In this document: positions 1-64,000 of the stretch, one piece after another | Position numbering within the stretch: the stretch's first letter is position 1 | Layout of the letters: each line of letters opens with the position of its first letter | Origin: an uncultured Planctomycetaceae bacterium | GTDB taxonomy: Bacteria; Planctomycetota; Planctomycetia; Gemmatales; Gemmataceae | Length of the DNA stretch: 64,000 bases | Assembly (NCBI GenBank): GCA_963771935.1 | Contig: CAVYVK010000011.1 | Coordinates: 1,302,127 to 1,366,126, forward strand | Reading direction: 5' to 3' | The notes under the pieces: model-generated | Databases searched by the model: none | What the model was told of the DNA's origin: nothing | What the model saw: only the letters and a program-made list of their open reading frames with translations | Translations under genes and position numbers: made by a program

Positions 1-90
1 GATATACGGGGCGACAAAGCGTTTGATCGCCCGCGGCGAACGGGTGCGCGTGAAGTCGATCCACAGGCTGGCATCGATCAGGGTGGGCAT
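1..90 (-). CDS. vapC: PIN-domain toxin VapC, N-terminal 30 codons only (gene runs off window start)
   Basis: The reverse strand from 90 reads MPTLIDASLWIDFTRTRSPRAIKRFVAPYI, a canonical PIN N-terminus with the first acidic residue in LIDAS. The start overlaps the upstream antitoxin ORF by 13 nt. Confidence 0.7.
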   Translation of the reverse strand, partial: MPTLIDASLWIDFTRTRSPRAIKRFVAPYI

Positions 91-332
91 CCGTCCCTCC
101 AGCATTGCTCATCCTGACCGTCGGCCTGCTGGTCCGCCGCCTGCCCCGCCTCGAAGCTCTTCAACTCCACGCCCCATTCGCCGTCGATGAATTTCTTCGC
201 CAGATTCTCTCGGCGTTTCAGCATCAGCGCGTCCGTCACCAGCTTGCGAATCGCCGGACCTTTCTTGCTCTCGCCGGTCACGCGGCAGATTTCCTTGATC
301 TCGGAATCAGGGATTTCAACGGTGATTTTCAT
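78..332 (-). CDS. VapB/DUF2191-like type II antitoxin
   Basis: 84-aa ORF MKITVEIPDSEIKEICRVTGESKKGPAIRKLVTDAL... It is small, lies directly upstream of the PIN gene and overlaps it. Confidence 0.65.
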   Translation of the reverse strand: MKITVEIPDSEIKEICRVTGESKKGPAIRKLVTDALMLKRRENLAKKFIDGEWGVELKSFEAGQAADQQADGQDEQCWRDGCPP

Positions 333-338
333 ACAATC

Positions 339-367
339 AGGCTACCGGAGTAGGATTGGTTCGTCAA
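339..367 (-). promoter_or_regulatory. Sigma70-like promoter positioned for a leaderless vapB transcript
   Basis: On the minus strand: TTGACG (362..367), a 17-nt spacer, TAGCCT (339..344), then 6 nt to the ATG at 332. Pattern match only. Confidence 0.35.
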
Positions 368-478
368 GCCGGGCGGCCGCATTGCAGGCGGAGCCTTTAG
401 CGCCTGCGGCTGTCCGTCTTTCGACAATACAAGGAGGCTTAAGATCATTGAATTGCTTGAATGCCCTATCTGTCGTCG

Positions 479-766
479 TCAGCGGGCAGCGGCATGATGC
501 CATCCCGCTTCCTGGGCCAGGAGGATATCGGCCACACGCTCCGGCGTCAGTTCGTCTCGCGGCGACGCGGCTTGTTTGCACTCGATGAGCGGCAAGCCCG
601 TTTGCTTGTCCCTGGCGACGACGGGCGCCGCGGCAAACGTCACGTCCACGGCCAGGCCTTTGCGGAGCAAGTCGGCCACCGCATCCTTGAGCTTCTGCCC
701 ATCCCGGAGGGCGCGGAGTTTCACTTGCTTGACCAGCGCGTCGGGGAGGTCGAGGGTCGTCTTCAT
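479..766 (-). CDS. Orphan VapB-type antitoxin (no cognate toxin downstream)
   Basis: Internal Met of ORF 479..814 gives MKTTLDLPDALVKQVKLRALRDGQKLKDAVADLLRKGL..., a typical antitoxin N-terminus. The 145 nt downstream (333..478) has no PIN-like frame. Confidence 0.55.
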   Translation of the reverse strand: MKTTLDLPDALVKQVKLRALRDGQKLKDAVADLLRKGLAVDVTFAAAPVVARDKQTGLPLIECKQAASPRDELTPERVADILLAQEAGWHHAAAR

Positions 767-772
767 GCAGCC

Positions 773-801
773 ATATTGCTGGTTTTCCAGCTTTCTGTCG
801 A
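773..801 (-). promoter_or_regulatory. Sigma70-like promoter positioned for a leaderless antitoxin transcript
   Basis: On the minus strand: TCGACA (796..801), a 17-nt spacer, CAATAT (773..778), then 6 nt to the ATG at 766. Pattern match only. Confidence 0.3.
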
Positions 802-977
802 GATCCGACCCCACTGATCTTTCGGCGCAAGGTGCAAAGCATTTTGAGGGGGCGGAGGGTACAATAGACGGCGCGACGGTCGAATTACAGGAGTTAAGCG
901 ATGGTCATCACACTTCCCCCGCAGTTGGAGGCGGTTCTGAGCGAGCAGGCCCGGCGGCGCGGCCTGACCCCGGAGGT

Positions 978-1962
978 TGCTCTGTTGAAATCCTCTAACC
1001 TGTAGCGGCGAGGAGCATGAGGTTGTGGGTGAGTACCCGCAGGTAGCACTCGTGTTCGCGCGACGCATCCGACTTGCCCCGCAGCGCCGAGCCGAGCAGC
1101 CGCTTGTGTCGGGAGAAGGCGCTCTCCGCCTGCCAGCGCTGCCCGTAGACGCGCTTGTGCCGGCTGCCCCGCGGCTTCTTGCGGAACCGCTTGACCATCT
1201 GCCGCCGGTAGCGAGTCTTGGGCCACTTCCGCCCCCCGTTCCGCCGGTTGATCGGGATCACCGTCGAGCGGACGCCCAAGTCCTCCCGGCAGTAGCGGTG
1301 GCTCTCCTCGCCGTCGAACGCCGCGTCGCCGAGCACCCGGTCGTAGCCGACCGCCAGCGACGCCTGGGCCATGAGAGGGCGGAACTGCGGCGCGTCGTTG
1401 GCGGGGCCGAGGCTGACCGTGGCTGCGGTGAAGAAGTGGCTGGCCGTGTCGCAGGCCACGGCCAACTTGGTCCACAGCCTGGAGTTGTGTTTACGGCCGG
1501 CCCGCTTGAAAAAGTAGCGGGACGTGTGGCGGCTCTCCATGCCGGTGGCGTCGATGGCGGCCGTCGGCTTCGCGCCGATCAACCCGCCTTCCTGTGGCGC
1601 ACGGTGGCGCGGAAGAGGAGTACGACGAACGCCCCTTTTTTAGCAGCCGCTTGGCGGCATAGCAGAGGGTCGAGTAGTGGGGCGCCGCGGCCAGGCCGAG
1701 ATCCTCGCGCAACTCGGCGAAGTCGGCCAGCAACCGGACGACGCCCCGGTAGTCGGTCTTGAAGAAGGTCTTCAGGGCCAGGGCGGCGAATAGTTGGTGC
1801 TGGGTGAAGTCCTTGCGGGAGAACTTCGACGAATAGGCGGGCAGAACCTCCCGCGCCAGGCGCAGCGCCTCTTGGGCCACGGCCCGAGGCGACTTGGTCA
1901 TCGGTCTGCTGGTGTTCATAATACCATTATACGCCCGCCCCGCCAAGGATTTCAACAGAGCA
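978..1962 (-). mobile_element. IS5-family insertion sequence, IS903-like (985 bp)
   Basis: The 16-bp terminal inverted repeat TGCTCTGTTGAAATCC at 978..993 has its exact reverse complement at 1947..1962. A 9-bp direct repeat CCCGGAGGT flanks it at 969..977 and 1963..1971. From memory, the size, the 9-bp duplication and the approx 308-aa transposase fit the IS903 group. Confidence 0.85.
995..1919 (-). CDS. DDE transposase (IS4/IS5 superfamily), split into two frames as assembled
   Basis: ORFs 1491..1955 (...HYSTLCYAAKRLLKKG) and 995..1582 (...AIDATGMESRHTSRYFFKRAG...AAFDGEESHRYCRE...GQRWQAESAFSRHKR) carry the sequence. The second frame is open from the A6 run (T6 on + at 1636..1641). Removing one A fuses them into about 308 aa. 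Confidence 0.8.
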
Positions 1963-2124
1963 CCCGGAGGTCTTAGCCCTCGACGCCTTGCGGGAGCGCT
2001 TCCTCCCGGAGTCCGCCCCTCTAGAGCCGCGCGACGAGTGGGAGCGGCGACTGCTCGGGCTGGCGATCGACTGCGGCGTGTCCCTGTCCGACGAGGCGCT
2101 CAGTCGTGAAGAAATGTACGAGTA

Positions 2125-2205
2125 ATGGCCTATTTGATCGACACGAATGTGTTCGTGCGGCTTGCGAATGCGGCCCACGGTTTCCCGAAATGGACTTGCG
2201 TTCTC
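2125..2205 (+). pseudogene. 5' relic of a PIN (VapC) toxin gene
   Basis: MAYLIDTNVFVRLANAAH matches the PIN N-terminal motif and is start/stop-coupled to the split antitoxin. PIN-like sequence stops after about 20-27 codons and runs in frame into unrelated sequence. Confidence 0.5.
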
Positions 2206-3177
2206 ATGGCCGACTCCGCGAAACCTTCCGACGTCACGCTATCGCCTGGGCAGGCGAGGGACGAGGTGATTACGGCAACGCCGGTCGCCTGCCAGGAAAT
2301 TAACAAGTTCTCGGAAAAGGTGTTCAAGACTCGCGGCGGCCGGATGGGAAGCGGCATGGGCGTCCTTCTGGAAGCACTCTGGGCTTTTTTCGTCGATCAA
2401 GGCCGCCCGGCGCGAGTCGCCGGCAACGAAGGTTGGGAAATCGCCTGGCTGCCAGACAACGAATACAACGATTTCGCCTGCGTCCAGTGCGACAAACCGT
2501 GGGAACCAGCCACAAAAAGGGGGGAATTTTTCCGAGTCGAAGCCAAGTCGATGAACAAGGACGCCGATGAATCGAAAGGACATTTCGACGAACTGCAAGA
2601 TAACCTCGCCGAGTCGGATCTGCTCCTCGTATTGATTTGGTCGTGGAAGTCGATCGACCGCGGCCGGGTCTGTCCGATCATCGTGGATCAGTTCATCGAC
2701 TCCGCGAAATCGGTTGCCGATCTGCGGGATAAACTGCACATCGCCCGCGGCGGCACATTCGTCCGTAGTCATAATTGTCCGGACGGGTGTGATCCAGCGA
2801 CATGTAGGCATCACGGGGAACCTTTAAACTCGAAAGGCAATCGAGAAAGGTCTTCCGGCCCGGAATCGTGCCGGTCCAAGAAGTCGCCGAGTCAGTCGAA
2901 CTTCGGCGGACTTATGCGAATGCTCCATACTTCCTCGGCGGAAGCCCGGAAAGTATTCGGGAAGGCGCGGGCGTCGGACGACGCAGCGTACGCTTTCATT
3001 TCTTTCATGCACAGGAATTTTCCGTCCCAAGAGGAAAACCGCTACCTGGTCCAAGACTGGAAGGACGCCGCGGCGATCCTGGGCATACCTGTGGACGGCC
3101 TCTCGAAGGAAAAAATCGTGGCAAGAGTCCGTGAATTCGCGGGATACATGGATGTGCTGCGGCGGCTATCAGAATAG
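2206..3177 (+). CDS. Candidate PD-(D/E)xK restriction endonuclease of the adjacent M/S pair (start uncertain; ORF open from 2125)
   Basis: LPDNEYNDF...FFRVEAKSM fits PD...ExK. A Cys/His cluster CPDGCDPATCRHH is present. The gene is convergent with the S-subunit gene and overlaps it by 9 nt. GC is lower than the flanks by eye. Confidence 0.45.
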   Translation: MADSAKPSDVTLSPGQARDEVITATPVACQEINKFSEKVFKTRGGRMGSGMGVLLEALWAFFVDQGRPARVAGNEGWEIAWLPDNEYNDFACVQCDKPWEPATKRGEFFRVEAKSMNKDADESKGHFDELQDNLAESDLLLVLIWSWKSIDRGRVCPIIVDQFIDSAKSVADLRDKLHIARGGTFVRSHNCPDGCDPATCRHHGEPLNSKGNRERSSGPESCRSKKSPSQSNFGGLMRMLHTSSAEARKVFGKARASDDAAYAFISFMHRNFPSQEENRYLVQDWKDAAAILGIPVDGLSKEKIVARVREFAGYMDVLRRLSE

Positions 3178-3978
3178 TTCCTTTTCTTTCCCCGCAGGCC
3201 GCCCCCTGCCCCTTGTCGAGACCACGACCCCCTCGGGCAATACTATCGTGTCGAAACAGAGCCGTCTGGGCTGGGGTGCTCGGCCGAAGATCAATTCCGT
3301 ACCTCCCTCCAAGGCGGAAACGAGCGCGTCAAGGTCTGCGGCAGGGCCTTCTCGAAGCTCGGCCGAGAGCTGTCGCCGCCTGACGACTTGGCCGATCAGA
3401 AGTGCTTCATACTCCCGCTGGACGTCGAGCGGCGGCAGAGGAATTTTGATTCCCAGCAGGTCGTCCAGCGCCAGGCGCGGCAGGGCGGAGCCGCTGGTCA
3501 TGCCCTTGACCGCATCCTGCACGTAGCGGGATGCGAGCAGTGAACGCGCGAAGTGCGGCAGGACTTTCCGCGCCTCGGGAATCAGGACATAGAATTCGCC
3601 CGAGCAAATGCCCTCCGCGACCTCGCCGTCCGCGACATAGACCTTGTTCAGCGCGGGTCGCAGTCGGCCGTAGAGTACATCGCCGTGGCGAAAGACCTTG
3701 CAGCGGGAAAGAACCTCCTGCCCTTTACACGGTTCGTACCCATCGGCCAAGTCGCCGGTCACGGATTGGACGTGTTCCAGGCCAAGATAATGGAAGACAT
3801 GGTCGGGGTGCTGCTGCGGTTCAAGGAACTCGCGCCGATCCGCCAGAACTTCTCCTAGCGGGGCCAGCGGATAGGCCGTGGACTTGGCCCCGTCGGGGTT
3901 CGAGAGAAAAAACTCAACTTTCCAGCGCCCCTGGGCGACGAGTGCTGAGAAGGGCAACACCTTGGTCAACATTACCAC
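3169..3978 (-). CDS. Restriction-modification specificity subunit, half-size HsdS-like (single target recognition domain)
   Basis: 269 aa, with the conserved HsdS central/C-terminal helix motif IKIPLPPLDVQREYEALL. It lies immediately downstream of the methylase gene and overlaps it. Confidence 0.8.
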   Translation of the reverse strand: MVMLTKVLPFSALVAQGRWKVEFFLSNPDGAKSTAYPLAPLGEVLADRREFLEPQQHPDHVFHYLGLEHVQSVTGDLADGYEPCKGQEVLSRCKVFRHGDVLYGRLRPALNKVYVADGEVAEGICSGEFYVLIPEARKVLPHFARSLLASRYVQDAVKGMTSGSALPRLALDDLLGIKIPLPPLDVQREYEALLIGQVVRRRQLSAELREGPAADLDALVSALEGGTELIFGRAPQPRRLCFDTIVLPEGVVVSTRGRGRPAGKEKELF

Positions 3979-5713
3979 CCCTCCGCCGAAGGAATTGCTC
4001 GACGCGGGCGGCGACGGCCGGGAGTTCCGAATCCACCCGCGGGCGGCCGGAGGCGTCGTAGCCGACGTTATCGACTCGGACCAAATGCACGTTGTAATCA
4101 GTCGCCCGTTTTTCCCCGCTCTTCCATTTGCGGGCGAACAGGATGCTCGTCTTGATGTTGGCGCCGAACGGCGAAAACGTCTCGACAGGTAGGCTGACGA
4201 CGGCCCGAATTTTCAGGTGGTCGGCGAGCCAGCCCCGAACATAGTCGCCGTTGTGGTTGGCGAGCAGGCCATCGGGCAAAACGATCCCGAGCCTACCGCC
4301 GGGCCGGAGGAACTGGACGCAGCGCTCCAGGCCAAGAACCTCAAGCGGCATGTTTTTTTTGGCCGCGGCCAGGGTGAACTTTCCCAGGCGTCCCACGGCT
4401 TCCGGCCCGAGTAGGCATCCGAACGGCGGATTGGTCAGGACGACGTCGAACGATTCCGGTCGGATGTCCGGGTAATTGAGGAAGTCGAGCAGTGCGTCTG
4501 TGCAACGAATATTGCTGTGGCCGTCGCCGTGCAGACGCATGTCCGTCATGGCCACACGAACCATGCGGTCGCTCTTCTCGATGCCATGCAGCTTGTGAAA
4601 GGCAAACTCATCGACGCGCTTTTCATCGGCCTTTTTCGATCCCGCCCGGACGGCGTCGAGCGATTGAGTCAGGAAGTGCCCCGAGCCTGAGAACGGATCG
4701 AGCACCAAGTCGGCGACGCTCGGCCTGACGACATCGACCATGAGCCGGATGACTTCAAGCGGCGTGAAGTACTGCCCCATGCCCGCACGAACCGCTGGCG
4801 CGAGTACGCGCTGAAACGCCCTCCCCTTCACGTCGATGCTCGACCGCGTCAGCCAATAGGATTCGATGGTTTGGACGACCTTGAACAGCGCCGGACTTGA
4901 GAGGCGGATCGGGGAGTTGAAGACCCCGCGGGATCGGTCGTAGCCGGGCACCTTGAGCGAGAAGACGCGTACGTCGTACTCGTTGGCGTCCCGGTAGACG
5001 CGCCGAACCGTTGCGGCGGATTCTTCGACCGTTCCGGCGAGGCCGCGCTGTAGGGTATAGGCGTCGCCTGGCGCCGTAATTTCTTCGTCAAACAGCTTGG
5101 CATAGAGGACTTTGCAGAGTTCGTCGAGAGCTTCGTCCGCGTGCAGGCCGTCGATGTCGCGGATATGGCTGTGGGCTTCAAAGAATACATCCTCCAGCGA
5201 TTCCGATATGGGTTCCAGTTCATGGCCGAGTTTGACGCTTCCTCCAGGGGCGCGGAAAGAGCCTAATAGATCTGGGGTGTGGCCAAGGTTAAATGGTTCC
5301 AGGTCGGGAACAAAATCGGATTCCTCGGAATTGCTCCGCTGGCGGAGAACGCGGGTTCCTTCGACAGTCCCATCGGTGCTGACGCCGAGGCGCGAGAAGG
5401 GCGCCGAGCGAAGGATTTCGCGGAGACGACCCTCGGCCTCCGCCGCATCGGCCGGCTCGATCGAAAACCAAAGAAACGGATCGTCTTTGACGGTGAGCAG
5501 GCTGAAGCCAAAGAACCCTTCTGGGACGCCCATGACCTCATCGCGGTCGATAAGTTGAAGCCTTTGCTTGAGCCAAGCGGCCGGGTAGAAATAGCTCTCC
5601 ATGAGTTCGGACAAAAGCCATTGACGGATCGGTTCGCGATTATTTTCGGCGGCCTTACGCCCTGCACCGAACCCGTGCATCGTCCGGATTTCGTGGAATG
5701 GTTTAAGTCTCAT
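3914..5713 (-). CDS. N6-adenine DNA methyltransferase, HsdM-like (gamma class)
   Basis: 599 aa. The SAM motif VLDPFSGSGHFL is followed by the catalytic VLTNPPFG. The helix DELCKVLYAKLFDEE is typical of N-6 DNA methylase N-domains. Confidence 0.85.
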   Translation of the reverse strand: MRLKPFHEIRTMHGFGAGRKAAENNREPIRQWLLSELMESYFYPAAWLKQRLQLIDRDEVMGVPEGFFGFSLLTVKDDPFLWFSIEPADAAEAEGRLREILRSAPFSRLGVSTDGTVEGTRVLRQRSNSEESDFVPDLEPFNLGHTPDLLGSFRAPGGSVKLGHELEPISESLEDVFFEAHSHIRDIDGLHADEALDELCKVLYAKLFDEEITAPGDAYTLQRGLAGTVEESAATVRRVYRDANEYDVRVFSLKVPGYDRSRGVFNSPIRLSSPALFKVVQTIESYWLTRSSIDVKGRAFQRVLAPAVRAGMGQYFTPLEVIRLMVDVVRPSVADLVLDPFSGSGHFLTQSLDAVRAGSKKADEKRVDEFAFHKLHGIEKSDRMVRVAMTDMRLHGDGHSNIRCTDALLDFLNYPDIRPESFDVVLTNPPFGCLLGPEAVGRLGKFTLAAAKKNMPLEVLGLERCVQFLRPGGRLGIVLPDGLLANHNGDYVRGWLADHLKIRAVVSLPVETFSPFGANIKTSILFARKWKSGEKRATDYNVHLVRVDNVGYDASGRPRVDSELPAVAARVEQFLRRRGGNVDQGVALLSTRRPGALES

Positions 5714-5719
5714 CCCTAG

Positions 5720-5748
5720 AGACTAGAAAAACACAGACGAGCTGTCAA
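5720..5748 (-). promoter_or_regulatory. Sigma70-like promoter positioned for a leaderless methylase transcript
   Basis: On the minus strand: TTGACA (5743..5748), a 17-nt spacer, TAGTCT (5720..5725), then 6 nt to the ATG at 5713. It sits in an AT-richer stretch. Pattern match only. Confidence 0.35.
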
Positions 5749-6091
5749 GAACGAAAGGACGTATTGTCTCGATTTTTGTACCATAGACCAATGCAGACCT
5801 GCAACTTACCATTCCCAGTGAGGAGGGCCGGTGATTTGCGTCGCGTGCGGCTGTGGTCGCGGAACCGCTGTTCGATGGCCCCAATGACCTGGGCGACGTC
5901 GTCGGCGGAATCGCCGATCACTTGCCGCAGCCCGAAGCCGACCAACTGGGTGATGAGGGACACGGGGCGTTGCCTCCGCGCGTACCGTTGGAGAACTCTC
6001 CTGACTGTAAATGAGCGGGCGCGGGAAAGCAAGCAGTGGATCGGTGATGAGTTGGCGAATGTCGTCCCAACGAAGTGCGTCTATACCAATC

Positions 6092-6946
6092 CTAATACTC
6101 TGCCGTGCTGAAATCGTACCCTGCCACGGCCAGAAGCGCCGCCCCGGCCAGCGCCGACGCCAGCAGCGATAGGACCGGCGACCAGGCGCCATGAGCCACG
6201 ACGCGGCCCAGGCCCAGCGTCTGGGTCCAACCGCCGTGTATCCCATCGACCAGCGCCAGCTGGAAGTCCAGCGGCTTGGGCAGCACCCAGTAGGCGGCGT
6301 CAACGATCCAGCCGAATCCCGGCGAAACCGTGTGCGGCCCGAGAACGCCGATCGCCGCGTGACGGCCGAAATTCATGGCCCAGCAGAGCAGCCAGAACAG
6401 CACCGTCCCGAACGCGCACGCCGCCCCGTTCCGCGTGGCCGTGGCCAACATCGCGGAGAAGCCGAAGAAGACCGTGAAGTGCAGGACCATGAGCGGGGCG
6501 GACAGCAGATAGGCCGGGTCCCATGCCCCGGATCGCGCCGCCAGCGCCAGCCACGTCCCGCCGACGAGGACGCTCGCATGGAACGCCACGAAGGCGATCA
6601 CGCCCAGGCACTTGCCGGCCAACAGCAGCGGACGCGGCACGGGCTTGGCCAGCAGCACCGGCGCCGTGTGCGGGGCGAAAAACGCCGGCAGCATCCCCGC
6701 CGTCGCCGTCAGCGCCACGAGCAGCGCGGCGACGTGGACCACCCAGGCCGACAGCTGCTGTTCGACCGCACAGGCGTCGGCCGGGCCGCCCAGCGGCGCG
6801 ACGAGACAAGCGGCCACGCAAGCGGCGGAGCCGGCCAGCATCAGCCACGACGCCCCGGAGCGCAGCGCCTGCCGAAACGTATCGCGCACCAGCCAGCGCA
6901 GGGCGTGCCACAGGGCGAGCCGGGTCGCGTAGCGCCGGAGACGCAA
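6092..6946 (-). CDS. ABC-2 type transporter permease
   Basis: 284-aa polytopic membrane protein (LLAKPVPRPLLLAGKCLGVIAFVAFH..., AYWVLPKPLDF). It lies directly downstream of an ABC ATPase gene. The listed start is TTG; an ATGA stop/start overlap at 6953..6956 is in another frame, so a start-proximal indel is possible. Confidence 0.75.
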   Translation of the reverse strand: MRLRRYATRLALWHALRWLVRDTFRQALRSGASWLMLAGSAACVAACLVAPLGGPADACAVEQQLSAWVVHVAALLVALTATAGMLPAFFAPHTAPVLLAKPVPRPLLLAGKCLGVIAFVAFHASVLVGGTWLALAARSGAWDPAYLLSAPLMVLHFTVFFGFSAMLATATRNGAACAFGTVLFWLLCWAMNFGRHAAIGVLGPHTVSPGFGWIVDAAYWVLPKPLDFQLALVDGIHGGWTQTLGLGRVVAHGAWSPVLSLLASALAGAALLAVAGYDFSTAEY

Positions 6947-6952
6947 CGACGG

Positions 6953-7757
6953 TCATTTCCGCTCTCCGATAGAGAATTGCTCCAGCGCCTGCTCCAGCGA
7001 CCGGCGGCTGTCCCGCGTCGGGTGGCGCAGGAACTCGCCCATCGGGCCGACGTGGGCCAGCCGGCCGCCCGTCATCACGCCGACGCGGTCGCACAGCTGT
7101 TCCACCTCAGCCAGCACGTGCGAAACCAGAAGGACGCGCCGCCGCGCTCGCGCACCTCCGTCACCGCCTCGCGCAGCAGCCGCCGGCCGTCGAGGTCCAA
7201 CCCCTCGGTCGGCTCGTCCAGCACCAGCAGCCGCGGCTCGTTGAGCAAGGCCTGCGCCAGGCCGAGCCGCTGCACCATCCCCTTGCTGAAGCGGGCGATC
7301 GGCTCGCGGCCGCGGTCGGCCAGACCGAAGCGCTTCAACAGCACCGGGACGCGCTCGCGCACCGCCTCCGGGGAAAGAAGGGCCAACGCACCGTAATACT
7401 CCAGAAGGTCCGACGCCGTCAGGTAATTCGGGAAAGCGTGGTTCTCGTGGACGTAGCCGACCCGCGCCAGGGTGGAACGGTCGGCGACCGGCGCCCCAGC
7501 CGCGTCGCCTCGCCGGATGTCGGCCGGCACAGCGACAACAGCACCTTGAGCAGCGTCGTCTTGCCGGCCCGGTTGGGGCCGATCAGGCCGAACACCTCTC
7601 CCGCGTCGAGACGCAGACTCACTTCACGCAGGGCCACGACCTTTCGGCCGCGGAACCAGGAGTGCGAGTACGTCTTCGAGACGCGAACCCACTCGGCCGC
7701 GGCGGTTCGCGCAGCTGCGGCGGATGAGGCCGGTGCGGTTTGAAGTTGCGTGGACAT
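6953..7757 (-). CDS. ABC transporter ATP-binding protein, two frameshifts as assembled
   Basis: Walker A GPNRAGKTT lies in ORF 7419..7757. The signature-like FSKGMVQRLGLAQALL and Walker B LLVLDEPTEGLD lie in ORF 7075..7530. The C-terminus VLLVSHVLAEVEQLCDRVGVMTGGRL...EQFSIGERK lies in a third frame ending at TGA 6953..6955. The first shift is at a G4 run near 7500. Confidence 0.8.
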
Positions 7758-8073
7758 GGCGGTTTCTCAAGGGGTCTGGAACGGCCTGGGCCAGGGGAAA
7801 CGCCCCGGAATTGATGGCAAGGGTAGCTTACGATTCAGGCCGGGGCAAACAGACGGCCGAGAATTCGGCCCGTGGAAGAAATCGCCCGGTCGCCGTTCCG
7901 CCCGCGCTCGGATTCTTTGCTCCTGCCTGGATTCCTGACCTATAGTTGGAACGAACGGCGGCGCGCGCCTGCCCCGTACCCCCTCCGTCCCCTCACGGCG
8001 GCCCGTCTTAGGCCGTGGCGGTTCCCGTAAATCGTCCCGAGGTCGTCTGCCAACCCAAACGGATGTTGCACCT

Positions 8074-8547
8074 ATGATCCAACTCATCCATCGACGGCAA
8101 GGGCGCCGGGCGGTCGCGGCGGTCGAGTTCGCGGCGGTGCTCCCGCTGATCCTGACCCTGCTGCTCGGCATCTGGGAAGTCGGCCGCCTCATCGAGATCC
8201 AGCAATTCCTCCACAACGCCACGCGCGAGGGCGCCCGGCAGGCCGCCACCGGGCAGCTGACCGACGCGCAGGTCAAGCAGGTCGTCATCCAGACCCTGGC
8301 GGCGGAGGGGCTGCCGACGACCGACGTCGTGGTGACCGTCAAGGACCTCACCACGCCCGCCAACGACGTGTCCGTAGCCAACTACCTGGACCAGATCCAG
8401 ATCACGGCCACCATCCCCTACGCGGACGTCCGGTTCAGTCTGATCACCCTGGTGACGACGCCCGGCCAGCTGATTACGTCGCAGGTGCTGTGGGTGACCA
8501 TGGTGGACAAGCCGTACCCAAGTTCTCCGACGCCTCCGCAGGGCTAG
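8074..8547 (+). CDS. TadE-like pilus assembly protein
   Basis: N-terminus RRAVAAVEFAAVLPLILTLLLGIWEVGRL is the TadE/TadG-type motif. 157 aa. Confidence 0.75.
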   Translation: MIQLIHRRQGRRAVAAVEFAAVLPLILTLLLGIWEVGRLIEIQQFLHNATREGARQAATGQLTDAQVKQVVIQTLAAEGLPTTDVVVTVKDLTTPANDVSVANYLDQIQITATIPYADVRFSLITLVTTPGQLITSQVLWVTMVDKPYPSSPTPPQG

Positions 8548-8568
8548 GTTCGCATCGTTCCCGATCGA

Positions 8569-9101
8569 ATGAGGAGCAATCGCATGACCCTACACACCCG
8601 AAGGCGATCCCGGAGCGGCGGCGTGGTGGTCGAGATGGCCGTCATCTCGTGCATCTGCGTCGCGTTCATGTTCGCCATCTTCGAGTACGGCCGCGTCGTC
8701 ATGATGCAGCAGATCATGGAGAACGCCGCCCGCGCCGGCGCCGCGCGGCCGTGGTCGTCCCCACCAGCTACACCAACCCGGCGACCGACACGGCCAACAT
8801 CACCGCCCTGGTCACCGACCAGCTGGCCGACCTGCCGCTGACGCAAGTGAACATCCAGATCTACCAGGCCGACAGCAACGGCAACAATATCGGCGCCTGG
8901 ACCAGCGCCCCGTTCGGTCAGAACATCATGGTCCAGATCGACGCCGACTGTCCCAACCTGTTCCCGACCGGCCTGCCGACGGGCATCCCGAAGTCGGGCG
9001 GCCCTTCGGTAATGGTCAATTTTCTGCCCAACAGCAGCACGACGACGCCCAACGCCATCCACTTGACGGCCAAGTCGATGATGCGCGGCGAGGCCAACTA
9101 A
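8569..9101 (+). CDS. Second TadE-like protein, one frameshift as assembled (near 8745)
   Basis: GGVVVEMAVISCICVAFMFAIFEYGRVVMMQQIMENAARAGA (ORF 8569..8841) continues in ORF 8490..9101 as AAVVVPTSYTNPATD... Confidence 0.65.
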
Positions 9102-9105
9102 CCAG

Positions 9106-9137
<32 letters not shown>

Positions 9138-9206
9138 AAAAGAGAAAGCTCTTAACGCTTATTCTTCATTCTTCGTTCCTCCTTCAGCAGGAAGAGGAGA
9201 TCCATC

Positions 9207-12080
9207 ATGACGCTGAACCAACGACAACCGCGGCGGCGCGGCTCGGTCCTGCCGCTGACGGTCCTGACCCTGGTGGCGATGTGCGGTTTCGTGGCCCTGT
9301 CCATCGACCTCGGGCTGGTCGCCGTCGCCAAGATGCAGTGCCAGAACTCCGCCGACGCCGCCGCCATGGCCGGCGCCCGCGCCCTGGACGGCACGCTCGG
9401 CCAGAACCTCGGCGACGTGAACACGCCCGGCACGTCCATGTACATCGCCCAGCAAGTCGCCACGTCCAACCTGGTGTTGAACTCCGCCATCCCGGCCGCC
9501 AACGTCACCCTGCTGTATGGGGCGTGGCACTACGACACCAGCAGCCAGCTGTTCGTACCCGAATTCCCGCCCGTGTTGCCCGACAACTACAATCTGGTGC
9601 AGGTCAACGTCTCCTACAACCTGCAGACGTCGTTCGCGGGGGTCTTCCAATACATCAACCCCAGCTTCAACCCGCTGATCACGGTCCAGGCGCAGTCCCA
9701 GGCCGCCCACCGGCCGCGCGACGTGGCCATCGTCCTCGACTATTCGGGGTCGATGAACAACGAGAGCGACCTGTGGAACTGCGAGTCCTACCTGGACAAC
9801 GGCTCGGAAGCCACCACCCTCAACGGCTACAATTTTCCCGCCGCGGGCAACCCCGGCTGGACCTCCAACAATACCGACACGGTATATCCGCAGTTCGGCC
9901 CTTACGCAGGAACCAGCGCCACGGCCCAATCGAACCAGGGCAACGACTACAGCGACTACCTTTCCAACCCGAATCTCCTCTGCCCGGCGGGGGTCAGCGG
10001 CAACTCGCTGTTCAACAACCAGATGATCGGCAAGTCGAACGTGAGCCATGACCTGACGGCCGCGCAGGGCGTCCCGTCCATGGCGGCCGCGGACTTTTAC
10101 GAGAACAACCGCGGGTCGGCGGCGGTGTCCGGTTTCACGTCGGCCGGCGCCGGCAACGCCACGGGCTGGGTGGCAGGCGACAAGTACCTGTTCGTCAATA
10201 ATAGCGCCACTCCCACGACCAGTACACCGCCGGAACGAGGTACGCCATGAACGTCAACGACATCGTCAACGGCGGCAAAGCGACCGGCACGAACACCTAC
10301 GCGACCAACTGGGAGACGAAGGGCTACAAGTACTACAACGGCGGCAACGCGTTCAATGGCTACACGGAAGGCCCCGGCTACTGGGGCAAGACGTTCGCCA
10401 TCTGGCCGCCCGACCCCAGCCCCGCCTCTACGGCGGCGAATCCGACGACGATGGAAGCGATCTCGGCCTTCTCGGGCGCCAAGGTTCCCGGCGGCTCCGC
10501 GGCGAACGGCGTCAACGACTGGCGGCAGAATTTCTTCTACAACGCGACCGGCTCGGCGCCGCTCACCGACGACACCATGCTGTTCCAGGACGGCAGCGGC
10601 GCCTACGAGCAACAACGGCATCGGCTACAACGACCCGGCCGGCAACTACGTCATCAACTACAAGGCCATCCTCTACTGGATCCAGAATTGCGGCCCCAAC
10701 CCGTTCCCGTCGCTGCTGCGCTCCGGCAACGTGAGATGTACTCAGCGATCCCCAGCGACGTCGGCGGCAGCCCGGTCCGGCCCTACCGGCCCCTACGACC
10801 ACACGCAGCCGAACAGCAACATCGCCAACGCCGACCAGCGCTTCTGGAAGGAATACATCGACTGGACGCTCGGCGTCTGGCGCGACCCGACGGGCGACGA
10901 TCCAGCACACGTTCACCTCGACGTGCAGCATCGGCCCGGACTTCCGCTATGACAGCACGGGCACAATTACGACCCCCGGCACGGTCATACTCAACGGCTT
11001 GCCCGCGGCCTCGGGGGGTCATCAGCAATACATGAACTACCTGGACAACCCGTGGCGGCCGCGCCACCGCATGTGGTTCGGCCCCCAGACGATGATCCAG
11101 TTCATGATGGACTGCGGCTACCTGCCGGGCACGACGCACGACATCTCCATGTTCCCGATGAAGCAGGGCGTCGGCGGGGCGCTGACGGACATCCAGAACA
11201 ACCACCCCAACGACCTCGTGGCCATGCTGCTGTTCAGCCGGCCCGGTCTACGGCAACGACCCTCCCGGCATCGGCCAATTCAACGTCCCGCAATACAGTC
11301 TGACCAACGACTACGCCAGCATGTTGACCTCCCTATGGGTGCCGCCCGGCAGCGGCAGCCTCGGCTGCGACGTTCGATTGTTCGGCGACCCCAACGCCGG
11401 CCTGATCCCGCACGCCCACGCCGACTTCGATTCCAACACCGCCAGCAGCTTCGGCTTCATGCAGGCCTACAACCAGTTCAGCGGCAACCGCTCGGCCCTG
11501 GTCAACGTGACCGGCATGGGCGGCAGTGGTACGGCGACGGTCGGAGCGGCTGGGCCGCAAGGGGGCCACGCGCCTCGTCATCTTCGAGACCGACGGCATG
11601 GCCAACGAGGACAGCCAGCCGCAGAGCGGCTCGGGTGGTCTAACCAATGGCGGCTCGTACAACTCCTATTACAACATCCGGCCGGCCGACCCGGTCAACG
11701 GAGGCGGTTATAGCCAGAACGACCTGCTGCAGGTGGTTGAGGCGATCTGCAACCGCGACGACGGCACGCCGATTTCCGTGCCCACCGGCTACCCGACGCC
11801 GCCCAGTATCTCCGGCTACGCCACGCCCAACAAGCCGGTGATCGTCCAGTGCATCGCCTTCGGCGCCATCTTCGAGACCTCCAACAGCGCCCAATCGAGC
11901 GCCGTGCCGCTGTTGCAAGACATCTCGACGATCGGCGGCACCACGTTCCCCAGCTCGTCCACGGACCCGGTCAACGGCTACAAGTGGTGCATCGGTACGC
12001 TGCAGCAACGCCAGCAGAAGCTGCAGCAGGCGTTCCTCAACATCCTGGACAGCAGCGTGCCGGTGTCGCTGATCCAGTAG
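9207..12080 (+). CDS. Large TadG-like protein with von Willebrand A domain, at least five frameshifts as assembled
   Basis: The N-terminus RRGSVLPLTVLTLVAMCGFVALSIDLGLV is TadG-like. The MIDAS motif is DVAIVLDYSGSMNNESD, followed later by RLVIFETDGMANEDS and VIVQCIAFG. A continuous protein can be traced through ORFs 9207, 10247, 10356, 10999, 11321 and 11526. Confidence 0.7.
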
Positions 12081-12123
12081 AAATTGGCAAGCCGTGACGA
12101 GGATGACAAGGTGAACCTACCGC

Positions 12124-12155
12124 TCATCTTGTCATCTTGTCATCTCGTCATCTCG
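12124..12155. repeat. Tandem octamer TCATCTTG/TCATCTCG x4, right arm of an imperfect hairpin (partner 12094..12114)
   Basis: Read directly. It lies just after the TadG stop (12080) and before the permease start (12215). Confidence 0.8.
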
Positions 12156-12214
12156 ATTCCAGTGAGCTAGTGTTGAGCAACCGAACACCCCTCTTCCCCC
12201 CTGGGAACACCGCC

Positions 12215-13194
12215 ATGAACTCCCCCACGGCCATCCGCGTCGTCCGCTGCATGATCCGGGACACGGTTCGCCAGTCGCTGGCCTCGCGCGGCTTCTGGCT
12301 GCTCCTGGGACTAAGCGGATTGTGCATTCTGATCTGCCTGAGCGTCTCCATCCAGGGCGCGACCGCCGTCCGGCCGGCGGGAGAAATCGAGCTGTTCGGG
12401 GCCGACCGCCAACCGTACACCGGCCTCAACCAGGGACGAGGGACGATTTCGCTCGGCTTCGGGGCCGTCCACGTCGAACAGTGGCGCAACCCCGAATCCT
12501 CCATTCGCATGTTGGAGATCCTGCTGGCCCTCATCGTCGGCGGGGCCGTCGGCATGTTGCTCCTGCTTCTGTGGGCCAGCGGCTTTTTACCGGAGTTCCT
12601 CCAGCCGCGGGCGGCGTCGGTGCTGCTGACCAAGCCCGTGCCGCGCTGGGCCTTGCTGGTCGCCAAGTTCCTCGGCGTGCTGGCGTTCGTCGCCTTTCAG
12701 GTCGCCGTCTTCGTCCTCGGCACCTGGGCGGCCCTCGGCCTCCGCACCGGGAATCTGGCATCCCGGCTATCTGGTATGCATCCCGCTGCTGGTGCTTGAA
12801 TTCGCCGTCCTCTATAGCTTTTCCGTCTCTGCTCGCCGTTTGGACGCGCAGCGCGGCGGTGTGCGTGGTCGGCTCGCTGGTCCTGTGGGCCGTCTGCTCG
12901 GCGGTCAACTTCAGCCGGCTCGCGGCGGTGGCCGGCGCCGAGGACCGGCGGCCGCCTCGCCGGTCGCCGCGGGACTGCTCGAAGCCGGCTACTGGGTGCT
13001 GCCCAAGCCGGTGGACCTCGACGCGATCTCGCACGAGGCTGCTCGGCGCCGAACAGCACTTCCGCCCCTTGCCGGAGCTGAAAGCGCTGGAATCCGGCCG
13101 TTCCAGCCTCATTCTGTCGGTGCTGACCTCGATCCTGTTCAGCGCGGCCGTGCTCGCCGCCGCGGGCCGCCGGTTGGCTCGGGTCGATTATTGA
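12215..13194 (+). CDS. ABC-2 type permease, paralog of 6092..6946, several frameshifts as assembled
   Basis: LLTKPVPRWALLVAKFLGVLAFVAFQ and GYWVLPKPVDLD align with LLAKPVPRPLLLAGKCLGVIAFVAFH and AYWVLPKPLDFQ of the other permease. The sequence is traceable through ORFs 12137, 12322 and 12792. No adjacent ATPase gene. Confidence 0.65.
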
Positions 13195-13225
13195 CACGAA
13201 GGCGCCCCTTTGAGGAGGAATCGCC

Positions 13226-13871
13226 GTGACGAACGGATTTCCGACGGCTTGTCCCTGCGCATGCTGGCCCCACCTGGTCGTCCTGGCCGGCGGCCCCGAC
13301 GCTGAACGCCGACGACGACGGCATTTACCAGAAGATCATTTATTTCGTCGTCGGCGACCGAGCCCCGGCGATTCGACCTCAAGGACGACCAGGGCGGCGT
13401 CTGGAAGTCGAGCGAACATTTCGGCAAGAAGTACGTGGTGATCTACTTCTACATGGGCGACTTCATGCCGGCCTGCACCCGCGAGGCCGTCGCCTACCGC
13501 GATGCGTACAACGCCCTCAAGGCCGAGGGAGCGGAGGTCGTCGGCATCAGCGGCGACGAGGCCGCGAGTCATCAGCTGTTCCGGCAGAAATACCAGCTGA
13601 AGCAGACGCTGCTGGCCGACGACAAGGGCGACGGTCGGCAAGGCGTTCGGCCTGGCCTGGTCGGGCGGCGGCGAGTGGTCCTTCAAAGACGAGATGAGGC
13701 AAGGAGGTTCACGCTGAGGCGCGGCATCATGGAATCGCGCTGGACCTGGATCATCGGCAAGGACGGCAAGATCATCTACAAGAGCATGAATCGGTCAATC
13801 CGGACGAGGATGCCAAACAGGTGCTGAAGTTCCTGAGCGAGCGGAACAACAAAGAGCAAGAGCGACCCTGA
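13226..13871 (+). CDS. Peroxiredoxin (Bcp/AhpC-TSA type), at least three frameshifts; N-terminal limit uncertain
   Basis: GDRAPAFDLKDDQGG / GKKYVVIYFYMGDFMPACTREAVAYRDAYNALKAEGAEVVGISGDEAASHQLF / IIGKDGKIIYKSMN...VNPDEDAKQVLKFL is traceable across frames. The stop is at 13869..13871. Confidence 0.6.
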
Positions 13872-13890
13872 CGCCGGCGCTCCGTCGCCC

Positions 13891-14001
13891 GGCCCGTGGT
13901 AAACCACGGGCCTAATTGCAAAAGCCCCGTGAACGGGGCTGAACTACTTGCAGCCCCGTTCACGGGGCTTCGGTCTGTAGGCCCGCCGTTGACGGCGGGC
14001 C
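13891..14001. repeat. Cluster of four short GC hairpins, each with a tetraloop
   Basis: GGCCCGTGG-TAAA-CCACGGGCC (13891..13912); AGCCCCG-TGAA-CGGGGCT (13923..13940); AGCCCCG-TTCA-CGGGGCT (13952..13969, the exact reverse complement of the previous one); GGCCCGCCG-TTGA-CGGCGGGCC (13980..14001). Confidence 0.85.
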
Positions 14002-14069
14002 GACCTCCTGGAATCGAACTGGCCGCGCCGGCCCCGGATGTGATAGCATTCGGGGCAGGAGGCCCACCC

Positions 14070-14555
14070 ATGGCGCGCACCCCGAAAAAAGGCGAAGAAG
14101 ACGGAATCCAGGTAATCTGCCGCAACAAGCGGGCGTTTCACGAATATGAGATCTCCGATCGGCTGGAATGCGGCCTGGTGCTGACCGGCACGGAGGTCAA
14201 GAGCCTGCGCGACGGCCACGCCAGCCTGGAAGACGCCTACGCCCGGATTGAGGGCGACGAGGTCTGGCTGCTCGGCAGCGACATCCCGGAATACGCGATG
14301 GGCAACCGGATGAACCACAAGCCCAAGCGCCCGCGGAAGCTGTTGCTGCACCGGCAGGAGATCCGCAAGTTCGCCGCCAAGGCCGAACAGCGCGGCTTCA
14401 CGTTGGTCCCGCTGCGAATGTATTTCAAGGAAGGGCGGGCCAAGGTCGAACTGGCGGTGGCGGCCGGCAAGAAGCTGTACGACAAGCGCGAGGCGGCCAA
14501 GAAGTCGGACGCCCAGCGCGACATTCAGCGAGCGTTGCGCGAACGCCGACGCTGA
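14070..14555 (+). CDS. smpB: SsrA-binding protein SmpB
   Basis: MARTPKKGEEDGIQVICRNKRAFHEYEISDRLECGLVLTGTEVKSLR...LLLHRQEIRKF...RGFTLVPLRMYFKEGRAKVELAVAAGKKLYDKR is a classic SmpB sequence. Confidence 0.9.
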   Translation: MARTPKKGEEDGIQVICRNKRAFHEYEISDRLECGLVLTGTEVKSLRDGHASLEDAYARIEGDEVWLLGSDIPEYAMGNRMNHKPKRPRKLLLHRQEIRKFAAKAEQRGFTLVPLRMYFKEGRAKVELAVAAGKKLYDKREAAKKSDAQRDIQRALRERRR

Positions 14556-14568
14556 GTGTGAGACGACA

Positions 14569-14636
14569 GAGCCGCGACCGTAAGGGAGCGGGCCAGGTTC
14601 CCGCGCCTTGCCCCCGCTCCCTTACGGTCGCGGCTC
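14569..14636. repeat. Palindromic element, family 1 (24-bp stem, 20-nt loop)
   Basis: GAGCCGCGACCGTAAGGGAGCGGG (14569..14592) pairs with CCCGCTCCCTTACGGTCGCGGCTC (14613..14636). It lies between the smpB stop and the glycosyltransferase start. Confidence 0.9.
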
Positions 14637-14667
14637 CGACCCACGCATTCGGTCATGGAGGACCGCC

Positions 14668-15681
14668 GTGCATCTCACTGCCCTGGTCGATCATCCCGAT
14701 CACGTCTGCTGCCGCTACCGGCTGGCGGCGTTCCGCCCCTTCCTGGAGCGGGCAGGCGGCTCGCTCGATCTCGTCCCGCTGCCGGGCCGGTGGTGGGGCC
14801 GCCTCCCGCTGTACCGCCGTCTGCACGGGGCCGCCGTGGTGCTGCAGCGCCGACTGCTCCCCGCCTGGGAGCTGGAGCGGCTGCGCCGATCGGCCCGTCT
14901 CCTCCTCTTCGATCTTGACGACGCTGTTTTCTTGCGCGACTCCTACGCCCCTCGCGGTCTTCGCAGCGCCCGCCGCCTGCGCCGCTTCGCCGCCGCCGTC
15001 CGGGCGTGCGACGCCGTCATCGCCGGCAACGCCTTCCTCGCCGCCCATGCCTCCCGCTGGGCCGGGCCGAATTGCGTCCACGTCATCCCCACCTGCGTCG
15101 ATCCGTCCCTGTACCCGGCGGATAGGCCGAAAGCGGACTCCGACGGCGTGCAACTGGTCTGGGTCGGTTCGTCCAGTACGCTGCGGGGCCTGGAGGCGAT
15201 CCGGCCGACGCTGGAGGAAATCGGCCGCCGTGTTCCGCGAGCGCGATTGAAGATCATTTGCGACCGCTTTTTGCACTTCGCCGCGCTGCCGGTCGTGGAA
15301 CGCCCGTGGGACGCGGCCGACGAGACGGAGGAGATCGCGGCGGCGGACGTGGGGATCAGCTGGATCCCCGATGACGACTGGAGCCGCGGCAAGTGCGGCC
15401 TCAAGGTGCTGCAATACATGGCGGCCGGGCTGCCGGTCGTGGCCAACGCCGTCGGCGTCCACGCGGAGATGGTGCGCCACGGCGAGACCGGCTTCCTGGC
15501 GGACACCGCGGAGGAGTGGGTGGACGCGGTGGGCCGGCTGGCGCGTGACCCGGAGTTGCGGCGGCGGATGGGCGCGGCCGGTCGTCGGCTGCTGGAGGAG
15601 CGGTACAGCGTCGGCCGCGGCGCGTGGCGGTGGCTGGACCTGCTGGAAGGGCTACGGCGCGGCGAAAGGCGGGCGGGATGA
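14668..15681 (+). CDS. Glycosyltransferase family 1 (GT4-like)
   Basis: C-terminal GT1 hallmarks are KCGLKVLQYMAAGLPVVANAVGVHAEMVRHGETGFL. The GTG at 14668 is preferred because the ORF start at 14608 lies inside the hairpin. Confidence 0.75.
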   Translation: MHLTALVDHPDHVCCRYRLAAFRPFLERAGGSLDLVPLPGRWWGRLPLYRRLHGAAVVLQRRLLPAWELERLRRSARLLLFDLDDAVFLRDSYAPRGLRSARRLRRFAAAVRACDAVIAGNAFLAAHASRWAGPNCVHVIPTCVDPSLYPADRPKADSDGVQLVWVGSSSTLRGLEAIRPTLEEIGRRVPRARLKIICDRFLHFAALPVVERPWDAADETEEIAAADVGISWIPDDDWSRGKCGLKVLQYMAAGLPVVANAVGVHAEMVRHGETGFLADTAEEWVDAVGRLARDPELRRRMGAAGRRLLEERYSVGRGAWRWLDLLEGLRRGERRAG

Positions 15682-17432
15682 CGCAGGAAGCGCAAGGCGC
15701 GGCGGCCGTCGCCCTCACGGTTGCCGGCGTCCGCTGGCAAACAGCGCCGGAACTGATCGATCACGGCGTTCTCGGCCCCGACGGGTTGCGGCTCTCCATT
15801 GGAACGTCCATCGTCAAGCAAGGTCCGCATTGTACGGTATATCGCGTTGCGCTTCCGGAATTGGACGTTCACGTCAAGCACTACCACCCCGCCGACGCTC
15901 GATCATGGGCCCGGTCTCTGCTGCGGGCGAGCAAGGCGCGCGCCGAGGCGGCGCGCGCGCGGGAGGCGGCCCGGCGCGGCGTACTGACCTTGGAGCCGCT
16001 GGCGGTCGGCGAGGCGTTCGCCGGCGCGGCGCGGGGGTCGTTCCTGGTGACGCGCACGGTGGAAGCGGCGCGCCCTCTGAGCGCCTTTCTGGAGGAAGAA
16101 TTGCCTCGATTCGCTCCACTGCGGCGGGCGCGTCTGCGTCAAACTCTGGCGGCCGCGCTCGGCCGACTGCTGGCCCGGATGCACGACGCGGGCGTCGTCC
16201 ACGCCGACCTCCACCCCGGCAACCTGCTCCTCCGGCTCGGGCCGGGCGACGAGCCGGACTTGTACCTCATCGACCTCTACGCCGTCCGCCTCGGGCCTCC
16301 CGTGGGTCGGCGGCGCGGCCGCGACAACCTCGTGGTGCTGAATCGCTGGTTCATCCTGCGTGCCACGCGCTCCGATCGGCTGCGGTGCTGGCGCGCGTAT
16401 CAGGAAGCCCGCGCGCTCCCCTTCGGGTCGCGGCTAAACGGGCTGGACGCGGCGCGGGAAATCGAGCGAACTACAGAGATCTCCAATATTCAGTTCTGGC
16501 GCTTGCGCGATCGGCGCTGTCTCGGCGGCAACCGCTGGTACCGCCGTGTCCGCTCTGGCGCCGCGACAGGGTATGCGGCGGCGGACATGGCCCCGGCCGT
16601 GCTGGCGCCGCTGATGGCCGACCCCGACGAGCCGTTCCTCCGGCCGGGCGCCGTCGTGCTAAAGGACTCGCCGTCGTCCACCATAATCGAGTTCGACCTG
16701 CCGGTGGACGGCGCCCCGCGCCGCGTGATTTACAAGCGCTTCGCCGTCACGCGCTGGTCGGACCCATGGGCGTCGCTGTTCCGTCCGCCGCCGGCGCTGC
16801 GCTCCTACGTCATGGGGCACGGGCTGCGCCTCCGCGGCCTGCCGACGCCGCGGCCGCTGGCGGTCTGGCACCGCCGCCGGTTCGGCCTGGCCTGCGAGGG
16901 CTATCTGCTCACCGAAAAGATCCCCGGCGCCCGCGAGCTGCCCGATCACGTCGCCTCCCTGGGGCGGCTGCCCCCCGCGGAACGCCGGGCCGTCCTGGGC
17001 GACCTGATTCGCCAGGCCGGCCGCCTCCTCGCCGTCCTCCACGACCGTCGTCTTTCCCACCGCGACCTCAAAGGCCCCAATCTTCTCGTCAACGCGGTCC
17101 CCTGCACCGTCTCCTCCCGCGGGGCCGCGGAAGGACGGCCGGCAACCGACGGTCCACCCTCCCTGCTTCAACAGATCTGGTTTATCGACCTTGTCGGCGT
17201 GCGCCGGCGGACGGTGCTGTCGCCGAGGCGGAGGGTGCGCAACCTATCCCGTCTCTACGCCAGTTTTCACGGCCGCGGTACGCTGACGCGAACCGACTTG
17301 CTGCGCTTCCTGCGCCTACCTCGGCTGGGCCTGCGCGGCTGGTCCGACTGGAAGACGTGGTGGGCGGCGGCCGCGCGGGCGTTCCAGGCCAAGGTCCGCC
17401 GCAACCGGCGCAACCGGCGGCCCCTGGGTTGA
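15678..17432 (+). CDS. Protein with two Kdo/LPS-kinase-like (protein-kinase fold) domains
   Basis: There are two catalytic-loop-like segments, VVHADLHPGNLLL...LYLIDLY and LSHRDLKGPNLLV...IWFIDLVG. The ATGA start/stop overlaps the glycosyltransferase gene. Confidence 0.65.
   Translation: MTQEAQGAAAVALTVAGVRWQTAPELIDHGVLGPDGLRLSIGTSIVKQGPHCTVYRVALPELDVHVKHYHPADARSWARSLLRASKARAEAARAREAARRGVLTLEPLAVGEAFAGAARGSFLVTRTVEAARPLSAFLEEELPRFAPLRRARLRQTLAAALGRLLARMHDAGVVHADLHPGNLLLRLGPGDEPDLYLIDLYAVRLGPPVGRRRGRDNLVVLNRWFILRATRSDRLRCWRAYQEARALPFGSRLNGLDAAREIERTTEISNIQFWRLRDRRCLGGNRWYRRVRSGAATGYAAADMAPAVLAPLMADPDEPFLRPGAVVLKDSPSSTIIEFDLPVDGAPRRVIYKRFAVTRWSDPWASLFRPPPALRSYVMGHGLRLRGLPTPRPLAVWHRRRFGLACEGYLLTEKIPGARELPDHVASLGRLPPAERRAVLGDLIRQAGRLLAVLHDRRLSHRDLKGPNLLVNAVPCTVSSRGAAEGRPATDGPPSLLQQIWFIDLVGVRRRTVLSPRRRVRNLSRLYASFHGRGTLTRTDLLRFLRLPRLGLRGWSDWKTWWAAAARAFQAKVRRNRRNRRPLG
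16413..16441. repeat. Solo half-copy (one arm) of the family-1 palindrome, inside a coding sequence
   Basis: The 29 nt GCGCTCCCCTTCGGGTCGCGGCTAAACGG are identical to 45702..45730. Here they encode ALPFGSRLNG of the kinase-like protein, and no partner arm is nearby. Confidence 0.85.
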
Positions 17433-17638
17433 TCCTCCCCTTAACCCTTCCTAATCGGCAACAGAATGAAGCCCGGCAGGTCGGCCGGCCGATACAAGCA
17501 AGATCGCCCATCCCACCGCCGCCGAGGTGAACCCGCGCGGCGGCGACTCGCCTTGTCAAAGCGGGAAGGCCGGCGTATCCTCCGCCCTCCCACCGCCGGA
17601 CGCAACAGTCGTTTTGCAGCGGGCGAATCGAGGTCCTC

Positions 17639-18562
17639 ATGAGCAAGTGTGCCAACGACGTCCTCGACCGCCGCGGCCGGCCCCGTCTTGCCCGAGCCGC
17701 TCTGACGGCCGCCGCCCTGACGCTGACGCTCGGCTGTCACACGCTCAAGATGAACCCCCCGGATCGAACCGAGACCCACGGGGACGACCCGACGGCGGCC
17801 GCGCCCGCCGCGCCGTCGAAGTACTCCTTCCGCGTGGCGCCGTACGTGTTCGTGTCCGATTTCGAGGTGCCGCACGACCAGCCACTGTTCCAGGAGCTGG
17901 CCGGGATGCGCGACCAAATCTACAAGGAGCTGCAGCTGCCGCCGGGCGACTCCTCGGTGCAAGTGTACCTGTTCGAGGATCGCAAAAGTTACGACCACTT
18001 CATGCAGGCGCGCTATCCCGATTTGCCGGAGCGGCGGGCGTTCTTCATCGCCCAGCCGCGCGCCATCGGCGGTTCGGACGACCTCATTGTCTACACGTTC
18101 TGGGGCAAGAACATTCAGCAGGATCTGCGCCACGAGCTGACGCACGCCCTCTTGCACAGCGTCATCCGCGACGTGCCGCTGTGGCTGGACGAGGGACTGG
18201 CCGAGTATTTCGAGTTGCCGCCCGACTGGAAGGGGGTCAACCCCGCTCACGTCGAAAGCCTGCTGCACGCCGGCTCCTTCTCCTACAAACCCGATCTGCC
18301 GCGTCTGGAAGACTTGACCGAGGTGAAGCAGATGGCGCCGGCGGAGTACCGCGAGGCGTGGGCGTGGGTCCACCTGATGCTGCGCGACCGGCCGGAGGCC
18401 AAGGCGGTCCTGACCGCCTACTTGCGCCAGCTGCACCAGAACGGCGCTCCCGGCCTGCTGGAACCGAAGCTGGCCGCAGTGTTCCCGTCGCTGGACGATG
18501 CGTTCGACCGTCACCTGGCTCAGCTGGAGGCGTCGATTCGTCCGGATACGGCGAATCATTGA
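17639..18562 (+). CDS. Lipoprotein, DUF1570/MA-clan zinc metallopeptidase-like
   Basis: A signal peptide and lipobox (LTLTLGC) are followed by an HExxH motif in LRHELTHALLHSVIRDVPLWLDEGLAEYFE. Confidence 0.7.
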   Translation: MSKCANDVLDRRGRPRLARAALTAAALTLTLGCHTLKMNPPDRTETHGDDPTAAAPAAPSKYSFRVAPYVFVSDFEVPHDQPLFQELAGMRDQIYKELQLPPGDSSVQVYLFEDRKSYDHFMQARYPDLPERRAFFIAQPRAIGGSDDLIVYTFWGKNIQQDLRHELTHALLHSVIRDVPLWLDEGLAEYFELPPDWKGVNPAHVESLLHAGSFSYKPDLPRLEDLTEVKQMAPAEYREAWAWVHLMLRDRPEAKAVLTAYLRQLHQNGAPGLLEPKLAAVFPSLDDAFDRHLAQLEASIRPDTANH

Positions 18563-18684
18563 GGTGTTGAGAGAGGCCGTAAAGGGCCGATGCACCCCGA
18601 CGCATGGGTTCGCGTATAATGGTTAGAGGGGGAACGAACCACTCGTGACCCACCCGTTCCCTGCCCCATTCGTGGAGGGACGCT

Positions 18685-19855
18685 ATGCCTTTCTACCAGC
18701 AAATGGGTTCGATCCCCCGCAAGCGCCACATCGAGCATCGCCGCGAGGGCGGCTACCGCGGCGAGGGCATTTACTACGAAGAAGTCGTCACCACCGCCGG
18801 CTTCGGCCGGGCCTACAGCATCGTCTATCACCTGCGGCCGCCGACGCGCGTCCGCAAGGTCGAGGCCGCCGGGACCGTCGCCGTCGAGACCGTCGAACAG
18901 GATGTGCTGCGTCACCACCACCTCAAGTCCGCCGCGATGCGGCCGGCCGGCGACGTCGTCACCGGCCGCGTTCCGCTGCTGACCAACGCCGACGTGACGA
19001 TCAGCCGCTGCCGGCCGGCCCAGCCGCAGGCCGAGTTGTACCGCAACGCCGCCGCCGACGAGATCCTCTTCGTCCACAAGGGCCGCGGCGCGCTGCTCCA
19101 GCATGTTCGGCGTTCTGCCGTTCCGGCCGTTCGATTATGTCGTCGTGCCGCATTGCACGACTTACCGGATCGACTTTGACGCCGAAACGCCGCCGGACCT
19201 GCTGGTGATCGAGTCGGCGGGCACCGTCACGATCCCGCCGCGCTACCTCAACCCCGACGGCCAGCTGCGGCTCGGCTCTCCCTACGCCGAGCGCGACCTG
19301 CACGGTCCCCGCGATCCGCTGGTCGTGGACCGCGAACAGGACGTGACGGTGCTGGTCAAGGATGGCGCCCGGCGGACGCGCTACACGCTGGCCCACCACC
19401 CGTTCGACGTGGTCGGCTGGGACGGCTTCGTCTACCCCTACACGTTCAACGCCGACGACTTCGAGCCGATCACCGGCACGGTCCATCAGCCGCCGCCGGT
19501 TCAGCAGACGTTCGAGGCGCCGGGCTTCGTGGTCTGCACGTTCGCTCCGCGGCTGCTGGACACGCACCCAGAGGCGGTCAAGGTGCCCTACGCTCACTCG
19601 AACGTCCAGGCCGACGAGGTGCTGTACTACGTGCGCGGCCGGTTCGGCAGCCGGCGCGGCGTGGAGGAGGCGTCGTTCACGCTGCACCCGCGCGGCATCC
19701 CGCACGGCCCGCATCCCGGCACGATCGTGGCCAGCCGGCCGATGACGCGCACCGACGAGCTGGCCGTCATGGTGGACACGGTCAAGCCGCTGCTGCTGAC
19801 GCGGCAGTCAATGGAGATGGACGACCCGAATTACCCGTATAGCTGGCTGGAGTGA
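18685..19855 (+). CDS. Homogentisate 1,2-dioxygenase family (cupin) protein, one frameshift near 19095
   Basis: MPFYQQMGSIPRKRHIEHR...GEGIYYEEVVTTAGF... continues as MFGVLPFRPFDYVVVPHCTTYRI...HPFDVVGWDGFVYPYTFNADDFEPITG...YAHSNVQADEVLYYV...HPRGIPHGPHPG. Confidence 0.75.
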
Positions 19856-19860
19856 GACGG

Positions 19861-20223
19861 TCAGCGCCAGTGGTTGAGGACGTTGAGCGTATCGGCGATG
19901 GGGGCGCCGGATCGAATCAGCTTGCGGAGGGCGCGAACGATTCCCTTGGCGTCGAGGTCGCGCTTCTTGTCGTTGTCCTTGCGGACGGTGAGGACGCCGA
20001 GATGATGACCCCCTGCTCCCACGACGAGGTCGTTCAAGAGGTCATAGTCGTTGTGGTTGCGCGTGAGCAGTATCCGACCGTTCCGAATCGCGTAGAGAAA
20101 GTGTTCCGGGTCTTTCAAGCCCCGGTTGCCCACCGGATCGGGAGTGAGAACATCGTGTCCGTCGGCCGTGAGGAGGCGCACGAGCAGCCGTTCCGCAGCG
20201 TCGTCGTCAAGGTAGAGGTTCAT
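19861..20223 (-). CDS. DUF5615-like (PIN-like/Mut7-C type) putative toxin
   Basis: 120 aa, MNLYLDDDAAERLLVRLLTADGHDVLTP...GRILLTRNHNDYDLL. It lies downstream of a DUF433-like gene and overlaps it by 17 nt. Confidence 0.55.
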   Translation of the reverse strand: MNLYLDDDAAERLLVRLLTADGHDVLTPDPVGNRGLKDPEHFLYAIRNGRILLTRNHNDYDLLNDLVVGAGGHHLGVLTVRKDNDKKRDLDAKGIVRALRKLIRSGAPIADTLNVLNHWR

Positions 20224-20593
20224 CGTTGTAGATGCGCCTGCGCTCCTCTCCCGTCACGGGCCGGTAGTATTTCCTCGGATTATACTTGTAATCCGGGTGG
20301 TTCATACCGTGGGCCTCCATCAGCCGATCCTCGCGGGCGTGGTCGGCGATCAGCACGTCCGGGTGCGTCTCGCACCAGTCGATGGCCTCCAGTACGGCCT
20401 CCAGCGGGATGCCGAAGTCGTCCGCGACCTCTTGCGGCGTCCGGCCTGGCTCCACGCTGCCGTCGTCCTGAATCTTCTCGATGGTGGCGGAGTAGGGAAT
20501 CTCCGCAAGTATCTTGATGCCCTTGATGTAGGGCTGGCGGTACAGCGAATCAGGACGGACTTCCAGATAATGATAGGTTTTCTCGGTACTCAT
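20207..20593 (-). CDS. DUF433-like putative antitoxin
   Basis: 128 aa containing RTPQEVADDFGIPLEAVLEAIDWCETH, a DUF433-type HTH-like segment. It is paired with the DUF5615-like ORF. Confidence 0.55.
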   Translation of the reverse strand: MSTEKTYHYLEVRPDSLYRQPYIKGIKILAEIPYSATIEKIQDDGSVEPGRTPQEVADDFGIPLEAVLEAIDWCETHPDVLIADHAREDRLMEAHGMNHPDYKYNPRKYYRPVTGEERRRIYNDEPLP

Positions 20594-20637
20594 ACCACCA
20601 TCCTACCCGGTCCCACGAATCGTCGCAACGCGGCGCC

Positions 20638-22238
20638 TCACAGAAATTGCGTGCAGAACGGCCGTAGCGTCTCCTCCGGGTACAGGCAGAAGGCATAGTC
20701 GCGCCGGCGCAGCACGGCGTTGGCCGCCAGCCGGCGGTCGGTCTCGGTCAACTCGGTGCGCAACCGCCGCTCCTCTCCGGCCAGCGGGGAGCGCAACGCC
20801 TCCGTGACAGGCGCAGGGCGTGATAGCGGTCGCGGCGTCCGATGGCGTCGGCGGGGGTTTCGGCAATCAGCGACTTCTTTCGATCCTCTAACTCTTGCAT
20901 CGTTCCGTCGCCGGACGGCAGGTGACGTTGCGGGTTCCAGTGCAGGTCGCGCAGAGCGCGGGTCAGACGGCGATGGTCCTCGGGACGGGCCGGCGGCGCC
21001 GGCAACGGCAGCAGCCGCGTCGCCGACAGGATCAGGTATGCCGGCGGTTCGCATTCGTAAAAGCGCCGAATCAGCTCGTCGGTCAGCTCGTCGTACTTGC
21101 CGCCGCCGATGCCGTGGATGAACAGGTCGGACAGAAACAGGCGGGCGTACAGCGTGTTGGTCAGCGCCCGGCTGCGCACCTTCAGCCCCTGCCGTTCCCT
21201 CTCGGCCCACGCCTCGGCGGGTTCACGGAGCGGCAGCGCCGGCCAGGGTTCATCGCCTACACGAAGTTCGATGCGATCCGAATGGGTTCGAGCGAACAGC
21301 CGACCGCGCCGCGGGGAACCCACGCGCCAGCCCCAGAATGGCGCCTCCAGCCAGCCGTCTTCCGTCGCCAGGTCCGGCACGGGATGGTTGCGGCTGCGAA
21401 TGCCGTGGCGGCGGCGGTAGGCGTGGACGCAATCGTTGTAAACGGCGTGGAAGCGCGGCAATTCGGCCAGCAGGTGAGCCGCGAACCACGCGAACGGCTC
21501 CGTCCGGCACAGGACGCTGACCGGCAGCTCCAGGTTGTGGCAGCCCCAGCGGCGCTCGTAAGCCCGCCGCGCCGCCGCGAAGCGCTCTCCCAGCAGCGGC
21601 GTCCGCTCTCCTTCCTGACGAACCAGAGTCCAGAAATCCTCCAACATCGGGGCGTAGCCCCATTCCCGCAGCACGGCCGCCGCACGCTCGCCGAAGTCGT
21701 CGAACAGGGCGGCATCGGCGACCGGCCGCTCCTCCCACGCGACCTCGCCGGACCAGCGGTCGAACGGCATCGGGACGGCGTGAGGGTTCTCGGATCGCAC
21801 CGCCGCGGGGACGGGCAGACGCAAGGCGGTGGATTTGACGGTGTCGTTATCGACGACGAGGTTGATCGGCGTGAGTCCGTGCCGGCGGGCCAGGCCGTTC
21901 AGGGCGAAATTCTTCACCCACACGCCGGGGTGGAACAGCTCGGGCTGGTGCCCTGCCGTGATCAGGCGGTCGCCCGAGATTTCCGGGATGGGTTCGCCGC
22001 GCCGGCTGAAGGTATCCCGCGCCGCCTCGACGGCGGATCGCCGGGCGTCGCGTTGCAGCTCCGTCCACGGCCGGCCGGCCAGGGGACGGCCCCACTCCAG
22101 ACGGCGATTCTCCGCCAGCAGGCGGCCGGCCTCCTGCAACGGCGGCGCGGCTGTGACGGCGCCGTCCTCGGCAGGGGCGTGCGGAACGACGCGGCCGCTC
22201 AACGACAGGCCCTCCGGGGGAACAGGCCGAACGGACAC
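20638..22238 (-). CDS. Conserved hypothetical protein, distantly BshC-like N-terminal motif; one frameshift near 20810; start uncertain
   Basis: The long ORF has non-shadow composition. ITAGHQPELFHPGVWVKNFAL and LVVDNDTVK recall the BshC GQQxGL...GPLY and DHD segments. The C-terminus ...SVTEALRSPLAGEERRLRTELTETDRRLAANAVLRRRDYAFCLYPEETLRPFCTQFL lies in ORF 20638..21210. Confidence 0.45.
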
Positions 22239-22951
22239 GGCGCCGACTGCGGTGCGGCCGGCCGCGCCGCGGCCTCGGCCGCGGCGATCACGCCACGGTA
22301 GTAGGCCAGCCGCTCCGAAGCGTCGTCGAGCATTCCGCCGAACGCCCGGTTCGGGTCCAGGTACAGCCGCGGCACGCCGACTTCCTTGATGCGCAGGCTG
22401 GCCCGCGCCGCCTGCACCCACAGCTGCAACGGCATCCCCCATCCCGGTTCCGTGATGTGCAATTTGGACAGCGCCTCGCGGCGGTAGGCCTTGAAACCGC
22501 AAAAGGCGTCAGTCAGTTGCAGGCCGTGGCGGGCGTTCAGCTCGGCGGTGATTTCCTGGTTGATGCGGCGGCGGTCGCGCGGCGCCGTGGCGTCCTGGCG
22601 GAAGTCGCGCAGGTAGCGGCTGCCGGAGACGATGTCGGCGTCGTGGATCGCCTCCAGCAGCACCGGGATGCGGCCCGGCTCGTGCTGGCCGTCGCAGTCC
22701 ATCGTCACCAGCACGTCATAGTCGTGCGCCAGGGCGAACCCGAACGCGGAGATCAGCGCGGCCCCGTAGCCCCGGTTGGCGGGGTGGGTGACGACCTCGA
22801 CGCCCTGCTGCCGCGCCAGCAGTTCCAGCGTCCGGTCGGTCGAGCCGTCGTTGACGACGAGGATGTGCGGGCTGTAGCGCCGCACCTCGTCCAGCACGCT
22901 TTCGACGCTCCGCTCTTCGTTGTAAACCGGCACGGCCGTGAGAAATCGCAT
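22199..22951 (-). CDS. Glycosyltransferase family 2 (polyprenol-phosphate sugar transferase-like)
   Basis: MRFLTAVPVYNEERSVESVLDEVRRYSPHILVVNDGSTDRT...TMDCDGQHEP carries the GT2 DxD/DGS motifs. Confidence 0.8.
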   Translation of the reverse strand: MRFLTAVPVYNEERSVESVLDEVRRYSPHILVVNDGSTDRTLELLARQQGVEVVTHPANRGYGAALISAFGFALAHDYDVLVTMDCDGQHEPGRIPVLLEAIHDADIVSGSRYLRDFRQDATAPRDRRRINQEITAELNARHGLQLTDAFCGFKAYRREALSKLHITEPGWGMPLQLWVQAARASLRIKEVGVPRLYLDPNRAFGGMLDDASERLAYYRGVIAAAEAAARPAAPQSAPCPFGLFPRRACR

Positions 22952-23040
22952 GGAAGCCCCTCGGGATGGGGAGGTAGTCCGTCTCCTTCGTTCCTTCATT
23001 GTAGGGAGGACGCATTTCGCAAGTCAAAATCGGGGGCGCG

Positions 23041-23101
23041 GCGAGCGGCCGGCGTGAGCCGGCTGATAAGCGACATCAGCCGGCTCACGCCGGCCGCTCG
23101 C
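23041..23101. repeat. Unique long hairpin (27-bp stem, 7-nt loop) in a divergent intergenic region
   Basis: GCGAGCGGCCGGCGTGAGCCGGCTGAT (23041..23067) pairs with ATCAGCCGGCTCACGCCGGCCGCTCGC (23075..23101). It lies between the GT2 start (22951, minus) and the 23231 start (plus). Confidence 0.9.
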
Positions 23102-23230
23102 CGTTGACAACCCCCGCGGCCGTCTCCATACTGAGGTAAGTTTCCGGGCCGCTGCCCGTCTTAACTTCTGCGGACTACCGCCCACTGTCGCTCTTCCTGT
23201 CCCCCTCCATCAGCTGGGGTCTGATCCTCC

Positions 23231-26200
23231 ATGAAACGTGGACTTCTCTTGTTATTGGGGGCCGCCCTGTTTCTCGCGGGGCGAGCGCAGGCCCAGGACG
23301 CCTCGGTGCAGGACGACATGCGGTTCATTGAGGAGCTTCGCAAGCAGGGCAAGAGCGACCTGGCCCTGGAGTACCTGGAAAAGGTGGCCAAAAACGCCTC
23401 GCCGGAGCTGGCCAAGGCCCTGCCGCTGGAAATGGCGCGGACGCGCCTGGAGGCGGCCGGCGAGGAGCCGGACAGCGCCAAACGCCTCGCCCTCTACGGC
23501 GAAGGCGCGACGAGTTTCAAAAGTGGCTCCAGGCCAACCCCGCCGATCCCCACGCCAGCGAGGTCAAGCTCGACCTGGCCCACGTCACCGTTCAGCAAGG
23601 GCGGACGCAGCTGAGCCGGGCGTTCCTTAACGAGGACTTCGACACGCAGATGACGCCGGAAGCGGGTCAGGCCCGCGCCATTTTCGAGGACGCCGGCGCC
23701 CAGCTGAAGCAGGCCGCCAAGGACCTCGACGCCCAGATCGCCAAGGCCGGCGAGCCGAAGACCCCGGCGGACAAGGAGCTGCGGAAAAAGCTGGACCACG
23801 ATCGAATGCAGGCGGACCTCGACGTCGCCCTCAACGTCTTCGACCAGGGCCAGACCTACCCGCTCCAGGCCGACCCCACCGGCGCCCTGAGCAAGGCCCG
23901 CAACAAGCTGTACCAGGACGCCCAGACCCTCTTCGAGAAGCTGGGCGCCCGCGACGATCAGAACCCGATCTGCTGGACGGCCAAGGCGTGGGCCGCCCGC
24001 TGCATGCACATGCTGGGCGACTTCCCCAAGGCCAAGGAGCGCTACAAGGCGATCCTCCGCGCCGACGCACGCTACGCCGCCGACGCCATTCGGTTGACGC
24101 GCTATTTCTACTTGCTCCTGCTGGACGAGGCGCCGAGCGAGCTGCGGGACAAGGACGAGGACGACGCCCACATCGTCGCCAAGTGCAAGGAATGGATCAG
24201 CGAGTACCCCGGTTTCCTTCGGTCGCCGGAAGGCTACGGCGTCCGCTTCCTCCTCGGCGCGGAGGACGTCAAGGCCGCGGCGACCGAAAAGGACGTTTTC
24301 AAACGGAAAGAGGAGCTTGCGGACGCCCGGAAATATTTCCGCCAGGTCGAGGAGTCCGAGAACGACTTCACCGACCGCGCCCGCCGCGAGAAGATCGAAA
24401 TCATCGCCGCGCAGCAAGGTGGTTTCAAGGAGTCGGTGGAGAAGCTGACGAATTTCGAGGACTGCTACGTTCGCGCCCAGTACGAGATGATCCAGGAGGC
24501 CAAGGGAGAGAAGGAGGCGAAGACTCCGGAGGACGCCGACAAGGTGCGCCAGGAACACGGCCCGGTGATCGTGGCCGCCCTGGAGCGCGGCCTGAAGCTG
24601 GACGAACAGGCCAAGGGCCGCGGCGACGACCTTTTGGAACTGGCCAACGCCAGGGCGATGATGACCTACCAGTACATGAACGCGAAGAAGTACCGTGAGG
24701 CCGTCGCCGTCGGCGAGAAGTTCGCCAAGTCCGACCCGCGCTCGTCCCAGGCAGCGGCGGCGGCCGTCTACGTCCTGCTGTCCTACGTGACGCTGGTCGG
24801 CCAGGAGGCGGGAGCGGACAAGTCGCCGGCCGAGCTGTCGGCGGATCGCAAGAGCCTGTTCGACTTCGCGCAATACATGGAGCGGACCTGGCCGAAGGAG
24901 CCGGCCGGCGACATGGCGCGCCACCAGCTCGCCTTGCTGTACATCAACGCGCCCATCGACTCCGACGACCCCGACGCGATCCGGGCGGCGCATGCCGAAA
25001 ACGTTCACAAGGCGATCGAGGTCCTGGGCCAAATTACGCCGAGCTACGCCCAGTACACGCCGACACAGTACCTGCTGGCCCAGTTCTGTTTCAACGCCGA
25101 CAAGGAAAAACTCCCGCCGTTGCCCGGCGATGCGGAGGACGGCTACCGCAAGCGGGCGCTGGCCGCCTTAGAGAACGTGCCGGATCCTTCGGCCGGCGCC
25201 GATCCGACGAGCAACAAGGTCTATTTCCTCGCCAAATTCCGTCTCGCTCAGGAAGACTTCACGCTCAAGAAGTACGACGATCTGGAGAAGCTGACGGACA
25301 AGGTCCAGCAGCTGCTTCCGCAGGTGAAGTTGGCGGCGAACGACGACGACGACAAGAAAGCGCACGGCGAGTTCGAGGACAGCTTCGGCAGCTACGCGGT
25401 GTTGGCCCGCTGGGGACAGGCCGACGCCGAGGCCAGGGCGGCGGACAAGGCCGACGCCAAGGACAAGCCGGCCCACTACGCCAACGTCCTGAAGCTGCTC
25501 GACCCGGTCGTGGACGACATCAAGGCCCACAAGCACCCCGAATTGAAGAACAACCAGCCCCTGGCGCGCGGCGTTTTGGACAATGCCCTGCGGGCCACTA
25601 TCCAGCTGAACAAGCTGGACCGGACGCGGGACGTGCTGGATTGCTACAAGGAGTTGGCGCCTGCCAACGCCCCCGCCGGGGGGTCCGCCGAGGTGCTCAA
25701 GGAATTGGTGGCGTTCATCCCGCCGCAGCTGGAGGAGCTGAAGCACAAGGGAGACGCCGCCGCCCTGGAGGCGGCCAAGAAGCAATACGGCGAGATCCTC
25801 GCCGACACCCTCAAGCCGTTGAAGGACAAACTGACGCCGGACCTGATCCTCTACACGGCCCGCATCTATTCCAGCATGGACGAACACAAGGAGGCGGCCG
25901 AGCTGCTGGAGACGGCGCCGGAGCCGATGAAGCCGGCCCCGGACATGGACGTGCCGGACGCCGAAAAGAAGCAGTATGAAGCGATCCTCCTGGCGCTGGT
26001 GCGCGAGCGCCGGCTCAACGGCGAGGTGGACGTGGCCCGCAAGCTGATGGACGGGATCCTCGGCGACCAGAAGAAGCCGGGCTGGGGACGGAAGGAGATC
26101 CCGGCCCTGCTGGAGAACGTCGAGGTGCTGGCCGCCCAGGGCGACAACAAGACGGCCGCCGAGCGCGCCAACGGCCTCGCCCAGGCCCTGCTGCCGAACA

Positions 26201-26682
26201 TCGAGACGAACCCGCGTCTCAAGGAGATTTATCTCCAGTGCTACTACCTGACCGTGGAGAACGTCTACCTCCAGGCGGTGAAGCTGAAGGACAAGGCGCC
26301 GGCCAAGTACGCGGAGGGCCTGAAAACGGCGGCCAGCCTGGCGGCCGACCTGGCCAAGAACCAGCTCGGCTTCGTCAACGACGCCACGCGCACCCGCTTC
26401 CGCGACCTGATGGACGCGGCGGACAACCAGGAGCTGAAGACCGCGTTCCTCGACGCCTACCTGACGACGGCGGAGGGGATGGACAAGCAGGCGGCGGCCG
26501 TCACGAACGACCAGAAGCGCGAGCGGGCGTATTCGGACGCGGCGTCGCTGATCGTGGAGCTGGAGAAGCTGTGGCCGGACTACGGCAGCGACGCGGCCAA
26601 GGCCCGCGCGACGAAACTGCTGAAGCCCGGGCCGCTCCAGAAGGAATACGACCAGCTGAAGGCGGCCGCCGTGGCCCAATAA
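23231..26682 (+). CDS. Large secreted alpha-helical repeat (TPR-like) protein, about 1150 aa, one frameshift near 23505
   Basis: The signal peptide is MKRGLLLLLGAALFLAGRAQAQ. Frame a (...RLALYGE) continues in frame c (RDEFQKWLQANPADPHASEVKLDLAHV...) into ORF 23650..26682. The composition is K/E/A/L-rich, unlike shadow ORFs. Confidence 0.7.
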
Positions 26683-26703
26683 GGCGCGGGAAAGGTTTCA
26701 CAA

Positions 26704-26762
26704 CCAGCCCCGAGCGCGAGCGAGGGGTTGGCGCCGGCCCCCTCGCTCGCGCTCGGGGCTGG
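26704..26762. repeat. Palindromic element, family 2 (24-bp stem)
   Basis: CCAGCCCCGAGCGCGAGCGAGGGG (26704..26727) pairs with CCCCTCGCTCGCGCTCGGGGCTGG (26739..26762). It lies 22 nt after the stop of the preceding gene. Confidence 0.9.
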
Positions 26763-26786
26763 TAGTAGAGAGAGGATAACTCCATC

Positions 26787-27914
26787 ATGAAACGCATCGC
26801 GCTCGTCGCCGGCCTGGCGGCGTGCCTCGGCCTGTTCGCGGCGCCGGCTGGCGCCGAGGACATCATCCTGCGCCGCGACCCCAACAATCCCGCCAAGGAC
26901 GTCAACGTCTCCGGCACGATCACGGACGAGACGCCGGCCGGGGTGAAGATCAAGGTGGGGAAGAACACGCAGCTGATCGCGCCGGAAGACATCCGTTATA
27001 TCGGCTATGACGTCAAGAACGTCCCGGACATCGATCCGTTGACTTTCGGCAACCTTCACGGCGCGGAGGGGCTTGCCATGACCAAACCTCCCGACCAGCG
27101 CCAGAAGGACCTGGCCGATGTGATGGTCGGCTACCGGAAGCTGGAAAAGCAGCTGAAATCGGCGCCGAACGCCCTGCGCTACGTCCAGTACCGGATGGCC
27201 ATGCTGGCGGTGGACCAGGCGAAGGCCGATCCGTCGAAGGCGAAGGCGGCGATCGACGCGCTGAACGACTTCCGTTCGACCAGCAGCGCCAGCTGGGAGA
27301 TCGTACCCGCCACCAAGACCGTGGCGCGGCTGCTGGAGGAGAGCGGCGACAAGAAAGGCGCCCTGGACGCCTACGACGACCTGGGGAGGGACCCCGACGT
27401 GCCGTCGGACATTCGGCTGAACACGAACCTTTTGGTGGCGCACATGCTCATTCAGGACGGCAAGTTCGACGCCGCCGAGAAAAAGCTGTCGTCCGTGCTG
27501 ACCGATACGAAGGACGAGAAGCAGAAGGCGTACGTGCAGGCGTCCCTCATTCAGACGCAGGTGGCGCAGGGCAAGGCGACGAGTCCGGCCGATCTGCAGA
27601 ACCTGATCAAGGGGGCCGGCGACGACGACAAGCTGAAGGCGATGGCGTACAACACGCTGGGCGATTATTATCAGCAGGCCAAGCAGCCCGACGAGGCGTT
27701 CTGGGACTACCTGCGGGTGGACGTGCTGTTCAACCAGGACCGCGAGGAACACGCTCGGGCGCTGTACAATCTATGGAAGCTGTTCGCCTCGGCGCGGAGC
27801 GATCCGCAGCGGTCGCAAGAATGCCTGGACCGGCTGAAAGACAAGGCGATGGACGGGACCGAATACCAGGCGCGGGCGATCAAGGAGACGGAAGCGGGGA
27901 CCAAGACGCCGTGA
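26787..27914 (+). CDS. Secreted helical-repeat (TPR-like) protein
   Basis: The signal peptide is MKRIALVAGLAACLGLFAAPAGA. 375 aa, co-directional with the preceding large repeat protein. Confidence 0.65.
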   Translation: MKRIALVAGLAACLGLFAAPAGAEDIILRRDPNNPAKDVNVSGTITDETPAGVKIKVGKNTQLIAPEDIRYIGYDVKNVPDIDPLTFGNLHGAEGLAMTKPPDQRQKDLADVMVGYRKLEKQLKSAPNALRYVQYRMAMLAVDQAKADPSKAKAAIDALNDFRSTSSASWEIVPATKTVARLLEESGDKKGALDAYDDLGRDPDVPSDIRLNTNLLVAHMLIQDGKFDAAEKKLSSVLTDTKDEKQKAYVQASLIQTQVAQGKATSPADLQNLIKGAGDDDKLKAMAYNTLGDYYQQAKQPDEAFWDYLRVDVLFNQDREEHARALYNLWKLFASARSDPQRSQECLDRLKDKAMDGTEYQARAIKETEAGTKTP

Positions 27915-27948
27915 GGCGGACGGCGTCCCACGGCGGATGATCCGAGCC

Positions 27949-27985
27949 GCGCGTGAGCGGCTCGGATCGTTATTTCATCGACTAT
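27949..27985 (+). terminator. Hairpin plus T-rich tail after 26787..27914
   Basis: GATCCGAGCCGC-GCGTGA-GCGGCTCGGATC followed by GTTATTTCA. Confidence 0.5.
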
Positions 27986-27989
27986 CCCC

Positions 27990-28019
27990 TTGCGGGAAAG
28001 CGAACGGGTTCCCTATAAT
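27990..28019 (+). promoter_or_regulatory. Sigma70-like promoter for tRNA-Ala
   Basis: TTGCGG (27990..27995), an 18-nt spacer, TATAAT (28014..28019), 23 nt upstream of the tRNA 5' end. Confidence 0.45.
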
Positions 28020-28042
28020 TCCCCAACACTCAGCGTAACGCT

Positions 28043-28115
<73 letters not shown>

Positions 28116-28124
28116 TTCCATGAG

Positions 28125-28153
28125 AACCTCCGATTCGTCGGAGGTTGTTTTTT
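28125..28153 (+). terminator. Rho-independent terminator after the tRNA
   Basis: AACCTCCGA-TTCG-TCGGAGGTT followed by GTTTTTT. Confidence 0.8.
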
Positions 28154-28206
28154 GTCGTTCAAAGGCCTGTCGTCCGTCAAATCGGTTCCTCCTCCGAGGA
28201 CGTTCC

Positions 28207-28938
28207 ATGACCGGCAAGACGCTTGCGGAAAACTATCTCGACGAGTCGCGGCGTGAGTTGGCGGCGTGCCTGGCGACGGTCAAGCACTGCCTGTCCCAGT
28301 TGGACGACGGCCAGGTCTGGCAGCGACCCCGACCGGCGATGAACAGCATCGGCAACCTGCTCCTGCATTTGTGCGGCAACCTGCGGCAACGGTTCCTATC
28401 CATCGTCGGAGGCGCGCCGGACGACCGTGACCGGCCCCGTGAGTTTTCCGAGCGAGGCCCGATCCCGAAGACCGAACTGCTGCTCCGGCTGGAGGAAGCG
28501 GTAGGCGCGTCGGACGCCGTGCTCGCCGGCCTTACCGCCGACCGTTTGCTGGAACAGAGGCGCTACGCCGGGCTGCGGGGGGAGTTGGAAGGTACGGTCC
28601 TGGCGGTCGTGCTGCGGACGCTGCTGCACCTGAGCGGCCACGTCCAGGAGATCGTGTACGCCACGCGCCTCCTGTTGGGCGACGCCTACCGGTTTCGGGT
28701 TCCGGCCTCGGCGTCGGCCGCGGCGCAGATCATCGCCGCCGATGACGTGGTGTTTGGGCGCGGCATGGTCCCGCCGCTTCCTGACCCGCCGACCCCACCC
28801 ACACCCCAGGGCGTGAAAGCTACGGGGCACAGGGCCGATGAAGACCCTACGTCCGACCACCGCGAGTCCCCGTTGCGCGACCCCTTGCTCGAACTGGAGC
28901 AGGAATTTCAGGACCAGCAGGACGAGGGCAAGCTGTAA
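28207..28938 (+). CDS. DinB-family (DUF1572-like) protein with extended C-terminal tail
   Basis: [41 protein letters not shown]...[14 protein letters not shown]...[13 protein letters not shown] shows the DinB four-helix His pattern. Confidence 0.65.
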
Positions 28939-28953
28939 GCCCCCTCTCGACGA

Positions 28954-29538
28954 TCAGCCTGTTCGCCGCCCGGCCTGCAAGGCCGCTTCCCACAGGGCCG
29001 TCCCAACAACGTCGGCCAGGGGTTTTGGCTCCGACGGGACAGGCGGCGGTTGCAGCGGGCGCTGAAACCAGGCCACATCGTACCACGCCCCGCACTTGAA
29101 CCCCACCTCTCGGTACACGCCGACCGGCCGGAATCCCAGCGCCTCATGCAGTCCGACGCTCGCCGCATTGGGGAGCGTCACCCCGGCGTAGGCGTTGACG
29201 AACCCTTGCAGCGGCAGCACGTCCAGCAGCGCGGTGTAAAGGGCGCGGCCGACGCCCCGATGGCGCCGGTCCTGGCGAATATAGACGGTGACATCGACCG
29301 ACCAGCGGTAGGCCGCCCGCTCCCGGTGGGGAGAGGCGTACACGTAGCCCAACGCCTCGCCGTCGTCCTCGCTTATCAGCCACGGGTGTCCTTGCAGCAC
29401 CTTGCGGATGCGTTGCCGCATCTCGTCCACGTCGGGCGGCCCCAACTCGAACGAGATGGGCGTGTCGCAATAGGGCGCGTAAATGGCCTGGACGGAATCC
29501 GCATCGTCCGGGGTGGCAAGTCGGATCGTCGGCGGCAT
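28954..29538 (-). CDS. GNAT N-acetyltransferase (phosphinothricin acetyltransferase-like)
   Basis: IRLATPDDADSVQAIYAPY...VYIRQDRRHRGVGRALYTALL...NAASVGLHEALGFRPVG carries the GNAT motif A (R/Q-x-x-G-x-G/A). Confidence 0.8.
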   Translation of the reverse strand: MPPTIRLATPDDADSVQAIYAPYCDTPISFELGPPDVDEMRQRIRKVLQGHPWLISEDDGEALGYVYASPHRERAAYRWSVDVTVYIRQDRRHRGVGRALYTALLDVLPLQGFVNAYAGVTLPNAASVGLHEALGFRPVGVYREVGFKCGAWYDVAWFQRPLQPPPVPSEPKPLADVVGTALWEAALQAGRRTG

Positions 29539-29764
29539 GAGGGGAACCTCGGTGGAGCGCGGCGCAACCAGGAGCTTTTATACGAGGGCGGTCAGGTCGT
29601 CCACCTTCCCTACCGTTCGGCCTCGTCACGACGGAAGCCGCGACCGCCTCCGAGGCCGCCGCGGTGAACCCGCGCTGCAAAGGCGGTGTCGTATTCGGCG
29701 TGTGAGGTCGGGGCTGGTCGGCCTTCGCCTCGCAGCTCAGCCGCTCCCCGGATAGAACGGATCC

Positions 29765-31177
29765 ATGCTACTCACCATTACTACCACGCACCGGCTCGCT
29801 CTCGACCTCGGCTACCTGCTGCACAAGCACCCCGGCCGACTCCAGACATTCGACCTCAGCTTCGGCAAGGCCCACGTCTTCTACCCCGAGGCGGACGACC
29901 AGCGCTGCACCGCCTGCCTGCTGCTCGACGTGGACGCGGTGGACCTGGCCCGATCCGGCGGCCGTGAGCAACGCTTCCTGGCGGGCCATTACGTCAACGA
30001 CCGCCCCTACACGGCCTCTTCCTTTTTGAGCGTGGCGATCGCCCAGGTGTTCGGCTCGGCCCTCCAGGGGCGCTGCAAGGACCGGCCCGAGCTGGCGGCG
30101 TCGGCCATCCCGCTTTCCGCCCACATCGACGTGCTGCCGGTGCGCGGCGGCGAGCGCTTCCTGCGGGCCGTCTTCGAGCCGTTGGGTTACGCGGTCGAGG
30201 CCGCCCGCCGCCCGCTGGACGAGCAGTTCCCCGAGTGGGGCGACAGCCCGTACTTCTCCGTCGCCGTCCACAAGACGGTGGCTCTGTCGGAGCTGTTGAC
30301 GCACCTCTACGTTTTGATCCCGGTGTTCGACGGTCAGAAGCACTACTACATCGGCGACGACGAGATGGAGAAACTGCTGGCCAAGGGGGAGGGATGGCTG
30401 GCCCGACATCCCGAAAAGGAGGAGATCGCCCGCCGCTTCCTGAAACACCAGCCGAGCCTCTACCGCGAGGCGCTGGCGCGGCTGGTCCAGGAGGAGGCGC
30501 CGGCCGAAACCGAAGAGGGCGACGCACCCGCCCGAGAGAGCAACGAAGATGTTGTCGAGAAGCCGATCCGCCTCAACGAGCAGCGGCTGGGAGCGGTACT
30601 GGCGACCCTGCGGTCGAGCGGCGCGAAGCGAGTTTTGGACCTCGGCTGCGGCGAGGGGAGGTTGATCCGGGAACTATTGAAGGACAGGCAGTTCGAGGAG
30701 GTGGTGGGGCTGGACGTATCCATCCGCTCGCTGGAAGCGGCGCAGAGGCGGCTGAAGCTGGACCGGCTGCCGGCCAACCAGTCGGAGCGAATCCGCCTGA
30801 TTCACGGCTCGCTCATGTACCGGGACCGGCGGCTGGAGGGCTTCGACGCGGCGGCCGTGGTCGAAGTGGTCGAGCATCTCGACCCACCCCGGCTGTCGGC
30901 CTTCGAGCGCGTGCTGTTCGAGTTCGCCAAACCCCGGACGGTCGTGCTGACGACGCCGAACCGCGAGTACAACGTGAAATGGGAGACGCTGGGAGCCGGG
31001 CGCTTCCGCCACCCCGACCACCGCTTCGAGTGGACGCGGCAGGAGTTTCGGGACTGGGCGACGGATATTGGGGAACGGTTCGGCTATGTGGTGCGGTTTT
31101 TGGGAATCGGGCCGGACGCGGAAATGTTGGGAGCGCCGACGCAGATGGCGGTTTTTGAAAGGAATCGGATGGAGTAG
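29765..31177 (+). CDS. hen1: Bacterial Hen1, RNA 3'-terminal ribose 2'-O-methyltransferase
   Basis: The N-terminus MLLTITTTHRLALDLGYLLHKHPGRLQTFDLSFGKAHVFYPE is typical of bacterial Hen1. The C-terminal SAM methyltransferase motif is RVLDLGCGEGRL. pnkp lies nearby. Confidence 0.85.
   Translation: MLLTITTTHRLALDLGYLLHKHPGRLQTFDLSFGKAHVFYPEADDQRCTACLLLDVDAVDLARSGGREQRFLAGHYVNDRPYTASSFLSVAIAQVFGSALQGRCKDRPELAASAIPLSAHIDVLPVRGGERFLRAVFEPLGYAVEAARRPLDEQFPEWGDSPYFSVAVHKTVALSELLTHLYVLIPVFDGQKHYYIGDDEMEKLLAKGEGWLARHPEKEEIARRFLKHQPSLYREALARLVQEEAPAETEEGDAPARESNEDVVEKPIRLNEQRLGAVLATLRSSGAKRVLDLGCGEGRLIRELLKDRQFEEVVGLDVSIRSLEAAQRRLKLDRLPANQSERIRLIHGSLMYRDRRLEGFDAAAVVEVVEHLDPPRLSAFERVLFEFAKPRTVVLTTPNREYNVKWETLGAGRFRHPDHRFEWTRQEFRDWATDIGERFGYVVRFLGIGPDAEMLGAPTQMAVFERNRME
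31073..31098 (+). repeat. 26-nt direct repeat, copy 1 (inside the hen1 3' end)
   Basis: GAACGGTTCGGCTATGTGGTGCGGTT is identical to 31786..31811. Confidence 0.9.
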
Positions 31178-31186
31178 AATCCTAGG

Positions 31187-31765
31187 ATGCGCTCTGAAAT
31201 GACCGCACGACAGGCTTTTCACATGCTCGAGAACGAGACGCTCTGGGAACTCGCGGAGCGCGTTCACGCCTTGCTCGCGCGAACACATTGCCCACGCCAT
31301 CGTGGGCGGCGTTGCGGTCTGTCTTCACGGCTATCGGCGGAACACCGTGGACCTCGATTTGCTCGTCCGGCCCGAAGACGCGGCCGCCCTCCGTTCCGCG
31401 CTGGAAGCCGAGGGCTTCCGATGGGCCCCGCGGAGAAAGAATTTCGCTCCGCCGACGGCGCGGCCATCCAATTCGTGCTTGCCGGCGAAAGCGAGGGACC
31501 GGGGCAGGCGGCCCTGTTTCCCAGCCCAGGCGATCGGAAGCACGTAACCACAATCGAAGGATTGCCGGTCCTATCGCTCGCCCAACTGATCCAGTCCAAG
31601 CTGGCCTGCGGCCTGGGCAACCTGCGCCGCACCCATAAGGACTTCGCCGACGTCGTCGAGCTGATCGCGTTCCACCGCCTGGACGGCTCCTTCGCGCGAT
31701 TCTTGCACAAGTCGGTTCGCAAGGAATTCCGCGAACTCGTTCGCCGCGCGGCCGGTCAGAAATAA
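31187..31765 (+). CDS. AbiEii-like/Pol-beta-fold nucleotidyltransferase, two frameshifts as assembled
   Basis: The reconstructed sequence is ...IAHAIVGGVAVCLHGYRRNTVDLDLLVRPEDAAALRSALEAEGF... (ORF 31302) flanked by the N- and C-terminal parts in ORF 31187. The G-G-x-A...R-x-T-x-D-L-D motif matches the nucleotidyltransferase fold. Confidence 0.55.
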   Translation: MRSEMTARQAFHMLENETLWELAERVHALLARTHCPRHRGRRCGLSSRLSAEHRGPRFARPARRRGRPPFRAGSRGLPMGPAEKEFRSADGAAIQFVLAGESEGPGQAALFPSPGDRKHVTTIEGLPVLSLAQLIQSKLACGLGNLRRTHKDFADVVELIAFHRLDGSFARFLHKSVRKEFRELVRRAAGQK

Positions 31766-31785
31766 GCCCCGTCGCCGTGAGCCGA

Positions 31786-31811
31786 GAACGGTTCGGCTAT
31801 GTGGTGCGGTT
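31786..31811 (+). repeat. 26-nt direct repeat, copy 2
   Basis: Identical to 31073..31098. Confidence 0.9.
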
Positions 31812-31887
31812 CGTGGCCGTCGGGCCGGAGGATGCGGGGTTGGGACCGCCGACGCAAATGGGGATCTTTGAGCACGACCAAAGGTAA
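31786..31887 (+). pseudogene. Displaced relic of an alternative hen1 3' end
   Basis: It encodes ERFGYVVRFVAVGPEDAGLGPPTQMGIFEHDQR-stop, against ERFGYVVRFLGIGPDAEMLGAPTQMAVFERNRME-stop at the real hen1 end. An in-frame stop lies just upstream. Confidence 0.75.
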
Positions 31888-31895
31888 ATGCCGAC

Positions 31896-32384
31896 ATGCC
31901 CAGCATCAAGGAATGGATGCGAATGTTTGCGAGCAACAAGCGCGAAGTCAAGCTTCGTGCCGCGAGGGCGCTTTTGCATCGCGCCGACGAAGCACCTCTG
32001 CGGCTTCTGGTCGAAATCCTTCAAAATCTATCTCAAGAAGGATTGGGTGCACAGACCGAAAAAGCGCTGCTGCAACGCCGGGATGCAGAACTCGTCCTGA
32101 AAATGATCGGTCTGCTTGAATCGCCCGATCCTTTCGTCAGGCAAGCGGCTTGCAATGTTCTTGGTCGTTTTGGAGACAGGGCAGTTACGCCACACCTCCT
32201 TCGCATGATCGACGATCCGCACCTGATGGTTCGGCGAGCGGCTGGTTTCAGCCTTGCTTTCCTGAAAGATCCATCATCGCTGCCCGAGCTAAAACGGCAG
32301 TATGAACGCCACCGTGATGACGATTCCAACGTCGTCATGGCTCTTCAGCGCGCTCTGCAAAGTCTCGGTGAAAAGGAACCATGA
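31896..32384 (+). CDS. Small HEAT/PBS-lyase-type repeat protein
   Basis: The repeats LLESPDPFVRQAACNVLGRFGDRAVTPHLLRMIDDPHLMVRRAAGFSLAFL are HEAT-like. GC is visibly lower than its neighbours. Confidence 0.6.
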   Translation: MPSIKEWMRMFASNKREVKLRAARALLHRADEAPLRLLVEILQNLSQEGLGAQTEKALLQRRDAELVLKMIGLLESPDPFVRQAACNVLGRFGDRAVTPHLLRMIDDPHLMVRRAAGFSLAFLKDPSSLPELKRQYERHRDDDSNVVMALQRALQSLGEKEP

Positions 32385-33330
32385 TGGACCGGGTGCATTA
32401 CCCTCCCGATTTGATCTTCTCCGTCGGCACGCAGGTCGTGACGCTGGTGGACATCCCCGCCCCCGCCGGCTTCATCCACCACCCGCGCGGCACGGTCGGC
32501 GTCGTCGTGAAGGCGCCGACCGACTCCGAGCATTCCTACCGGGTCCGCTTCCCCGACGGCTTCGAGGCGGCGCTCAAGCGGGGCGAGGTGACGATGCTGG
32601 CCCGGTTCAAGGAGGGCGAGATCGGCGACGGCGCCGATTCGGTCGCCTGGAACGACCTGTACGAGCGCGTCATCTATCGCTGCGTGATCGGCTCGCAGGC
32701 ATATGGCCTCGCCGACGCCGAGTCGGACGTGGACCGCCGGGGCATTTACTTGCCGCCCGCCGAGCTGCACTGGTCGCTCTACGGCGTGCCGGAGCAACTG
32801 GAGAACGACGCGACCCAGGAGGCGTACTGGGAGATTCAGAAGTTCCTCGTCCTGGCGCTCAAGGCGAACCCGAACGTCCTGGAGTGCCTCTACACGCCGC
32901 TGGTCGAGAAGGCGACGCCGCTGGCCGAGGAACTGCTGGCGATGCGGTCGATCTTCCTGTCCCGGCTGGTCTACCAGACCTACAACGGCTACGTGATGTC
33001 GCAGTTCAAGAAGATGCAGGCCGACATCCGCAACCAGGGCCAGGTCAAGTGGAAGCACGTCATGCACCTGATCCGGCTGCTGCTGTCGGGCATCGGCGTG
33101 CTTCGCGAGGGCTTCGTGCCGGTCCGGGTGGACGAGCATCGGGACCGGCTGCTGGCGATCCGGCGCGGCGAGGTGCCTTGGGAGGAGGTGGAGGACTGGC
33201 GGCTCGCCCTGCACCAGGAGTTCAACGCCGCCTTCGAGGCCACGAGGCTGCCGGAGCGCCCGACTACGAGCGCGCCAACGCCTTCCTGGTTCGCGCCCGG
33301 CGACTGGCCCTGGCGGAGGAGTTGCCGTGA
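32381..33330 (+). CDS. Pol-beta-type nucleotidyltransferase (PF10127/RlaP-like, from memory), one frameshift near 33255
   Basis: The motif is CVIGSQAYGLADAESDVDRRGIYLPP. The C-terminus ...LPERPDYERANAFLVRARRLALAEELP lies in ORF 32302..33330. An ATGA overlaps the HEAT gene stop. Confidence 0.6.
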
Positions 33331-33342
33331 TTCCGATCCCGC

Positions 33343-34085
33343 TTGCTGAAAAAGCAGGTTGAACAGCACCCGTACCCGCTGCTCTTCGCCACGATCAGCG
33401 GGGCGCACCTGTACGGCTTCCCCTCGCCGGACTCGGATTTCGACCTGCGCGGCGTCCATCTGCTGCCGCTCCAGGAGGTGGTCGGCCTCAAGACCGGCCC
33501 GGAGACCGTCGAGAAGTCGGGAATCCACGACGGCCTGGAGATCGACCTGGTGACGCACGACGCTCGGAAGTTCTTCGGCCTGCTGCTGAAGAAGAACGGC
33601 TACGTGCTGGAGCAGGTGTTCTCGCCGCTGGTCGTCCACACGACGCCGGAACACGCCGAGCTGAAGGAGATCGCCGCCGAGCTGCGTCACCCGCCACCAC
33701 GCCCACCACTACCTGGGCTTCGCGGAGACGCAGTGGAAGCTGTTCGCAGAAGGAGAACCCGCCGCGCGTCAAGCCGCTGCTGTACGTCTACCGCGTGCTG
33801 CTGACCGGCATTCACCTGATGCAGACGGGCGCGGTCGAGGCCAATCTCCTTCGCCTGAACGAGTCGGCCAGGCTGCCGTACCTCGACGACCTGATCGGCC
33901 GGAAGCTGGCCGGCGCGGAGAAGACCGTTCTCGTCGAGGTGGACCTCGACTTTCACCGGGGCGAGTACGAGCGCTTGCGCGGCGAGCTTCAGGCGGCGTC
34001 CGAGGCGAGTTCGCTGCCGGAATCTCCTCGGGCGAGTGAGGCGCTGCACGATCTGCTGGTCCGACTGCGGCTGCGTGGGCTTTGA
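33343..34085 (+). CDS. Second Pol-beta-type nucleotidyltransferase (paralogous family), at least two frameshifts
   Basis: The motif is ATISGAHLYGFPSPDSDFDLRGVHLLP. The tail ...LLTGIHLMQTGAVEANLLRLNE...HDLLVRLRLRGL lies in ORF 33795..34085. Confidence 0.55.
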
Positions 34086-34113
34086 GACCGGCGTCCTCCC
34101 TTTTCCGTGTGGA

Positions 34114-36720
34114 ATGATGATAATATCGATCCCCAAACTCAGCATTGTCGTCCTCATCGGCCCCAGCGGCGCTGGCAAGAGCACCTTCGCGCGCAAGCAC
34201 TTCCTGCCCACCGAAGTCCTGTCGTCGGACGCCTGCCGGGCGATGGTGGGAGACGACCCGAACGACCAGGCCGTCACCCACGACGCCTTCGAAGTGCTGC
34301 ACCACGTCGCCGCCAAGCGGCTGGCGCTGGGCCGGCTGACGGTGATCGACGCCACCAATGTGCAGCCCGAGGCCCGCAAGCCGCTCGTCGAACTGGCTCG
34401 GCGTTACTACTGCCTGCCGGTCGCCGTCGTGCTGAATCTGCCTGAACGGCTCTGCCAGGACCGCAACCGCCAGCGCGACGATCGCAACTTCGGTCCCCAC
34501 GTCATCCGCCAGCAGCAGTCCCAACTGCGCCGGTCGCTCCGGGCTCTCGGCCGCGAGGGCTTCCGTCACGTTTTCGTGCTGGAGACGCCGGAAGAGGTGG
34601 AAGCCGCCGTCGTCGAGCGCGTGCCCCTGTGGAACGATCGATCCGGGGAACGCGGCCCCTTTGACGTCATCGGCGACGTTCACGGCTGTTGCGACGAGCT
34701 GGAGGAGTTGCTCCGGCGGCTCGGCTACACGGCGATCAGGCTGGGGGACGCCGATCCCCTGTGGGGCGATCGCTATTTCGCCCATCCGGAGGGCCGTAAG
34801 GCCGTATTCGTCGGCGATCTGGTGGACCGCGGCCCCCGCGTCCTCGACGCCGTGCGGCTGGTGCGCAACATGGTCCACGGCGGCGCGGCCCTGTGCGTCC
34901 CCGGCAACCACGACATGAAGCTGCTGCGGAAGCTCCGGGGCAAGGACGTGCAGGTCACGCACGGCCTGGCCAACTCTCTCACGGAGATCGAGTCTCTGCC
35001 GGCCGAGGTGCGCGAGCCGTTCCGCAAGGCGCTGGCGGACTTCCTCGATGGCCTGGTGAGTCACTACGTCCTCGATGGCGGCAAACTGGTCGTGGCCCAC
35101 GCCGGGATGAAGCAGGAGATGCAGGGGCGCGGCTCCGCCAAGGTGCGCGACTTCGCGCTGTACGGCGAGACCACCGGCGAGACGGATGAGTTCGGTCTGC
35201 CGGTGCGCCAGAACTGGGCGGCCGAGTACCGGGGCCAGGCGATGGTCGTCTACGGCCACACGCCGGTCCCCGAGCCGGAGTGGCTGAACCGGACGGTCAA
35301 CATCGACACCGGCTGCGTCTTCGGCGGGAAGCTCACGGCCCTGCGTTACCCGGAGAAGGAATTCGTATCGGTGCAGGCCGCCCGCACATATTGCGAGCCG
35401 GCGCGGCCCTTCCTCCCCGACGACCGGAAGGCGCCGGCGCTCACGGCCCAGCAGGCCCACGACGCGGTCCTCGACGCCGACGACGTTCTCGGCAAGCGCA
35501 TCATCTCGACGCAGCTGCGCGGCAACGTCGTCATCAGCGAGGCGAACGCCGCCGCCGCCCTGGAAGTCATGAGCCGGTTCGCGGCCGACCCGAAATGGCT
35601 CATCTACCTGCCGCCGACCATGTCGCCGTGCGAGACGAGCGACGAGGCCGGCCTGCTGGAGCATCCCGCCGAGGCGTTCGCCTATTACCGCAGCCAGGGT
35701 GCGCCGAAGGTGGTGTGCGAAGAGAAGCACATGGGATCGCGGGCCGTGGCGGTCGTCTGCCGCGACGAGCAGGCGGCGCGGGAACGCTTCGGCGTGACCG
35801 AGGGCGACAGCGGCGTGGTCTACACCCGCACGGGCCGGCGCTTCTTCAACGAGCCGGACCTGGAGCGGCCGTTCCTGGACCGGCTCCGGGCCGCGCTGTC
35901 CGCCGCCGATTTTTGGGCCGCGTTGGAGACGACCTGGGTCTGTTTGGATTGCGAGCTGATGCCGTGGTCGGCCAAGGCTCAGGAGCTGCTGCGGAACCAG
36001 TACGCGGCGGTTGGGGCCGCCGGGCGCGCCTCGCTGCCAAAGGCCGTGGCGGCCCTGGAGCAGGCCGCCGCACGATTGGCCGGCGACGACAAGGACAAGG
36101 CCGAACGGATCGCCGACTCGTACCGCCGTCAGGAAGAGAACGTCGGCAAGTTCGTCGCGGCCTACCGGCGCTACTGCTGGCCGGTGGCGGCGCTGACCGA
36201 CCTGAAGCTGGCGCCGTTCCACCTGCTGGCCACGGAAGGGCGCGTCCATACGGACAGGGACCACGTCTGGCACATGGAAACGTTGGCCAGGGTGTGTCGG
36301 GAAGACCCGCAACTGCTGCTGGCGACGCCTCATCGGGTCGTTGACGTGACGGAACCGGCCGGCGAAGAAGCGGGGGTCCAGTGGTGGGCGGAGCTGACCG
36401 AGCGGGGCGGCGAGGGCATGGTGGTCAAGCCGCTCGCCTTCCTGCATCGGGGGAATCGGGGGCTCGCCCAGCCGGCCGTGAAGTGCCGAGGCCGCGAGTA
36501 CCTGCGCATCATCTACGGCCCCGAGTACACGACGGACGAGAACCTCGCGCGCCTGCGGAGCCGAGGTCTGGGCCGGAAGCGGTCGCTGGCGCTCGGCGAG
36601 TTCGCGCTCGGCGTCGAGGGGCTGGAGCGGTTCGTGCGGAGGGAGCCGCTGCGCCGCGTCCATGAATGCGTCTTCGGCATCCTCGCGTTGGAGAGCGAGC
36701 CGGTGGACCCGAGATTGTGA
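34114..36720 (+). CDS. pnkp: Polynucleotide kinase-phosphatase/ligase Pnkp
   Basis: Kinase P-loop VVLIGPSGAGKST; metallophosphatase motifs GDVHGCCDEL, GDLVDRGP and PGNHD; adenylyltransferase (ligase) lysine motif EEKHMGSRA. The domain order is as in bacterial Pnkp. Confidence 0.85.
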   Translation: MMIISIPKLSIVVLIGPSGAGKSTFARKHFLPTEVLSSDACRAMVGDDPNDQAVTHDAFEVLHHVAAKRLALGRLTVIDATNVQPEARKPLVELARRYYCLPVAVVLNLPERLCQDRNRQRDDRNFGPHVIRQQQSQLRRSLRALGREGFRHVFVLETPEEVEAAVVERVPLWNDRSGERGPFDVIGDVHGCCDELEELLRRLGYTAIRLGDADPLWGDRYFAHPEGRKAVFVGDLVDRGPRVLDAVRLVRNMVHGGAALCVPGNHDMKLLRKLRGKDVQVTHGLANSLTEIESLPAEVREPFRKALADFLDGLVSHYVLDGGKLVVAHAGMKQEMQGRGSAKVRDFALYGETTGETDEFGLPVRQNWAAEYRGQAMVVYGHTPVPEPEWLNRTVNIDTGCVFGGKLTALRYPEKEFVSVQAARTYCEPARPFLPDDRKAPALTAQQAHDAVLDADDVLGKRIISTQLRGNVVISEANAAAALEVMSRFAADPKWLIYLPPTMSPCETSDEAGLLEHPAEAFAYYRSQGAPKVVCEEKHMGSRAVAVVCRDEQAARERFGVTEGDSGVVYTRTGRRFFNEPDLERPFLDRLRAALSAADFWAALETTWVCLDCELMPWSAKAQELLRNQYAAVGAAGRASLPKAVAALEQAAARLAGDDKDKAERIADSYRRQEENVGKFVAAYRRYCWPVAALTDLKLAPFHLLATEGRVHTDRDHVWHMETLARVCREDPQLLLATPHRVVDVTEPAGEEAGVQWWAELTERGGEGMVVKPLAFLHRGNRGLAQPAVKCRGREYLRIIYGPEYTTDENLARLRSRGLGRKRSLALGEFALGVEGLERFVRREPLRRVHECVFGILALESEPVDPRL

Positions 36721-36813
36721 CGCGAACGTCGGCCGCCGGTTGCGATTCGCCCGGACGGCCGTTATTCTTCCCAGTAGAGTTCGCCGCCCCTTTCGCTTCC
36801 TCCGGCCCCGGTC

Positions 36814-39281
36814 ATGCCCGAAGGCGACAAGCACGATCCGCAATCGCTCACCGCTCCGGCGCCCCGGCCGAGGTGTTGCTCGTCTGCCCGGAGTGCGGCG
36901 CGCCCCTGGCCGCCGGCCTCTACGAAGCGCATCTCCGCCAGGCCCATCACCTCTATTTCTTCCGCGGCGTCCGCCGCACCTACACGGCGACCCTCGCCCA
37001 CCTGCTCAACCTCCTCGCCGAGACGCCGCCCGACGCGGACGCCTGGCGCGTGCTGGCGCTCCTCATGCGGGAGGAACACGGCGCCCGCGCCCCCACGGTC
37101 CTCGCCGCCCTGCTCGGCGCCCTGCTGACCCGTGTGGACGACGACCGGCGGGGCGCCGCCGTGGACGCGCTGGCGGTGCTGCTGGCCGACGACGACCTCC
37201 GCCTGACGACGGCGCTCGCCGCCGACGGCGAAGCCGCGGCGCGGCGGCTGGCGCTGGCCCTGGTCGCGCGGCAGACGCCGCCGTTCGATCCGGCGCTGTT
37301 GCAACCGCTGCGCGGATCTGCTGCTCGACCGCCGCCTGCCCGTCGAGGCGCAGTTCGCCGCCCTCGCCGCTCTGTTGCGCTCGGCCGGCCCGGACGGCCC
37401 GCTCGCCGCCGAATTCCTCCGCAAGCTCGTCGGCGGACTCGGCAAGGCCCGCTCCGTGAAGCGGCTGAGCGAATACGCGCGTCTCCACGGCCCCTCGCCT
37501 ACCATCGACGCCCTCTGCACGGAACTCGAAGAGCGGATGCGCATGAGCTGTCCGCGCTGCTCCGTCCAGCTGCGGCGGCCCGCGATGATACGCCACTTGT
37601 GGGACGAACATCGTCTGATTCTTGACGGCCGCCGCGTCCGCGATCCCTGGGCGGTGATCGGGGACTGGATCATCGAGCATCGCGCGACGGGCGACGCCGA
37701 GCTGCTGGAACGCTGCCGGCTGCGCGGCGTGCAGCTCGATCCCGAGGGCGGGCTGCACCGCGTCCACCGCCTGTTGCTGCGAACCGGGGCCGACGACGCC
37801 GAAGCGCGGCGCGGCCTCGTCGCCGAGGCCCGCGAGCGCCACGCCTCGCTCTGCCCGTGGTGCTTCGCCCTGGCGCCGCAGCCGCGCGAGGCGCCGCCGC
37901 TGGCGATCAACCTCCGGCCCGGCCGGCTCTCCGCCGGCGGCTACGAGATCGAGACAGGCTCCAAAGGGATATGGACTACCCTCGAAGTCCGTGCGCCGGG
38001 CCGTGCCCTGTTTCCACGGTCGTGAGGGCGCGATGGCGCCTGACGCGGCGCGGGGCGACGCTCTTCCTCGTCGGCCCTCTGGCGGCGCCGACGCTGGCTG
38101 CGGCCGTCGCCTGGACGGCGAGTGGTTTGGACATTTGTCCTCTTTCTTGTCCGCCTTCCTGACAGGGGCGGCGCTGCTGCTGCAATGGCGGGTCCGACGA
38201 CAATGGGCCGCCGGACGGCGCGCCGCCGATGCGGCTGGTGCGCCGCGCCTGGACGCACCTCGCGCCGCACCTGCACGAATCGGAATTCCGCCCGGAAGAC
38301 TCCGCATTCCTCGCCGGCCTGGCGCGGGCGCACGCCGCCCGGCGCCTTTCGGCAGCAGCGGGCGCCGCTGCTGACCGCGCTGCTTGAAGCGCACGGAGGA
38401 CGCCGTCGTCGCCGGCCTGGGGCCGCCCGGATGCCTTGCCGCCCTGCGCCGCCTCATGGTCGAGGACGCCGCCGCCGTTCGGCGCCGACCCGTGCCGCTC
38501 GTCGCCGACCAGCTCGCCCGCTGTTTCGAGGGCCGTCTGCCCTTGGTCTACGCGGAACATCTGCTGGCCGGCTGGCGCTCCCCCTGGTGGACGGCCGGCA
38601 ACCTCGTCCGGCTCCACGTGCTGCTGTGCGACCATGCCTTCGAGGCGGGCTTCGAGGTGAGCAACCTTCTCGACGCCGGACAGACGGTCCCGGCCCTCGG
38701 TGAGGTGTTGGGGACGAACGACCCGGCCGGCCTGGCGGCGCTGCGGCTCTTGTGGTCGCAGCGGCCGACGCGGCCCTGGGACCACTGCGGCGAGGCGCGC
38801 ACGGTCTTCGACTTGGCCGCGGAACCCGGCCGCGCCGACCTGCTGGGCCGGCGCCCCGATCTGCTCCTGTGGCAACGCGAGCCGCAATGGGTGATCGCGG
38901 CGGAGGGCGGCGACGAGCCGATGCGCGAGGTCGAGATCATGCTCTGCACCGGCGGGGTCTGGTTGCAGGAAGTGCGGTTCACTGCGCCCGCCGGCGACGA
39001 TTGAGGAGACGTACCGGGCGTTCGGCGGTTCGCTGGTGCTGGGCGAGCATCGCTTCCGCGGGGCGGCCGAGATCGACGCGCTGGCCCGGCGCATGGAACG
39101 GTGGTTCCGCTTCGCGTTTGCGGACTTCCTGCCGCGGACGGCCGACGTGCGGACGTGGCGGTCGCCGGAACGGGCGGCCATCCTGCGAGCGTGGGGCGCG
39201 GCCGCGTGCCCGGAATGCGGCTACTACCATCTCGCGCGGGTCGGCGCGGTCGGCGTCGCCCTGGACGAGGCGGCCCAATGA
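36814..39281 (+). CDS. Large hypothetical protein with C2H2-like zinc-finger motifs, at least six frameshifts as assembled
   Basis: CPECGAPLAAGLYEAHLRQAH and CPRCSVQLRRPAMIRHLWDEH share the spacing CxxC-x11-H-x4-H. CPWC and CPECGYYH are also present. A hydrophobic segment lies near 38040..38190. The protein is traceable through ORFs 36814, 36666, 37375, 37857, 37991, 38384 and 39036. Confidence 0.45.
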
Positions 39282-39282
39282 A

Positions 39283-39341
39283 CCAGCCCCGAGCGCGAGC
39301 GAGGGGTTCGGTCGAACCCCCTCGCTCGCGCTCGGGGCTGG
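39283..39341. repeat. Palindromic element, family 2 (28-bp stem)
   Basis: CCAGCCCCGAGCGCGAGCGAGGGGTTCG (39283..39310) pairs with CGAACCCCTCGCTCGCGCTCGGGGCTGG (39314..39341). It lies between convergent genes. Confidence 0.9.
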
Positions 39342-39358
39342 TAGGGAAGATAATACTA

Positions 39359-40075
39359 CTACACCCTTAACAGAGCGTCAATATCTCCTCCAGGCCGGAC
39401 GTCCACCGGCTCGCGGCCCTTGCGGAGCACCCGCGCCGGGGCGCCGATCAGCTCGGCGCCGCCCGGCTCGATGCGCAGGACGCCGCCCTCCCACAAGCCG
39501 ATCACCGGCGTGTCGTTCATCTCGTGGAACTCGCGGATGCGCTCGTCGCGCGTCTCGCCGAAGTGTGGCACGTAGGTCTCGCCGCTGCGGAGGAAGAATT
39601 GCCCCTCGTAATAGTGCGCATTGACCTGGAACGGAACCAATCCCAGGGCGGTGAAGCTCGGCGGCTGCACGATCGGCATGTCGTTGGTGGTCTTCAGGGT
39701 CGGGCAGGCCACGTTGCAGCCGGCGCTGATTCCCAGATACGGTGCGCCGTCCCGCACGCGCTCGCGGATCGGCTCCAGCAGGCCATGCCGGTACAGCGCG
39801 TCCAGCAGCCGGAACGTGTTGCCGCCGCCGACGTACAGCCCCTCCGCCCGGCGAACCGCGTCGGCGAGGTCGGGGTGGTTGTGAATCGGGTCCAGCTCGT
39901 AGCCGGCATGGAGGCCGCGCTCGACCAGGGCCGGCGCATAGCCGTCGAGGTTTCCCGCGGCGTACGGCACGAACAGCAGCCGCCGGATCGACCCGAAAAA
40001 CGACCGCATTTGGTGCGTGATAACGCCGACCCGCTCCGGCGTCCGAAATCCGCCGCTTCCCAGCAGCACGCGCAT
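39359..40075 (-). CDS. pepE: Dipeptidase E (peptidase S51)
   Basis: MRVLLGSGGFRTPERV...LYVGGGNTFRLLDALYRHGL...YLGISAGCNVACPT shows the S51 Ser nucleophile context. Confidence 0.8.
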   Translation of the reverse strand: MRVLLGSGGFRTPERVGVITHQMRSFFGSIRRLLFVPYAAGNLDGYAPALVERGLHAGYELDPIHNHPDLADAVRRAEGLYVGGGNTFRLLDALYRHGLLEPIRERVRDGAPYLGISAGCNVACPTLKTTNDMPIVQPPSFTALGLVPFQVNAHYYEGQFFLRSGETYVPHFGETRDERIREFHEMNDTPVIGLWEGGVLRIEPGGAELIGAPARVLRKGREPVDVRPGGDIDALLRV

Positions 40076-40089
40076 CGCCGACTCTCCTT

Positions 40090-43000
40090 TCAGTCGCCCA
40101 CCCGCGCCCCGACCGTCGCCAGCTCGTTGAACCGATCGACCGATTCGCCCGCCGACCACGCGATGCCGCGCAGCAGTAAAATGCGGTACAGCGGATCGTC
40201 GAAGGTCCAGGTGAAATGGCCCGGAATGCTGACGAAGACGCGGCCCTTGCCCTGCTCGCGCGTCCAGAACAGCGGCTGGGGCTTGCCCTCCTCGACGCCG
40301 GTCGCCAGCACGTCCACCTTGGCCGGGTCGCCCGTCAGGTTCCAGTAGCTCTCGTCGTCGAGTTCCAGTTTGTCGAAGTTACGGGCGATCGGGTGCTTCG
40401 AGCCGCCGAAATCCAACATCTGCGTGCCATGGCGGTACTTCGCCCCCTTGCCCCACGCCAGGCCGATCCGGACGGCGTACTCCTCCGGCGCCTCGCCGCC
40501 GTTCACGCCCCAATGGATCAGAACCAGCCCGCCGCCGCGCTCGAGAAAGGCGTCGAGTGTCCTTGGCCTTGTCGGCCTTCCAGCCGGGGTTGCTGGAGTA
40601 CATCACGACCACGTCCGCCTTCTGCCACTGCTCGGCGGTCGGCCAGCCCTCGGCCGTCTCCACCGTCACGCCGTCGGCCAGCGCCAGCAGCGTCTTCCAG
40701 CGCTTCTGCCACAAAGGATAGTCGTGTTCTCCCGGCCCGTGGTCTTTCGAACCGGCCGACAGGACGATGCGCAGCTTGCGGGCGTCGGCCGCGGGCGGCG
40801 CTGCCCTTCAACGCCGCCTCCACTTCGGCCATCTTGCGCGGCGGCGGCGGCCCGTCGCGCTCCAGCTTGGCCGGCTGCAACGGCTCCGTCAGCAGGAACG
40901 TGAGCAGGTCGCGCATCCGCTCCGGCCCCACGGTTTTTTCCAGCCCTTCGGGCATGATCGACAGGGCGGACGGATGCAGCGCCTCCACGTCGGAGCGGCG
41001 GATGCGATATTCCCGCCCTTGCGTGTCGCCTATTATCAGATCGTCGCCCTCGGTGCGCGGCACGCCGGTCAAAACGCGGCCGTCCTTCATCTCGACGAGG
41101 CAAGTGAGATAATCGGGATGGATCGTGGCGCTTGGAAGGCGGATGTCGCGCCGGACGGACTCGTAATCGCGGTGGATCAGGTTCGACAGGTCGGGGCCGA
41201 TGCGGCCGCCGCGGCCGTGGACCTGATGGCACTTCGCGCACTGGGCCTGGTCGCTGAAGAAGACCGAGCGGCCGCGCGCCCAGTCGCCGCCCTTCAGCTC
41301 GGGGATTTCCCGGTCGGCGTCCAGCGCGGCGTCGGCCGGCCGCGTCAGGGCCGCCCAGGGCAGGAGCAGCCGATGCAGCGGCAGCGCCCGCGGCCGGTCG
41401 TCCTCATTCGTCGAATAAGCGACGTGGAGGTCCGCATCCTCGCCGGTTTGCAGCGAGATTTCCAGCGGGTATCGGCTCGTCCTTCTTCGGCCGCATTTTC
41501 AGGGTGATCCGTGGCTTAAACTTGACCGAGCCAACGATACCGACGGAGGCAAGCTTCCTGACGTCCGGCGGCGTCGTTATTTCCAGACGGCGGGCAGGAC
41601 TGAAGTTTAGCTCTACTTCCTCATCGGGCAGCGTGTAATCGAGTGTCGATCCCGGCTGCACCGCCGGGCGCAGCATTTGCCACAGGTCGAGCTTGGTGCG
41701 CAACGTCAGCGTCCCCGGTTGCTTCATCAATTCCCACAGCCGATCGTGTTCCGCGCTGCCGGCGGTGAACGCGCGGGCGACCGATAGATCGAGATGAGGC
41801 AGCCAACCGTCCCAGGTTCCGCCGCCGGACTTCGCGCGCCACGACGCTTCCACGCCGGACAAATCGTATCCGACATCGACGGCGGCGACCTGCGGCAGCT
41901 CGCCGGCGCCGGGCTTGTCGGGCCGGCCGAAGCCCTCCAGCGTCAGCGCGTAATCGACCGCTTCCGGCTGGGCGTCGGTGGTCAGGATGAGCGTGCGCCG
42001 GTCGCCGCTGACCTCCGCCGAGCGCACGGCCAGGCCGTAGCGCGGCGTCGCCAGCTGGCGCCGCACCGCTTCATAGCCGGGCCGCTTTTGCTCGAAGCGG
42101 TCGCCGGGCCGGACGTACTTGCCGTACTCGATGCTCGCCCGGCTCGCCAGGTCCTTCAGCTGGGCCGGTGCGAGAGGGGCGTCGAAGGCGACGCGCACTT
42201 CATGCGGCCCGGCCGCCCACGCCGTCACCGGCTGCGGCGTCCCTTTACCGACATAGGCGATCTTGTAGAGCTTGCCGTGACCGGCCGGCCCGGTCCCCCA
42301 GTCCGGCTCGCCGCTGTGGCAGTCCACGACCAAGTCGCCGGCCGGCGACACGCAGCAATCCAGCGTCAACATACCCAAGCACGCCAACAGGTCGGTGCGG
42401 CCGACGTAGCCGGCCGGCGTACGGACCAGCTTGGTGCGGAACAACTTGCCGCGCGAATAGCCGGCGATGAGGGCGTCGCCGGCCCACCACGACGGCCCGA
42501 AGATCGGTCCCTTGTTGACCGACTCGTCGAAGACCAGGCCGCAGGTGGATTGGTGCTGCGGGCCGTAGTCGAAGACGCTCGGCTCGTCGATGACATTGGG
42601 GAGGTGTTTTGGGTGCCGCGGCGGGAAGCCGTAGTGGCGGCCCGGCTGGATGTGCAGCAGCTCGTCGAACGGGTTGCCGTTGGCCAGCCACGTCGCCCCC
42701 TCCTGGTCGGTGGCGAAAAGGTCGCCGTCGCGGTTGAACGCCAAGGCGACGGTGAAGCGGACGCCGGTGCAGACGATCTCGCGTTTCGAGAAGTCGGGCG
42801 ACACCTTGAGGATCGTGCCGCGTTCGCTCTTGAGGTCGTAGTGAGCCTGCCCCGCTTTGTCGATCAGGTAGGGGTTGGTGTAGTCGGCGGTCCCCAGGCC
42901 GAAATAGAGATTGCCGTCTTTGTCGAGGGCGACGCCGAGGGCGTCCACGTTCTGCGGGATCTCCTTCCAGCCCGTGGCGACGACGATCTCCTTGTCGGCC

Positions 43001-44212
43001 TTGCCGTCGCCGTCCGTGTCCACGATGAGGGAGATTTTGCCCTTGGACGCGACGAAGACGCCTTGGCCGCGCGGATAGCCGGGCGGCGTCAGCGCCATGC
43101 CGATCGGACTGCGCAGGGCGCCCTTGCTCTCCCAAAACAGGTCCGCCTTGTCTTCCAAGCCCGTCTTTTTGCTGTCCGATAACAGGTAAATGTCGCCGTT
43201 GTAGGCGAGGGCGACCAGCTTGCCGTCGGGCCGGTAGCGGACGTTGTTGATGTTCGGCAGATCGAGGGGCAGTGGGCGGACGACGAAGCCGGGGACGAGG
43301 ATCTGCACCGGCGGCGGATCGGCGACGAGGACGAGCGGTTTGGCGCCGATCGATCCGCGCGGCGCCGCGATTTTGGCGGTCTTGCCCTGGCGACGGCGAG
43401 GTAATCGTCCAGCTTCTTGAGTTCCTCGTCGCTGAGGGCGCGGTCGTAAATGAGGACTTTCAGGATCGCACAAGAGAGGAAGCAGCGAACGCTGGCGGGG
43501 CCGCCTTCATTGTTGAAGCAGCGCGCGCCGACCACGAAGTCGTCCAGGTGCAGCACGCCGTCGCCGCGATCGCGCTGGCCGTTGGGCTTGCCGTCGGCGA
43601 AAAGCCGCACGCCGCCGGGGCCGGAGGCGGTCACGATCGCCAGCCGCCGCACGGCGCCGAAATCGGAAGCGTCGCGCAACAGATTGGCCGCGCCGCTGCA
43701 GCCGGCGCCCTCGACGTTCAGCGTGGAGAATCGAGGGGTCGTTCCGGGACCGAGGTCGATGTTCAAGCCTGTGGTATAGTCGTTTTTGCCGCTCTGGTTC
43801 AGCGCCAAAAGGCGCGAAAATCGCCGGAATCGTCGAACGGGGCCGCGACCAGGACGACGGTCGCCTGGGGGAACGACCGCCCCAGGCCGGTCAACGCCAG
43901 GTGGGTTCCCTCGCCGGAGAAGAGGAGGGCGGGCGCGTCGCCGCCGAGGAAGGTCGGCCGAGCGCCGGCGTTCAACTGCGTCGGGTCGCGGCCGCGGCCC
44001 GAGGCGTCGTACCAGGTTTCGACCTTATCGCCATCCACAAGCTCCTTTTCTCCATGCACCCGGCGCGCGGCGTTCAGCCGGCCGGCGTCGAGCCACAGTT
44101 GCAGACCGTCCGTGACGGGCAAGGCGGGGTCGGCCCATTTTTCCGGCTTGTCGCCCGCCCACGCCGGAGCGGCGATGATCAGGAGCAGCAACGCGAGGAC
44201 GCGACGGGACAT
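40090..44212 (-). CDS. Multidomain secreted protein: LamG-like + beta-propeller dehydrogenase-like + cytochrome c + ThuA-like; at least five frameshifts
   Basis: The signal peptide is MSRRVLALLLLIIAAPAWA. The propeller region is GFPPRHPKHLPNVIDEPSVFDYGPQHQSTCGLVF. The heme motif is QCAKCHQVHGRGGRIGPDL. The ThuA-like C-terminus is WQKRWKTLLALADGVTVETAEGWP...VFVSIPGHFTWTFDDP. The protein is traceable through ORFs 43799, 43089, 41404, 40518, 40379 and 40090. Confidence 0.7.
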
Positions 44213-44234
44213 GGGACCGTCCTTTTGGGACTGG

Positions 44235-44295
44235 ACCAGCCCGAAGCGCCAGCGAGGGATTCGGGCAAAATCCCTCGCTGGCGCTTCGGGCTGGT
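44235..44295. repeat. Palindromic element, diverged family-2 variant (27-bp stem)
   Basis: ACCAGCCCGAAGCGCCAGCGAGGGATT (44235..44261) pairs with AATCCCTCGCTGGCGCTTCGGGCTGGT (44269..44295). Confidence 0.9.
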
Positions 44296-44305
44296 GACAC
44301 GACGT

Positions 44306-45577
44306 TCAATCGCCGATCTCGATCTCGACGTTCGATTTGTCTAGCAGCACGGTTTTCATGTCGGCGCTCATGCTCATGGATCCGTCGGACGCTTCCAGCT
44401 GGCAGTGTTCCAGCTTGATACAGCCGTCGATTATTGTCACGCGGTCGGCATATCCCGTCCAACGCATGTCGCCGTGGATTATTTCGATGGACTTGCGGCC
44501 GTGATCTGCGCAAATGCGGATGTGCGTGGTCGGCCGTTTTTCCGCCTCGACGGCGGCGCATTGCGTGCAAGCCGCGGACGTGCAGCAACTGTGCGCCGAC
44601 GCCGCGCAGGATCCCGTGCAGGTTCCCGACGCCGACATCTCCGGGCAATACAGCGGCGGGTGCTGCAAGTATTCCGCCTGCGACACGGCCGGCTCGTCGG
44701 AGGAGGACGTGCCGGTCACCGTCGATGCCATCTCGGCGGCCACGTCGAAGAACCCCACGAGGACATCGACGAAGTCGCCGACGCCGGCCGGCGCCGCGTC
44801 CTCTTCCTCTTCCTCACAGACCTTGGCCTTGGGGCAGGAACAGCCGGACGCCGCCTCTTTCCGCTTCTCGGTCTCGACCTTCGTCACCGTGACCTCGACC
44901 CAGGACGTGCAGGCGCCGTTGGAGTCGTGCGTCAGCTCCAGCTTCGTCGCCTTGCCGAACACGACGGGCAAGCGATGCTCCGTCGTCTCGGTGTGCGCCT
45001 GCAAGACGTTGTTGCCAGGGGTGAACGAGCTGCCTTGCTCGACGCGCAGGTTCAGGATGGCGCCCACGTCCAGCTTCGTCAGCGTCGCTTGCATCTGCAA
45101 GGTGGACTGCTCTTTCGACCCCGCGGCGGCGGTCTGGACGGTTCCCGTCTGGCCTTCCAAAACGCAGAGGCGCGGGTGCGAAATCGCGGTGTCCGGGTCG
45201 CCGTCGCCGCCCTCGACCATCTTCAAGTCCACGACGTATTCCTCGGCCGGCGCCGACGGGGACATGGTGCAAAGGGGGCAATTCGGGCACGAGCAGGACG
45301 GGCACGCGCAGCCGTCGCCGTAAGAGACGAAGCCGGCGGGCATCAGGGGGGCGGGGCAGGGACAGGGGAATGGCGCTGGAGCGAAGAACGACCACATGCC
45401 GGGCGGCAGCGCGGGCGTGCAGCAGGGGCGGTCCACGGCCACGGGCAGCGGGGCCGGCAGCAGCTCGGCGGTCGGACGGCTGGACGGCGGCGCCTCTTCC
45501 TCTTCCGCGCGGACGGTCACGGCGCCGACGGCGAGCAGCAGGGCGAGGGCCGACAGCCAGCGAATCTTCTGAATCAT
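44306..45577 (-). CDS. Secreted cysteine-rich protein of unknown function
   Basis: The signal peptide is MIQKIRWLSALALLLAVGAVTVRA. Two Cys clusters (PCCTPALPP...PCPCPAP...GCACPSCSCPNCPLC and CPEMSASGTCTGSCAASAHSCCTSAACTQC) flank a beta-rich core. An acidic stretch CEEEEEDAAP is present. The ORF is intact. Confidence 0.65.
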   Translation of the reverse strand: MIQKIRWLSALALLLAVGAVTVRAEEEEAPPSSRPTAELLPAPLPVAVDRPCCTPALPPGMWSFFAPAPFPCPCPAPLMPAGFVSYGDGCACPSCSCPNCPLCTMSPSAPAEEYVVDLKMVEGGDGDPDTAISHPRLCVLEGQTGTVQTAAAGSKEQSTLQMQATLTKLDVGAILNLRVEQGSSFTPGNNVLQAHTETTEHRLPVVFGKATKLELTHDSNGACTSWVEVTVTKVETEKRKEAASGCSCPKAKVCEEEEEDAAPAGVGDFVDVLVGFFDVAAEMASTVTGTSSSDEPAVSQAEYLQHPPLYCPEMSASGTCTGSCAASAHSCCTSAACTQCAAVEAEKRPTTHIRICADHGRKSIEIIHGDMRWTGYADRVTIIDGCIKLEHCQLEASDGSMSMSADMKTVLLDKSNVEIEIGD

Positions 45578-45663
45578 GAAACTCCCTCCACGTGTTCCGA
45601 TGCGGTTCGGACGCGGAGGGAGCGATAGCAGATGTCGTTTGCGGAATCGACGGCAACTTGCTT

Positions 45664-45730
45664 CCGTTTAGCCGCGACCCGAAGGGGAGCGCTTGGGCGA
45701 CGCGCTCCCCTTCGGGTCGCGGCTAAACGG
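45664..45730. repeat. Palindromic element, family 1 variant (29-bp stem, 9-nt loop)
   Basis: CCGTTTAGCCGCGACCCGAAGGGGAGCGC (45664..45692) pairs with GCGCTCCCCTTCGGGTCGCGGCTAAACGG (45702..45730). Confidence 0.9.
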
Positions 45731-45752
45731 CCGGAGGAACTTCCACGAACTC

Positions 45753-46265
45753 TCACACGCGCACCCCCGTCTCCCGTTCCATTCGGAGGGACGCGACGCC
45801 GGAGGGCGTGGGTCGAACCGTTGCCCATGCCTGCGACGGGACCGGCGCCGCTTTCACGACGGCCGTCTTGCGGCGGAAGCGCGGGAAGCCGATCAGGAAC
45901 GTCCCCAGCACCAGCGCCCCGAAGCTGATGTGGATCCAGGTGAAGAACTCGCGCGGCAGGTTGAAGAACAGGATGCTGTTGAAGAACCAGCCGACGGCGG
46001 AGGCGTTGACGCTCTGGCCGGACAGGGCGCGGAGGTCGCGCTCCCAGATGGTCAGCGGACAGGTGACGCCGCAGGCGGCCTCAGCGGCCACGATGCCAAT
46101 GCAGAGCAGGTGGATGACGCGGAACCACGGGTTGCGCACCCACTGCCATCGGCAGACGAGGCCGATCATGATGAGCAGCTGGCCGACGACGACGAAGCCG
46201 ACGAACAGCGTGTGGAAGGCGACGATGAAATCCGCGAGCGTGGAATAGTAGGCTTGGATGTCCAT
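45753..46265 (-). CDS. DUF2784-like integral membrane protein
   Basis: MDIQAYYSTLADFIVAFHTLFVGFVVVGQLLIMIGLV...CGVTCPLTIWE is a multi-TM small protein. Confidence 0.6.
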   Translation of the reverse strand: MDIQAYYSTLADFIVAFHTLFVGFVVVGQLLIMIGLVCRWQWVRNPWFRVIHLLCIGIVAAEAACGVTCPLTIWERDLRALSGQSVNASAVGWFFNSILFFNLPREFFTWIHISFGALVLGTFLIGFPRFRRKTAVVKAAPVPSQAWATVRPTPSGVASLRMERETGVRV

Positions 46266-46371
46266 GTTTCACTCCGAACGGGGAGGGCAAGATGGGAATC
46301 GCCTCCCCTGCTATCACGATGCCCGACTGGGTGATTTATTCCCTGGTTTTCAGGAGAATTCTTGGGGGATG

Positions 46372-47396
46372 TCAGGCGGCCCGGTTCGTCGCACCCGGCA
46401 CGATCCGCACGGCGTTGCCGTGGTAGACGCGATCGAGCACGTCGTCCGGCAGGTCCAGGCCGAGCAGCGGCGGTGTGGAGGGGCCGTCGGGCGCCGACGT
46501 GTAATCAGGGTCGGCGATGGGACTGCAGCCTTGCCAGGCGCTCTCCCAAAGGGTGCGCTGCGCCCAGTAGCGGCTGACGTAATGCTCGCGCGTCAGGCCG
46601 TGGCGCGTCACCAGATCGGAGCCGAACAGGAAGCGCTCGGGCTTGCGCATCACCAGCGCGGATCGCGTCGCGGTGGGCCGAAACCTCGCGCACTTGCCAT
46701 TTCGTCGCGCTGGTGTCCAGGTAGAGATGGGGATGCCGGTCGAGCAGCGCCTCCAGGTGATCGGCGTGTTCAGGATCGCCGCCCATGTGCGCGGCGATCC
46801 AGGTCATATCGGGGAACAGCTCCAGCATCCGCACGAGGCCGGTGTATTGATCGGGCTTCGTGCCGTACTTCGCCGCGTCGGCGTAGACCTTGTGGAACCA
46901 CACGTCGGGGTCGCTGACGTGGACCATGACGACGCGGACGCCGGCCGCGCGGGCGCGGCGCCGCCTCGATCCGCCACGGCGCGTCCACGAAAAGACCACG
47001 ATCCCGGCCGCGCGGCGCGGACCAGAACTTGATGACATCGACGCCCTGCTCTAGGAACCGATCGAGCAGCCGATAGGCCTCGTCGTCCGGCGCATCGAGC
47101 GCCTTTTTGCTGATGGGGCCGTTGAAGCGCAGCCGGTCGCCGAAGCGCTGGCGCAGCGCCGGAATGTCCTCCGGGGGACACATGGAATAGGTTTGCACGA
47201 CGCCGAACTCAGCGGCTGTCGCCAGCATGGTTTCCGCCTGGGCGACGGTCCACTCGGAATCGTCCTTGCTGCCCTCCGGCCGGGTGCGCAGGACGTGGGC
47301 GTGAACGTCGATGATCGGGCCGGCGTAGCGCAGGTGACGGCGGTCGGCGAAGTCCTGGCCGGTGACGTTGTGTTCGGGCGTAGCGGCGGACGACAT
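46372..47396 (-). CDS. Amidohydrolase-family (TIM-barrel metal hydrolase) protein, two to three frameshifts
   Basis: GPIIDVHAHVL (metal-binding HxH) is in ORF 46770..47417. VMVHVSDPDVWFHK...WIAAHMGGDPEH is in ORF 46505..47038. FLFGSDLVTRHG is in ORF 46372..46653. Confidence 0.65.
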
Positions 47397-47412
47397 GACG
47401 GCTCCGACAAAA

Positions 47413-47529
47413 TTCACCGCGGAGAGCGCGGAGAACGCAGAGAAAACAATCAGGAACGCTCCAAAGGTATTATACTGCCTTCGTCATTCCTTTTCTTCTC
47501 TCCGCGCTCTCCGCGCTCTCCGCGGTGAA
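47413..47529. repeat. Imperfect long hairpin with GGAGAGCGC-type internal repeats and an AT-rich 50-nt loop
   Basis: TTCACCGCGGAGAGCGCGGAGAACGCAGAGAA pairs with TTCTCTCCGCGCTCTCCGCGCTCTCCGCGGTGAA. The first 22 bp pair perfectly. Confidence 0.8.
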
Positions 47530-47542
47530 ACTTTTGCCCGTC

Positions 47543-48031
47543 TCAGAACAGGACCGGCTTGCCGAGCTTGCGTCGGACGACGCTGAACTGGCCGCCGTGC
47601 ATCTGTACGTGATCGGCGTTGAGCCCCACCAGCGCCCCGAGCGTGGGGGCCATCCGCGCGATCGAGCCGCTCGTCGGCTTGTCGAGGTCGGCGTCGGACA
47701 TCTTGGCGAGGGCGTTAATCGTCGCCTGCCGCACCTTGTTGAACAAATCGAGGTATTCGGCCTTGGTCCCGAATCCCGTATCTTTCGAGGCGGTTTCCTT
47801 CGTATGTCGCTCCGCGAAGCCGGCGGGGAGTTCGGGGTAAGCGGCGCCGGGCAGGTTTCCACTGCCCATGCCGTGTTCGGAGGCGATGAGATGGCCGAGC
47901 TGCCAGGCGATGTGGTTCGCGTTCGGGACCGGCCGGACGAGCAGGTCGGCGTCCGACAGGTCGCTCAGATAGTAGCCGAGCATGTTCTGGCTCATGGTCA
48001 ACGCGCCGCGGAGGAGGTCTTGCGCCTTCAT
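47543..48031 (-). CDS. DinB-family protein
   Basis: 162 aa, with HIAWQLGHLIASEH...NADHVQMHGGQFSVVRRKLG (DinB_2-like His triad). Confidence 0.75.
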   Translation of the reverse strand: MKAQDLLRGALTMSQNMLGYYLSDLSDADLLVRPVPNANHIAWQLGHLIASEHGMGSGNLPGAAYPELPAGFAERHTKETASKDTGFGTKAEYLDLFNKVRQATINALAKMSDADLDKPTSGSIARMAPTLGALVGLNADHVQMHGGQFSVVRRKLGKPVLF

Positions 48032-48144
48032 GGTGGCTCCTTTTGCCGGGTGAAATCGGTCGCCGCGGCCGTCCGGGCCGGCGACTTCCTTGCTGATTGT
48101 ATGGGGCCGGGCGCGTGGCGGAACGACAGCCGCGGGGATATATC

Positions 48145-48238
48145 AAGAGTGAGGAGTGAGGAGGGGGGAGTGAGGAGTAAAGACAAGCCAGCCGATCCCT
48201 CTTTTCTCCTCACTCCCCCCTCCTCACTCCTTACTCTT
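48145..48238. repeat. Unique long hairpin (33-nt arms, one mismatch, 28-nt loop) in a divergent intergenic region
   Basis: AAGAGTGAGGAGTGAGGAGGGGGGAGTGAGGAG (48145..48177) pairs with CTCCTCACTCCCCCCTCCTCACTCCTTACTCTT (48206..48238). The right arm ends 14 nt before the GTG start at 48253. Confidence 0.9.
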
Positions 48239-48252
48239 TTGGGAGCAAACGG

Positions 48253-49805
48253 GTGCCTGAACCTCTCCGTTGCGTCGCCCCCGACAGCATCGTCGCCGGC
48301 TGGGACTTCAGCACCGGCGCGGTCAAGTGCCTGGCCTTCGACCTCGACGGCCGCACCCTCGCCGAGGTCCGTCTACCGACCGACCTGTGGACGGCCGGCG
48401 GCGTCTCCGAGCTGAATCTGATGCAGCTGGAGGGCCAGGCTCGCGCCAGTACGCGCGCCCTGGCCGCCCGGCTGCGCGAGCTGGGTCGGTTGTCGCATTG
48501 GGTCGCCGGCGGCATTTCCGCCACGCACCACACCGCCGGCCGCATCGACCGCGACCGCGTCCAGGTGCGGCGGGCCATCTGCTGGAACGATCATACCCTC
48601 GCCGCCTACCACGCCCGCGGCCTGGAACGGCTCGGCGGCCCCGAGCGCGTTCGCCAACTGATCGGCGGGCCGTGGGCCGTGCGCTACTCGCTCAGCCATC
48701 TCGTCAAGGACGAGGAGCAACTATCCACGAGCGACTGGCGGCGCACCGACCGCGTCCTGCCGCACGGCGCCCTCGCCGCCGGCTTCCTCACGGGCGAGTT
48801 CGACGTGTGCAGCGTCTCCGCCGCCGCCTCCACCGGGATCATGGATTTGCGGACGAAGCAGTGGCGGCGCGAGATGCTCGACGCCCTGGCCGACGCGGAG
48901 CATCGCGATCTGGCATGGAAGCAGCTGCCGCGCATCGTGGAGGAAACCGAGCCTCATTGGGCCGCTGTCGCCGTCGCTGGCACTGGAGGCCGGCATCGAC
49001 CCGGCGCATCGGCCGCTGATCTTCCCCACGTCCGACGACCAGCAGGCGGGGTTGGCGGGCGGCGGCGCGGTGGACGCGGGACAGGTCGCTGTCATTCTCG
49101 GCAATTCGGCCGTGGTCAACTCCTCATCGGCCGAGGCTGCCGGCGTCGGGCAGTTTGGACGCGATGCGGCTGAACTGGGGGCCGTACCTGTGGATGCGCT
49201 GCTACAACAACGGCGCCCAGTTCCTGGACCGCGTCGTCGGCGAGCGGCCGGATTGGGAGCGGCTGGAGCGCGAAGCCCGCGCCTGCCCGGCCGGCGTGGA
49301 CGGCGTCGGCGTGCTGCCGTTCGCCTCGCCGGAGCCGTCGCTGGGCGTCCATGCGCCGCGGTTTGCGTGGCGGCCGTCGGAGCCGCCGGAGCCGGGGCGC
49401 CGGTTCCGAGCGTCGCTGGAGGCGCTGGCCTACCTGATCGCGCGCGGCGTCCAGGAGCACGAGGCGGCCGGCCAGAAGATCACCCGGATCACCGTTTCCG
49501 GCGGCATCGCTCGCAGCGATTTGATGTGCGAGATATTGGCGTCGGTTCTGGATCGACCGTTGGGGCGGTTGCAGTCGTTTGAAGGCCCGGCGCTGGGCGC
49601 CGCCGCCACGGCCCTGGCAGCGCTGGAGACGCACCTGCGGCGGCAAAAGGGCGTCACGGCGCCGTTCACGACCGCCGACGCCGTGGCCGTGCTGGTGAAG
49701 TTCCGCTCGCCGGTGGCGCCGAATCCGGCGTGGCGCTCCGCTTACCAGGAAGGGTTGCGGGCGTTCGAGAAGTGGTTGCAAGCAGGATCGGAGCCGCGAC
49801 CGTGA
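48253..49805 (+). CDS. FGGY-family carbohydrate kinase (xylulokinase-like), two frameshifts
   Basis: [21 protein letters not shown] (N-terminal ATPase motif) ... [15 protein letters not shown] ... [24 protein letters not shown]. The protein is traceable through ORFs 48253, 49052 and 49155. Confidence 0.7.
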
Positions 49806-49848
49806 GGGAGCGGGGTTCGCCTAAACCGCTCCCTCACGGTCGCGGCTC
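49791..49848. repeat. Palindromic element, family 1 (23-bp stem, 12-nt loop), left arm overlapping the kinase stop codon
   Basis: GAGCCGCGACCGTGAGGGAGCGG (49791..49813) pairs with CCGCTCCCTCACGGTCGCGGCTC (49826..49848). The TGA at 49803..49805 is the stop codon of the FGGY kinase. Confidence 0.9.
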
Positions 49849-49876
49849 CGACAATACCGAATTGCTGAGATCCGTC

Positions 49877-50869
49877 ATGACCGCTGAATACCCCATCGTC
49901 CGCCCGCGCCGCCTGCGCGGCCATCCGTTGCTCCGCAACCTCGTCCGCGAGACCGAGCTGACCGTTCGGGACTTCATCTTGCCGCTGTTCGTCCGCCCCG
50001 GCTGCGGGATCAAGAAGGAAATCGCCTCGATGCCCGGCAACCACCAGCTGAGCGTCGATCGGCTGGTGGAGGAGGTCGGCGCCGCGCTGGACCTGGGAAT
50101 CCAGGCGTTCATCCTGTTCGGCATCCCAACCCACAAGGATGCGACCGGATCCAGCGCCCTCGACGACGAGGGGATCGTGCAGCAGGCCTTGCGGGCGCTG
50201 CGCCAGCAGTACCAGGACCGCGCCCTGCTGATGACGGACGAGTGCTTCTGCGAGTACACCGGCCACGGACATTGCGGAGTCCTGAGTGAGAAGAGCGGCC
50301 GGCTCGACCTGGACAACGACGCCACGCTGCCGCTGTTGGCCGCGCAGTGCGTCAGCCACGCCCGGGCCGGCGCCGACGTGGTCGCCCCGAGCGGGATGCT
50401 GGACGGCATGGTCGGCGCTATCCGCTCCGGCCTCGACGCGGCCGGCTTCTCCCACGTCCCCATCCTCAGCTACGCGGCCAAGTACGCGTCGGCTTTCTAC
50501 GGCCCGTTCCGCGACGCCGCCGAGTCGCCGCCGCAGTTCGGCGACCGCAACGGCTACCAGATGGACCCGGCCAACGGCGACGAGGCGCTGCGCGAGGTCG
50601 CGCTGGATCTCGCCGAAGGGGCCGACCTGATTATGGTCAAGCCCGCCCTTTCGTATCTGGATATCATCCGTCGGGTGAAGGAGCGTTTCGGCGCACCGAC
50701 GGCGGCCTACAACGTCAGCGGCGAGTTTGCGATGGTGAAGGCGGCGGCGGCGAAGGGCTGGATCGACGAGCGGCGCGTGACGCTGGAGATCCTGACGAGC
50801 ATCAAGCGGGCCGGGGCCGACATGATTCTGACGTACCATGCACGGGACGCGGCGCGCTGGATAAAATAG
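49877..50869 (+). CDS. hemB: Porphobilinogen synthase (delta-aminolevulinate dehydratase)
   Basis: [14 protein letters not shown]...DFILPLFV...[14 protein letters not shown]...[11 protein letters not shown]...[12 protein letters not shown]...[14 protein letters not shown] is an unmistakable HemB sequence, with the active-site Lys in MVKPA. Confidence 0.92.
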
Positions 50870-50982
50870 CCTCTCGGCATATCGTTTGCTTCTTCACTCC
50901 TTTCTAATCGGTTCCGACAGGCGCGCGGCCGGCGCGCGGCCTGCCGGGGGCTTCCCGCCGGCATTGTCGAGGAGAAGCACCC

Positions 50983-51588
50983 ATGAAGGCGACCACTCGC
51001 AACCACGCCACCGTGGTCGGCGTATTCGACGACCTGCGCATGGCCCAGGCGGCGGTGGAGGAGCTGCGCCGCATCGGCTTCCGCGAAGACCAGATCGGCG
51101 TCGTCACTCGCGGCGCCCAGTCCGACGAATCCGGCGCCACGATCCAGGAGGGGACCGGCTCGCACTGGGAGGAGGGCGCCGCCATCGGGGCCGCGGCGGG
51201 CGCGGGCATCGGGGCCTTGTGGGCCGTCGGTATGGCGACCATCGCTTTGCCGCCGATCCTGCCGGCCGTGCTGGTGAGCAGCTGGCTGGTGTCCATCCTG
51301 GCCAGCGCGGCCAGCGGCGCCGCCATCGCCGGCGTCGCCGGCGCCCTGATCGGCCTCGGCATCCCGGAGGACGAGGCCGCCTATTACGAAGGCGAATTCC
51401 ATTCCGGCCGCACCCTCGTCTCGGTCCAGGCCCCCGGCCGCTACGAGGAGGCTCACGATATTCTGGCCCGCTTCGGCGCGTACGACTATCAGAACCGCCG
51501 CGCCGCTGAGGGCCAAACGGCGGTGAACGTCCCCGTGTCACGGCAAACGGTTCGTGAGGAGCAGAGGACCTCGCCTACGGGCCTGTAA
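50983..51588 (+). CDS. YflT/general-stress-like membrane protein
   Basis: HATVVGVFDDLRMAQAAVEELRRIGFREDQIGVV is followed by a Gly/Ala-rich TM segment and LGIPEDEAAYYEGEFHSGRTLVSV. Confidence 0.55.
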   Translation: MKATTRNHATVVGVFDDLRMAQAAVEELRRIGFREDQIGVVTRGAQSDESGATIQEGTGSHWEEGAAIGAAAGAGIGALWAVGMATIALPPILPAVLVSSWLVSILASAASGAAIAGVAGALIGLGIPEDEAAYYEGEFHSGRTLVSVQAPGRYEEAHDILARFGAYDYQNRRAAEGQTAVNVPVSRQTVREEQRTSPTGL

Positions 51589-51632
51589 TGGCGATAAGAA
51601 GTAGCTTTCGCTCTGTCGAAATCCTACCGTTC

Positions 51633-51723
51633 CCTGGCGAGCGGGGGGCGTCAGCCCCCTGATTCCGCATGGCGTCGCCGACCGGATGCCGAATCAGGGG
51701 GCTGACGCCCCCCGCTCGCCAGG
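51633..51723. repeat. Long hairpin (33-bp stem, 25-nt loop), nested in a weaker outer palindrome (about 51596..51747)
   Basis: CCTGGCGAGCGGGGGGCGTCAGCCCCCTGATTC (51633..51665) pairs with GAATCAGGGGGCTGACGCCCCCCGCTCGCCAGG (51691..51723). The outer GTCGAAATCCT/AGGATTTCGAC also pair. Confidence 0.9.
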
Positions 51724-51746
51724 ATTTCGACGGAGCAAAGTAGCTT

Positions 51747-51814
51747 CCCAACCAGCCCCGAGCGCGAGCGAGGGGGAGGCGCCTCCCCCTCGCTCGCGCT
51801 CGGGGCTGGTTGGG
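51747..51814. repeat. Palindromic element, family 2, loop-less perfect 68-bp palindrome
   Basis: CCCAACCAGCCCCGAGCGCGAGCGAGGGGGAGGC (51747..51780) is directly followed by its reverse complement (51781..51814). Confidence 0.9.
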
Positions 51815-51853
51815 AAACCCTTTGACAATGGGAATCACGGTTGTGAATGAGTC

Positions 51854-53005
51854 TCAATTCCTGTCCAGCCAGCCGTCAAGGGCGTGGCGCACCTGATAGA
51901 GCAGCGCCAGGTCCCCCATGCGAAAAGGCCGATCCCAATCAGGACGAATAGCCCCGAGCAGACAAGGCTCCCGACGAACAGCGCGCAACGGCGCCGCCCG
52001 CGTTGGCGATGGCCGCATTCGGGTTCGCGCTCGAGGCCGCATGAACAACGAATGCCGACACAATTAGGGGAAAAATGAGGTACGAGCTGAGGACGATGAG
52101 AAAGAAGACCCCCACCACGACCATGTAAATGAGAAGGTTTTGCGCCAGGCCGCTCTTCCTCAGGCTAAAGGCCACGCCGCGGAGAAAGAGCAGAAAGCAG
52201 ATGAATTCCCCCAGGCCGATCGTCCACGACAGCAGCTGCCCAACAATCCATGCACAGCCCCCGATCGTAGTGTTGACGAGGGCCAAATCGACGCCCAGGA
52301 ACGTCAGCGGGAAGACCAGGGCGGCAATGGCCAGGCAGAACGCAGCGATGGCCAACCCCTTGAGGCCTTCCGATTTCCGGGTCCTGGGGACGCCCATGCA
52401 GAATCCGAGGCCCGTGATGCGCAGGGCCACGAAAGCCAATCCGCACAGAATCAGGACGCCCCAAAGCATAATGAACCCGATCATGAGGGCGAAGCCGGTC
52501 CCCACTGCCTGGCCCACCGCCTGGCTGGCCTGCTGCTGCGTGGGCGGGGAGTTCGCGCTGAAGCCGCCGAAAATGGTCGCCATTGAGAGCGTGCCGAATA
52601 GCGCCAGAAGCAAGCTCACCGACAGCGCCGTCACGGCCGCGCCGACCACGACCCACATGGCGATTATGACGAGGTTCACGCCCATTCGGACGTGTCGCCA
52701 TCCCTGGCGGACTTCACCCCGGCTCGGCTCGGGCGCATCGCGGCGCCGCTCCGGGTAGTCCTGGTCGTCGTCGTCGTCGCGTCGCCGCCGCGGCCTCGGC
52801 CGGTCGGCGTAATCGTGCGGTGGGAGCTCGTCGTCGGGCGCGGGGCGAAGGCGGTTCCGCGGCCGGAGCGGCCCCGGTCTTCCGGGGCGCCGACGGCGGC
52901 CAGGAACTTCTTGCCGCAGCCGGGACACTTCACGTTCCGGCCGAACAGATGGTCCGGAACGTTCAGGGGCCGGCCGCAGTCCGGGCAGCTGACGATCTGG
53001 GGCAT
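51854..53005 (-). CDS. Zinc-ribbon N-terminal, polytopic membrane protein; at least three frameshifts
   Basis: MPQIVSCPDCGRPLNVPDHLFGRNVKCPGCGKKF (ORF 52676..53005) is followed by a charged linker and a multi-TM body (ORF 51939..52928). The tail lies in other frames, ending ...LALLYQVRHALDGWLDRN (ORF 51854..52063). Confidence 0.5.
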
Positions 53006-53114
53006 ACGGCCCTCACGGGGTCATGTTCGGTGGTCGGAAGGGAGGCGGCGCGAATCCTCCTCGTGAAACAGACGAGCCATCCAGGCGTTCCGACCTCGCG
53101 GGCCGCGCTTGTTG

Positions 53115-53786
53115 TTACGGGAACATCCGGCTCAGGGCCAGCAGGCCCCAGCCGGCGGCGAAAAAAACACTGAGCACCATGCCGGTGACGGCACTGGTGC
53201 GGGCGCCTTCCGTCAGACCGCGCCCGTCCGGCTCCATTTCTCCCGTGCGCATCTTCTTCAGGTCGTTCGAGGCCATCACCCAGATCGCGATTCCCAGGGG
53301 CAGCACGACCAGGAGCGGGACTCCGGCCAGGCAGAGGGTCAAGCCCCCGGCGCCCAGCGTGAAGCTGCCCAGGCCGGACAGCAACGCCCCGCGATGTGGC
53401 TCGGCGTCCCGGCGCGGCGGGGGAGCGGGCCGGCGGAAGCGTCGGTAGCCGCCGTCGAATTCGAGCTGCTCGCCACAGTGGCCGCAGCGGATGGCCTCCC
53501 ACGGCACGGGCCGGCCACAGCGCGGGCAGCACGGCCGGCCCGCTCCGGGCGGCGGCTGATGGTCCTCGTCCGGTTCGCTCATGGGTCGGCCGCGCGGAGG
53601 CGGCTCCCGATCCGGGACCGGCGGCGGTTCGGGCGGCAACGGGGCCACGCGCCGCGTCTCGACCTCGGCCGGCGACGACGCCGTGAAGTGGTGGTCGCAG
53701 CTGATGCAGCGAACCGTCCTTCCCATCCAGCTGTCGGCCATCTGCACGCGGCAGCCGCAGGCTGGGCAAGCGACGAACTCAGGCAT
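53115..53786 (-). CDS. Double zinc-ribbon, C-terminal membrane-anchored protein
   Basis: MPEFVACPACGCRVQMADSWMGRTVRCISCDHHF plus CCPRCGRPVPWEAIRCGHCG are followed by two TM helices. The ATG at 53786 was chosen from ORF 53115..54095. Confidence 0.6.
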   Translation of the reverse strand: MPEFVACPACGCRVQMADSWMGRTVRCISCDHHFTASSPAEVETRRVAPLPPEPPPVPDREPPPRGRPMSEPDEDHQPPPGAGRPCCPRCGRPVPWEAIRCGHCGEQLEFDGGYRRFRRPAPPPRRDAEPHRGALLSGLGSFTLGAGGLTLCLAGVPLLVVLPLGIAIWVMASNDLKKMRTGEMEPDGRGLTEGARTSAVTGMVLSVFFAAGWGLLALSRMFP

Positions 53787-53851
53787 GGCGTTTCGGGTAG
53801 CGAATCGGGCGATCCGATGGGAATATTGTACGAGCCGCCCTACCCTCCGGT

Positions 53852-54514
53852 TCACAACCGCTTCCCCAGCAGTCGGCGGTACTCGGCCGCGCCGATCGGC
53901 TCGAAGCGGACACGGTCGCCGGTGCGCAGCGGGAAATAATCGTCGGCTACATCGACGAGCTGCAAAGGAGTCAGTCCGATCAGGTTCCAGCCGCCCGGAC
54001 GGGCCTCCGGGTAAACGCCGGTCTGCCGGCCGGTCAGCCCGACCGATCCCGCCTCGACGCGCACCCGCGGCGCCTCCAGACGGGGTACACCACACAGCCG
54101 ATCCGGTAGGTAGCCGAGGTAAGGGAAACCCGGCGAGAAGCCGACGGCGTAGACGGTGTATTCCGTCGCGGCGTGGAGTCGCACCACCTCATCCGGCGCG
54201 AGGCCGACGTGCCGGGCGACGCGCTCCAGATCCTGCTGCATCTCGTAGCAGCACGGAAGGACTCGCCGCCGCCCCAGGTCAGGATCGCCTTCCGCGTTCG
54301 CGCCCGATTCCAGGCGCCGAAGCTCGGCTTCCACTTCCGCGAAGCGAACCTGATCGAGATTGAAATGGAACGCCACGGTCGTATAGGCCTGGACCACGTC
54401 GATCAGCCACGGCGGAGCGAGACGGCGCACGACGGCGGCCAGGCGCAGGGCGGCCTGTTCGTCGCGGCAGGAAGCCAGCGCGGCCTGGTCGCCGAGGGGT
54501 TGCAATGAATCCAT
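53852..54514 (-). CDS. pxpB: 5-oxoprolinase subunit B (PxpB/KipI, allophanate hydrolase subunit 1 family)
   Basis: YTVYAVGFSPGFPYLGYLPDRL...PRVRVEAGSVGLTGRQTGVYP...GGWNLIG is the family signature. Confidence 0.8.
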   Translation of the reverse strand: MDSLQPLGDQAALASCRDEQAALRLAAVVRRLAPPWLIDVVQAYTTVAFHFNLDQVRFAEVEAELRRLESGANAEGDPDLGRRRVLPCCYEMQQDLERVARHVGLAPDEVVRLHAATEYTVYAVGFSPGFPYLGYLPDRLCGVPRLEAPRVRVEAGSVGLTGRQTGVYPEARPGGWNLIGLTPLQLVDVADDYFPLRTGDRVRFEPIGAAEYRRLLGKRL

Positions 54515-54611
54515 GCCCTGTCGCCCCTCCGCTTTTTCCTGTCCGCCGGGCGCCGCCTCGATGATAATAGTCCTAACGCCGACTCACGTCACGCCTTCGG
54601 AGGTTCCTCTC

Positions 54612-56060
54612 ATGTACCGCGCCGCAGCCGTCTTCCTCCTTCTCACCGCCCCCTGCGTCTTCGCCGAGGCGAAGCCCGGCGACCCCGTCAAGATCGCCGT
54701 CAGTCCGGCCGCGGCGCCGAAGCCGTCGCTGAAGTATCGGCTCATCCCCGACCGCCGCGACCTGGCGCCCGGCAACGCCGCGACGCTCTATTACCGCGCG
54801 ATGGCGTCCTTCGTGGAAAACAGCGAGCTGTTGAAAGAGATCCGGAAGGACTACTGGTACGAATGGCTGGATACGCCGCTGAAGTGACCTGCCGATGGAG
54901 CAGGTGCGCGAAAAGCTGGCGCTGGCTCGGCGGCTGCTGCACGAAGTCGAGCTGGCGGCCCGCTGCAAGGACTGCGACTGGCAGATCGAGGATCGTCCCG
55001 AGGGCTTCGGCCTGCTCCTGCCCGAGGTGCAGGGCTTCCGCTACGTCGCCGTCGTCCTGGCCGTGAAGGCCCGTTATGAGATCGCTCAGGGAAAATGGGA
55101 CGAGGCGTGTGCAACGTTGCAGACCGGCTACGCGGCTGGCCGGCACATGGGCCAGGGGCCGACGCTGATCCACATCTTCGTCGGCGGCGTGATCACGCGG
55201 TTTATGAACGATCAGGTGCAAACGATGATCCAGCAGCCTGGGGCGCCGAACCTGTACTGGCGCTGACCGATTTGCCGCGGCCGTTCCTCGACCCCGAATT
55301 GGCCATCGAGCAGGAGAGCCGGATGATCGACCGCATGATCCCGTGGGTGAAACGGCTCGACGGGCCGCCGATGTCGGAACCCGAGGCCCAGGCCGCGATG
55401 GACGAGATGCGCAAGAGCATCGACCGCTTCGCCGACGACTATTCGCTCTTGCCGCCGTCGGAACTGGACAAGGCTGCTCAGGCGTTCTTTCTCCTTCAAG
55501 TCCACGGCGAGGCGAAGCGCGGCCTGCTGGCCCGCGACAAGTACACCGCGGAACAGGTCGAGGCGATGCCGCAATTCCAGGTGATCGGTCTGTACACCTA
55601 TCTGGAATATCGGGATGCGCTCGACGAGATGCTGAAATGGGTCCACGCTCCGCACGGCCTGCGCCATCCCGGCTTCCAGAAGGCGTCGGAGAAGTACGCG
55701 CAGGCGCTGACCCGGCTGGATCGCGTGTTCTTCCGCGGCCAGCTGAGCGCCTTCTTTGGCGTCACCGACGCCATCAGCGCATCCTTCCGCAGGGTGTACG
55801 CCGTCGTCGGCCGCACCGACCGGCGGATCGCCGCCCTGGAGTGCGTCGAGGCGCTGCGGATGTACGCCGCCGCGAACGGCAAATGGCCGGATACGCTGGA
55901 CGACGTAACCGACGTGCCGCTGCCGGACGATCCGATGACCGGCAAGCCGTTCGTGTACCACGTGCAGGATACGAAGGCGGTGATCGCCGCGCCGCCCCTC
56001 ACAGCGGGCAAGTCCGATGGGCCGGACGGCGTGACGATCGAGGTGTATCTGCGGAAATGA
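54612..56060 (+). CDS. Secreted hypothetical protein, two frameshifts (near 54885 and 55262)
   Basis: The signal peptide is MYRAAAVFLLLTAPCVFA. A continuous protein is traceable through ORFs 54513, 54895 and 55095. Confidence 0.5.
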
Positions 56061-56083
56061 GATCGCCGATAGAGTTGTTCGTC

Positions 56084-57484
<1,401 letters not shown>

Positions 57485-57727
57485 GCGGTCTCGCGGAGGG
57501 CGGTCCCCTTCTCCGGCGGCGCACCGCTTCGGTTCCGGTGGCGGACGGGCCGACGGTCGGCGATTTTTGGGAGGAAGCCAGGACGGATATGAAATAATGT
57601 ACCGCGGCCAAGGACTCACGGCAAGCGAAACGGCCCTCGCCGTCGCGTCGCTGCGGCCGGCGTTCGCCCCTTCTCTCCCCTACGCATACCATGACCGGCG
57701 GGTTCACGGCCCGTCGCCGCGCTTCAT

Positions 57728-59020
57728 TTGGGGAGTTCCATGCTGAGATGCTTGACAGTCGTTCTGGCGGTCGCCGCCGTTGCGCCGACCGTGCGAGCGG
57801 AAGAAAACTTCTTCCTCCAGGACGGCCAGCGCGTCGTCTTCCTCGGCGACAGCAACACCTTCGCCGGGCAGTACATCGCTTACCTCGACGCCTACCTCTT
57901 CACGCGCTTTCCCGACCGCACATACGAGCTGCTCAACCTCGGCCTGCCCAGCGAAACGGCCTGCGGCCTGTCGGAGCCGGACCACCCCTACCCGCGGCCC
58001 GACGTCCACGAGCGCCTCGACCGCGTCCTGGCGAAGACCAAACCCAACGTCGTCGTGATCTGCTACGGCATGAACGACGGCATCTACTATCCTTTCAGCG
58101 AGGACCGCTTCAAGAAGTACCAGGACGGCATGACGGACGTGATCGACCGCGTCGCGAAGACCGGGGCGAAGGTCGTCGTGGTCACGCCGCCGCCGTTCGA
58201 CCCCCAGCCGGTTCGGGACAAGCTCTTGCCGAAGACGGCCGACAAGTTCAGCTGGGTCCATCCCTACGAGAATTATGACGACGTACTGAAACGCTACTCT
58301 GACTGGCTGCTGACCCTGCGCGACAAGGGCGTGATGGTGGTGGACGCTCATGCGGCCGTGAGCCGTCATCTGGCGGAAATGCGCAAAACCGACCCGAAAT
58401 ACCATCTTTCAGGCGACGGCGTCCACGTCGATGGGGCGGGCCACTGGTTGATCGCCCAGGCGATCCTCCAGGCCTGGAACGCGCCGGCGGACGTGGACGC
58501 GGCCGTGATCGACGCGAAGACGGGCAAGGCGACGGCCGGCGACGTGAGCGAACTTTCAATGGACGGCGGCGCCGTCCGCTTCGCGTGGAAGACGCGCCTG
58601 CCGATGCCGGCGGACCCCGCCTGGAACGACCGACTCGCGGCGGCGGAAAAGATCGCCGACCGCCTCAATCGGTATCGGCTCACCGTCCTGGACCTTCCGC
58701 GCGAGAAATATGCACTGTGGGAGGGCGATCATAAGCTGGCCGAGGTCGGGCGCGAGGAGCTGGCGACCGGCCTTGACCTGACGCGGTTGGCGGACCTTTC
58801 AACGAACGTCCGGGCGGCGGAAGTGGGCAAGCTGGCGGCGGAGCGGTCACACCTGCTTGGCCTGGCGTGGCTGACCGACGTCGGCTACAAGCGACCGGAC
58901 ACGCCGAAGGGAATCCCGCTGGACGACGCCCGGAAACAGGCCGCCGATCTGGAAACGAAGATCCGAAAACTCGCCGAACCACGGCCGATCCTGCTGCGGC
59001 TGGTCCCGGCAGCGAAGTGA
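57728..59020 (+). CDS. Secreted SGNH/GDSL hydrolase-family protein
   Basis: A signal peptide is followed by VVFLGDSNT (block I Ser) and ICYGMNDG (block III). 430 aa. Confidence 0.7.
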   Translation: MGSSMLRCLTVVLAVAAVAPTVRAEENFFLQDGQRVVFLGDSNTFAGQYIAYLDAYLFTRFPDRTYELLNLGLPSETACGLSEPDHPYPRPDVHERLDRVLAKTKPNVVVICYGMNDGIYYPFSEDRFKKYQDGMTDVIDRVAKTGAKVVVVTPPPFDPQPVRDKLLPKTADKFSWVHPYENYDDVLKRYSDWLLTLRDKGVMVVDAHAAVSRHLAEMRKTDPKYHLSGDGVHVDGAGHWLIAQAILQAWNAPADVDAAVIDAKTGKATAGDVSELSMDGGAVRFAWKTRLPMPADPAWNDRLAAAEKIADRLNRYRLTVLDLPREKYALWEGDHKLAEVGREELATGLDLTRLADLSTNVRAAEVGKLAAERSHLLGLAWLTDVGYKRPDTPKGIPLDDARKQAADLETKIRKLAEPRPILLRLVPAAK

Positions 59021-59031
59021 CGCGGGGAACG

Positions 59032-60303
59032 ATGGACGCCGACGCCCGTGACTTGATCGCCCTGCTGCACCAGACGCCGTACCGCTGCGTCCTGGCAGTA
59101 ACCGGAGGCGGCGCCGGGGCCGTCGCCTGGCTTCTGTCCGTGCCCGGCGGCTCGCGCACGGTGCTGGAGGCGGTCGTGCCTTACGCGGGGGAATCCCTGT
59201 CCGAGTTCCTCGGCCGGCGGCCCGAATCTTATTGCTCCGTCGCCGCCAGTCGGATGATGGCGATCCGTGCCCAGCAGCGCGCCCGCTGGCTGGCGCCGGG
59301 AGCGCCGACGATCGGCGTCGGCTGCACCGCCAGCCTGCGCTCCGACCGTCCCAAGCGCGGCGATCACTGCTTCCATGTCTCCGTCCACACCGGCGTACGA
59401 ACCACCACCCATTCCCTCACACTGGTCAAGGAAGCGCGCGACCGCGATGGCGAGGAGCAGGTCCTCGATCGCGTCCTCCTGAACGCCCTCGCGGAGGCGT
59501 TCAACGTTGCCAGCCGATTGGGTGCGTCCCTGCTGCCGGGCGAAGAGGTCATCGCGGAATTAACGATTGAAAACGAGCCTCTATCTCGCTTTTTGGCCGG
59601 CGAAACGCTGGCCCTGCACGTCGAGATGGATGGATTGATGCGGCCGGACGCTCCGAAGCCGGCGCTGCTGCTGCCGGGGGCGTTCAATCCGCTGCACGCC
59701 GGCCACATCGAGTTGGCGAAGGTCGCGTCGGCGGTCGTCGGCGCCCCGGCGGCGTTCGACCTGAGCGTGCTGAACGCCGACAAGCCGCCCTTGGCCGACG
59801 AGGAAGTGCGGCGGCGGCTGGCTCAGTTCGCCTGGCAGGCGCCGGTGTGGCTGACGCGGGCGCCGACTTATACGGAGAAGGCGGAGCTGTTTCCGGGCTG
59901 TGTGTTCGTGGTCGGCGCGGACACGGCGGCCCGCATCGTGCAGCCGCGCTTCTACTACGACAGCGCGGAGCGCATGGCCGAGGCGCTGGGCCGCATCCGC
60001 GCTCTCGGCTGCCGCTTTCTCGTCGCCGGCCGCGCGGGGGCCGACGGCCGCTTCGTCGGCCTGGACGGTCTGAACGTACCGCCGGAACACCGCGACCTGT
60101 TCCGCGCCATCCCGGAGGCGGCGTTCCGCGTGGACCTGTCCTCGACGCTGCTGCGCCGAGAAGGGACACGTGCGGAGCGATGTTTATCGGTCTTCAGGAA
60201 AGTAATGCACGGGTGGATACGGTGTGCCACGGCTGTGTCAGCCGTGTTGGGCGGCCCAAACACGGCTGACACAGCCGTGGCACACCGCGCATTACTTTCC
60301 TGA
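59032..60303 (+). CDS. CinA/PncC-like N-domain fused to a cytidylyltransferase-fold (HxGH) domain; last approx 35 codons run through a palindrome
   Basis: LAVTGGGAGAVAWLLSVPGGSRTVLEAVVPY resembles the CinA C-domain. LLLPGAFNPLHAGHIELA is the nucleotidyltransferase HxGH motif. The stop at 60301..60303 comes immediately after the hairpin 60197..60300. Confidence 0.5.
   Translation: MDADARDLIALLHQTPYRCVLAVTGGGAGAVAWLLSVPGGSRTVLEAVVPYAGESLSEFLGRRPESYCSVAASRMMAIRAQQRARWLAPGAPTIGVGCTASLRSDRPKRGDHCFHVSVHTGVRTTTHSLTLVKEARDRDGEEQVLDRVLLNALAEAFNVASRLGASLLPGEEVIAELTIENEPLSRFLAGETLALHVEMDGLMRPDAPKPALLLPGAFNPLHAGHIELAKVASAVVGAPAAFDLSVLNADKPPLADEEVRRRLAQFAWQAPVWLTRAPTYTEKAELFPGCVFVVGADTAARIVQPRFYYDSAERMAEALGRIRALGCRFLVAGRAGADGRFVGLDGLNVPPEHRDLFRAIPEAAFRVDLSSTLLRREGTRAERCLSVFRKVMHGWIRCATAVSAVLGGPNTADTAVAHRALLS
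60197..60300. repeat. 104-bp compound palindrome at the boundary of a lower-GC segment
   Basis: The outer stem is GGAAAGTAATGC (60197..60208) with GCATTACTTTCC (60289..60300). The inner, nearly loop-less palindrome GGTGTGCCACGGCTGTGTCAGCCGTGTTGGGC / GCCCAACACGGCTGACACAGCCGTGGCACACC spans 60221..60286. Confidence 0.9.
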
Positions 60304-60470
60304 CGAGCTATAGTTATGACGAATCTCGACGCTCCCCCACGCCGCGCGAAGGCCGCACAAATTGCTTGCCTTGTAGTCGCTGTAATGGGAGAATCGAGCA
60401 GTTTCGCAGTAACACTCCGCTTGGGCGCCGCGGTCGAGCGGCTCTCAGGTCACGCGCGCACGGGAGTTGT

Positions 60471-60671
60471 ATGGACGCCGCCGACGAGATTGAGTCGCGC
60501 CTGTCAGGCGACGCTGTGGAGACGAAACGGCGCGTGGACATATGGCGCGCCGAAGTGGAGGCTTTCAGGGATGGCGGCGAAGACGCTGCGGCCGCGGTTT
60601 TGAGAGAGCACATGAACTCCCTCAAGCTGCGATTCGACAAGGCGATGAAGCAACTGGACGAAAAACTCTAA
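60471..60671 (+). CDS. Small (66 aa) charged helical/coiled-coil protein, first gene of a three-gene module
   Basis: MDAADEIESRLSGDAVETKRRVDIWRAEVEAFRDGGEDAAAAVLREHMNSLKLRFDKAMKQLDEKL ends 15 nt before the ATPase start. It has no recognisable domain. Confidence 0.45.
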   Translation: MDAADEIESRLSGDAVETKRRVDIWRAEVEAFRDGGEDAAAAVLREHMNSLKLRFDKAMKQLDEKL

Positions 60672-60686
60672 CGGAATCCGCCCGCT

Positions 60687-62852
60687 ATGCTCACACCGAA
60701 GATGCTCAAGGTCCGCGGCTTCCGCGGTTTCATGGGACAGCAAGAGTTCCACTTCGATAAACCGGCCGTCGTCCTGTTCGGCGCGAACCACTGCGGCAAG
60801 AGCAGCACCCTGAACGCAATCGAATGGTGCCTTTTCGGAGACGAGTGCAGCGGCGCGCAGACGAACATCCGCGAGCGGGTAGGGTGGAAAATCCCCAACC
60901 GCCACATGCGTTCGCTCGATGTCCTGGTGGAACTCGTTCTGAACGGCCCGGATGGCGAATACACCCTCAAGCGCTGCCATAAGGCGACAAAGCGGGCGCG
61001 CTCGGCCGCGCTGGAACTCACCCTGCCGGATGGCGAGATCCTACAAGGAGAGGACGCCGACAGCCGCCTTACTCAGCTGCTCCGCTGCTCATTCCGGGAC
61101 TTCATGACCACGGTCTACCAGCATCAGGAAACGATCCGCGACATCCTCACTCAGATGCCGAAGGAGCGCAACGACGCAATCGACCGATTGCTCGGCCTGT
61201 CCGAGTACCGCAATCTGCTGAGCGGGATGAATGCCGCCGCCCCGGCACGCTGGCAGAAAGAAATGACCGGCCGCTTCGAGGCCTTTGAGGGGAAGGTGAA
61301 GGCCATCCTGATTGACCGGGAAAAGGCGGTCCTAGAGAAGCGTGCGGAAGCCACGAAGGGCGGCCTCTCCAAAGAGCAGCTGACCGCCAAGTCGGCTTTG
61401 GCGATCGCTGTTGAAGTGCAAAAAGCGCTCAAGAGCTTCGCCGATGAAGCGGGCATCGAACCGGCCGTCCTCGCCATTCCGGAAGCTTGGGAGGGGCTAC
61501 ACGATTTCGAGGAAACCACCAAGCAGGAAATCAGTCGATTGCGAAGCGCAATACCGCTTGCAGGGGAGCAGCAAAGGTTGTTTGGCCGAAGAGGGGAGGC
61601 GAATAGGCTGATTGAGGACTTTAAGGATCTAAGAAAGAGAGAGCAAGAAATATGCGGCAGCCTGTCCAGCCTCGGCAGGGAACACGCTGGACAGGAAACG
61701 GTTCGTAAGCGCCTGGCTGACACCAAGAAGACTCTGAAAGAGGCCAAAACCAAGCGCCAAGAAGCCGATGCGCGGAGTTCCCTCATCCGTGAAGCCATCG
61801 ACTACTTGGAGAACGTGGGTGCGGTGGAACCGGACGGCAGGTGTCCGGTCTGCGAAGGCGAAGCGCCCGAGCTGCTACAGAAACTCCGTTCCTGGGTCGA
61901 AGAGTCCCTCAGCCAGCGGATCGCCGCCATTCAGAACGAGATCGAATCGCTGCAGAAGCGCGAGAAGCAGTTGCAGTCCGTCGCGGAACACTATGACGAC
62001 GCCAACAAGAAACAAGAGAAAATGCTCGAGGACCAGGTGGACGGCCGTCGCAAGGCTGGAATGCTTTTTGAAAAGAAGTTGACGGACCAGGACGACCCGG
62101 CAGCCCTACTCAATGTCGAGGTGAAGCGGATCGAGGACCGGCTGAACGAGCTGGCCAAGGCCATCCGGCAAAAGCAGGAGCGCCTGGACGATATCGCCAA
62201 ACGCCTCGATGACGTGCATGTGATCGTGGAAATCCTCCAGCCGGAGCGGAAAAAGGAGATCGCCCAGCAGATCCAGCAAACTCCCGAATACCAGGAACTG
62301 GAGGAAGCCCGAGACGCTGCTGCTGCTTTTCTCGGCGACGTGGAGGCAGTCAAGGAGGCCGTAAGCAAGGTCGCCAACGAGGAGGCGCGCGACAAGCTCG
62401 CTGCGGCGGAGAGCGCGATTGAGGCGTTTTTCCGCCAATTGACCAAGCATCCGGCAGTTCAGCGGATCAAGCTGCACCACAAGACGGACGCATCAGGGCG
62501 CAACAGCTACGACATCACGGACCAGAACGACAGCGATCTCTTCCCATTCCTGAGCCAAGGCGATTTGAACGCCCTGGCCCTGGCAATCTTCCTGGGTCTG
62601 GTCTCCTCAAGCGCACAGGCGGACGGGTTTGGGTTCGTAATCCTTGACGATCCCTCGCAGAGCCTCGACCGACCCCACAAGGAGCAGCTGGTCGATGTGC
62701 TGGACCGTGTGGCCCAGTCCAAGCGGGTCGTTCTCGCCACGATGGACAGCGAGTTTCGCGAGCTGCTCCGTACACGGTTAACGCGAGATAAAGCGGAGTA
62801 TATATTTGAGGAATGGACGACTCAGCAGGGCGCACAAGCGAAACGAGGGTGA
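60687..62852 (+). CDS. Rad50/SbcC/SMC-like ABC ATPase with a central CxxC zinc hook
   Basis: Walker A is VVLFGANHCGKSSTLNAIEW. A long E/K/L/Q-rich central region contains DGRCPVCEGEAPEL at about residue 385 of 721. The C-terminal signature-like segment is FLSQGDLNALALAIFLG and the Walker B is FGFVILDDPSQSLD. The ORF is intact. Confidence 0.8.
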   Translation: MLTPKMLKVRGFRGFMGQQEFHFDKPAVVLFGANHCGKSSTLNAIEWCLFGDECSGAQTNIRERVGWKIPNRHMRSLDVLVELVLNGPDGEYTLKRCHKATKRARSAALELTLPDGEILQGEDADSRLTQLLRCSFRDFMTTVYQHQETIRDILTQMPKERNDAIDRLLGLSEYRNLLSGMNAAAPARWQKEMTGRFEAFEGKVKAILIDREKAVLEKRAEATKGGLSKEQLTAKSALAIAVEVQKALKSFADEAGIEPAVLAIPEAWEGLHDFEETTKQEISRLRSAIPLAGEQQRLFGRRGEANRLIEDFKDLRKREQEICGSLSSLGREHAGQETVRKRLADTKKTLKEAKTKRQEADARSSLIREAIDYLENVGAVEPDGRCPVCEGEAPELLQKLRSWVEESLSQRIAAIQNEIESLQKREKQLQSVAEHYDDANKKQEKMLEDQVDGRRKAGMLFEKKLTDQDDPAALLNVEVKRIEDRLNELAKAIRQKQERLDDIAKRLDDVHVIVEILQPERKKEIAQQIQQTPEYQELEEARDAAAAFLGDVEAVKEAVSKVANEEARDKLAAAESAIEAFFRQLTKHPAVQRIKLHHKTDASGRNSYDITDQNDSDLFPFLSQGDLNALALAIFLGLVSSSAQADGFGFVILDDPSQSLDRPHKEQLVDVLDRVAQSKRVVLATMDSEFRELLRTRLTRDKAEYIFEEWTTQQGAQAKRG

Positions 62853-63381
62853 AACGGCTTTGAAGGACCGCGTTTACCTGCACCTGACCGCGTTGCACCG
62901 GCGCCATGGCGCACGCGAATTCGGCAAGCTCTGTCAAAAGCTTCTCGCTATCGCCTACCGCGTGGCCGGATTCGGCCACGTCGTCAAGCGCGGAGTGCAA
63001 GGCGTCGATGTGGATGCGGCCCTCGACGGCCGCGTGAAATATGCCACGGAGGTGAAGACGACTGTAACAAATTACGTCCACTTCTTGCCAAAAGACGTGG
63101 AAGGCCTGTACGCTCGTGGCGCAGATGGCTGCCAGCCTGTACTGGCGGTTCTCCGCCTTGCGCCCTTGTCGGAATGGTATCTGGTGGACGCCCGCCGCCT
63201 GGCCGCGCGCCGCCTACACATCCCTTCTCTGCGACCCTCCCGTCTTCATGATCTGGAAGGCCGCATCTTGCCGTCTTTCGACGAAGCCGTGCAAGAACAC
63301 GCTGATGGCGCATTGGACAGTTCACAGTCTTACCTGGATGGGGTCCTGCAGCGTCTCGGAGTCGAGGTCTGCTTGACCTGA
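62806..63381 (+). CDS. Small PD-(D/E)xK (Mrr/restriction-endonuclease-like) nuclease candidate; start either ATG 62806 (47-nt overlap) or TTG 62860
   Basis: VKRGVQGVDVDAALDGRVKYATEVKTT fits D-x12-E-x-K. The gene lies immediately downstream of the ATPase on the same strand. Confidence 0.5.
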   Translation: MRNGRLSRAHKRNEGETALKDRVYLHLTALHRRHGAREFGKLCQKLLAIAYRVAGFGHVVKRGVQGVDVDAALDGRVKYATEVKTTVTNYVHFLPKDVEGLYARGADGCQPVLAVLRLAPLSEWYLVDARRLAARRLHIPSLRPSRLHDLEGRILPSFDEAVQEHADGALDSSQSYLDGVLQRLGVEVCLT

Positions 63382-63405
63382 AAGCTGCTATAAAGTTACG
63401 AATTC

Positions 63406-63438
63406 CATCGTAGATTATCGCAAGGGTGATCTACGATG
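63406..63438. terminator. Hairpin between convergent genes (possible bidirectional terminator)
   Basis: CATCGTAGAT (63406..63415) pairs with ATCTACGATG (63429..63438), followed by the T-rich TCCGCTTTCCTGTCTTTTT. Confidence 0.5.
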
Positions 63439-63508
63439 TCCGCTTTCCTGTCTTTTTCGGCGGCCACACCTGGCGACTGCCCGACCGCAAGCCGTAATGC
63501 CCGCCCGG

Positions 63509-64000
63509 TCAACTGGACGGGCTGGTTTGGATTTCGTCCCGCGCCATACCGCCGAGCAACCCCATGACAGGTTCCTTGAAGTGTTGGTCCAAATTCGTGG
63601 GATCAATACTCCAGAGGCAGGCGAGCTGCGTCACGCAATCCTCGTTCGGACGGGAAACACCTATGTTCCGGCCTGGCTCGGTCGTAATCGCTCCTCCGTC
63701 AAAGAAGCGAAAGCCGAGGTTGCGCTCCTCCTTCGTCTGGGCGCCTTCGTCCCAGAGAGTAAGACTCTTCTGGCCAAGCCAACCGTAGCCTCGGATCAGC
63801 CGCCCCTTCCGGCGCAGGGCCCAGATATGTAACTCGACTTCTCCGTGCGTGCAGAAGTATTGGGCGTGCACGAACTGCCGACTCAGCCGCTCAAGGAGCG
63901 GTTTGACAAACGTCTCCGCTCGGCTTGGGGGAAATAGGGCGGTGCTCACCGCCAATGTCCAGTCCGCCAGCGGCGGGGTGACGAAGACGGACGCGTGGTG
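63509..64000 (-). CDS. Hypothetical protein, C-terminal part (frame stays open to the window end)
   Basis: The frame of ORF 63509..63955 remains open upstream to 64000 (HHASVFVTPPLADWT-LAVSTALFPPSRAETFVKPLLERLS...). Composition is ordinary and I recognise no domain. Confidence 0.45.
   Translation of the reverse strand, partial: HHASVFVTPPLADWTLAVSTALFPPSRAETFVKPLLERLSRQFVHAQYFCTHGEVELHIWALRRKGRLIRGYGWLGQKSLTLWDEGAQTKEERNLGFRFFDGGAITTEPGRNIGVSRPNEDCVTQLACLWSIDPTNLDQHFKEPVMGLLGGMARDEIQTSPSS

Follow-up and report, generated by a model that had tools for sequence, protein, structure and literature searches.

The closest described counterpart of the locus considered here is the Pnkp/Hen1 system of Clostridium thermocellum and Anabaena variabilis (TIGR04075 and TIGR04074). 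That Hen1-centred repair can expand past two proteins is known from the Pnkp1-Rnl-Hen1 three-protein complex (Wang et al. 2015, PMC4411300), in which the ligase is separate from Pnkp and hen1 is encoded far away. A Pol-beta nucleotidyltransferase of the PF10127 family, named RlaP by Burroughs and Aravind (2016), occurs in the RtcB-RlaP-RtcA operons of Pseudomonas. The Pseudomonas enzyme adds one or two NMPs to an RNA 3′-OH, preferring damaged RNA, and raises the aminoacylation of repaired tRNA lacking a nucleotide (bioRxiv 10.64898/2025.12.29.696909). RlaP is also encoded in operons with 5′-phosphate ligases (Carruthers, Fatma and Huang 2025 preprint); both its activity and its link to RNA-ligase operons are already published. 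Finally, in the RFH-RtcB counter-RNase systems (Burroughs and Aravind 2019, PMC6514570) a two-gene repair core, RtcB plus a release-factor homolog, has accreted a helical-repeat (TPR) scaffold and a Pol-beta nucleotidyltransferase, which those authors state is not an RlaP.

The window, i.e. the whole 64,000-nt stretch of DNA that was analysed, contains a genuine RNA-repair cluster in which the core genes hen1 and pnkp are kept apart by accessory genes that recur with both in other bacteria. It is thus a richer variant of an already known system. We consider it rather probable that positions 29765-36720 form a single co-oriented RNA-repair operon, made up of a Hen1/Pnkp core with accessory modules inserted into the hen1-pnkp gap. 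The features are as follows.

29765..31177, + strand: hen1, RNA 3′-terminal 2′-O-methyltransferase with an N-terminal Pnkp-ligase-activating domain; intact
31187..31765, + strand: NTx, 193-aa minimal Pol-beta-superfamily nucleotidyltransferase; frame-broken
about 31786..31887, + strand: hen1 3′ relic, remnant of the 3′ terminus of another hen1 allele, ERFGYVVRFVAVGPEDAGLGPPTQMGIFEHDQR*
31896..32384, + strand: HEAT gene, 162 aa, five repeats, HEAT_2; intact
32381..33330, + strand: RlaP1, PF10127 nucleotidyltransferase whose N-terminus carries a beta-rich domain (about 75-95 aa); frame-broken
33327..34085, + strand: RlaP2, second PF10127 paralog of about 251 aa, without the N-terminal domain; frame-broken
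34114..36720, + strand: pnkp, with 5′-kinase, 2′,3′-phosphatase and ligase/adenylyltransferase fused in a single protein; intact
36814..39281, + strand: zinc-finger gene, Gemmataceae protein of about 820 aa, hydrophobic in its middle part and carrying CxxC...H...H motifs; a neighbour outside the system

Both core genes were identified correctly by the sequence-only reading. The hen1 product has a Hen1_L domain (372.8 bits) and methyltransferase domains in Pfam and matches the curated model TIGR04074 over its full length (702 bits, cut-off 340). Likewise, the pnkp product carries AAA_33, Metallophos and PNKP_ligase (614.8 bits) domains, matches TIGR04075 over its full length (1409.6 bits, cut-off 750) and is 88% identical in amino acids to a protein of a Gemmataceae MAG. 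In domain content the two proteins are therefore like those of the described Pnkp/Hen1 system, and the window Pnkp is the classical fused enzyme, unlike that of the Pnkp1-Rnl-Hen1 complex; the extras here are nucleotidyltransferases and a HEAT protein. The sequence-only reading had further taken pnkp first as the normal gene order and called the locus rearranged. Both statements must be dropped, since every one of the 71 fetched loci with both genes has hen1 upstream of a co-oriented pnkp. What does set the window apart from the described system is the distance of 2.9 kb between the core genes and the presence of three nucleotidyltransferase genes, the HEAT gene and a hen1 relic in the gap (5′ to 3′: the 193-aa NTx, the 100-nt relic, the 162-aa HEAT protein, RlaP1 and RlaP2). 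A consensus scan revealed no convincing terminator-like site between the operon genes or after pnkp; the 11 weak matches (5.8 expected by chance) all fell within coding sequence.

Of the 71 loci, 37 have a gap of no more than 60 nt and 25 have one of over 300 nt. The gap is a slot repeatedly taken by RNA-end enzymes: its occupants elsewhere include Thg1 with a kinase, Rnl ligase with an HD-kinase, and ADP-ribosylglycohydrolase. Apparently selfish or defence-type genes (MazE, PIN, an OLD-like ATPase with DUF3226) are found there in other genomes as well, as is an LRR protein, and in L001, the nearest species locus from Gemmataceae, DUF4291 occupies the gap and RlaP is absent altogether. The neighbourhood survey of pnkp/hen1 relatives that had been suggested beforehand showed that the intervening genes of the window, namely the RlaP pair, HEAT and close NTx homologs, do recur beside hen1 or pnkp. 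The idea of a larger RNA-damage system is thus supported in part: the genes between hen1 and pnkp are not a random set, but the zinc-finger gene does not belong to it.

The two RlaP paralogs had been recognized from the sequence, and the Pfam searches agree, giving PF10127 scores of 151.6 bits for RlaP1 and, after frame repair, 184.1 bits for RlaP2 (full length, profile positions 9-249 of 249). The GS/SG...SDxD motif and the downstream acidic residue are kept in both. The N-terminal domain of RlaP1 occurs in 425 representative clusters; among the 150 clusters listed, nearly all have it N-terminal or close to that end, in proteins of up to 339 aa. The domain shows a weak match to a Tudor domain (2l8d, E=0.086). 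Both paralogs lie inside the hen1-pnkp gap in L002, L005, L035, L037 and L052; in L036 and L040 the core separates them, and in L049 they are nearby. The loci with the pair between hen1 and pnkp belong to Gemmataceae, Planctomycetaceae, Tepidisphaeraceae and Longimicrobiaceae, and those with the pair flanking or near hen1/pnkp to Verrucomicrobiota, Symbiobacteriaceae and one unclassified MAG. Of 80 pnkp loci, no more than about 12 have an RlaP within 10 kb. Compared with the Pseudomonas operons, the family and the setting, a Pol-beta nucleotidyltransferase placed with an RNA ligase to restore lost 3′ nucleotides, are the same. The window differs in having a pair of divergent paralogs that stay together (25-33% identity between them), of which one has an extra N-terminal domain, in the dedicated HEAT gene that precedes them, and in the partner ligase, Pnkp.

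The HEAT gene was also described correctly as a low-GC repeat gene: its product matches HEAT_2 (64.9 bits, Pfam), and with a GC content of 57-58% it lies below the genes on either side (64-70%), as it also does in GC3. The structure model (pLDDT 96.9) consists of ten helices in a generic alphaRep/HEAT fold. The family has just 39 close members, and in three of four independent contexts it lies directly 5′ of an RlaP1-RlaP2 pair, two of these being hen1...pnkp operons. The order is hen1-HEAT-RlaP-RlaP-65aa-pnkp in L168 and L169 and hen1-...-kinase-Thg1-HEAT-RlaP-RlaP in L171, and L170 has HEAT-RlaP-RlaP by itself. In the window, the HEAT stop overlaps the RlaP1 start as ATGA at 32381-32384, as had been noticed, and the RlaP2 start, a GTG at 33327, overlaps the RlaP1 stop (GTGA); both overlaps are 4 nt in L168, L169 and L171, and the HEAT/RlaP1 overlap is 8 nt in L170. 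HEAT-RlaP1-RlaP2 is thus a conserved module, found in hen1...pnkp operons of other Planctomycetes and standalone. Other HEAT proteins occupy the gap in L006, L036, L038, L041, L050 and L052. The arrangement recalls the RFH-RtcB systems, with HEAT in place of TPR repeats and a different core.

NTx had been called an AbiEii-like nucleotidyltransferase. The second word stands, with borderline scores against PF14907 (30.0 bits, slightly below the cut-off of 31.2) and PF10706 (22.6 bits, cut-off 21); the first does not, as the Pfam search gave no AbiEii match. After frame repair, NTx is 87% identical to intact 193-aa proteins across 100% of its length, and its family comprises 1542 matches. The nearest folds to a model of the homolog P0121 (pLDDT 88) are the MenT1 toxin, ANT(2″)-Ia and LnuA; MenT1 (Rv0078A), also of about 190 aa, is the best PDB match (TM 0.58-0.62), with an identity of just 16-19%. 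MenT toxins act on tRNA 3′ ends. Unlike AbiEii-type toxins, NTx keeps company with RNA-repair genes rather than with a toxin-antitoxin partner, and no adjoining antitoxin or conserved small antitoxin-like partner was found. Its homologs occur as hen1-NTx-303aa-pnkp (L087), hen1-NTx-pnkp (L096), NTx-RlaP-RlaP (P0131 context, L088) and RlaP1-RlaP2-NTx (L090); around distant homologs (<66% identity) RNA-repair neighbours are mostly absent. Judging from gene neighbourhood, NTx, a MenT1/ANT(2″)-like enzyme repeatedly found at these same sites, is a third accessory and probably acts on RNA 3′ ends too.

The proposed hen1 relic was confirmed; in blastn it matches the end of the L001 hen1 at 84.5% identity and the corresponding part of the L002 gene at 81%. 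It stops 8 nt short of the HEAT start codon, and in L168/L169 an intact hen1 stops 1 nt ahead of the orthologous HEAT gene. The 3′ end of the window hen1 shows a recombination breakpoint: identity to hen1 of L082, a 95%-identical relative, is about 96% at the nucleotide level and 86% over the final 100 nt. L082 has the order hen1-RlaP1-RlaP2-pnkp and lacks a 1227-bp block (31160-32386 of the window), and with it NTx, the relic and HEAT, which would therefore be dispensable or recently gained. The ancestor may have been a hen1-HEAT-rlaP1-rlaP2-pnkp operon, an arrangement surviving in L168/L169, in which a hen1-NTx segment from another cassette would have replaced most of hen1, leaving the 3′ relic ahead of HEAT.

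These signs of recombination, together with the block absent from L082, the low GC and GC3 of the HEAT gene, the selfish, defence-type and LRR genes in other gaps and the toxin fold of NTx, could also mean that the gap is a tolerated insertion site into which recombination brought NTx, the relic and HEAT, perhaps the RlaP genes too, as passengers or selfish genes (e.g. a MenT-like toxin) with no functional tie to Hen1/Pnkp. We regard this as unlikely. The rare HEAT family stands directly 5′ of the RlaP pair with stop/start overlaps in three of four other contexts; moreover, the pair accompanies hen1/pnkp repeatedly in several phyla, close NTx homologs repeatedly adjoin hen1, pnkp or RlaP, NTx lacks an antitoxin-like partner, and other gap occupants are RNA-end enzymes.

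The other question concerns the reading frames, as several genes are not intact ORFs in the sequence as given: the earlier reading had crossed frameshifts in NTx (two breaks), RlaP1 (one), RlaP2 (three) and the zinc-finger gene (at least five). NTx runs from frame 2 to frame 0 and back, with switches near 31290 and 31440. In RlaP1, a 1-nt deletion near 33259 (located against L082) shifts the last 23 codons, so that the ORF as given continues to 33349; the true end, recovered in frame 1, is the TGA at 33328-33330. In RlaP2, one extra nucleotide is present at each of 33341, 33680 and 33748 (DNA alignment with L002, L005 and L035; indels against L082). If these indels were real, RlaP2 and NTx would be dead genes in this strain, and the expanded operon would be decaying, with only hen1, HEAT and pnkp functional. 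The unbroken hen1 (1.4 kb) and pnkp (2.6 kb) beside four broken genes, the extra bases outside homopolymer runs and the earlier sequence loss recorded by the relic fit such decay, which we nevertheless find quite improbable. For NTx, RlaP1 and RlaP2, indel errors of the assembly are the most likely source of the breaks, because single-base indels of this kind also disrupt housekeeping genes in other parts of the window: an FGGY kinase (48274-49780) and an amidohydrolase (46375-47459), whose FGGY_N and Amidohydro_2 domains match end to end only once frames are joined. A vWA-type protein at 9.2-12 kb and a gene at 40-44 kb also switch frame, and L082 has different indels of its own, including a 2-nt deletion in the P-loop region of pnkp. 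Furthermore, the shifted segments all keep a strong codon-position GC bias and 85-96% amino acid identity to their L082 orthologs, and the full-length proteins could be rebuilt without crossing any in-frame stop.

Under the preferred reading of a single repair operon, the accessory genes probably serve to replace missing nucleotides in broken RNA. Going by their characterised homologs, Pnkp would phosphorylate the 5′-OH, remove the 2′,3′-cyclic phosphate and seal the break, and Hen1 would 2′-O-methylate the 3′-terminal nucleotide ahead of sealing, so that the repaired junction would resist re-cleavage. HEAT-RlaP1-RlaP2 appears to be a translationally coupled three-gene module, probably forming one complex. 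The RlaP paralogs, with their catalytic carboxylates kept, may restore one or two nucleotides to the 3′-OH of the 5′ fragment after ribotoxin trimming, as described for the Pseudomonas enzyme's nucleotide addition, a step that would fall after the Pnkp phosphatase reaction and before Hen1 methylation and ligation. As Pnkp is a 5′-P/3′-OH ligase, the 3′-OH product of RlaP would be directly usable by it, unlike by RtcB. Gene neighbourhood suggests that the small HEAT solenoid could serve as an adaptor or scaffold.

The zinc-finger gene follows pnkp after 94 nt, as had been observed, and was rejected as a member of the repair system. It has no Pfam match and is a conserved Gemmataceae gene; in four of five other contexts (L081, L083, L084 and L086) its homologs lie among unrelated neighbours without hen1, pnkp or RlaP. 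Compared with the 95%-identical relative it shows 14 indel differences, some of them the relative's own errors, and its bounds (36814-39281) agree with an intact 830-aa homolog (P0001) that is 87% identical.

The core of the locus consists of hen1 and pnkp, which lie 2.9 kb apart on one strand and are separated by genes with only small gaps or overlaps between them. The features are as follows, RlaP1 and RlaP2 occupying the interval between the HEAT gene and pnkp:

29765-31177, plus strand: hen1, intact and full-length against the curated equivalog model
31187-31765, plus strand: NTx, a small nucleotidyltransferase gene following hen1
31786-31887: hen1 relic (about 100 nt), left from the 3′ end of a different allele
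31896-32384, plus strand: HEAT gene (162 aa), between the relic and RlaP1
34114-36720, plus strand: pnkp, intact and full-length against the curated equivalog model
36814-39281, plus strand: zinc-finger gene, starting 94 nt after pnkp

The pnkp product matched the TIGR04075 equivalog with 1409.6 bits (cut-off 750; model positions 2-851 of 851) and, with Pfam matches to AAA_33 (106 bits), Metallophos (49 bits) and PNKP_ligase (614.8 bits), combines a P-loop 5′-kinase, a binuclear metallophosphoesterase and a C-terminal ligase/adenylyltransferase. Hen1 scored 702 bits against TIGR04074 (cut-off 340) and carries the N-terminal Pnkp-ligase-associating domain (Hen1_L, 372.8 bits, positions 1-241 of 242) and a C-terminal SAM methyltransferase, the methyltransferase domains also being found by Pfam. 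Homology shows these to be the proteins predicted to heal and seal the break (Pnkp) and to methylate the 3′-terminal ribose (Hen1). Pnkp shares 88% identity with its counterpart in a Gemmataceae metagenome-assembled genome, the window being that of a high-GC Gemmataceae-like planctomycete. A promoter/terminator scan gave no convincing terminator between the genes from hen1 to pnkp, such a scan being uninformative in a high-GC genome of this kind. In a search for a non-coding RNA partner, an Rfam scan of the whole window returned nothing but tRNA-Ala (28043-28115), and PADLOC gave no meaningful defence-system match.

The sequence-only reading had described the intact hen1 and pnkp, the genes between them, the low-GC HEAT gene with its ATGA overlap and the 94-nt gap after pnkp, all of which were found as described. 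It had also taken pnkp-first as the normal order and the locus as rearranged. That premise is wrong, since among 80 sampled pnkp loci (one genome per species, many phyla) all 71 with both genes have hen1 ahead of pnkp and in the same orientation, including those of Nostoc and Calothrix, relatives of Anabaena. The idea of a rearranged order was therefore discarded. The spacing between the two genes is variable: it stays within 60 nt in 37 of the 71 loci and exceeds 300 nt in 25.

As the sequence stands, four genes are broken in frame. That is, NTx runs through frames 2, 0 and 2; RlaP1 has a 1-nt deletion around position 33259, its true C-terminus (DYERANAFLVRARRLALAEELP) lying in another frame and ending at 33330; RlaP2, compared with four relatives, shows three 1-nt insertions, and its true start, a GTG at 33327, overlaps the RlaP1 stop; and the zinc-finger gene requires at least five frame changes. 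Such breaks could, less probably, reflect real pseudogenisation. Frame repair restored full-length proteins, RlaP2 then covering positions 9-249 of the 249-position PF10127 profile with 184 bits, and a codon-usage Viterbi scan detected about 20 frame-switch candidates in the 64-kb window, which suggests an indel-prone (perhaps long-read) assembly. Among these, the following stretches, each apparently a single gene, switch frame without a stop codon:

9204-12077: vWA/TadG-like protein
40094-43808, minus strand: PSCyt/ThuA-type giant protein
46375-47459, minus strand: amidohydrolase
48274-49780: FGGY kinase

The FGGY kinase and the amidohydrolase gave end-to-end Pfam domain matches only with their frames joined. 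Comparison of positions 32387-40118 with L082, a relative 95% identical to the window, revealed 22 indel events in 7.7 kb, mostly 1-nt insertions in the window and outside homopolymer runs. Fourteen of the 22 fall in the zinc-finger gene (about 2.5 kb, 72-77% GC) and one in pnkp, the latter being L082's own; L082 carries other indels than the window, including this one in the P-loop region of pnkp. Given frame switches across the window and different indels in L082, assembly indel error is the most economical reading of the frame breaks.

Both nucleotidyltransferases between HEAT and pnkp belong to PF10127 (cut-off 23 bits), with 151.6 bits for RlaP1 and 105.1 bits for RlaP2 as given, rising to 184.1 after frame repair. 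The Pol-beta signature (G[SG], DxD and a third acidic residue) is present in RlaP1 as GSQAYG...SDVD...YWE and in RlaP2 as SGAHLYG...SDFD...EIDLVTHD, and these catalytic motifs are conserved across the orthologs of both. The paralogs share 25-33% identity, and each is 57-85% identical to its own orthologs in other lineages. RlaP2 ends 28 nt before pnkp, so that an RlaP gene adjoins the ligase gene; one also lies beside pnkp in L082 and in four other relatives (L002, L035, L037 and L168, the last with a 65-aa ORF in between). RlaP1 has an additional N-terminal beta-rich domain of about 75-95 aa, which occurs in 425 representative clusters and, in nearly all of the 150 clusters listed, lies at or near the N-terminus of proteins of at most 339 aa. 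This domain gave a weak Tudor-domain match, the only hit of a PDB sequence search with RlaP1, which returned no RlaP structure. Addition of 1-2 NMPs to an RNA 3′-OH is known for Pseudomonas RlaP only, which prefers damaged RNA and raises the aminoacylation of tRNA repaired after the loss of a nucleotide; this activity was shown recently, so far only for a single enzyme in RtcB operons, and its authors proposed that RlaP counters ribotoxins such as RloC and PaOrf2, which trim nucleotides after cutting, and noted that the resulting 3′-OH end is directly usable by 5′-phosphate ligases (bioRxiv 10.64898/2025.12.29.696909).

The HEAT gene, whose GC content is markedly below that of its surroundings, was confirmed to encode HEAT repeats (HEAT_2, 64.9 bits; cut-off 27.7), and its structural model (pLDDT 96.9) has ten helices and resembles alphaRep HEAT proteins (TM 0.75-0.78). 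A first tblastn for NTx and HEAT in the 80 species loci found no match except for HEAT in L050. The view that the two were strain-specific junk was dropped after their own families had been searched and the contexts read. The short HEAT family is tiny (39 close matches among 5.8 billion proteins), and its members in relatives occur as follows:

Contexts of the short HEAT family in relatives
L168, L169: hen1-HEAT-RlaP(316)-RlaP(255)-65aa-pnkp
L170, 5705-9217: HEAT-RlaP-RlaP, with hen1 and pnkp absent within 7 kb
L171: hen1-137aa-kinase-Thg1-HEAT-RlaP-RlaP, to the contig end
L173: unlinked; the most distant member (57% identity, 211 aa) and the sole unlinked one

In the window the sequence ATGA contains both the stop codon of HEAT and the start codon of RlaP1. 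The HEAT/RlaP1 and RlaP1/RlaP2 junctions each overlap by 4 nt in the window, L168, L169 and L171, and L170 has an overlap of 8 nt at HEAT/RlaP1. From the conserved junction overlaps and shared contexts we infer that HEAT-RlaP1-RlaP2 is probably a conserved, translationally coupled module. The trio of L170 adjoins a divergent gene whose product is dual-specificity-phosphatase-like (weak PF22784/PF00782 matches).

NTx belongs to a large family of proteins of about 190 aa (1542 matches), and after frame repair it is 87% identical over its full length to intact 193-aa proteins. Close members, with at least 70% identity, are found in contexts linked to RNA repair, and most distant members are unlinked to RNA-repair genes:

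Contexts of close NTx members
L087: hen1-NTx-303aa-pnkp
L096: hen1-NTx-pnkp
P0131 (a homologous protein), L088: NTx-RlaP-RlaP
L090: RlaP1-RlaP2-NTx

An 'unknown 161-aa gene' beside NTx homologues was recognised as the C-terminal half of a hen1 that carries a frameshift. NTx had initially been called AbiEii-like. A small nucleotidyltransferase gene is indeed present, but the AbiEii assignment fell away, as the Pfam AbiEii model PF08843 did not match NTx and a precomputed match to it exists for only 1 of 120 homologues. The Pfam scores were 30.0 for PF14907, under its cut-off of 31.2, and 22.6 for PF10706 (cut-off 21), and neither NCBIfam nor PADLOC gave a match. A model of a close homologue (pLDDT 88) has the MenT1 toxin, ANT(2'')-Ia and LnuA as its nearest folds, the match to MenT1 in the PDB (8an4/8an5) being moderate (TM 0.58-0.62, E ~3e-5), with ANT(2'')-Ia, LnuA and TM1012 scoring almost equally. 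An antitoxin partner was found neither in the window, where hen1 and the hen1 relic lie on either side of NTx, nor as a conserved small gene in the contexts of L087, L096, L088, L090 and P0131, in which the neighbours are hen1, pnkp, RlaP and the 303-aa protein. NTx was therefore rejected as an AbiEii member or toxin-antitoxin toxin, given the lack of a PF08843 match and of an antitoxin and the moderate nature of the MenT1 match.

Comparison across phyla showed that families intervening between hen1 and pnkp in the window do recur beside these genes, namely the RlaP pair, HEAT and close NTx homologues. The gap also holds other genes:

Contents of the hen1-pnkp gap in relatives
RlaP1-RlaP2 pair: L002, L005, L035, L037, L052; separated by the core in L036 and L040; close by in L049
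Long-form HEAT family: L006, L036, L038, L041
557-aa HEAT protein: L052
Short HEAT protein of the window's type: L050
Thg1 and P-loop kinase: L040
Rnl-type ligase (PF09414) and HD-plus-P-loop-kinase protein: L004, 695-2640, between hen1 and a full-length pnkp
ADP-ribosylglycohydrolase: L005, 8936-9991, between RlaP2 and pnkp
DUF4291: L001, 9293-9943, the closest Gemmataceae species locus
MazE (antitoxin-like): cyanobacteria L018 and L024 (Pfam-confirmed), L025 and L026 (tblastn homologues, 85-86% aa)
PIN protein: L051
LRR protein: L017
OLD-like ATPase and DUF3226: L061

The majority of the occupants are RNA-end-processing enzymes or helical-repeat proteins. With its extra ligase and kinase, L004 therefore has an operon with two ligases and two kinases. 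A smaller share of the occupants resemble selfish or defence-type genes. With MazE, PIN and the OLD-like ATPase with DUF3226 in the gap, toxin-antitoxin or defence-type genes use the slot too. The DUF4291 and ADP-ribosylglycohydrolase proteins are candidates for more RNA-end-cleaning functions.

The zinc-finger protein had been included in the proposed system. Its family of about 820 aa is well populated in Gemmataceae and has CxxC...H...H motifs and a hydrophobic central region; CxxC-x12-H-x4/5-H is visible in the window's copy as CPECG...HLRQAH and CPRCS...HLWDEH. No Pfam or NCBIfam family matched the product, and some homologues carry the JGI label 'uncharacterized C2H2 Zn-finger protein'. 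In four relatives (L081, L083, L084 and L086) the neighbours of the homologue are unrelated to RNA repair, L081 retaining the window's peptidase-E gene downstream, and L082 is alone among the other contexts in having pnkp beside it. A tblastn of the gene in the 80 pnkp loci gave no match. It was accordingly rejected as a part of the system: with unrelated genes around its homologues in four contexts, the zinc-finger gene adjoins the system and does not belong to it.

Pnkp/Hen1 serves as a model of the way in which ribotoxin damage is reversed. The locus and its relatives suggest a larger, defined and testable assembly, in which two RlaP paralogs inherited together are joined by a dedicated HEAT protein and, in some cases, by a third nucleotidyltransferase of small size, all attached to Pnkp, a ligase able to use RlaP-made 3′-OH ends directly. 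HEAT-RlaP1-RlaP2 would restore nucleotides after the Pnkp phosphatase step and before Hen1 methylation and sealing, with HEAT as adaptor or scaffold and RlaP1 and RlaP2 non-redundant; NTx would be a further RNA-3′-end nucleotidyltransferase. Such an assembly would account for the repair of breaks from which nucleotides have been removed, and suggests why two paralogs are kept. Taken jointly, these proposals amount to an obligate, portable RNA-3′-end restoration machine, the hen1-pnkp gap as a module exchange site and NTx as recruited for repair, a combination that we put forward tentatively and consider rather doubtful as a whole. The machine would have three subunits, two non-redundant nucleotidyltransferases (one with a Tudor/SH3-like N-terminal domain) and a dedicated HEAT adaptor, and would plug into Hen1/Pnkp operons as well as stand alone. 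Counter-ribotoxin modules (the RlaP pair, NTx, Thg1 with a kinase, an extra ligase, ADP-ribosylglycohydrolase) would be swapped in the gap, and the MenT1-like NTx would serve as a third RNA-end nucleotidyltransferase for repair, not toxicity. The comparison itself points to the gap as a hotspot for the exchange of RNA-end-processing modules and so as a practical guide to further repair factors. In RFH-RtcB systems, a two-gene repair core likewise accretes a helical-repeat scaffold and a Pol-beta nucleotidyltransferase (PMC6514570). The interest of the locus is limited by the spurious zinc-finger link, the frame errors in the sequence, the gene order, which is not rearranged, and the link of RlaP to RNA-ligase operons, which is already published. 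Save for a possible mention in Burroughs and Aravind 2016 (NAR 44:8525), four points appear to be undescribed: the co-inheritance of RlaP1 and RlaP2 as a pair, the short HEAT protein dedicated to them, the recurrence of NTx and the gap as a module-exchange slot.

As to how the locus arose, the window has 1227 bp (31160-32386: NTx, relic and HEAT) that L082 lacks: the flanks on either side are about 95% identical between the two, and in L082 hen1 directly overlaps RlaP1. Identity to L082 falls to 86% over the final 100 nt of hen1, from about 96% in the rest of the gene. The relic is similar to hen1 of L001 and L002, and blastn reported no match between it and L082 hen1. The orthologous HEAT gene of L168 is preceded, at a distance of 1 nt, by the end of an intact hen1. 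The simplest reading is a hen1-HEAT-rlaP1-rlaP2-pnkp operon in which most of hen1 would have been replaced by a hen1-NTx segment, leaving the relic; L082 would have lost the block or represent the state before its gain. NTx-bearing DNA may recombine into hen1 repeatedly. At an unrelated locus (L115, 1394-2384), a gene other than hen1 precedes an NTx homologue (58% identity), and a 3′ piece of hen1 encoding about 110 aa comes after it, a junction of the same kind as the window's.

A tRNA-Ala(CGC) lies at about 28042-28116, 1.6 kb upstream of hen1, and is adjoined by a DinB-like 272-aa ORF (28120-28938) that is absent from L082, which has a phage terminase gene block at the corresponding side. 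This ORF was rejected as a conserved member, being shared with L001 only. Integration may occur beside the tRNA-Ala, or its flank may be a variable site. Finally, blastn detected a repeat of about 65 nt, on both strands, with three copies in the window (26696-26765, 39281-39349 and 51722-51819) and two in L082. One copy directly follows the stop codon of the zinc-finger gene, and the element may be an intergenic repeat of palindromic type or a terminator.

Follow-up and report, generated by a model that had tools for sequence, protein, structure and literature searches.

A duplicated hen1 3′ end in a planctomycete RNA repair operon is a three-source mosaic that recombination between operon variants may have left

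Introduction

Why does the 3′ end of hen1 occur twice in this operon, and where did the second copy come from? In the window (the whole stretch of DNA that was analysed, 64,000 nucleotides), hen1 is followed by a diverged version of its own terminus, and a nucleotidyltransferase (NTase) gene lies between the two. Both termini begin with the same 26 nucleotides. The original prediction took this arrangement as the scar of an element that had integrated into the 3′ end of hen1, brought a substitute terminus and pushed the original one downstream. Here the locus is compared with other hen1 loci, including that of a close relative, and the recombination routes that could have produced it are weighed.

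Results

The direct repeat at the end of hen1

The genes and repeats concerned are the following.

29765–31177, + strand: hen1 (3′-terminal RNA ribose 2′-O-methyltransferase), 470 aa, intact, with a mosaic 3′ end
31073–31158, + strand: repeat copy 1, 86 nt, with the exact 26-mer at 31073–31098
31187–31765, + strand: NTase gene of the Pol-beta superfamily, apparently inactivated, the sole gene between the repeats
31786–31887, + strand: repeat copy 2, a hen1 tail fragment of 33 codons and a stop, with the exact 26-mer at 31786–31811
31896–32384, + strand: HEAT-repeat gene, 162 aa, Pfam HEAT_2, overlapping the rlaP1 start
32381–33349, + strand: rlaP1 (RNA-ligase-associated Pol-beta nucleotidyltransferase), PF10127, E 3.9e-44
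33343–34085, + strand: rlaP2, in two frames, with 1-nt insertions at 33680 and 33748 relative to the close relative L154
34114–36720, + strand: pnkp (kinase-phosphatase-ligase), the 3′ anchor of the operon, with Pfam PNKP_ligase, AAA_33 and Metallophos

The 26-mer, GAACGGTTCGGCTATGTGGTGCGGTT, is present in exactly two copies, both on the + strand; a third was found nowhere in the window even at 3 mismatches, and 100 shuffles gave an expectation of 0 occurrences. It opens a longer direct repeat, in which 86 nt of the hen1 3′ end recur at a distance of 713 nt with 80% identity, and the diverged Hen1 terminus reported after the second 26-mer is real. Copy 2 translates as ERFGYVVRFVAVGPEDAGLGPPTQMGIFEHDQR up to its stop, in register with the Hen1 C-terminus ERFGYVVRFLGIGPDAEMLGAPTQMAVFERNRME, and is matched by the tail HMM with E 3.9e-11. 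In its frame, no listed ORF of at least 40 aa contains copy 2, a check on whether the second copy belongs to a functional gene. Hen1 itself is a full-length bacterial Hen1, scoring 702 bits against TIGR04074 (cut-off 340) over residues 2–466, with the Pfam domain Hen1_L and a methyltransferase domain. Similarly, Pnkp is full-length and scores 1409.6 bits against TIGR04075 (cut-off 750). No recombinase ORF lies between the repeats, where the original prediction had noted the lack of an integrase, and none lies beside them either: the ORFs of 28.1–36.7 kb encode DinB, GNAT, Hen1, NTase, HEAT, two RlaP proteins and Pnkp. No attC-like inverted repeat of at least 14 nt adjoins 31766–31785 or the NTase 3′ end, and an Rfam scan returned tRNA-Ala alone.

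The empty site in a close relative

The closest relative, L154, shares 96% amino acid identity in Hen1 and about 95% DNA identity in the flanks. Its gene order is GNAT (on the − strand)-hen1-rlaP1-rlaP2-pnkp, with hen1 overlapping rlaP1. The NTase gene, the HEAT gene and the second hen1 tail are all missing from it, so L154 carries the empty site and the claim of an insertion is borne out. By blastn, the window aligns gap-free with L154 at 95.8% identity over 29644–31159, and resident DNA is back at 32387 with 95.3% identity. The DNA in between is the following.

31160–32386, + strand: block absent from L154, 1,227 bases, where L154 has only 7 nt

The block holds the last few hen1 codons, the NTase gene, the hen1 tail fragment and the HEAT gene. 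An insert size of 713 bp had been given; measured against the empty site, the extra DNA amounts to 1,227 bp and includes the second tail and the HEAT gene. Nor is copy 2 the original terminus pushed downstream. It is only 76.5% identical to L154 over 81 nt, whereas the flanks are 95–96% identical, and its closest match (82–84.5%) is in L001, from another Gemmataceae lineage. At positions 27–86 of copy 2, identity to any hen1 tail compared is at most 82%, again best in L001. Judged by this GTDB representative, whose Hen1 is 86% identical and whose tail shares 93% amino acid identity with copy 2 and 61% with copy 1, copy 2 at first seemed ancestral and copy 1 foreign, a view abandoned once the much closer L154 was compared.

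The mosaic terminus of hen1

The end of the intact gene is itself composed of distinct segments.

31064–31089, + strand: derived patch, 11 mismatches to L154 in 26 nt, with identical DNA on both sides
31090–31131, + strand: resident, lineage-specific part of the terminus, encoding ..VRFLGIGPDAEMLG, 100% identical to L154
31132–31186, + strand: cassette-type hen1 end, APTQMAVFERNRME and stop, which accompanies the NTase
31137–31149, + strand: conserved CCGACGCAGATGG block within the cassette-type end
31175–31177, + strand: hen1 stop TAG, within the cassette-type end
31175–31180, + strand: -10-like TAGAAT, overlapping the hen1 stop and followed by a 6-nt spacer and ATG

Clustering of mismatches as dense as in the patch has P ~5e-10 per 26-nt window, or ~8e-7 when corrected for the number of windows. 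Here L154 resembles the outgroup L001, and the derived state therefore belongs to the window. The patch starts 9 nt upstream of the repeat, and from 31073 onward it is identical with copy 2. Because the 26-nt identity overlaps this cluster of mismatches, it is better read as a short copied or converted patch than as an att core. A conserved att core is also contradicted by the other hen1 ends, none of which (0 of 84, 77 + 7) matches the 26-mer within 3 mismatches.

Downstream of the patch, the segment 31090–31131 that is shared perfectly with L154 is only 70% identical to the next best of 39 hen1 tails. Mismatches to L154 begin at 31132, and all similarity is gone after 31159. The proposal that a substitute hen1 terminus was brought in is thus half right: the NTase does carry a piece of a hen1 end, and about the last 15 codons (~31132–31177) are of cassette type, but the in-frame terminus is otherwise mostly native. 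The CCGACGCAGATGG block is near-invariant in the aligned hen1 ends and is the last well-conserved stretch ahead of the stop.

The NTase gene and its upstream region

DNA alignment with intact homologues places two deletions in the NTase gene, one of 2 nt at 31275/31276 in a CG run and one of 1 nt at 31424/31425. The ORF remains open despite them, but its frame no longer includes the catalytic GG..DLD segment. The frameshift reported earlier is therefore visible in the alignment, but it may be assembly noise, as many 1-nt indels relative to L154 occur elsewhere in the contig. Once its frame is reconstructed, the protein shares 87% identity with intact homologues of 193 aa and has more than 1,500 relatives, and the G-G...D-x-D motif is conserved in the family. 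Its AF2 model (pLDDT 89) gives MenT1, ANT(2'')-Ia, LnuA, JHP933 and TM1012 as top Foldseek matches; MenT1 (8an4/8an5) is matched with E ~1e-5 and TM 0.58–0.63, and ANT(2'')-Ia, LnuA and TM1012 are nearly as good. The AbiEii-like nature of the cargo is thereby supported at a moderate level, as a MenT/AbiEii-like fold of a predicted structure. At the sequence level, no family member compared scores above the PF08843 gathering threshold (the best, homologue P0013, is marginal with 21.4 bits against 22.5), and the window's reconstructed protein has no PF08843 match. The PADLOC AbiEii model reaches E 0.04 only, no NCBIfam model was found, and a PDB sequence search gave weak matches only. A profile scan of a viral contig collection found no relatives, and no conserved small, antitoxin-like partner gene stands beside the NTase in the genomic contexts read.

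In all close NTase homologues, TA[GCT][AG]AT stands exactly 6 nt ahead of the ATG regardless of the upstream DNA, and many distant homologues have a TATAAT-type box and a Shine-Dalgarno sequence upstream. A consensus scan found no full sigma-70 promoter in 30.9–32.5 kb. The comparison among homologues points to a -10-like box and hence to a putative promoter. The combination of a ..VF(E/Q)RN.. end, its stop and TAGAAT-N6-ATG precedes the NTase in L081, L146, L151 and L152 as well, and hen1 remnants upstream of the NTase in L084, L085 and L081 begin at ..G.PTQM. In L082 the NTase adjoins an efflux gene, and CCGACGCAT is still kept past the NTase stop. The distribution of the NTase is patchy, and the closest hen1 relatives are without it.

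A modular operon and its hen1 fragments

Across 80 genomes the gap between hen1 and pnkp ranges from 0 to 5.7 kb and differs in content, holding an RlaP pair, DUF4291, a kinase with Thg1, HEAT, NTase, or nothing. For instance, L001 reads hen1-DUF4291-pnkp, L155 reads hen1-...-Thg1-HEAT-RlaP-RlaP, and L148 reads hen1-NTase-479aa-RlaP-RlaP-94aa-pnkp. The Planctomycetes Hen1-Pnkp operon is a modular, frequently rearranged unit in which hen1 and pnkp are the conserved anchors.

Fragments of hen1 recur beside the NTase. Two metagenomic contigs resemble the window: L146 has the NTase, 4 nt, 49 hen1 codons and rlaP1, and L135 has hen1-NTase-tail fragment-rlaP1. The left boundaries of these downstream tails differ, with 49 codons in L146, 33 in the window and ~25–32 in L135. 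Short decayed hen1 remnants precede DUF4291 in L151, L152 and L081, where the tail HMM detects nothing; tentatively, they are of PTQMGVF type or HRFEW type, and the first of these is favoured by an exact match of 13 nt in L151. In L148 and L086, hen1-NTase occurs with no tail downstream. A tail-HMM scan found a genuine second hen1 tail in none of the 78 hen1 loci that lack the NTase; an extra match in L067 was judged spurious, being located in the pnkp region and unlike a hen1 tail when translated.

The internal joint of the window is the following.

31766–31785, + strand: junction between the NTase stop and the second hen1 tail, GCCCCGTCGCCG plus TGAGCCGA

The GCCCCGTCGCCG part is common to the 3′ flank of the L081 cassette, and no homology was found at the joint itself. 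The HEAT gene is compositionally foreign: its GC content of 0.546 departs from the window's 0.665 with sharp edges and resembles that of its homologue in a 57%-GC genome. HEAT homologues are found in Thg1-HEAT-RlaP-RlaP operons.

Discussion

A recombination scar between operon variants

On balance we think it probable that the duplicated hen1 end is the scar of homology-anchored and illegitimate recombination between variants of the modular operon, for which no integrase would be needed. The 1.2-kb block would have been gained as two foreign pieces. The first would be a self-contained NTase module carrying about 15 last codons of a hen1. Such a module always brings these codons, because its -10-like box overlaps the hen1 stop and lies 6 nt before the ATG. 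Its junction with the resident hen1 would have formed within or beside the CCGACGCAGATGG block, and the switch is indeed located within 31132–31159. A join at this conserved block keeps the hen1 frame and replaces only the extreme terminus. The second piece would be the lower-GC HEAT gene together with the 33 last codons of its former neighbour, a hen1 of another lineage. Its left end would have been attached to the NTase flank by a non-homologous joint, and its right end to the first bases of rlaP1, where the right joint lies. The 26-nt identity would then be a short tract copied between the two hen1 tails, with gene conversion or templated synthesis at the joint as the possible route.

Several observations weigh on this history. 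Donor genomes of the inserted pieces were not found, so the native arrangement of a hen1 tail followed by HEAT is inferred rather than seen, and in the one HEAT context read (L155) the upstream gene is Thg1, not hen1. Simple conversion from the present copy 2 does not explain the whole patch, since its first 9 nt lie outside the stretch that copy 2 now covers. Against a RecA-type exchange, the outer crossovers lie at the edges of homology, and no donor-type SNP tract runs into rlaP1, which is somewhat unexpected. Other orders would also fit the mosaic, such as HEAT before NTase or the transfer of a ready-made composite block. Two simpler routes were tried and set aside. Duplication of two resident 26-mers by template switching fails in its simple form, as what follows the 26-mer in copy 2 is not resident DNA. 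Integration of a circle by a Campbell-type crossover through the 26-mer or through the conserved block does not yield the observed segments without extra events.

Alternative explanations

The recurrence of hen1 fragments specifically beside the NTase could instead reflect an active targeting process. Such a process would be a selfish, homology-guided cassette: the NTase module would form a circle via its flanking hen1 sequences, and host recombination would insert it by a single Campbell-type crossover into a hen1 terminus, each insertion yielding a hen1 tail on either side. We regard this as unlikely, while giving it some weight. It accords with hen1-derived DNA on both sides of the NTase in the window, L135, possibly L146, L151, L152 and L081, with a left boundary at the conserved block in several contexts, and with the patchy distribution, in which the L082 copy by an efflux gene has retained CCGACGCAT; the predicted -10 box would allow expression wherever the module lands. 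However, a Campbell product should have a resident piece after the second block and then rlaP1, whereas here a foreign piece is followed by HEAT. L148 and L086 have no tail after the NTase, the L151, L152 and L081 remnants have decayed and escape the tail HMM, and only a handful of loci was examined. Taken to its full extent, this reading would make a recombinase-less NTase cassette of about 0.65 kb a parasite of the conserved hen1 3′ end across Planctomycetes, using it as landing pad and promoter and displacing a tail at each insertion, a picture we offer as speculative and rather improbable. In that picture, the RNA 3′ ends protected by Hen1 might also be the substrate of the MenT-like enzyme.

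The alternative closest to the original prediction is a non-autonomous 713-bp cassette of NTase and hen1 end that inserts site-specifically at a 26-bp att core, with the recombinase encoded elsewhere and the original terminus displaced. The exact 26-nt direct repeat that bounds the NTase, the empty site, the preserved hen1 frame, and the many contexts in which the NTase bears a hen1 end (twice more, in L146 and L135, with a hen1 tail after it) would all be expected from it. Nevertheless, we consider it quite doubtful. The divergence of copy 2 from L154 and the resident-specific segment in copy 1 put the native terminus on the wrong side, and the insert includes HEAT. The 26-mer is unique to this locus and sits on a conversion-like patch that extends 9 nt past the repeat, downstream tails start at differing codons, and neither inverted repeats at the cassette ends nor a recombinase ORF in 28.1–36.7 kb was found. 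An integrated-element scar in the hen1 3′ end is likewise not sustained, given that copy 2 is not resident, no core is shared, boundaries vary and no recombinase was found.

An artefact of assembly or polishing, either a chimera of NTase and HEAT strain variants or a 26-nt tract homogenised by consensus polishing, appears very improbable. About 22 single-base indels in 7.7 kb relative to L154, which break rlaP2 and the EH_Signature gene, suggest imperfect consensus quality, but a chimera that changes strains at a shared k-mer should contain it once, not twice, and NTase-hen1 tail-downstream gene recurs independently in other samples (L146, L135). Read mis-mapping is also unlikely, as the copies are just 80% identical overall. 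Finally, local tandem duplication of the hen1 3′ end with later divergence would explain the shared orientation and frame register of the direct repeat, but it deserves hardly any credence, because the repeat is absent from L154 at 96% identity, the copies are 64% identical in their middle segment though the genomes differ by just ~4–5%, each copy has a different nearest relative, and the copies are both separated and followed by foreign genes.

Relation to known systems

Minimal mobile elements, known from Neisseria, involve the exchange of cassettes between conserved flanking genes. The favoured recombination between operon variants would resemble them in having anchors (hen1 and pnkp), alternative whole-gene cassettes, host recombination in the flanks and no recombinase of the element. 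In contrast to them, one joint here lies inside the last codons of an anchor gene, the cassette would bring a replacement gene end that doubles as a predicted promoter region, and at least one joint is non-homologous and has left a stray foreign hen1 fragment. Homology-facilitated illegitimate recombination, known from natural transformation, combines one homologous anchor with one illegitimate joint. The locus is comparable in that homology is available on one side (the hen1 block or the rlaP1 start) and lacking on the other (31766–31785), although an identical tract of 26 nt at the joint is not standard for that process, and its operation here would be deduced from sequence. Genomic islands and cis-mobilisable elements that integrate at the 3′ ends of tRNA or protein genes and restore those ends are similar to the locus in supplying a new terminus at the insertion, in the further terminus found downstream and in the unoccupied site of a relative. 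The locus differs from them in its variable boundaries, in lacking an integrase and a conserved att core, and in a downstream copy that is foreign to the host. Integron gene cassettes differ in the attC imperfect palindrome at the 3′ end, which is missing here. For annotation, an exact short repeat at a duplicated gene end does not suffice to call an integrative element; it was a 96%-identical relative that revealed the locus as a mosaic of three sources.

The NTase resembles the MenT/AbiEii toxins and ANT(2'')-Ia/LnuA in its predicted fold (MenT1 TM ~0.6) and its G-G...D-x-D motif. It departs from the toxins in a sequence at or below Pfam thresholds, in showing no antitoxin-like partner, and in its genomic association with the RNA repair genes for Hen1, RlaP and Pnkp. 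A family of more than 1,500 members, MenT/ANT(2'')-like and uncharacterised, is thus physically tied to hen1, rlaP and pnkp, with an apparently leaderless promoter of its own predicted to overlap the hen1 stop codon. If the NTase modifies RNA 3′ ends, it would be a candidate new player or antagonist in the repair of ribotoxin damage. RlaP adds 1–2 NMP to damaged RNA 3′ ends (PMC12776372). With equivalog-level matches for Hen1 and Pnkp and two RlaP genes, the operon resembles the bacterial Pnkp-Hen1 RNA repair system with RlaP. It differs from the known system in that hen1 comes first, pnkp last and a variable middle between them, with the NTase family and the HEAT protein as additions and several members that look broken in this genome.

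Results

The features below, in order of position, make up a Hen1-Pnkp RNA-repair operon.

29765–31177, hen1 (TIGR04074, 702 bits; Pfam Hen1_L and methyltransferase domain)
31187–31765, Pol-beta-superfamily nucleotidyltransferase gene (NTase)
31786–31887, hen1 tail fragment
31896–32384, HEAT-repeat gene
32381–33349, rlaP1
33343–34085, rlaP2, split over two frames
34114–36720, pnkp (TIGR04075, 1409 bits)

RlaP enzymes add 1–2 nucleotides to damaged RNA 3′ ends (PMC12776372). Hen1 precedes pnkp in 80 genomes with a related hen1, mostly Planctomycetes and Acidobacteriota, across a gap of 0 to 5.7 kb with variable contents, and in none of the 80 does the NTase or the HEAT gene adjoin hen1. An operon variant on another contig (L155, 2976–8179) reads hen1 (two ORFs)-137 aa-AAA_33 kinase-Thg1-like-HEAT-RlaP-RlaP, and ties a 3′–5′ polymerase homologue (Thg1-like) and a HEAT protein to Hen1/RlaP repair genes.

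An exact-match scan of the window locates the 26-mer GAACGGTTCGGCTATGTGGTGCGGTT at 31073–31098 and 31786–31811. No third copy was found in the window with up to 3 mismatches allowed, and none is expected by chance. The 26-mer begins a direct repeat 86 nt long, whose copies are 80% identical at a spacing of 713. Copy 1 is the 3′ end of hen1; copy 2 (31786–31887) encodes 33 Hen1-like codons and a stop, and the ORF listing contains no ORF of at least 40 aa with copy 2 in its frame. A single gene (31187–31765) sits between the two copies. The original prediction of a duplicated hen1 end is correct at the sequence level.

A protein search retrieved a Hen1 (P0121) 96% identical to that of the window, encoded on a 329-kb contig (L154) in the order GNAT(−)-hen1-rlaP1-rlaP2-pnkp. 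The window and L154 are 95.8% identical over 29644–31159, without gaps, and 95.3% identical over 32387–40118. The 1,227 bases at 31160–32386 correspond to only 7 nt in L154, and therefore an empty site exists. The feature is a genuine insertion, but the inserted block spans 1,227 bp rather than the 713 bp between the repeats, and comprises the NTase, the HEAT gene and, between them, the second hen1 tail. In L154 hen1 overlaps rlaP1; this is likely the ancestral arrangement, because it is also present in the Planctomycete genomes L024, L025, L034 and L038.

The hen1 end of the window is a mosaic of the following segments.

Up to 31063, resident DNA
31064–31089, 11 of 26 nt differ from L154 (P about 5e-10 per stretch of 26 nt)
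31090–31131, identical to L154, encoding the lineage-specific FLGIGPDAEMLG; at most 70% identity to the other tails in hand
From 31132, change to the type seen upstream of NTase elsewhere (APTQM.VFERN..*)
After 31159, no further similarity to L154

In the patch 31064–31089, L154 resembles the outgroup L001, a more distant Gemmataceae lineage, and the state in the window is therefore derived. The terminus of hen1, earlier taken for a substitute carried in by the element, is thus mostly resident, and only about its last 15 codons came with the NTase. Nor does the downstream copy fit a displaced original terminus: it is 76.5% identical to L154, its best match to anything in hand is 82–84.5% (L001), and it is, judged from its sequence, a hen1 fragment of another lineage. 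The HEAT gene starts 8 nt after copy 2 and has sharp edges in GC content (0.546 versus 0.665 for the window). Its GC is close to that of a homologue in a 57%-GC genome, which is placed there in a Thg1-HEAT-RlaP-RlaP operon. Its nearest homologues include P0241 (80%), P0242 (75%) and P0249, the last on a contig of 271 kb that may carry the Hen1 P0212 as well.

No other hen1 end lies within 3 mismatches of the 26-mer (0/77 in one set and 0/7 others), and therefore chance sharing by two independent lineages is not expected. The 26-mer overlaps the patch 31064–31089, which starts 9 nt before the repeat does. The most economical reading of the 26-nt identity is a short tract copied between the two hen1 tails, and the copying could have proceeded through gene conversion or through templated synthesis with priming at the 9-nt block GGTGCGGTT, which is common to all hen1 tails in the alignment. 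The 9 patch nucleotides upstream of the repeat fall outside this reading. With no near match in the 84 other hen1 ends and an overlap with a patch resembling a copied tract, the 26-mer does not behave as an integration core.

The NTase family has more than 1,500 detectable members by protein search. After in silico repair, the NTase of the window is 193 aa and 87% identical to intact metagenomic proteins. P0001 and P0013 are examples of intact homologues. Compared with intact homologues, 2 nt are deleted at 31275/31276, in a CG run, and 1 nt at 31424/31425; together these deletions displace the catalytic GG...DLD segment from its reading frame but leave a 192-codon ORF open. The frameshifts may be consensus errors, because the contig differs elsewhere from L154 by ~22 single-base indels in 7.7 kb, which break rlaP2 and an EH_Signature gene. 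Matches in Pfam, PADLOC and PDB sequence searches are marginal. An AlphaFold model (pLDDT 89) has a TM of ~0.5–0.6 to the MenT1 toxin, ANT(2′′)-Ia, LnuA, JHP933 and TM1012, and the description of the cargo as AbiEii-like is therefore fair at the level of the predicted fold only.

In every NTase at least 82% identical, TA[GCT][AG]AT occurs exactly 6 nt before the ATG regardless of the upstream context. Many distant family members have a TATAAT-type box ~20 nt upstream together with a Shine-Dalgarno sequence. In hen1-linked copies the −10-like box overlaps the hen1 stop codon (31175–31180 in the window); a putative promoter at this position would account for the constant presence of the last hen1 codons alongside the NTase, and suggests a leaderless transcript. 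A generic sigma-70 scan found no full promoter at 30.9–32.5 kb. At 31134–31159 the conserved hen1 block has, in this genome alone, the form CGCCGACGCAGATGGCG and then GTTTTTGAAA, which in a simple scan rates as a weak terminator-like hairpin, just before the −10 box.

Discussion

The locus is read here as a new instance of cassette exchange with recombination scarring, and it departs from the original prediction on three points: the limits of the insertion, the source of both termini and what the 26-mer means. The best supported explanation, and on balance a probable one, is that variants of a modular operon recombined. The junction of the NTase module with hen1 would lie within or beside the conserved CCGACGCAGATGG block. 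The HEAT gene would have come with a hitch-hiking piece of its earlier hen1 neighbour, joined via a non-homologous junction (31766–31785) and at the start of rlaP1, and a short copied tract would have made the 26-nt identity. Related arrangements recur at other loci.

Arrangements of hen1 and NTase sequences at other loci
L146, NTase 87% identical, preceded by ..RVE*-TAGAAT; its stop is separated by 4 nt from 49 hen1 codons that lead into rlaP1
L135, hen1-NTase-hen1 tail fragment-rlaP1
L151, L152 and L081, hen1 (or a 40-codon hen1 relic)-NTase-short decayed hen1-like remnant-DUF4291
L001, hen1-DUF4291-pnkp, without NTase
L084 and L085, just the last ~15 hen1 codons left upstream of the NTase
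L148, intact operon hen1-NTase-479aa-RlaP-RlaP-94aa-pnkp, without a second tail
L082, L147 and L153, NTase preceded by an efflux gene

A genuine second hen1 tail was found in none of the 78 NTase-less hen1 loci covered by a tail scan; an extra match in L067 was judged spurious on inspection.

Alternatively, a homology-guided selfish cassette may have re-entered hen1 via circles, which we regard as unlikely. The site-specific mini-element first proposed would account for a repeat with one gene inside, but the left boundaries of the hen1 tails downstream of the NTase vary among loci, which argues against a fixed att core and leaves this proposal doubtful indeed. Misassembly is very improbable: the contig carries many indels, but the order NTase-hen1 tail-downstream gene is also seen in L146 and L135. 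In-situ duplication, with a copy 2 closer to L001 than to L154, is scarcely credible.

A modestly interesting by-product is an uncharacterised MenT-like NTase family tied to the hen1 3′ end in RNA-repair operons. In L081 (285–407), an intact NTase is directly preceded by a mini-hen1 of 40 codons, in which the first 24 codons of Hen1 run in frame into its final 16; hen1 is deleted, and the NTase and its upstream hen1 end are retained. L085 contains an intact NTase with only a relic of the hen1 tail left in front of it; 1 kb further downstream, at 5569–5727, the first ~54 codons of pnkp persist as a relic. This is a decayed repair operon with the NTase surviving.

Other Features of the Region

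The frame split of rlaP2 (33343–34085) is due to one extra nucleotide at each of 33680 and 33748 compared with L154, and the C-terminus of rlaP1 is changed by a −1/+1 pair (33259, 33341) that restores the frame. At 36660–39300, ~13 single-base indels, most of them added bases in the window, break the orthologue of the intact 662-aa EH_Signature gene of L154 and the next gene into at least 6 ORF pieces; either the gene has decayed or these are indel errors of the assembly. L154 too has frame problems: a CG dinucleotide is missing close to the 5′ end of its pnkp (L154 11255, window 34192), which is called at 825 aa versus about 868.

An island difference also lies beside GNAT. The window has a tRNA-Ala(CGC) at 28042–28116, upstream of DinB and GNAT genes, and the corresponding side in L154 (1–6324) has phage genes (Mu F-like, portal, terminase), the portal being fused to peptidase/ADP-ribosyltransferase domains. 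A nearly perfect ~60-nt palindrome, CCAGCCCCGAGCGCGAGCGAGGGG...CCCCTCGCTCGCGCTCGGGGCTGG, is dispersed at window 26702–26765, about 39282–39342 and about 51741–51816, and at L154 16281–16345. The copies match in both orientations and sit just after gene ends, and resemble intergenic hairpins of a REP-like or terminator-like family.

Follow-up and report, generated by a model that had tools for sequence, protein, structure and literature searches.

The right-hand part of the window, i.e., of the whole 64,000-nucleotide stretch of DNA that was analysed, carries a compact, horizontally acquired operon of three genes (hereafter the trio), which encodes a small protein, a zinc-hook ATPase and a candidate nuclease. 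The features of the locus are as follows:

60185..60312, no strand: compound palindrome of 128 bp, left edge of the low-GC islet
60471..60671, + strand: gene 1, 66 aa, ATG start
60687..62852, + strand: gene 2, 721 aa, Rad50/SbcC/LmuB-like ABC ATPase with coiled-coil arms
60780..60806, + strand: Walker A of gene 2, GANHCGKSS, residues 32-40, K38 kept in 37/37 trios
61842..61853, + strand: CPVC zinc hook of gene 2, residue 386 of 721
62640..62663, + strand: Walker B / D-loop of gene 2, ILDDPSQS, residues 652-659, aligned to Rad50
62860..63381, + strand: gene 3, 173 aa, stand-alone Hjc-type PD-(D/E)xK candidate nuclease
63007..63057, + strand: catalytic core of gene 3, D50 (63007-63009), E64 (63049-63051) and K66 (63055-63057)
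63407..63437, + strand: hairpin with a 9-bp stem (ATCGTAGAT...ATCTACGAT), then a T-rich tract, as read from the sequence
63509..64000, - strand: convergent ORF of ~166 aa, with its ATG just past the window end

The preliminary description of this DNA had reported a palindrome preceding a drop in GC content, followed by three intact, tightly packed and co-directional genes, the second of which carried four ATPase and zinc-hook motifs. These observations were confirmed: all three ORFs were found, and the GC content is 0.68-0.71 at 58.5-60.2 kb and falls to 0.57-0.62 between 60.25 kb and the end of the window. The inner arms of the palindrome (60220-60251 and 60256-60287) are 97% complementary and the outer ones (60185-60212 and 60285-60312) 86%. 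A repeat search found it only once in the window, where chance alone would give 0 matches, and the preceding host gene, which is cytidylyltransferase-like, reaches into it with its 3' end. A sister contig (L068), with 14 indels in 8 kb relative to the window, contains a direct repeat that matches part of the right arm at 20/23 positions and lies at the opposite edge of the islet. This repeat brackets an islet of ~3.7-4.2 kb with a GC content of 0.595, in a genome of 0.66-0.78. The convergent ORF lies within the same low-GC islet, belongs to no known family and is not conserved alongside the trio. No recombinase or transposase was found inside the islet, PADLOC returned no match for the genes downstream of it in the sister contig, and no recognisable defence neighbours were seen in this genome. 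The hairpin behind gene 3 is, with low confidence, a possible operon terminator; a consensus terminator scan made no call there because the loop is 13 nt. Promoter and terminator scans of the locus gave nothing informative.

In gene 2, the Walker A, CPVC, signature (LSQGD) and Walker B motifs start at residues 32, 386, 622 and 652, respectively, as previously described. All of 25 homologues and 37/37 complete trios have the hook residues C386, P387 and C389; these trios also keep both aspartates of the Walker B, D654 and D655, giving DD where Rad50 has DE. From the alignment to Rad50, the His-switch position is occupied by Met, Pro or Ser in all 37. The Pfam matches of gene 2 are AAA_23 and SMC_N, and its best curated match is the PADLOC LmuB model PDLC03859 (E=1.5e-49, 168 bits), with residues 19-706 aligned to model positions 17-604 of 611. 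LmuB models outscore those of PbeC (up to 4e-19), DndD and NCBIfam Rad50 on this protein. As a control, E. coli SbcC was scored on the same LmuB models and reached 83-84 bits, half the score of gene 2; the LmuB match therefore indicates relatedness and is no proof of Lamassu membership. Against the PDB, the ATPase profile matches Rad50 heads (E about 1e-19) and no solved LmuB or DdmC chain at E≤1e-3.

Gene 1 is preceded by GGGAG, 4 nt before its ATG at 60471. A 101-aa ORF starting at a TTG was rejected as gene 1 because the homologues are almost all exactly 66 aa long. The protein had been described as a small coiled-coil protein; it is indeed small, and also helical and acidic, but the coiled-coil part of the claim is not established. 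Its AF2 model (pLDDT 85.9) consists of helices 3-10 and 15-65, and its pI is 4.9 (family median 5.2). Searches of Pfam, NCBIfam, PADLOC and Foldseek returned no meaningful match, with noise only (HTH_SUN2, JetA), and 0/62 homologues matched any PADLOC model, LmuA and LmuC being absent even at E≤0.1. The gene stands directly upstream of the ATPase, which is the place of LmuC and of the C-terminal Rad50-binding segment of SbcD. Because a comparison of its profile with E. coli SbcD by hhalign gave a probability of 0.1%, a relation to the Rad50-binding domain of SbcD/Mre11 has no support from sequence, and position is what is left for it.

Gene 3 most likely starts at the TTG at 62860, judging from its homologues, which are ~172 aa long and usually start ~1-10 nt past the ATPase stop. 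A D-x12-E-x-K nuclease signature had been read in it; the motif stands, whereas its spacing was corrected to D50-x13-E64-x-K66. In the complete trios, D50 and E64 are kept in 37/37 and K66 in 36/37, and all three are invariant among 65 gene 3 homologues. The AF2 model (pLDDT 92.3, pTM 0.90) has a predicted Hjc Holliday-junction-resolvase fold and consists only of the nuclease core and two long helices, one N- and one C-terminal. The best 20 Foldseek matches in the PDB are all Hjc/Hje, with target-normalised TM up to 0.75, and viral resolvases also match structurally. In the profile alignment with Pfu Hjc (1gef), VDvDa pairs with VDLVA and iEVK with IEVK. At the sequence level, gene 3 reaches 12.0 bits on PF01870 (cut-off 21.1) and 15.3 on NCBIfam NF040854 (cut-off 70), and 24/65 homologues match PF01870 weakly at E≤0.1 (best 1e-4). 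PADLOC gave no match for gene 3, and 0/65 homologues match LmuA models at E≤0.1. The family members found are all short stand-alone proteins, ~165-190 aa at full length, none of them fused into a larger LmuA-like protein.

The three genes form a conserved, co-evolving and horizontally mobile unit, with the catalytic motifs intact in both enzymes. Among 50 full-length ATPases from bacteria and archaea, gene 1 lies upstream in 43 and gene 3 downstream in 43. About 43 genomes of bacteria and archaea keep the trio as a unit, with the small protein first, the ATPase second and the nuclease last; the intervals between the genes have medians of ~11 and ~5 nt. Mirror-tree correlations were 0.74 and 0.87 (Mantel p=0.001). 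No conserved fourth gene was found in the flanks of the trio: no neighbour recurs, and the flanks differ completely among loci. The family is rare: 185,579 species genomes yielded 67 loci, and 204 gene 3 clusters were found in 1.84 billion representatives. It is scattered against taxonomy over more than 15 bacterial and archaeal phyla, including DPANN, gene 3 being mostly bacterial. Variants without the nuclease exist, and one MAG has the ATPase and gene 1 on each of two contigs (L007 and L026). Searches of plasmids, phages and IMG/VR contigs returned no relative of either the ATPase or gene 3.

Besides, defence genes adjoin the trio elsewhere, an association that is qualitative and covers several loci. 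The neighbours include BREX PglZ/BrxL and DruA (Druantia), an OLD-type (OLD/Gabija-like) ATPase, and a type I restriction-modification system and a toxin-antitoxin pair, and SIR2-HerA matches in the flanks go down to 1e-226. An integrase is found near one locus only. The homologues of the ATPase do not usually stand beside sbcD: a separate sbcDC pair was seen near one inspected locus only, where the relative adjoins it, near dnaA/dnaN/gyrB.

None of the four findings that the preliminary description had named as refuting its interpretation was obtained. Taken together, the trio most likely represents a minimal Lamassu relative that has not been described before, with a defence role that we infer from its context, and is best read as a minimal variant of the Lamassu/SbcCD type of immunity, which senses DNA structure. 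That it forms one self-contained machine of this type, directed against phages or plasmids, appears reasonably probable to us. The LmuB match, the hook together with the DD, the Hjc fold, synteny, co-evolution, patchiness and defence neighbours count for a Lamassu-type system. Counting against it are genes 1 and 3, which lack LmuC and LmuA matches, the different gene order, an ATPase that matches solved Rad50 heads and not LmuB chains, the lack of defence neighbours at this islet, the absence of the family from plasmids, phages and IMG/VR, and the classical role of Hjc-type enzymes in repair and recombination.

According to the proposed mechanism, the ATPase would dimerise through its CPxC zinc hook and serve as an ATP-gated sensor or clamp for abnormal DNA structures, candidates being the free ends, hairpins, cruciforms and branched replication intermediates of invaders. 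Slow ATP hydrolysis is suggested by the DD of the Walker B and by the Met at the His-switch position, and the ATPase would then act as a switch, not a motor. Judging from its position, the gene 1 protein probably links the ATPase to the nuclease or regulates the two. The Hjc-type nuclease would be the effector, kept inactive or recruited by the ATPase. Engagement of the sensor would license it to cut branched or duplex DNA, and either the replication intermediates of the invader would be destroyed or abortive infection would follow. A bolder form of this proposal is put forward tentatively and may well prove wrong: the trio would be an independent minimal offshoot of Rad50/SbcC, in which a zinc-hook switch and a 66-aa adaptor guide the junction-resolving Hjc-type nuclease to invader DNA that is branched or forms hairpins or cruciforms. 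It would then stand as a surviving link between the SbcCD repair complexes and Lamassu, with a class of effector and a mode of activation (cleavage of specific structures, not LmuA oligomerisation) that no described defence system shows.

The same enzymes could serve DNA repair or recombination, the Rad50-like ATPase bringing the Hjc-type resolvase to stalled forks, hairpins and Holliday junctions, as an analogue of SbcCD with another nuclease and no immune role. Rad50 heads are indeed the best solved-structure matches of the ATPase profile, the closest structures to gene 3 are genuine junction resolvases, one relative stands beside sbcDC and replication genes, and no defence genes lie alongside the islet in this genome. 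However, the family occurs rarely and patchily, without following taxonomy, and is foreign in composition, some of its members dispense with the nuclease, none retains the catalytic Glu or the His-switch of repair Rad50/SbcC, and BREX, restriction-modification, OLD and SIR2-HerA genes are repeatedly adjacent, so that a repair module is considered rather unlikely. The trio might also serve the mobile islet itself and not host defence, either as an addiction module or by processing hairpin or cruciform DNA at palindromic ends on insertion and excision. Cruciforms and hairpins are substrates of Hjc-type enzymes and of SbcC-like ATPases, and the 128-bp palindrome with its arm repeat brackets the islet; yet the islet encodes no recombinase or transposase, the flanks are wholly different among loci and a single locus has an integrase nearby, which makes this the least credible explanation, one to which we attach very little weight.

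It is also conceivable, although in our judgement distinctly improbable, that nothing new is present and that the trio is a divergent member of a catalogued Lamassu subtype, such as the PDDEXK or 'hypothetical' subtypes that Millman 2022 reportedly includes, with LmuA and LmuC drifted below HMM detection. Lamassu is very modular, with PDDEXK and Mrr nucleases, short lmuC genes and archaeal members among its variants, and the LmuB model is matched by gene 2 over its full length; 168 bits on 611 positions nevertheless denote a relative and not a member, given the 84 bits of SbcC. LmuC reportedly varies too much to be captured by sequence methods (PMC12663957). None of the 62 gene 1 and 65 gene 3 homologues reaches the LmuA or LmuC models even at the permissive threshold. 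Gene 3 moreover has no room for the C-terminal docking domain of LmuA, no member found of its family is fused, it lies downstream of the ATPase and not upstream, and no Hjc-type Lamassu effector is mentioned in the papers searched.

With ~960 aa in total, the trio is the smallest such machine met in this analysis. An origin of Lamassu from SbcCD has recently been proposed (PMC12663957). The trio keeps Rad50-like traits, namely one CxxC hook only and a small gene in front of the ATPase gene, its nuclease is of another class and in another operon position, and it spans bacteria as well as DPANN and other archaea; it could therefore provide a direct test of the exaptation of SbcCD into Lamassu. 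Its compactness also makes it suitable for studying how a nuclease is licensed by an SMC-like sensor and, if the Hjc-type effector is truly structure-specific, it would represent immunity aimed at replication and recombination intermediates. Besides, 'LmuB' HMM matches in metagenomes hide undescribed systems, and genuine SbcC can trigger the same models.

Among known systems, PADLOC labels gene 2 only (as LmuB) and finds nothing for genes 1 and 3 or their homologues, and the models thus place the trio in no described system. The papers searched contained no description of the trio, no Lamassu effector of the Hjc type and nothing relevant on Hjc with SMC-like proteins. With SbcCD and Mre11-Rad50 the trio shares a coiled-coil ABC ATPase with a CxxC zinc hook and heads alignable to Rad50, an operon that pairs it with a nuclease, and a gene 1 placed like the Rad50-binding segment of SbcD, to which it has no sequence similarity. 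As previously claimed, there is no SbcD/Mre11 in the operon: the calcineurin-type phosphoesterase (Metallophos) domain is absent from the trio, whose nuclease is PD-(D/E)xK. The ATPase differs from SbcC by Glu to Asp in the Walker B, His-switch to Met, the LSQGD signature and a much shorter coiled coil (721 aa vs 1048 aa in E. coli SbcC). Hjc acts as a homodimer that resolves four-way junctions. Gene 3 resembles Hjc/Hje (PF01870) and bacterial or phage RecU in fold (target-normalised TM 0.72-0.75, 20-26% identity) and in D...E-x-K, whereas it falls below Pfam and NCBIfam thresholds, has long terminal helices and ~50 aa more, is obligately linked to an SMC-like ATPase and occurs mostly in bacteria. 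The trio is also similar to DndD and PbeABCD; the latter combines a coiled-coil ABC ATPase bearing a CxC Zn hook, a nuclease and a fast-evolving small protein, in an operon directed against invaders, with a universal DndE (RHH) partner (PMC10853773). Here the hook is CPxC and not CxC, the DndE/PbeD RHH partner and the HKD-helicase are lacking, and the ATPase scores far more weakly on PbeC than on LmuB.

Lamassu (DdmABC in Vibrio cholerae), which is characterised by protection against phages or plasmids and by abortive infection, is among the commonest bacterial immune systems, and the trio resembles it in the SMC/Rad50-like ATPase, for which LmuB is the best curated model, in having three genes with a small one just upstream of the ATPase and a nuclease as candidate effector, and in a patchy distribution with defence-island neighbours. 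LmuA is an effector domain fused to a conserved C-terminal domain that docks on LmuB/LmuC, whereas the candidate effector of the trio is a 173-aa Hjc-type protein without such a domain; the small protein, of 66 aa, matches no LmuC model. The earlier remark that the layout departs from the typical Lamassu order lmuA-lmuC-lmuB (PMC12663957) proved correct, the nuclease gene being downstream of the ATPase. Lamassu senses DNA ends and palindromic DNA and derives from SbcCD (PMC12663957; PMC11707656). The ATPase of the trio has no sequence match to solved LmuB chains and, with its 721 aa, lies between short (~600 aa) and long (~800 aa) LmuB. For long LmuB, hhhhDD in the Walker B and one CxxC only are reported (PMC12663957), and it is with this form that the ATPase agrees in its Walker B ILDD and single CPxC, in 37/37 trios.

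The locus follows the palindrome as three tightly packed genes in one direction, separated by 15 nt (gene 1-gene 2) and 7 nt (gene 2-gene 3). GC content is 0.68-0.71 at 58.5-60.2 kb and drops to 0.57-0.62 over the remainder of the window, beginning at 60.25 kb, so that both the packing and the GC drop claimed in the preliminary description hold. After comparison with homologues, the start codons of genes 1 and 3 were shifted, giving the following layout (L068 is a sister contig):

Features of the locus
60185-60312 (L068 7274-7401): compound palindrome of 128 bp with inner and outer arms, from repeat search
60471-60671, plus strand: gene 1, small protein of 66 aa, ATG start with GGGAG 4 nt upstream, from homologue comparison
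60687-62852, plus strand: gene 2, zinc-hook ATPase of 721 aa
62860-63381, plus strand: gene 3, small nuclease of 173 aa, from homologue comparison
63509-64000, continuing to ~64009, minus strand: convergent ORF of ~166 aa inside the low-GC islet, N-terminus just past the window end

The palindrome indeed lies at the GC drop, but it extends beyond the 104 bp (60197..60300) initially proposed, with inner arms at 60220-60251 and 60256-60287 (97% complementarity) and outer arms at 60185-60212 and 60285-60312. It occurs once within the 64-kb window. A reading of gene 1 as a 101-aa ORF starting at TTG was ruled out by the homologue comparison.

The extent of the islet was determined from L068, which is 99.6% identical to window 56001-64000 and runs beyond the window end. 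There, the stretch at 0.595 GC is only ~3.7 kb long, flanked by values of 0.66-0.71 on its upstream side and 0.73-0.78 on its downstream side. At the far edge of the islet (L068 11598-11620, i.e., about 64500 and thus outside the window), exactly where GC returns to the host level, 23 nt from the right arm of the palindrome are directly repeated (20/23). This suggests an insertion of ~4.2 kb, either into a palindromic site or giving rise to one. Beyond the three genes, the islet holds the convergent ORF, which matches no Pfam or PADLOC model nor any known family and is frameshifted in L068. Over 8 kb, 14 indels distinguish the two sequences. The ATPase gene is intact in the window and split in L068 (7776-9947) into three ORFs of 200, 406 and 137 aa, reflecting either a long-read assembly error or real pseudogenisation.

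A search of 185,579 species genomes recovered 67 loci, in Planctomycetota (Gemmataceae, Pirellulales), Clostridia, Chloroflexota, Aerophobetes, Nitrospirota, Actinomycetota, Acidobacteriota, Omnitrophota, Thermotogae, Dadabacteria and Proteobacteria, as well as in the archaeal Micrarchaeota, Pacearchaeota, Nanoarchaeota, Hydrothermarchaeota and Bathyarchaeia. In 50 sources, the ATPase is full-length and encoded by a single ORF; of these, the gene 1 family lies immediately upstream of it in 43 (median gap ~11 nt) and the gene 3 family immediately downstream in 43 (median gap ~5 nt). The exceptions are the most distant ATPases (L057, L063, L065 and L066), a few loci whose small ORF is too divergent for detection, and four Planctomycetota loci (L005, L038 and those of proteins P0024 and P0005) where the nuclease is wholly absent. 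Pairwise identities correlate across loci between genes 1 and 2 (r=0.74) and between genes 2 and 3 (r=0.87; Mantel p=0.001), and no further neighbour is shared by more than three loci. The window ATPase shares 52% identity with Gemmataceae homologues, 43% with a Clostridia MAG and 42% with a Micrarchaeota MAG, so that identity does not track taxonomy. The trio is shown to be a conserved, co-inherited and horizontally mobile operon. The family was not found in plasmids (72,556), phage genomes (50,697) or IMG/VR contigs.

Several loci depart from this layout. The four Planctomycetota contigs lacking gene 3 retain the 66-aa gene and the ATPase; in that of P0005, these two genes lie between a HerA/DUF87 ATPase on the upstream side and a complete sbcD-sbcC pair on the downstream side. 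The Micrarchaeota MAG mentioned above carries the ATPase and a gene 1 homologue on two contigs, the full trio being visible in L007 alone since the truncated L026 ends ahead of any gene 3. In L045 (Acidobacteriota), a gene 3-like ORF (13243-13632) stands ~3 kb downstream of the ATPase, not adjacent to it. The distant LmuB-like ATPases of L057, L064, L065 and L066 (Bathyarchaeia, Anaerolineae) follow a large ORF and a tiny one (51-77 aa). The large ORF is PDC-M41A-like in L057 and L065, a UvrD/GajB-like helicase in L066 and a 410-aa ORF without match in L064; no partner matched LmuA or LmuC. These ATPases may belong to a wider undescribed radiation.

Gene 3 was expected to encode a small stand-alone protein of ~175-190 aa with a restriction-endonuclease-fold signature; apart from the length, this was borne out. 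By sequence, its Hjc signal is weak throughout: in Pfam (12 bits for a cut-off of 21.1), in NCBIfam (15.3 for 70), in the profile match to Pfu Hjc (PDB 1gef, E=0.007) and among the homologues, 24/65 of which match PF01870 at E<=0.1. The AlphaFold2 model, built from an alignment of 65 sequences, is confident (pLDDT 92.3, pTM 0.90). The top 20 Foldseek matches in the PDB are archaeal Hjc/Hje (best E=5e-6, target-normalised TM up to 0.72-0.75, identity 20-26%), with RecU/PrfA ranking next and Cap4, Mrr and NucS absent from the top matches; the viral structure library also returned resolvases. In the HMM alignment to Hjc, VDvDa falls on VDLVA and iEVK on IEVK. Across complete trios, D50 and E64 are kept in 37/37 and K66 in 36/37. 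Compared with Hjc, the modelled protein has two additional helices, a long one at the N-terminus (residues 3-35) and one at the C-terminus (130-165). No family member matched the LmuA models of PADLOC. When 1.84 billion representatives were searched exhaustively, only 204 clusters of the family emerged; among the matches listed, all are short (full-length ~165-190 aa, longest 275 aa) and none is fused into a larger LmuA-like protein.

Gene 2 is, as proposed, an SMC/ABC ATPase with a zinc hook. It contains the Pfam domains AAA_23 and SMC_N, and its NCBIfam matches are limited to far sub-threshold Rad50 and SMC. Among proteins of known structure, a profile built from 25 homologues finds Rad50 heads (E ~1e-19) and, at E<=1e-3, no LmuB/DdmC chain. 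Every complete trio examined (37/37) keeps the Walker A Lys, CPxC and the DD pair; the zinc hook is thus invariant, and active-site motifs are intact in both ATPase and nuclease. Aligned to Rad50, the whole family has DD instead of DE in Walker B, LSQGD instead of LSGGE in the signature, and Met, Pro or Ser, never His, at the His-switch, i.e., substitutions at the catalytic base and His-switch. In PADLOC, only gene 2 was matched, best by the LmuB model PDLC03859 (168 bits, E=1.5e-49), covering positions 17-604 of the 611 in the model; other LmuB models, PbeC, PDC-S06, mad3 and DndD gave lower scores. Run as a specificity control, E. coli K-12 SbcC (L073) reaches 83-84 bits (E ~1e-24) with the LmuB models PDLC03865 and PDLC03859. 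Therefore, PDLC03859 fits gene 2 more closely than it fits SbcC, but such a label is not in itself proof of membership, and isolated LmuB matches are not Lamassu-specific. Long LmuB proteins (~800 aa) are marked by a Walker B of the form hhhhDD together with one CxxC, short ones having ~600 aa (PMC12663957); gene 2, with 721 aa, is sized between them.

The gene 1 family comprises 62 clusters, almost all of exactly 66 aa, mostly unnamed or called hypothetical protein, with no informative name or Pfam domain (the JGI label of cluster P0250 is evidently spurious). No Pfam or PADLOC family was found for gene 1. Its predicted model is helical (residues 3-10 and 15-65, pLDDT 85.9), and no structural neighbours were found. 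Since 84% of members are acidic (median pI 5.2), a protein-protein role is favoured over DNA binding. LmuC and the SbcD C-terminal domain are likewise encoded directly upstream of their ATPase, an arrangement stressed in PMC12663957. Gene 1 could hence be the counterpart of LmuC or of the SbcD C-terminal Rad50-binding segment, a suggestion based solely on position given that profile comparison with E. coli SbcD was negative.

Regarding the expected defence island, trio loci elsewhere adjoin BREX PglZ/BrxL and DruA, an OLD-family TOPRIM ATPase with JAB/ThiF genes, a type I R-M system with a toxin-antitoxin pair, or an integrase accompanied by DEAD and DUF87 genes. Among 137 flank ORFs taken from 28 loci, strong SIR2 and HerA matches occur in several loci. 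In this genome, no defence genes were recognised around the trio, its neighbours being ordinary genes or genes of unknown function. The association is qualitative and drawn from individual loci. A defence function of the trio is plausible, and we lean toward it. By analogy with SbcCD and with Lamassu, a sensor of palindromic DNA and of dsDNA ends (PMC12663957; PMC11707656), the ATPase dimer would hydrolyse ATP slowly and, gated by it, detect DNA ends, hairpins or branched DNA. Gene 1 would serve as adaptor or regulator and gene 3 as the effector licensed by the sensor, leading to selective destruction of invader intermediates or to abortive infection.

The trio is described neither in the literature searched, to which the Krishnan 2020 ABC ATPase survey did not belong, nor by any PADLOC 2.0 model. 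As anticipated, it is not a canonical sbcCD, whose defining Mre11/SbcD nuclease is missing, and its layout differs from that of LmuA/LmuC/LmuB in gene order, in lacking an LmuA-type effector with docking domain and in having no detectable LmuC. Despite these differences, the trio would work in a manner similar to Lamassu and SbcCD.
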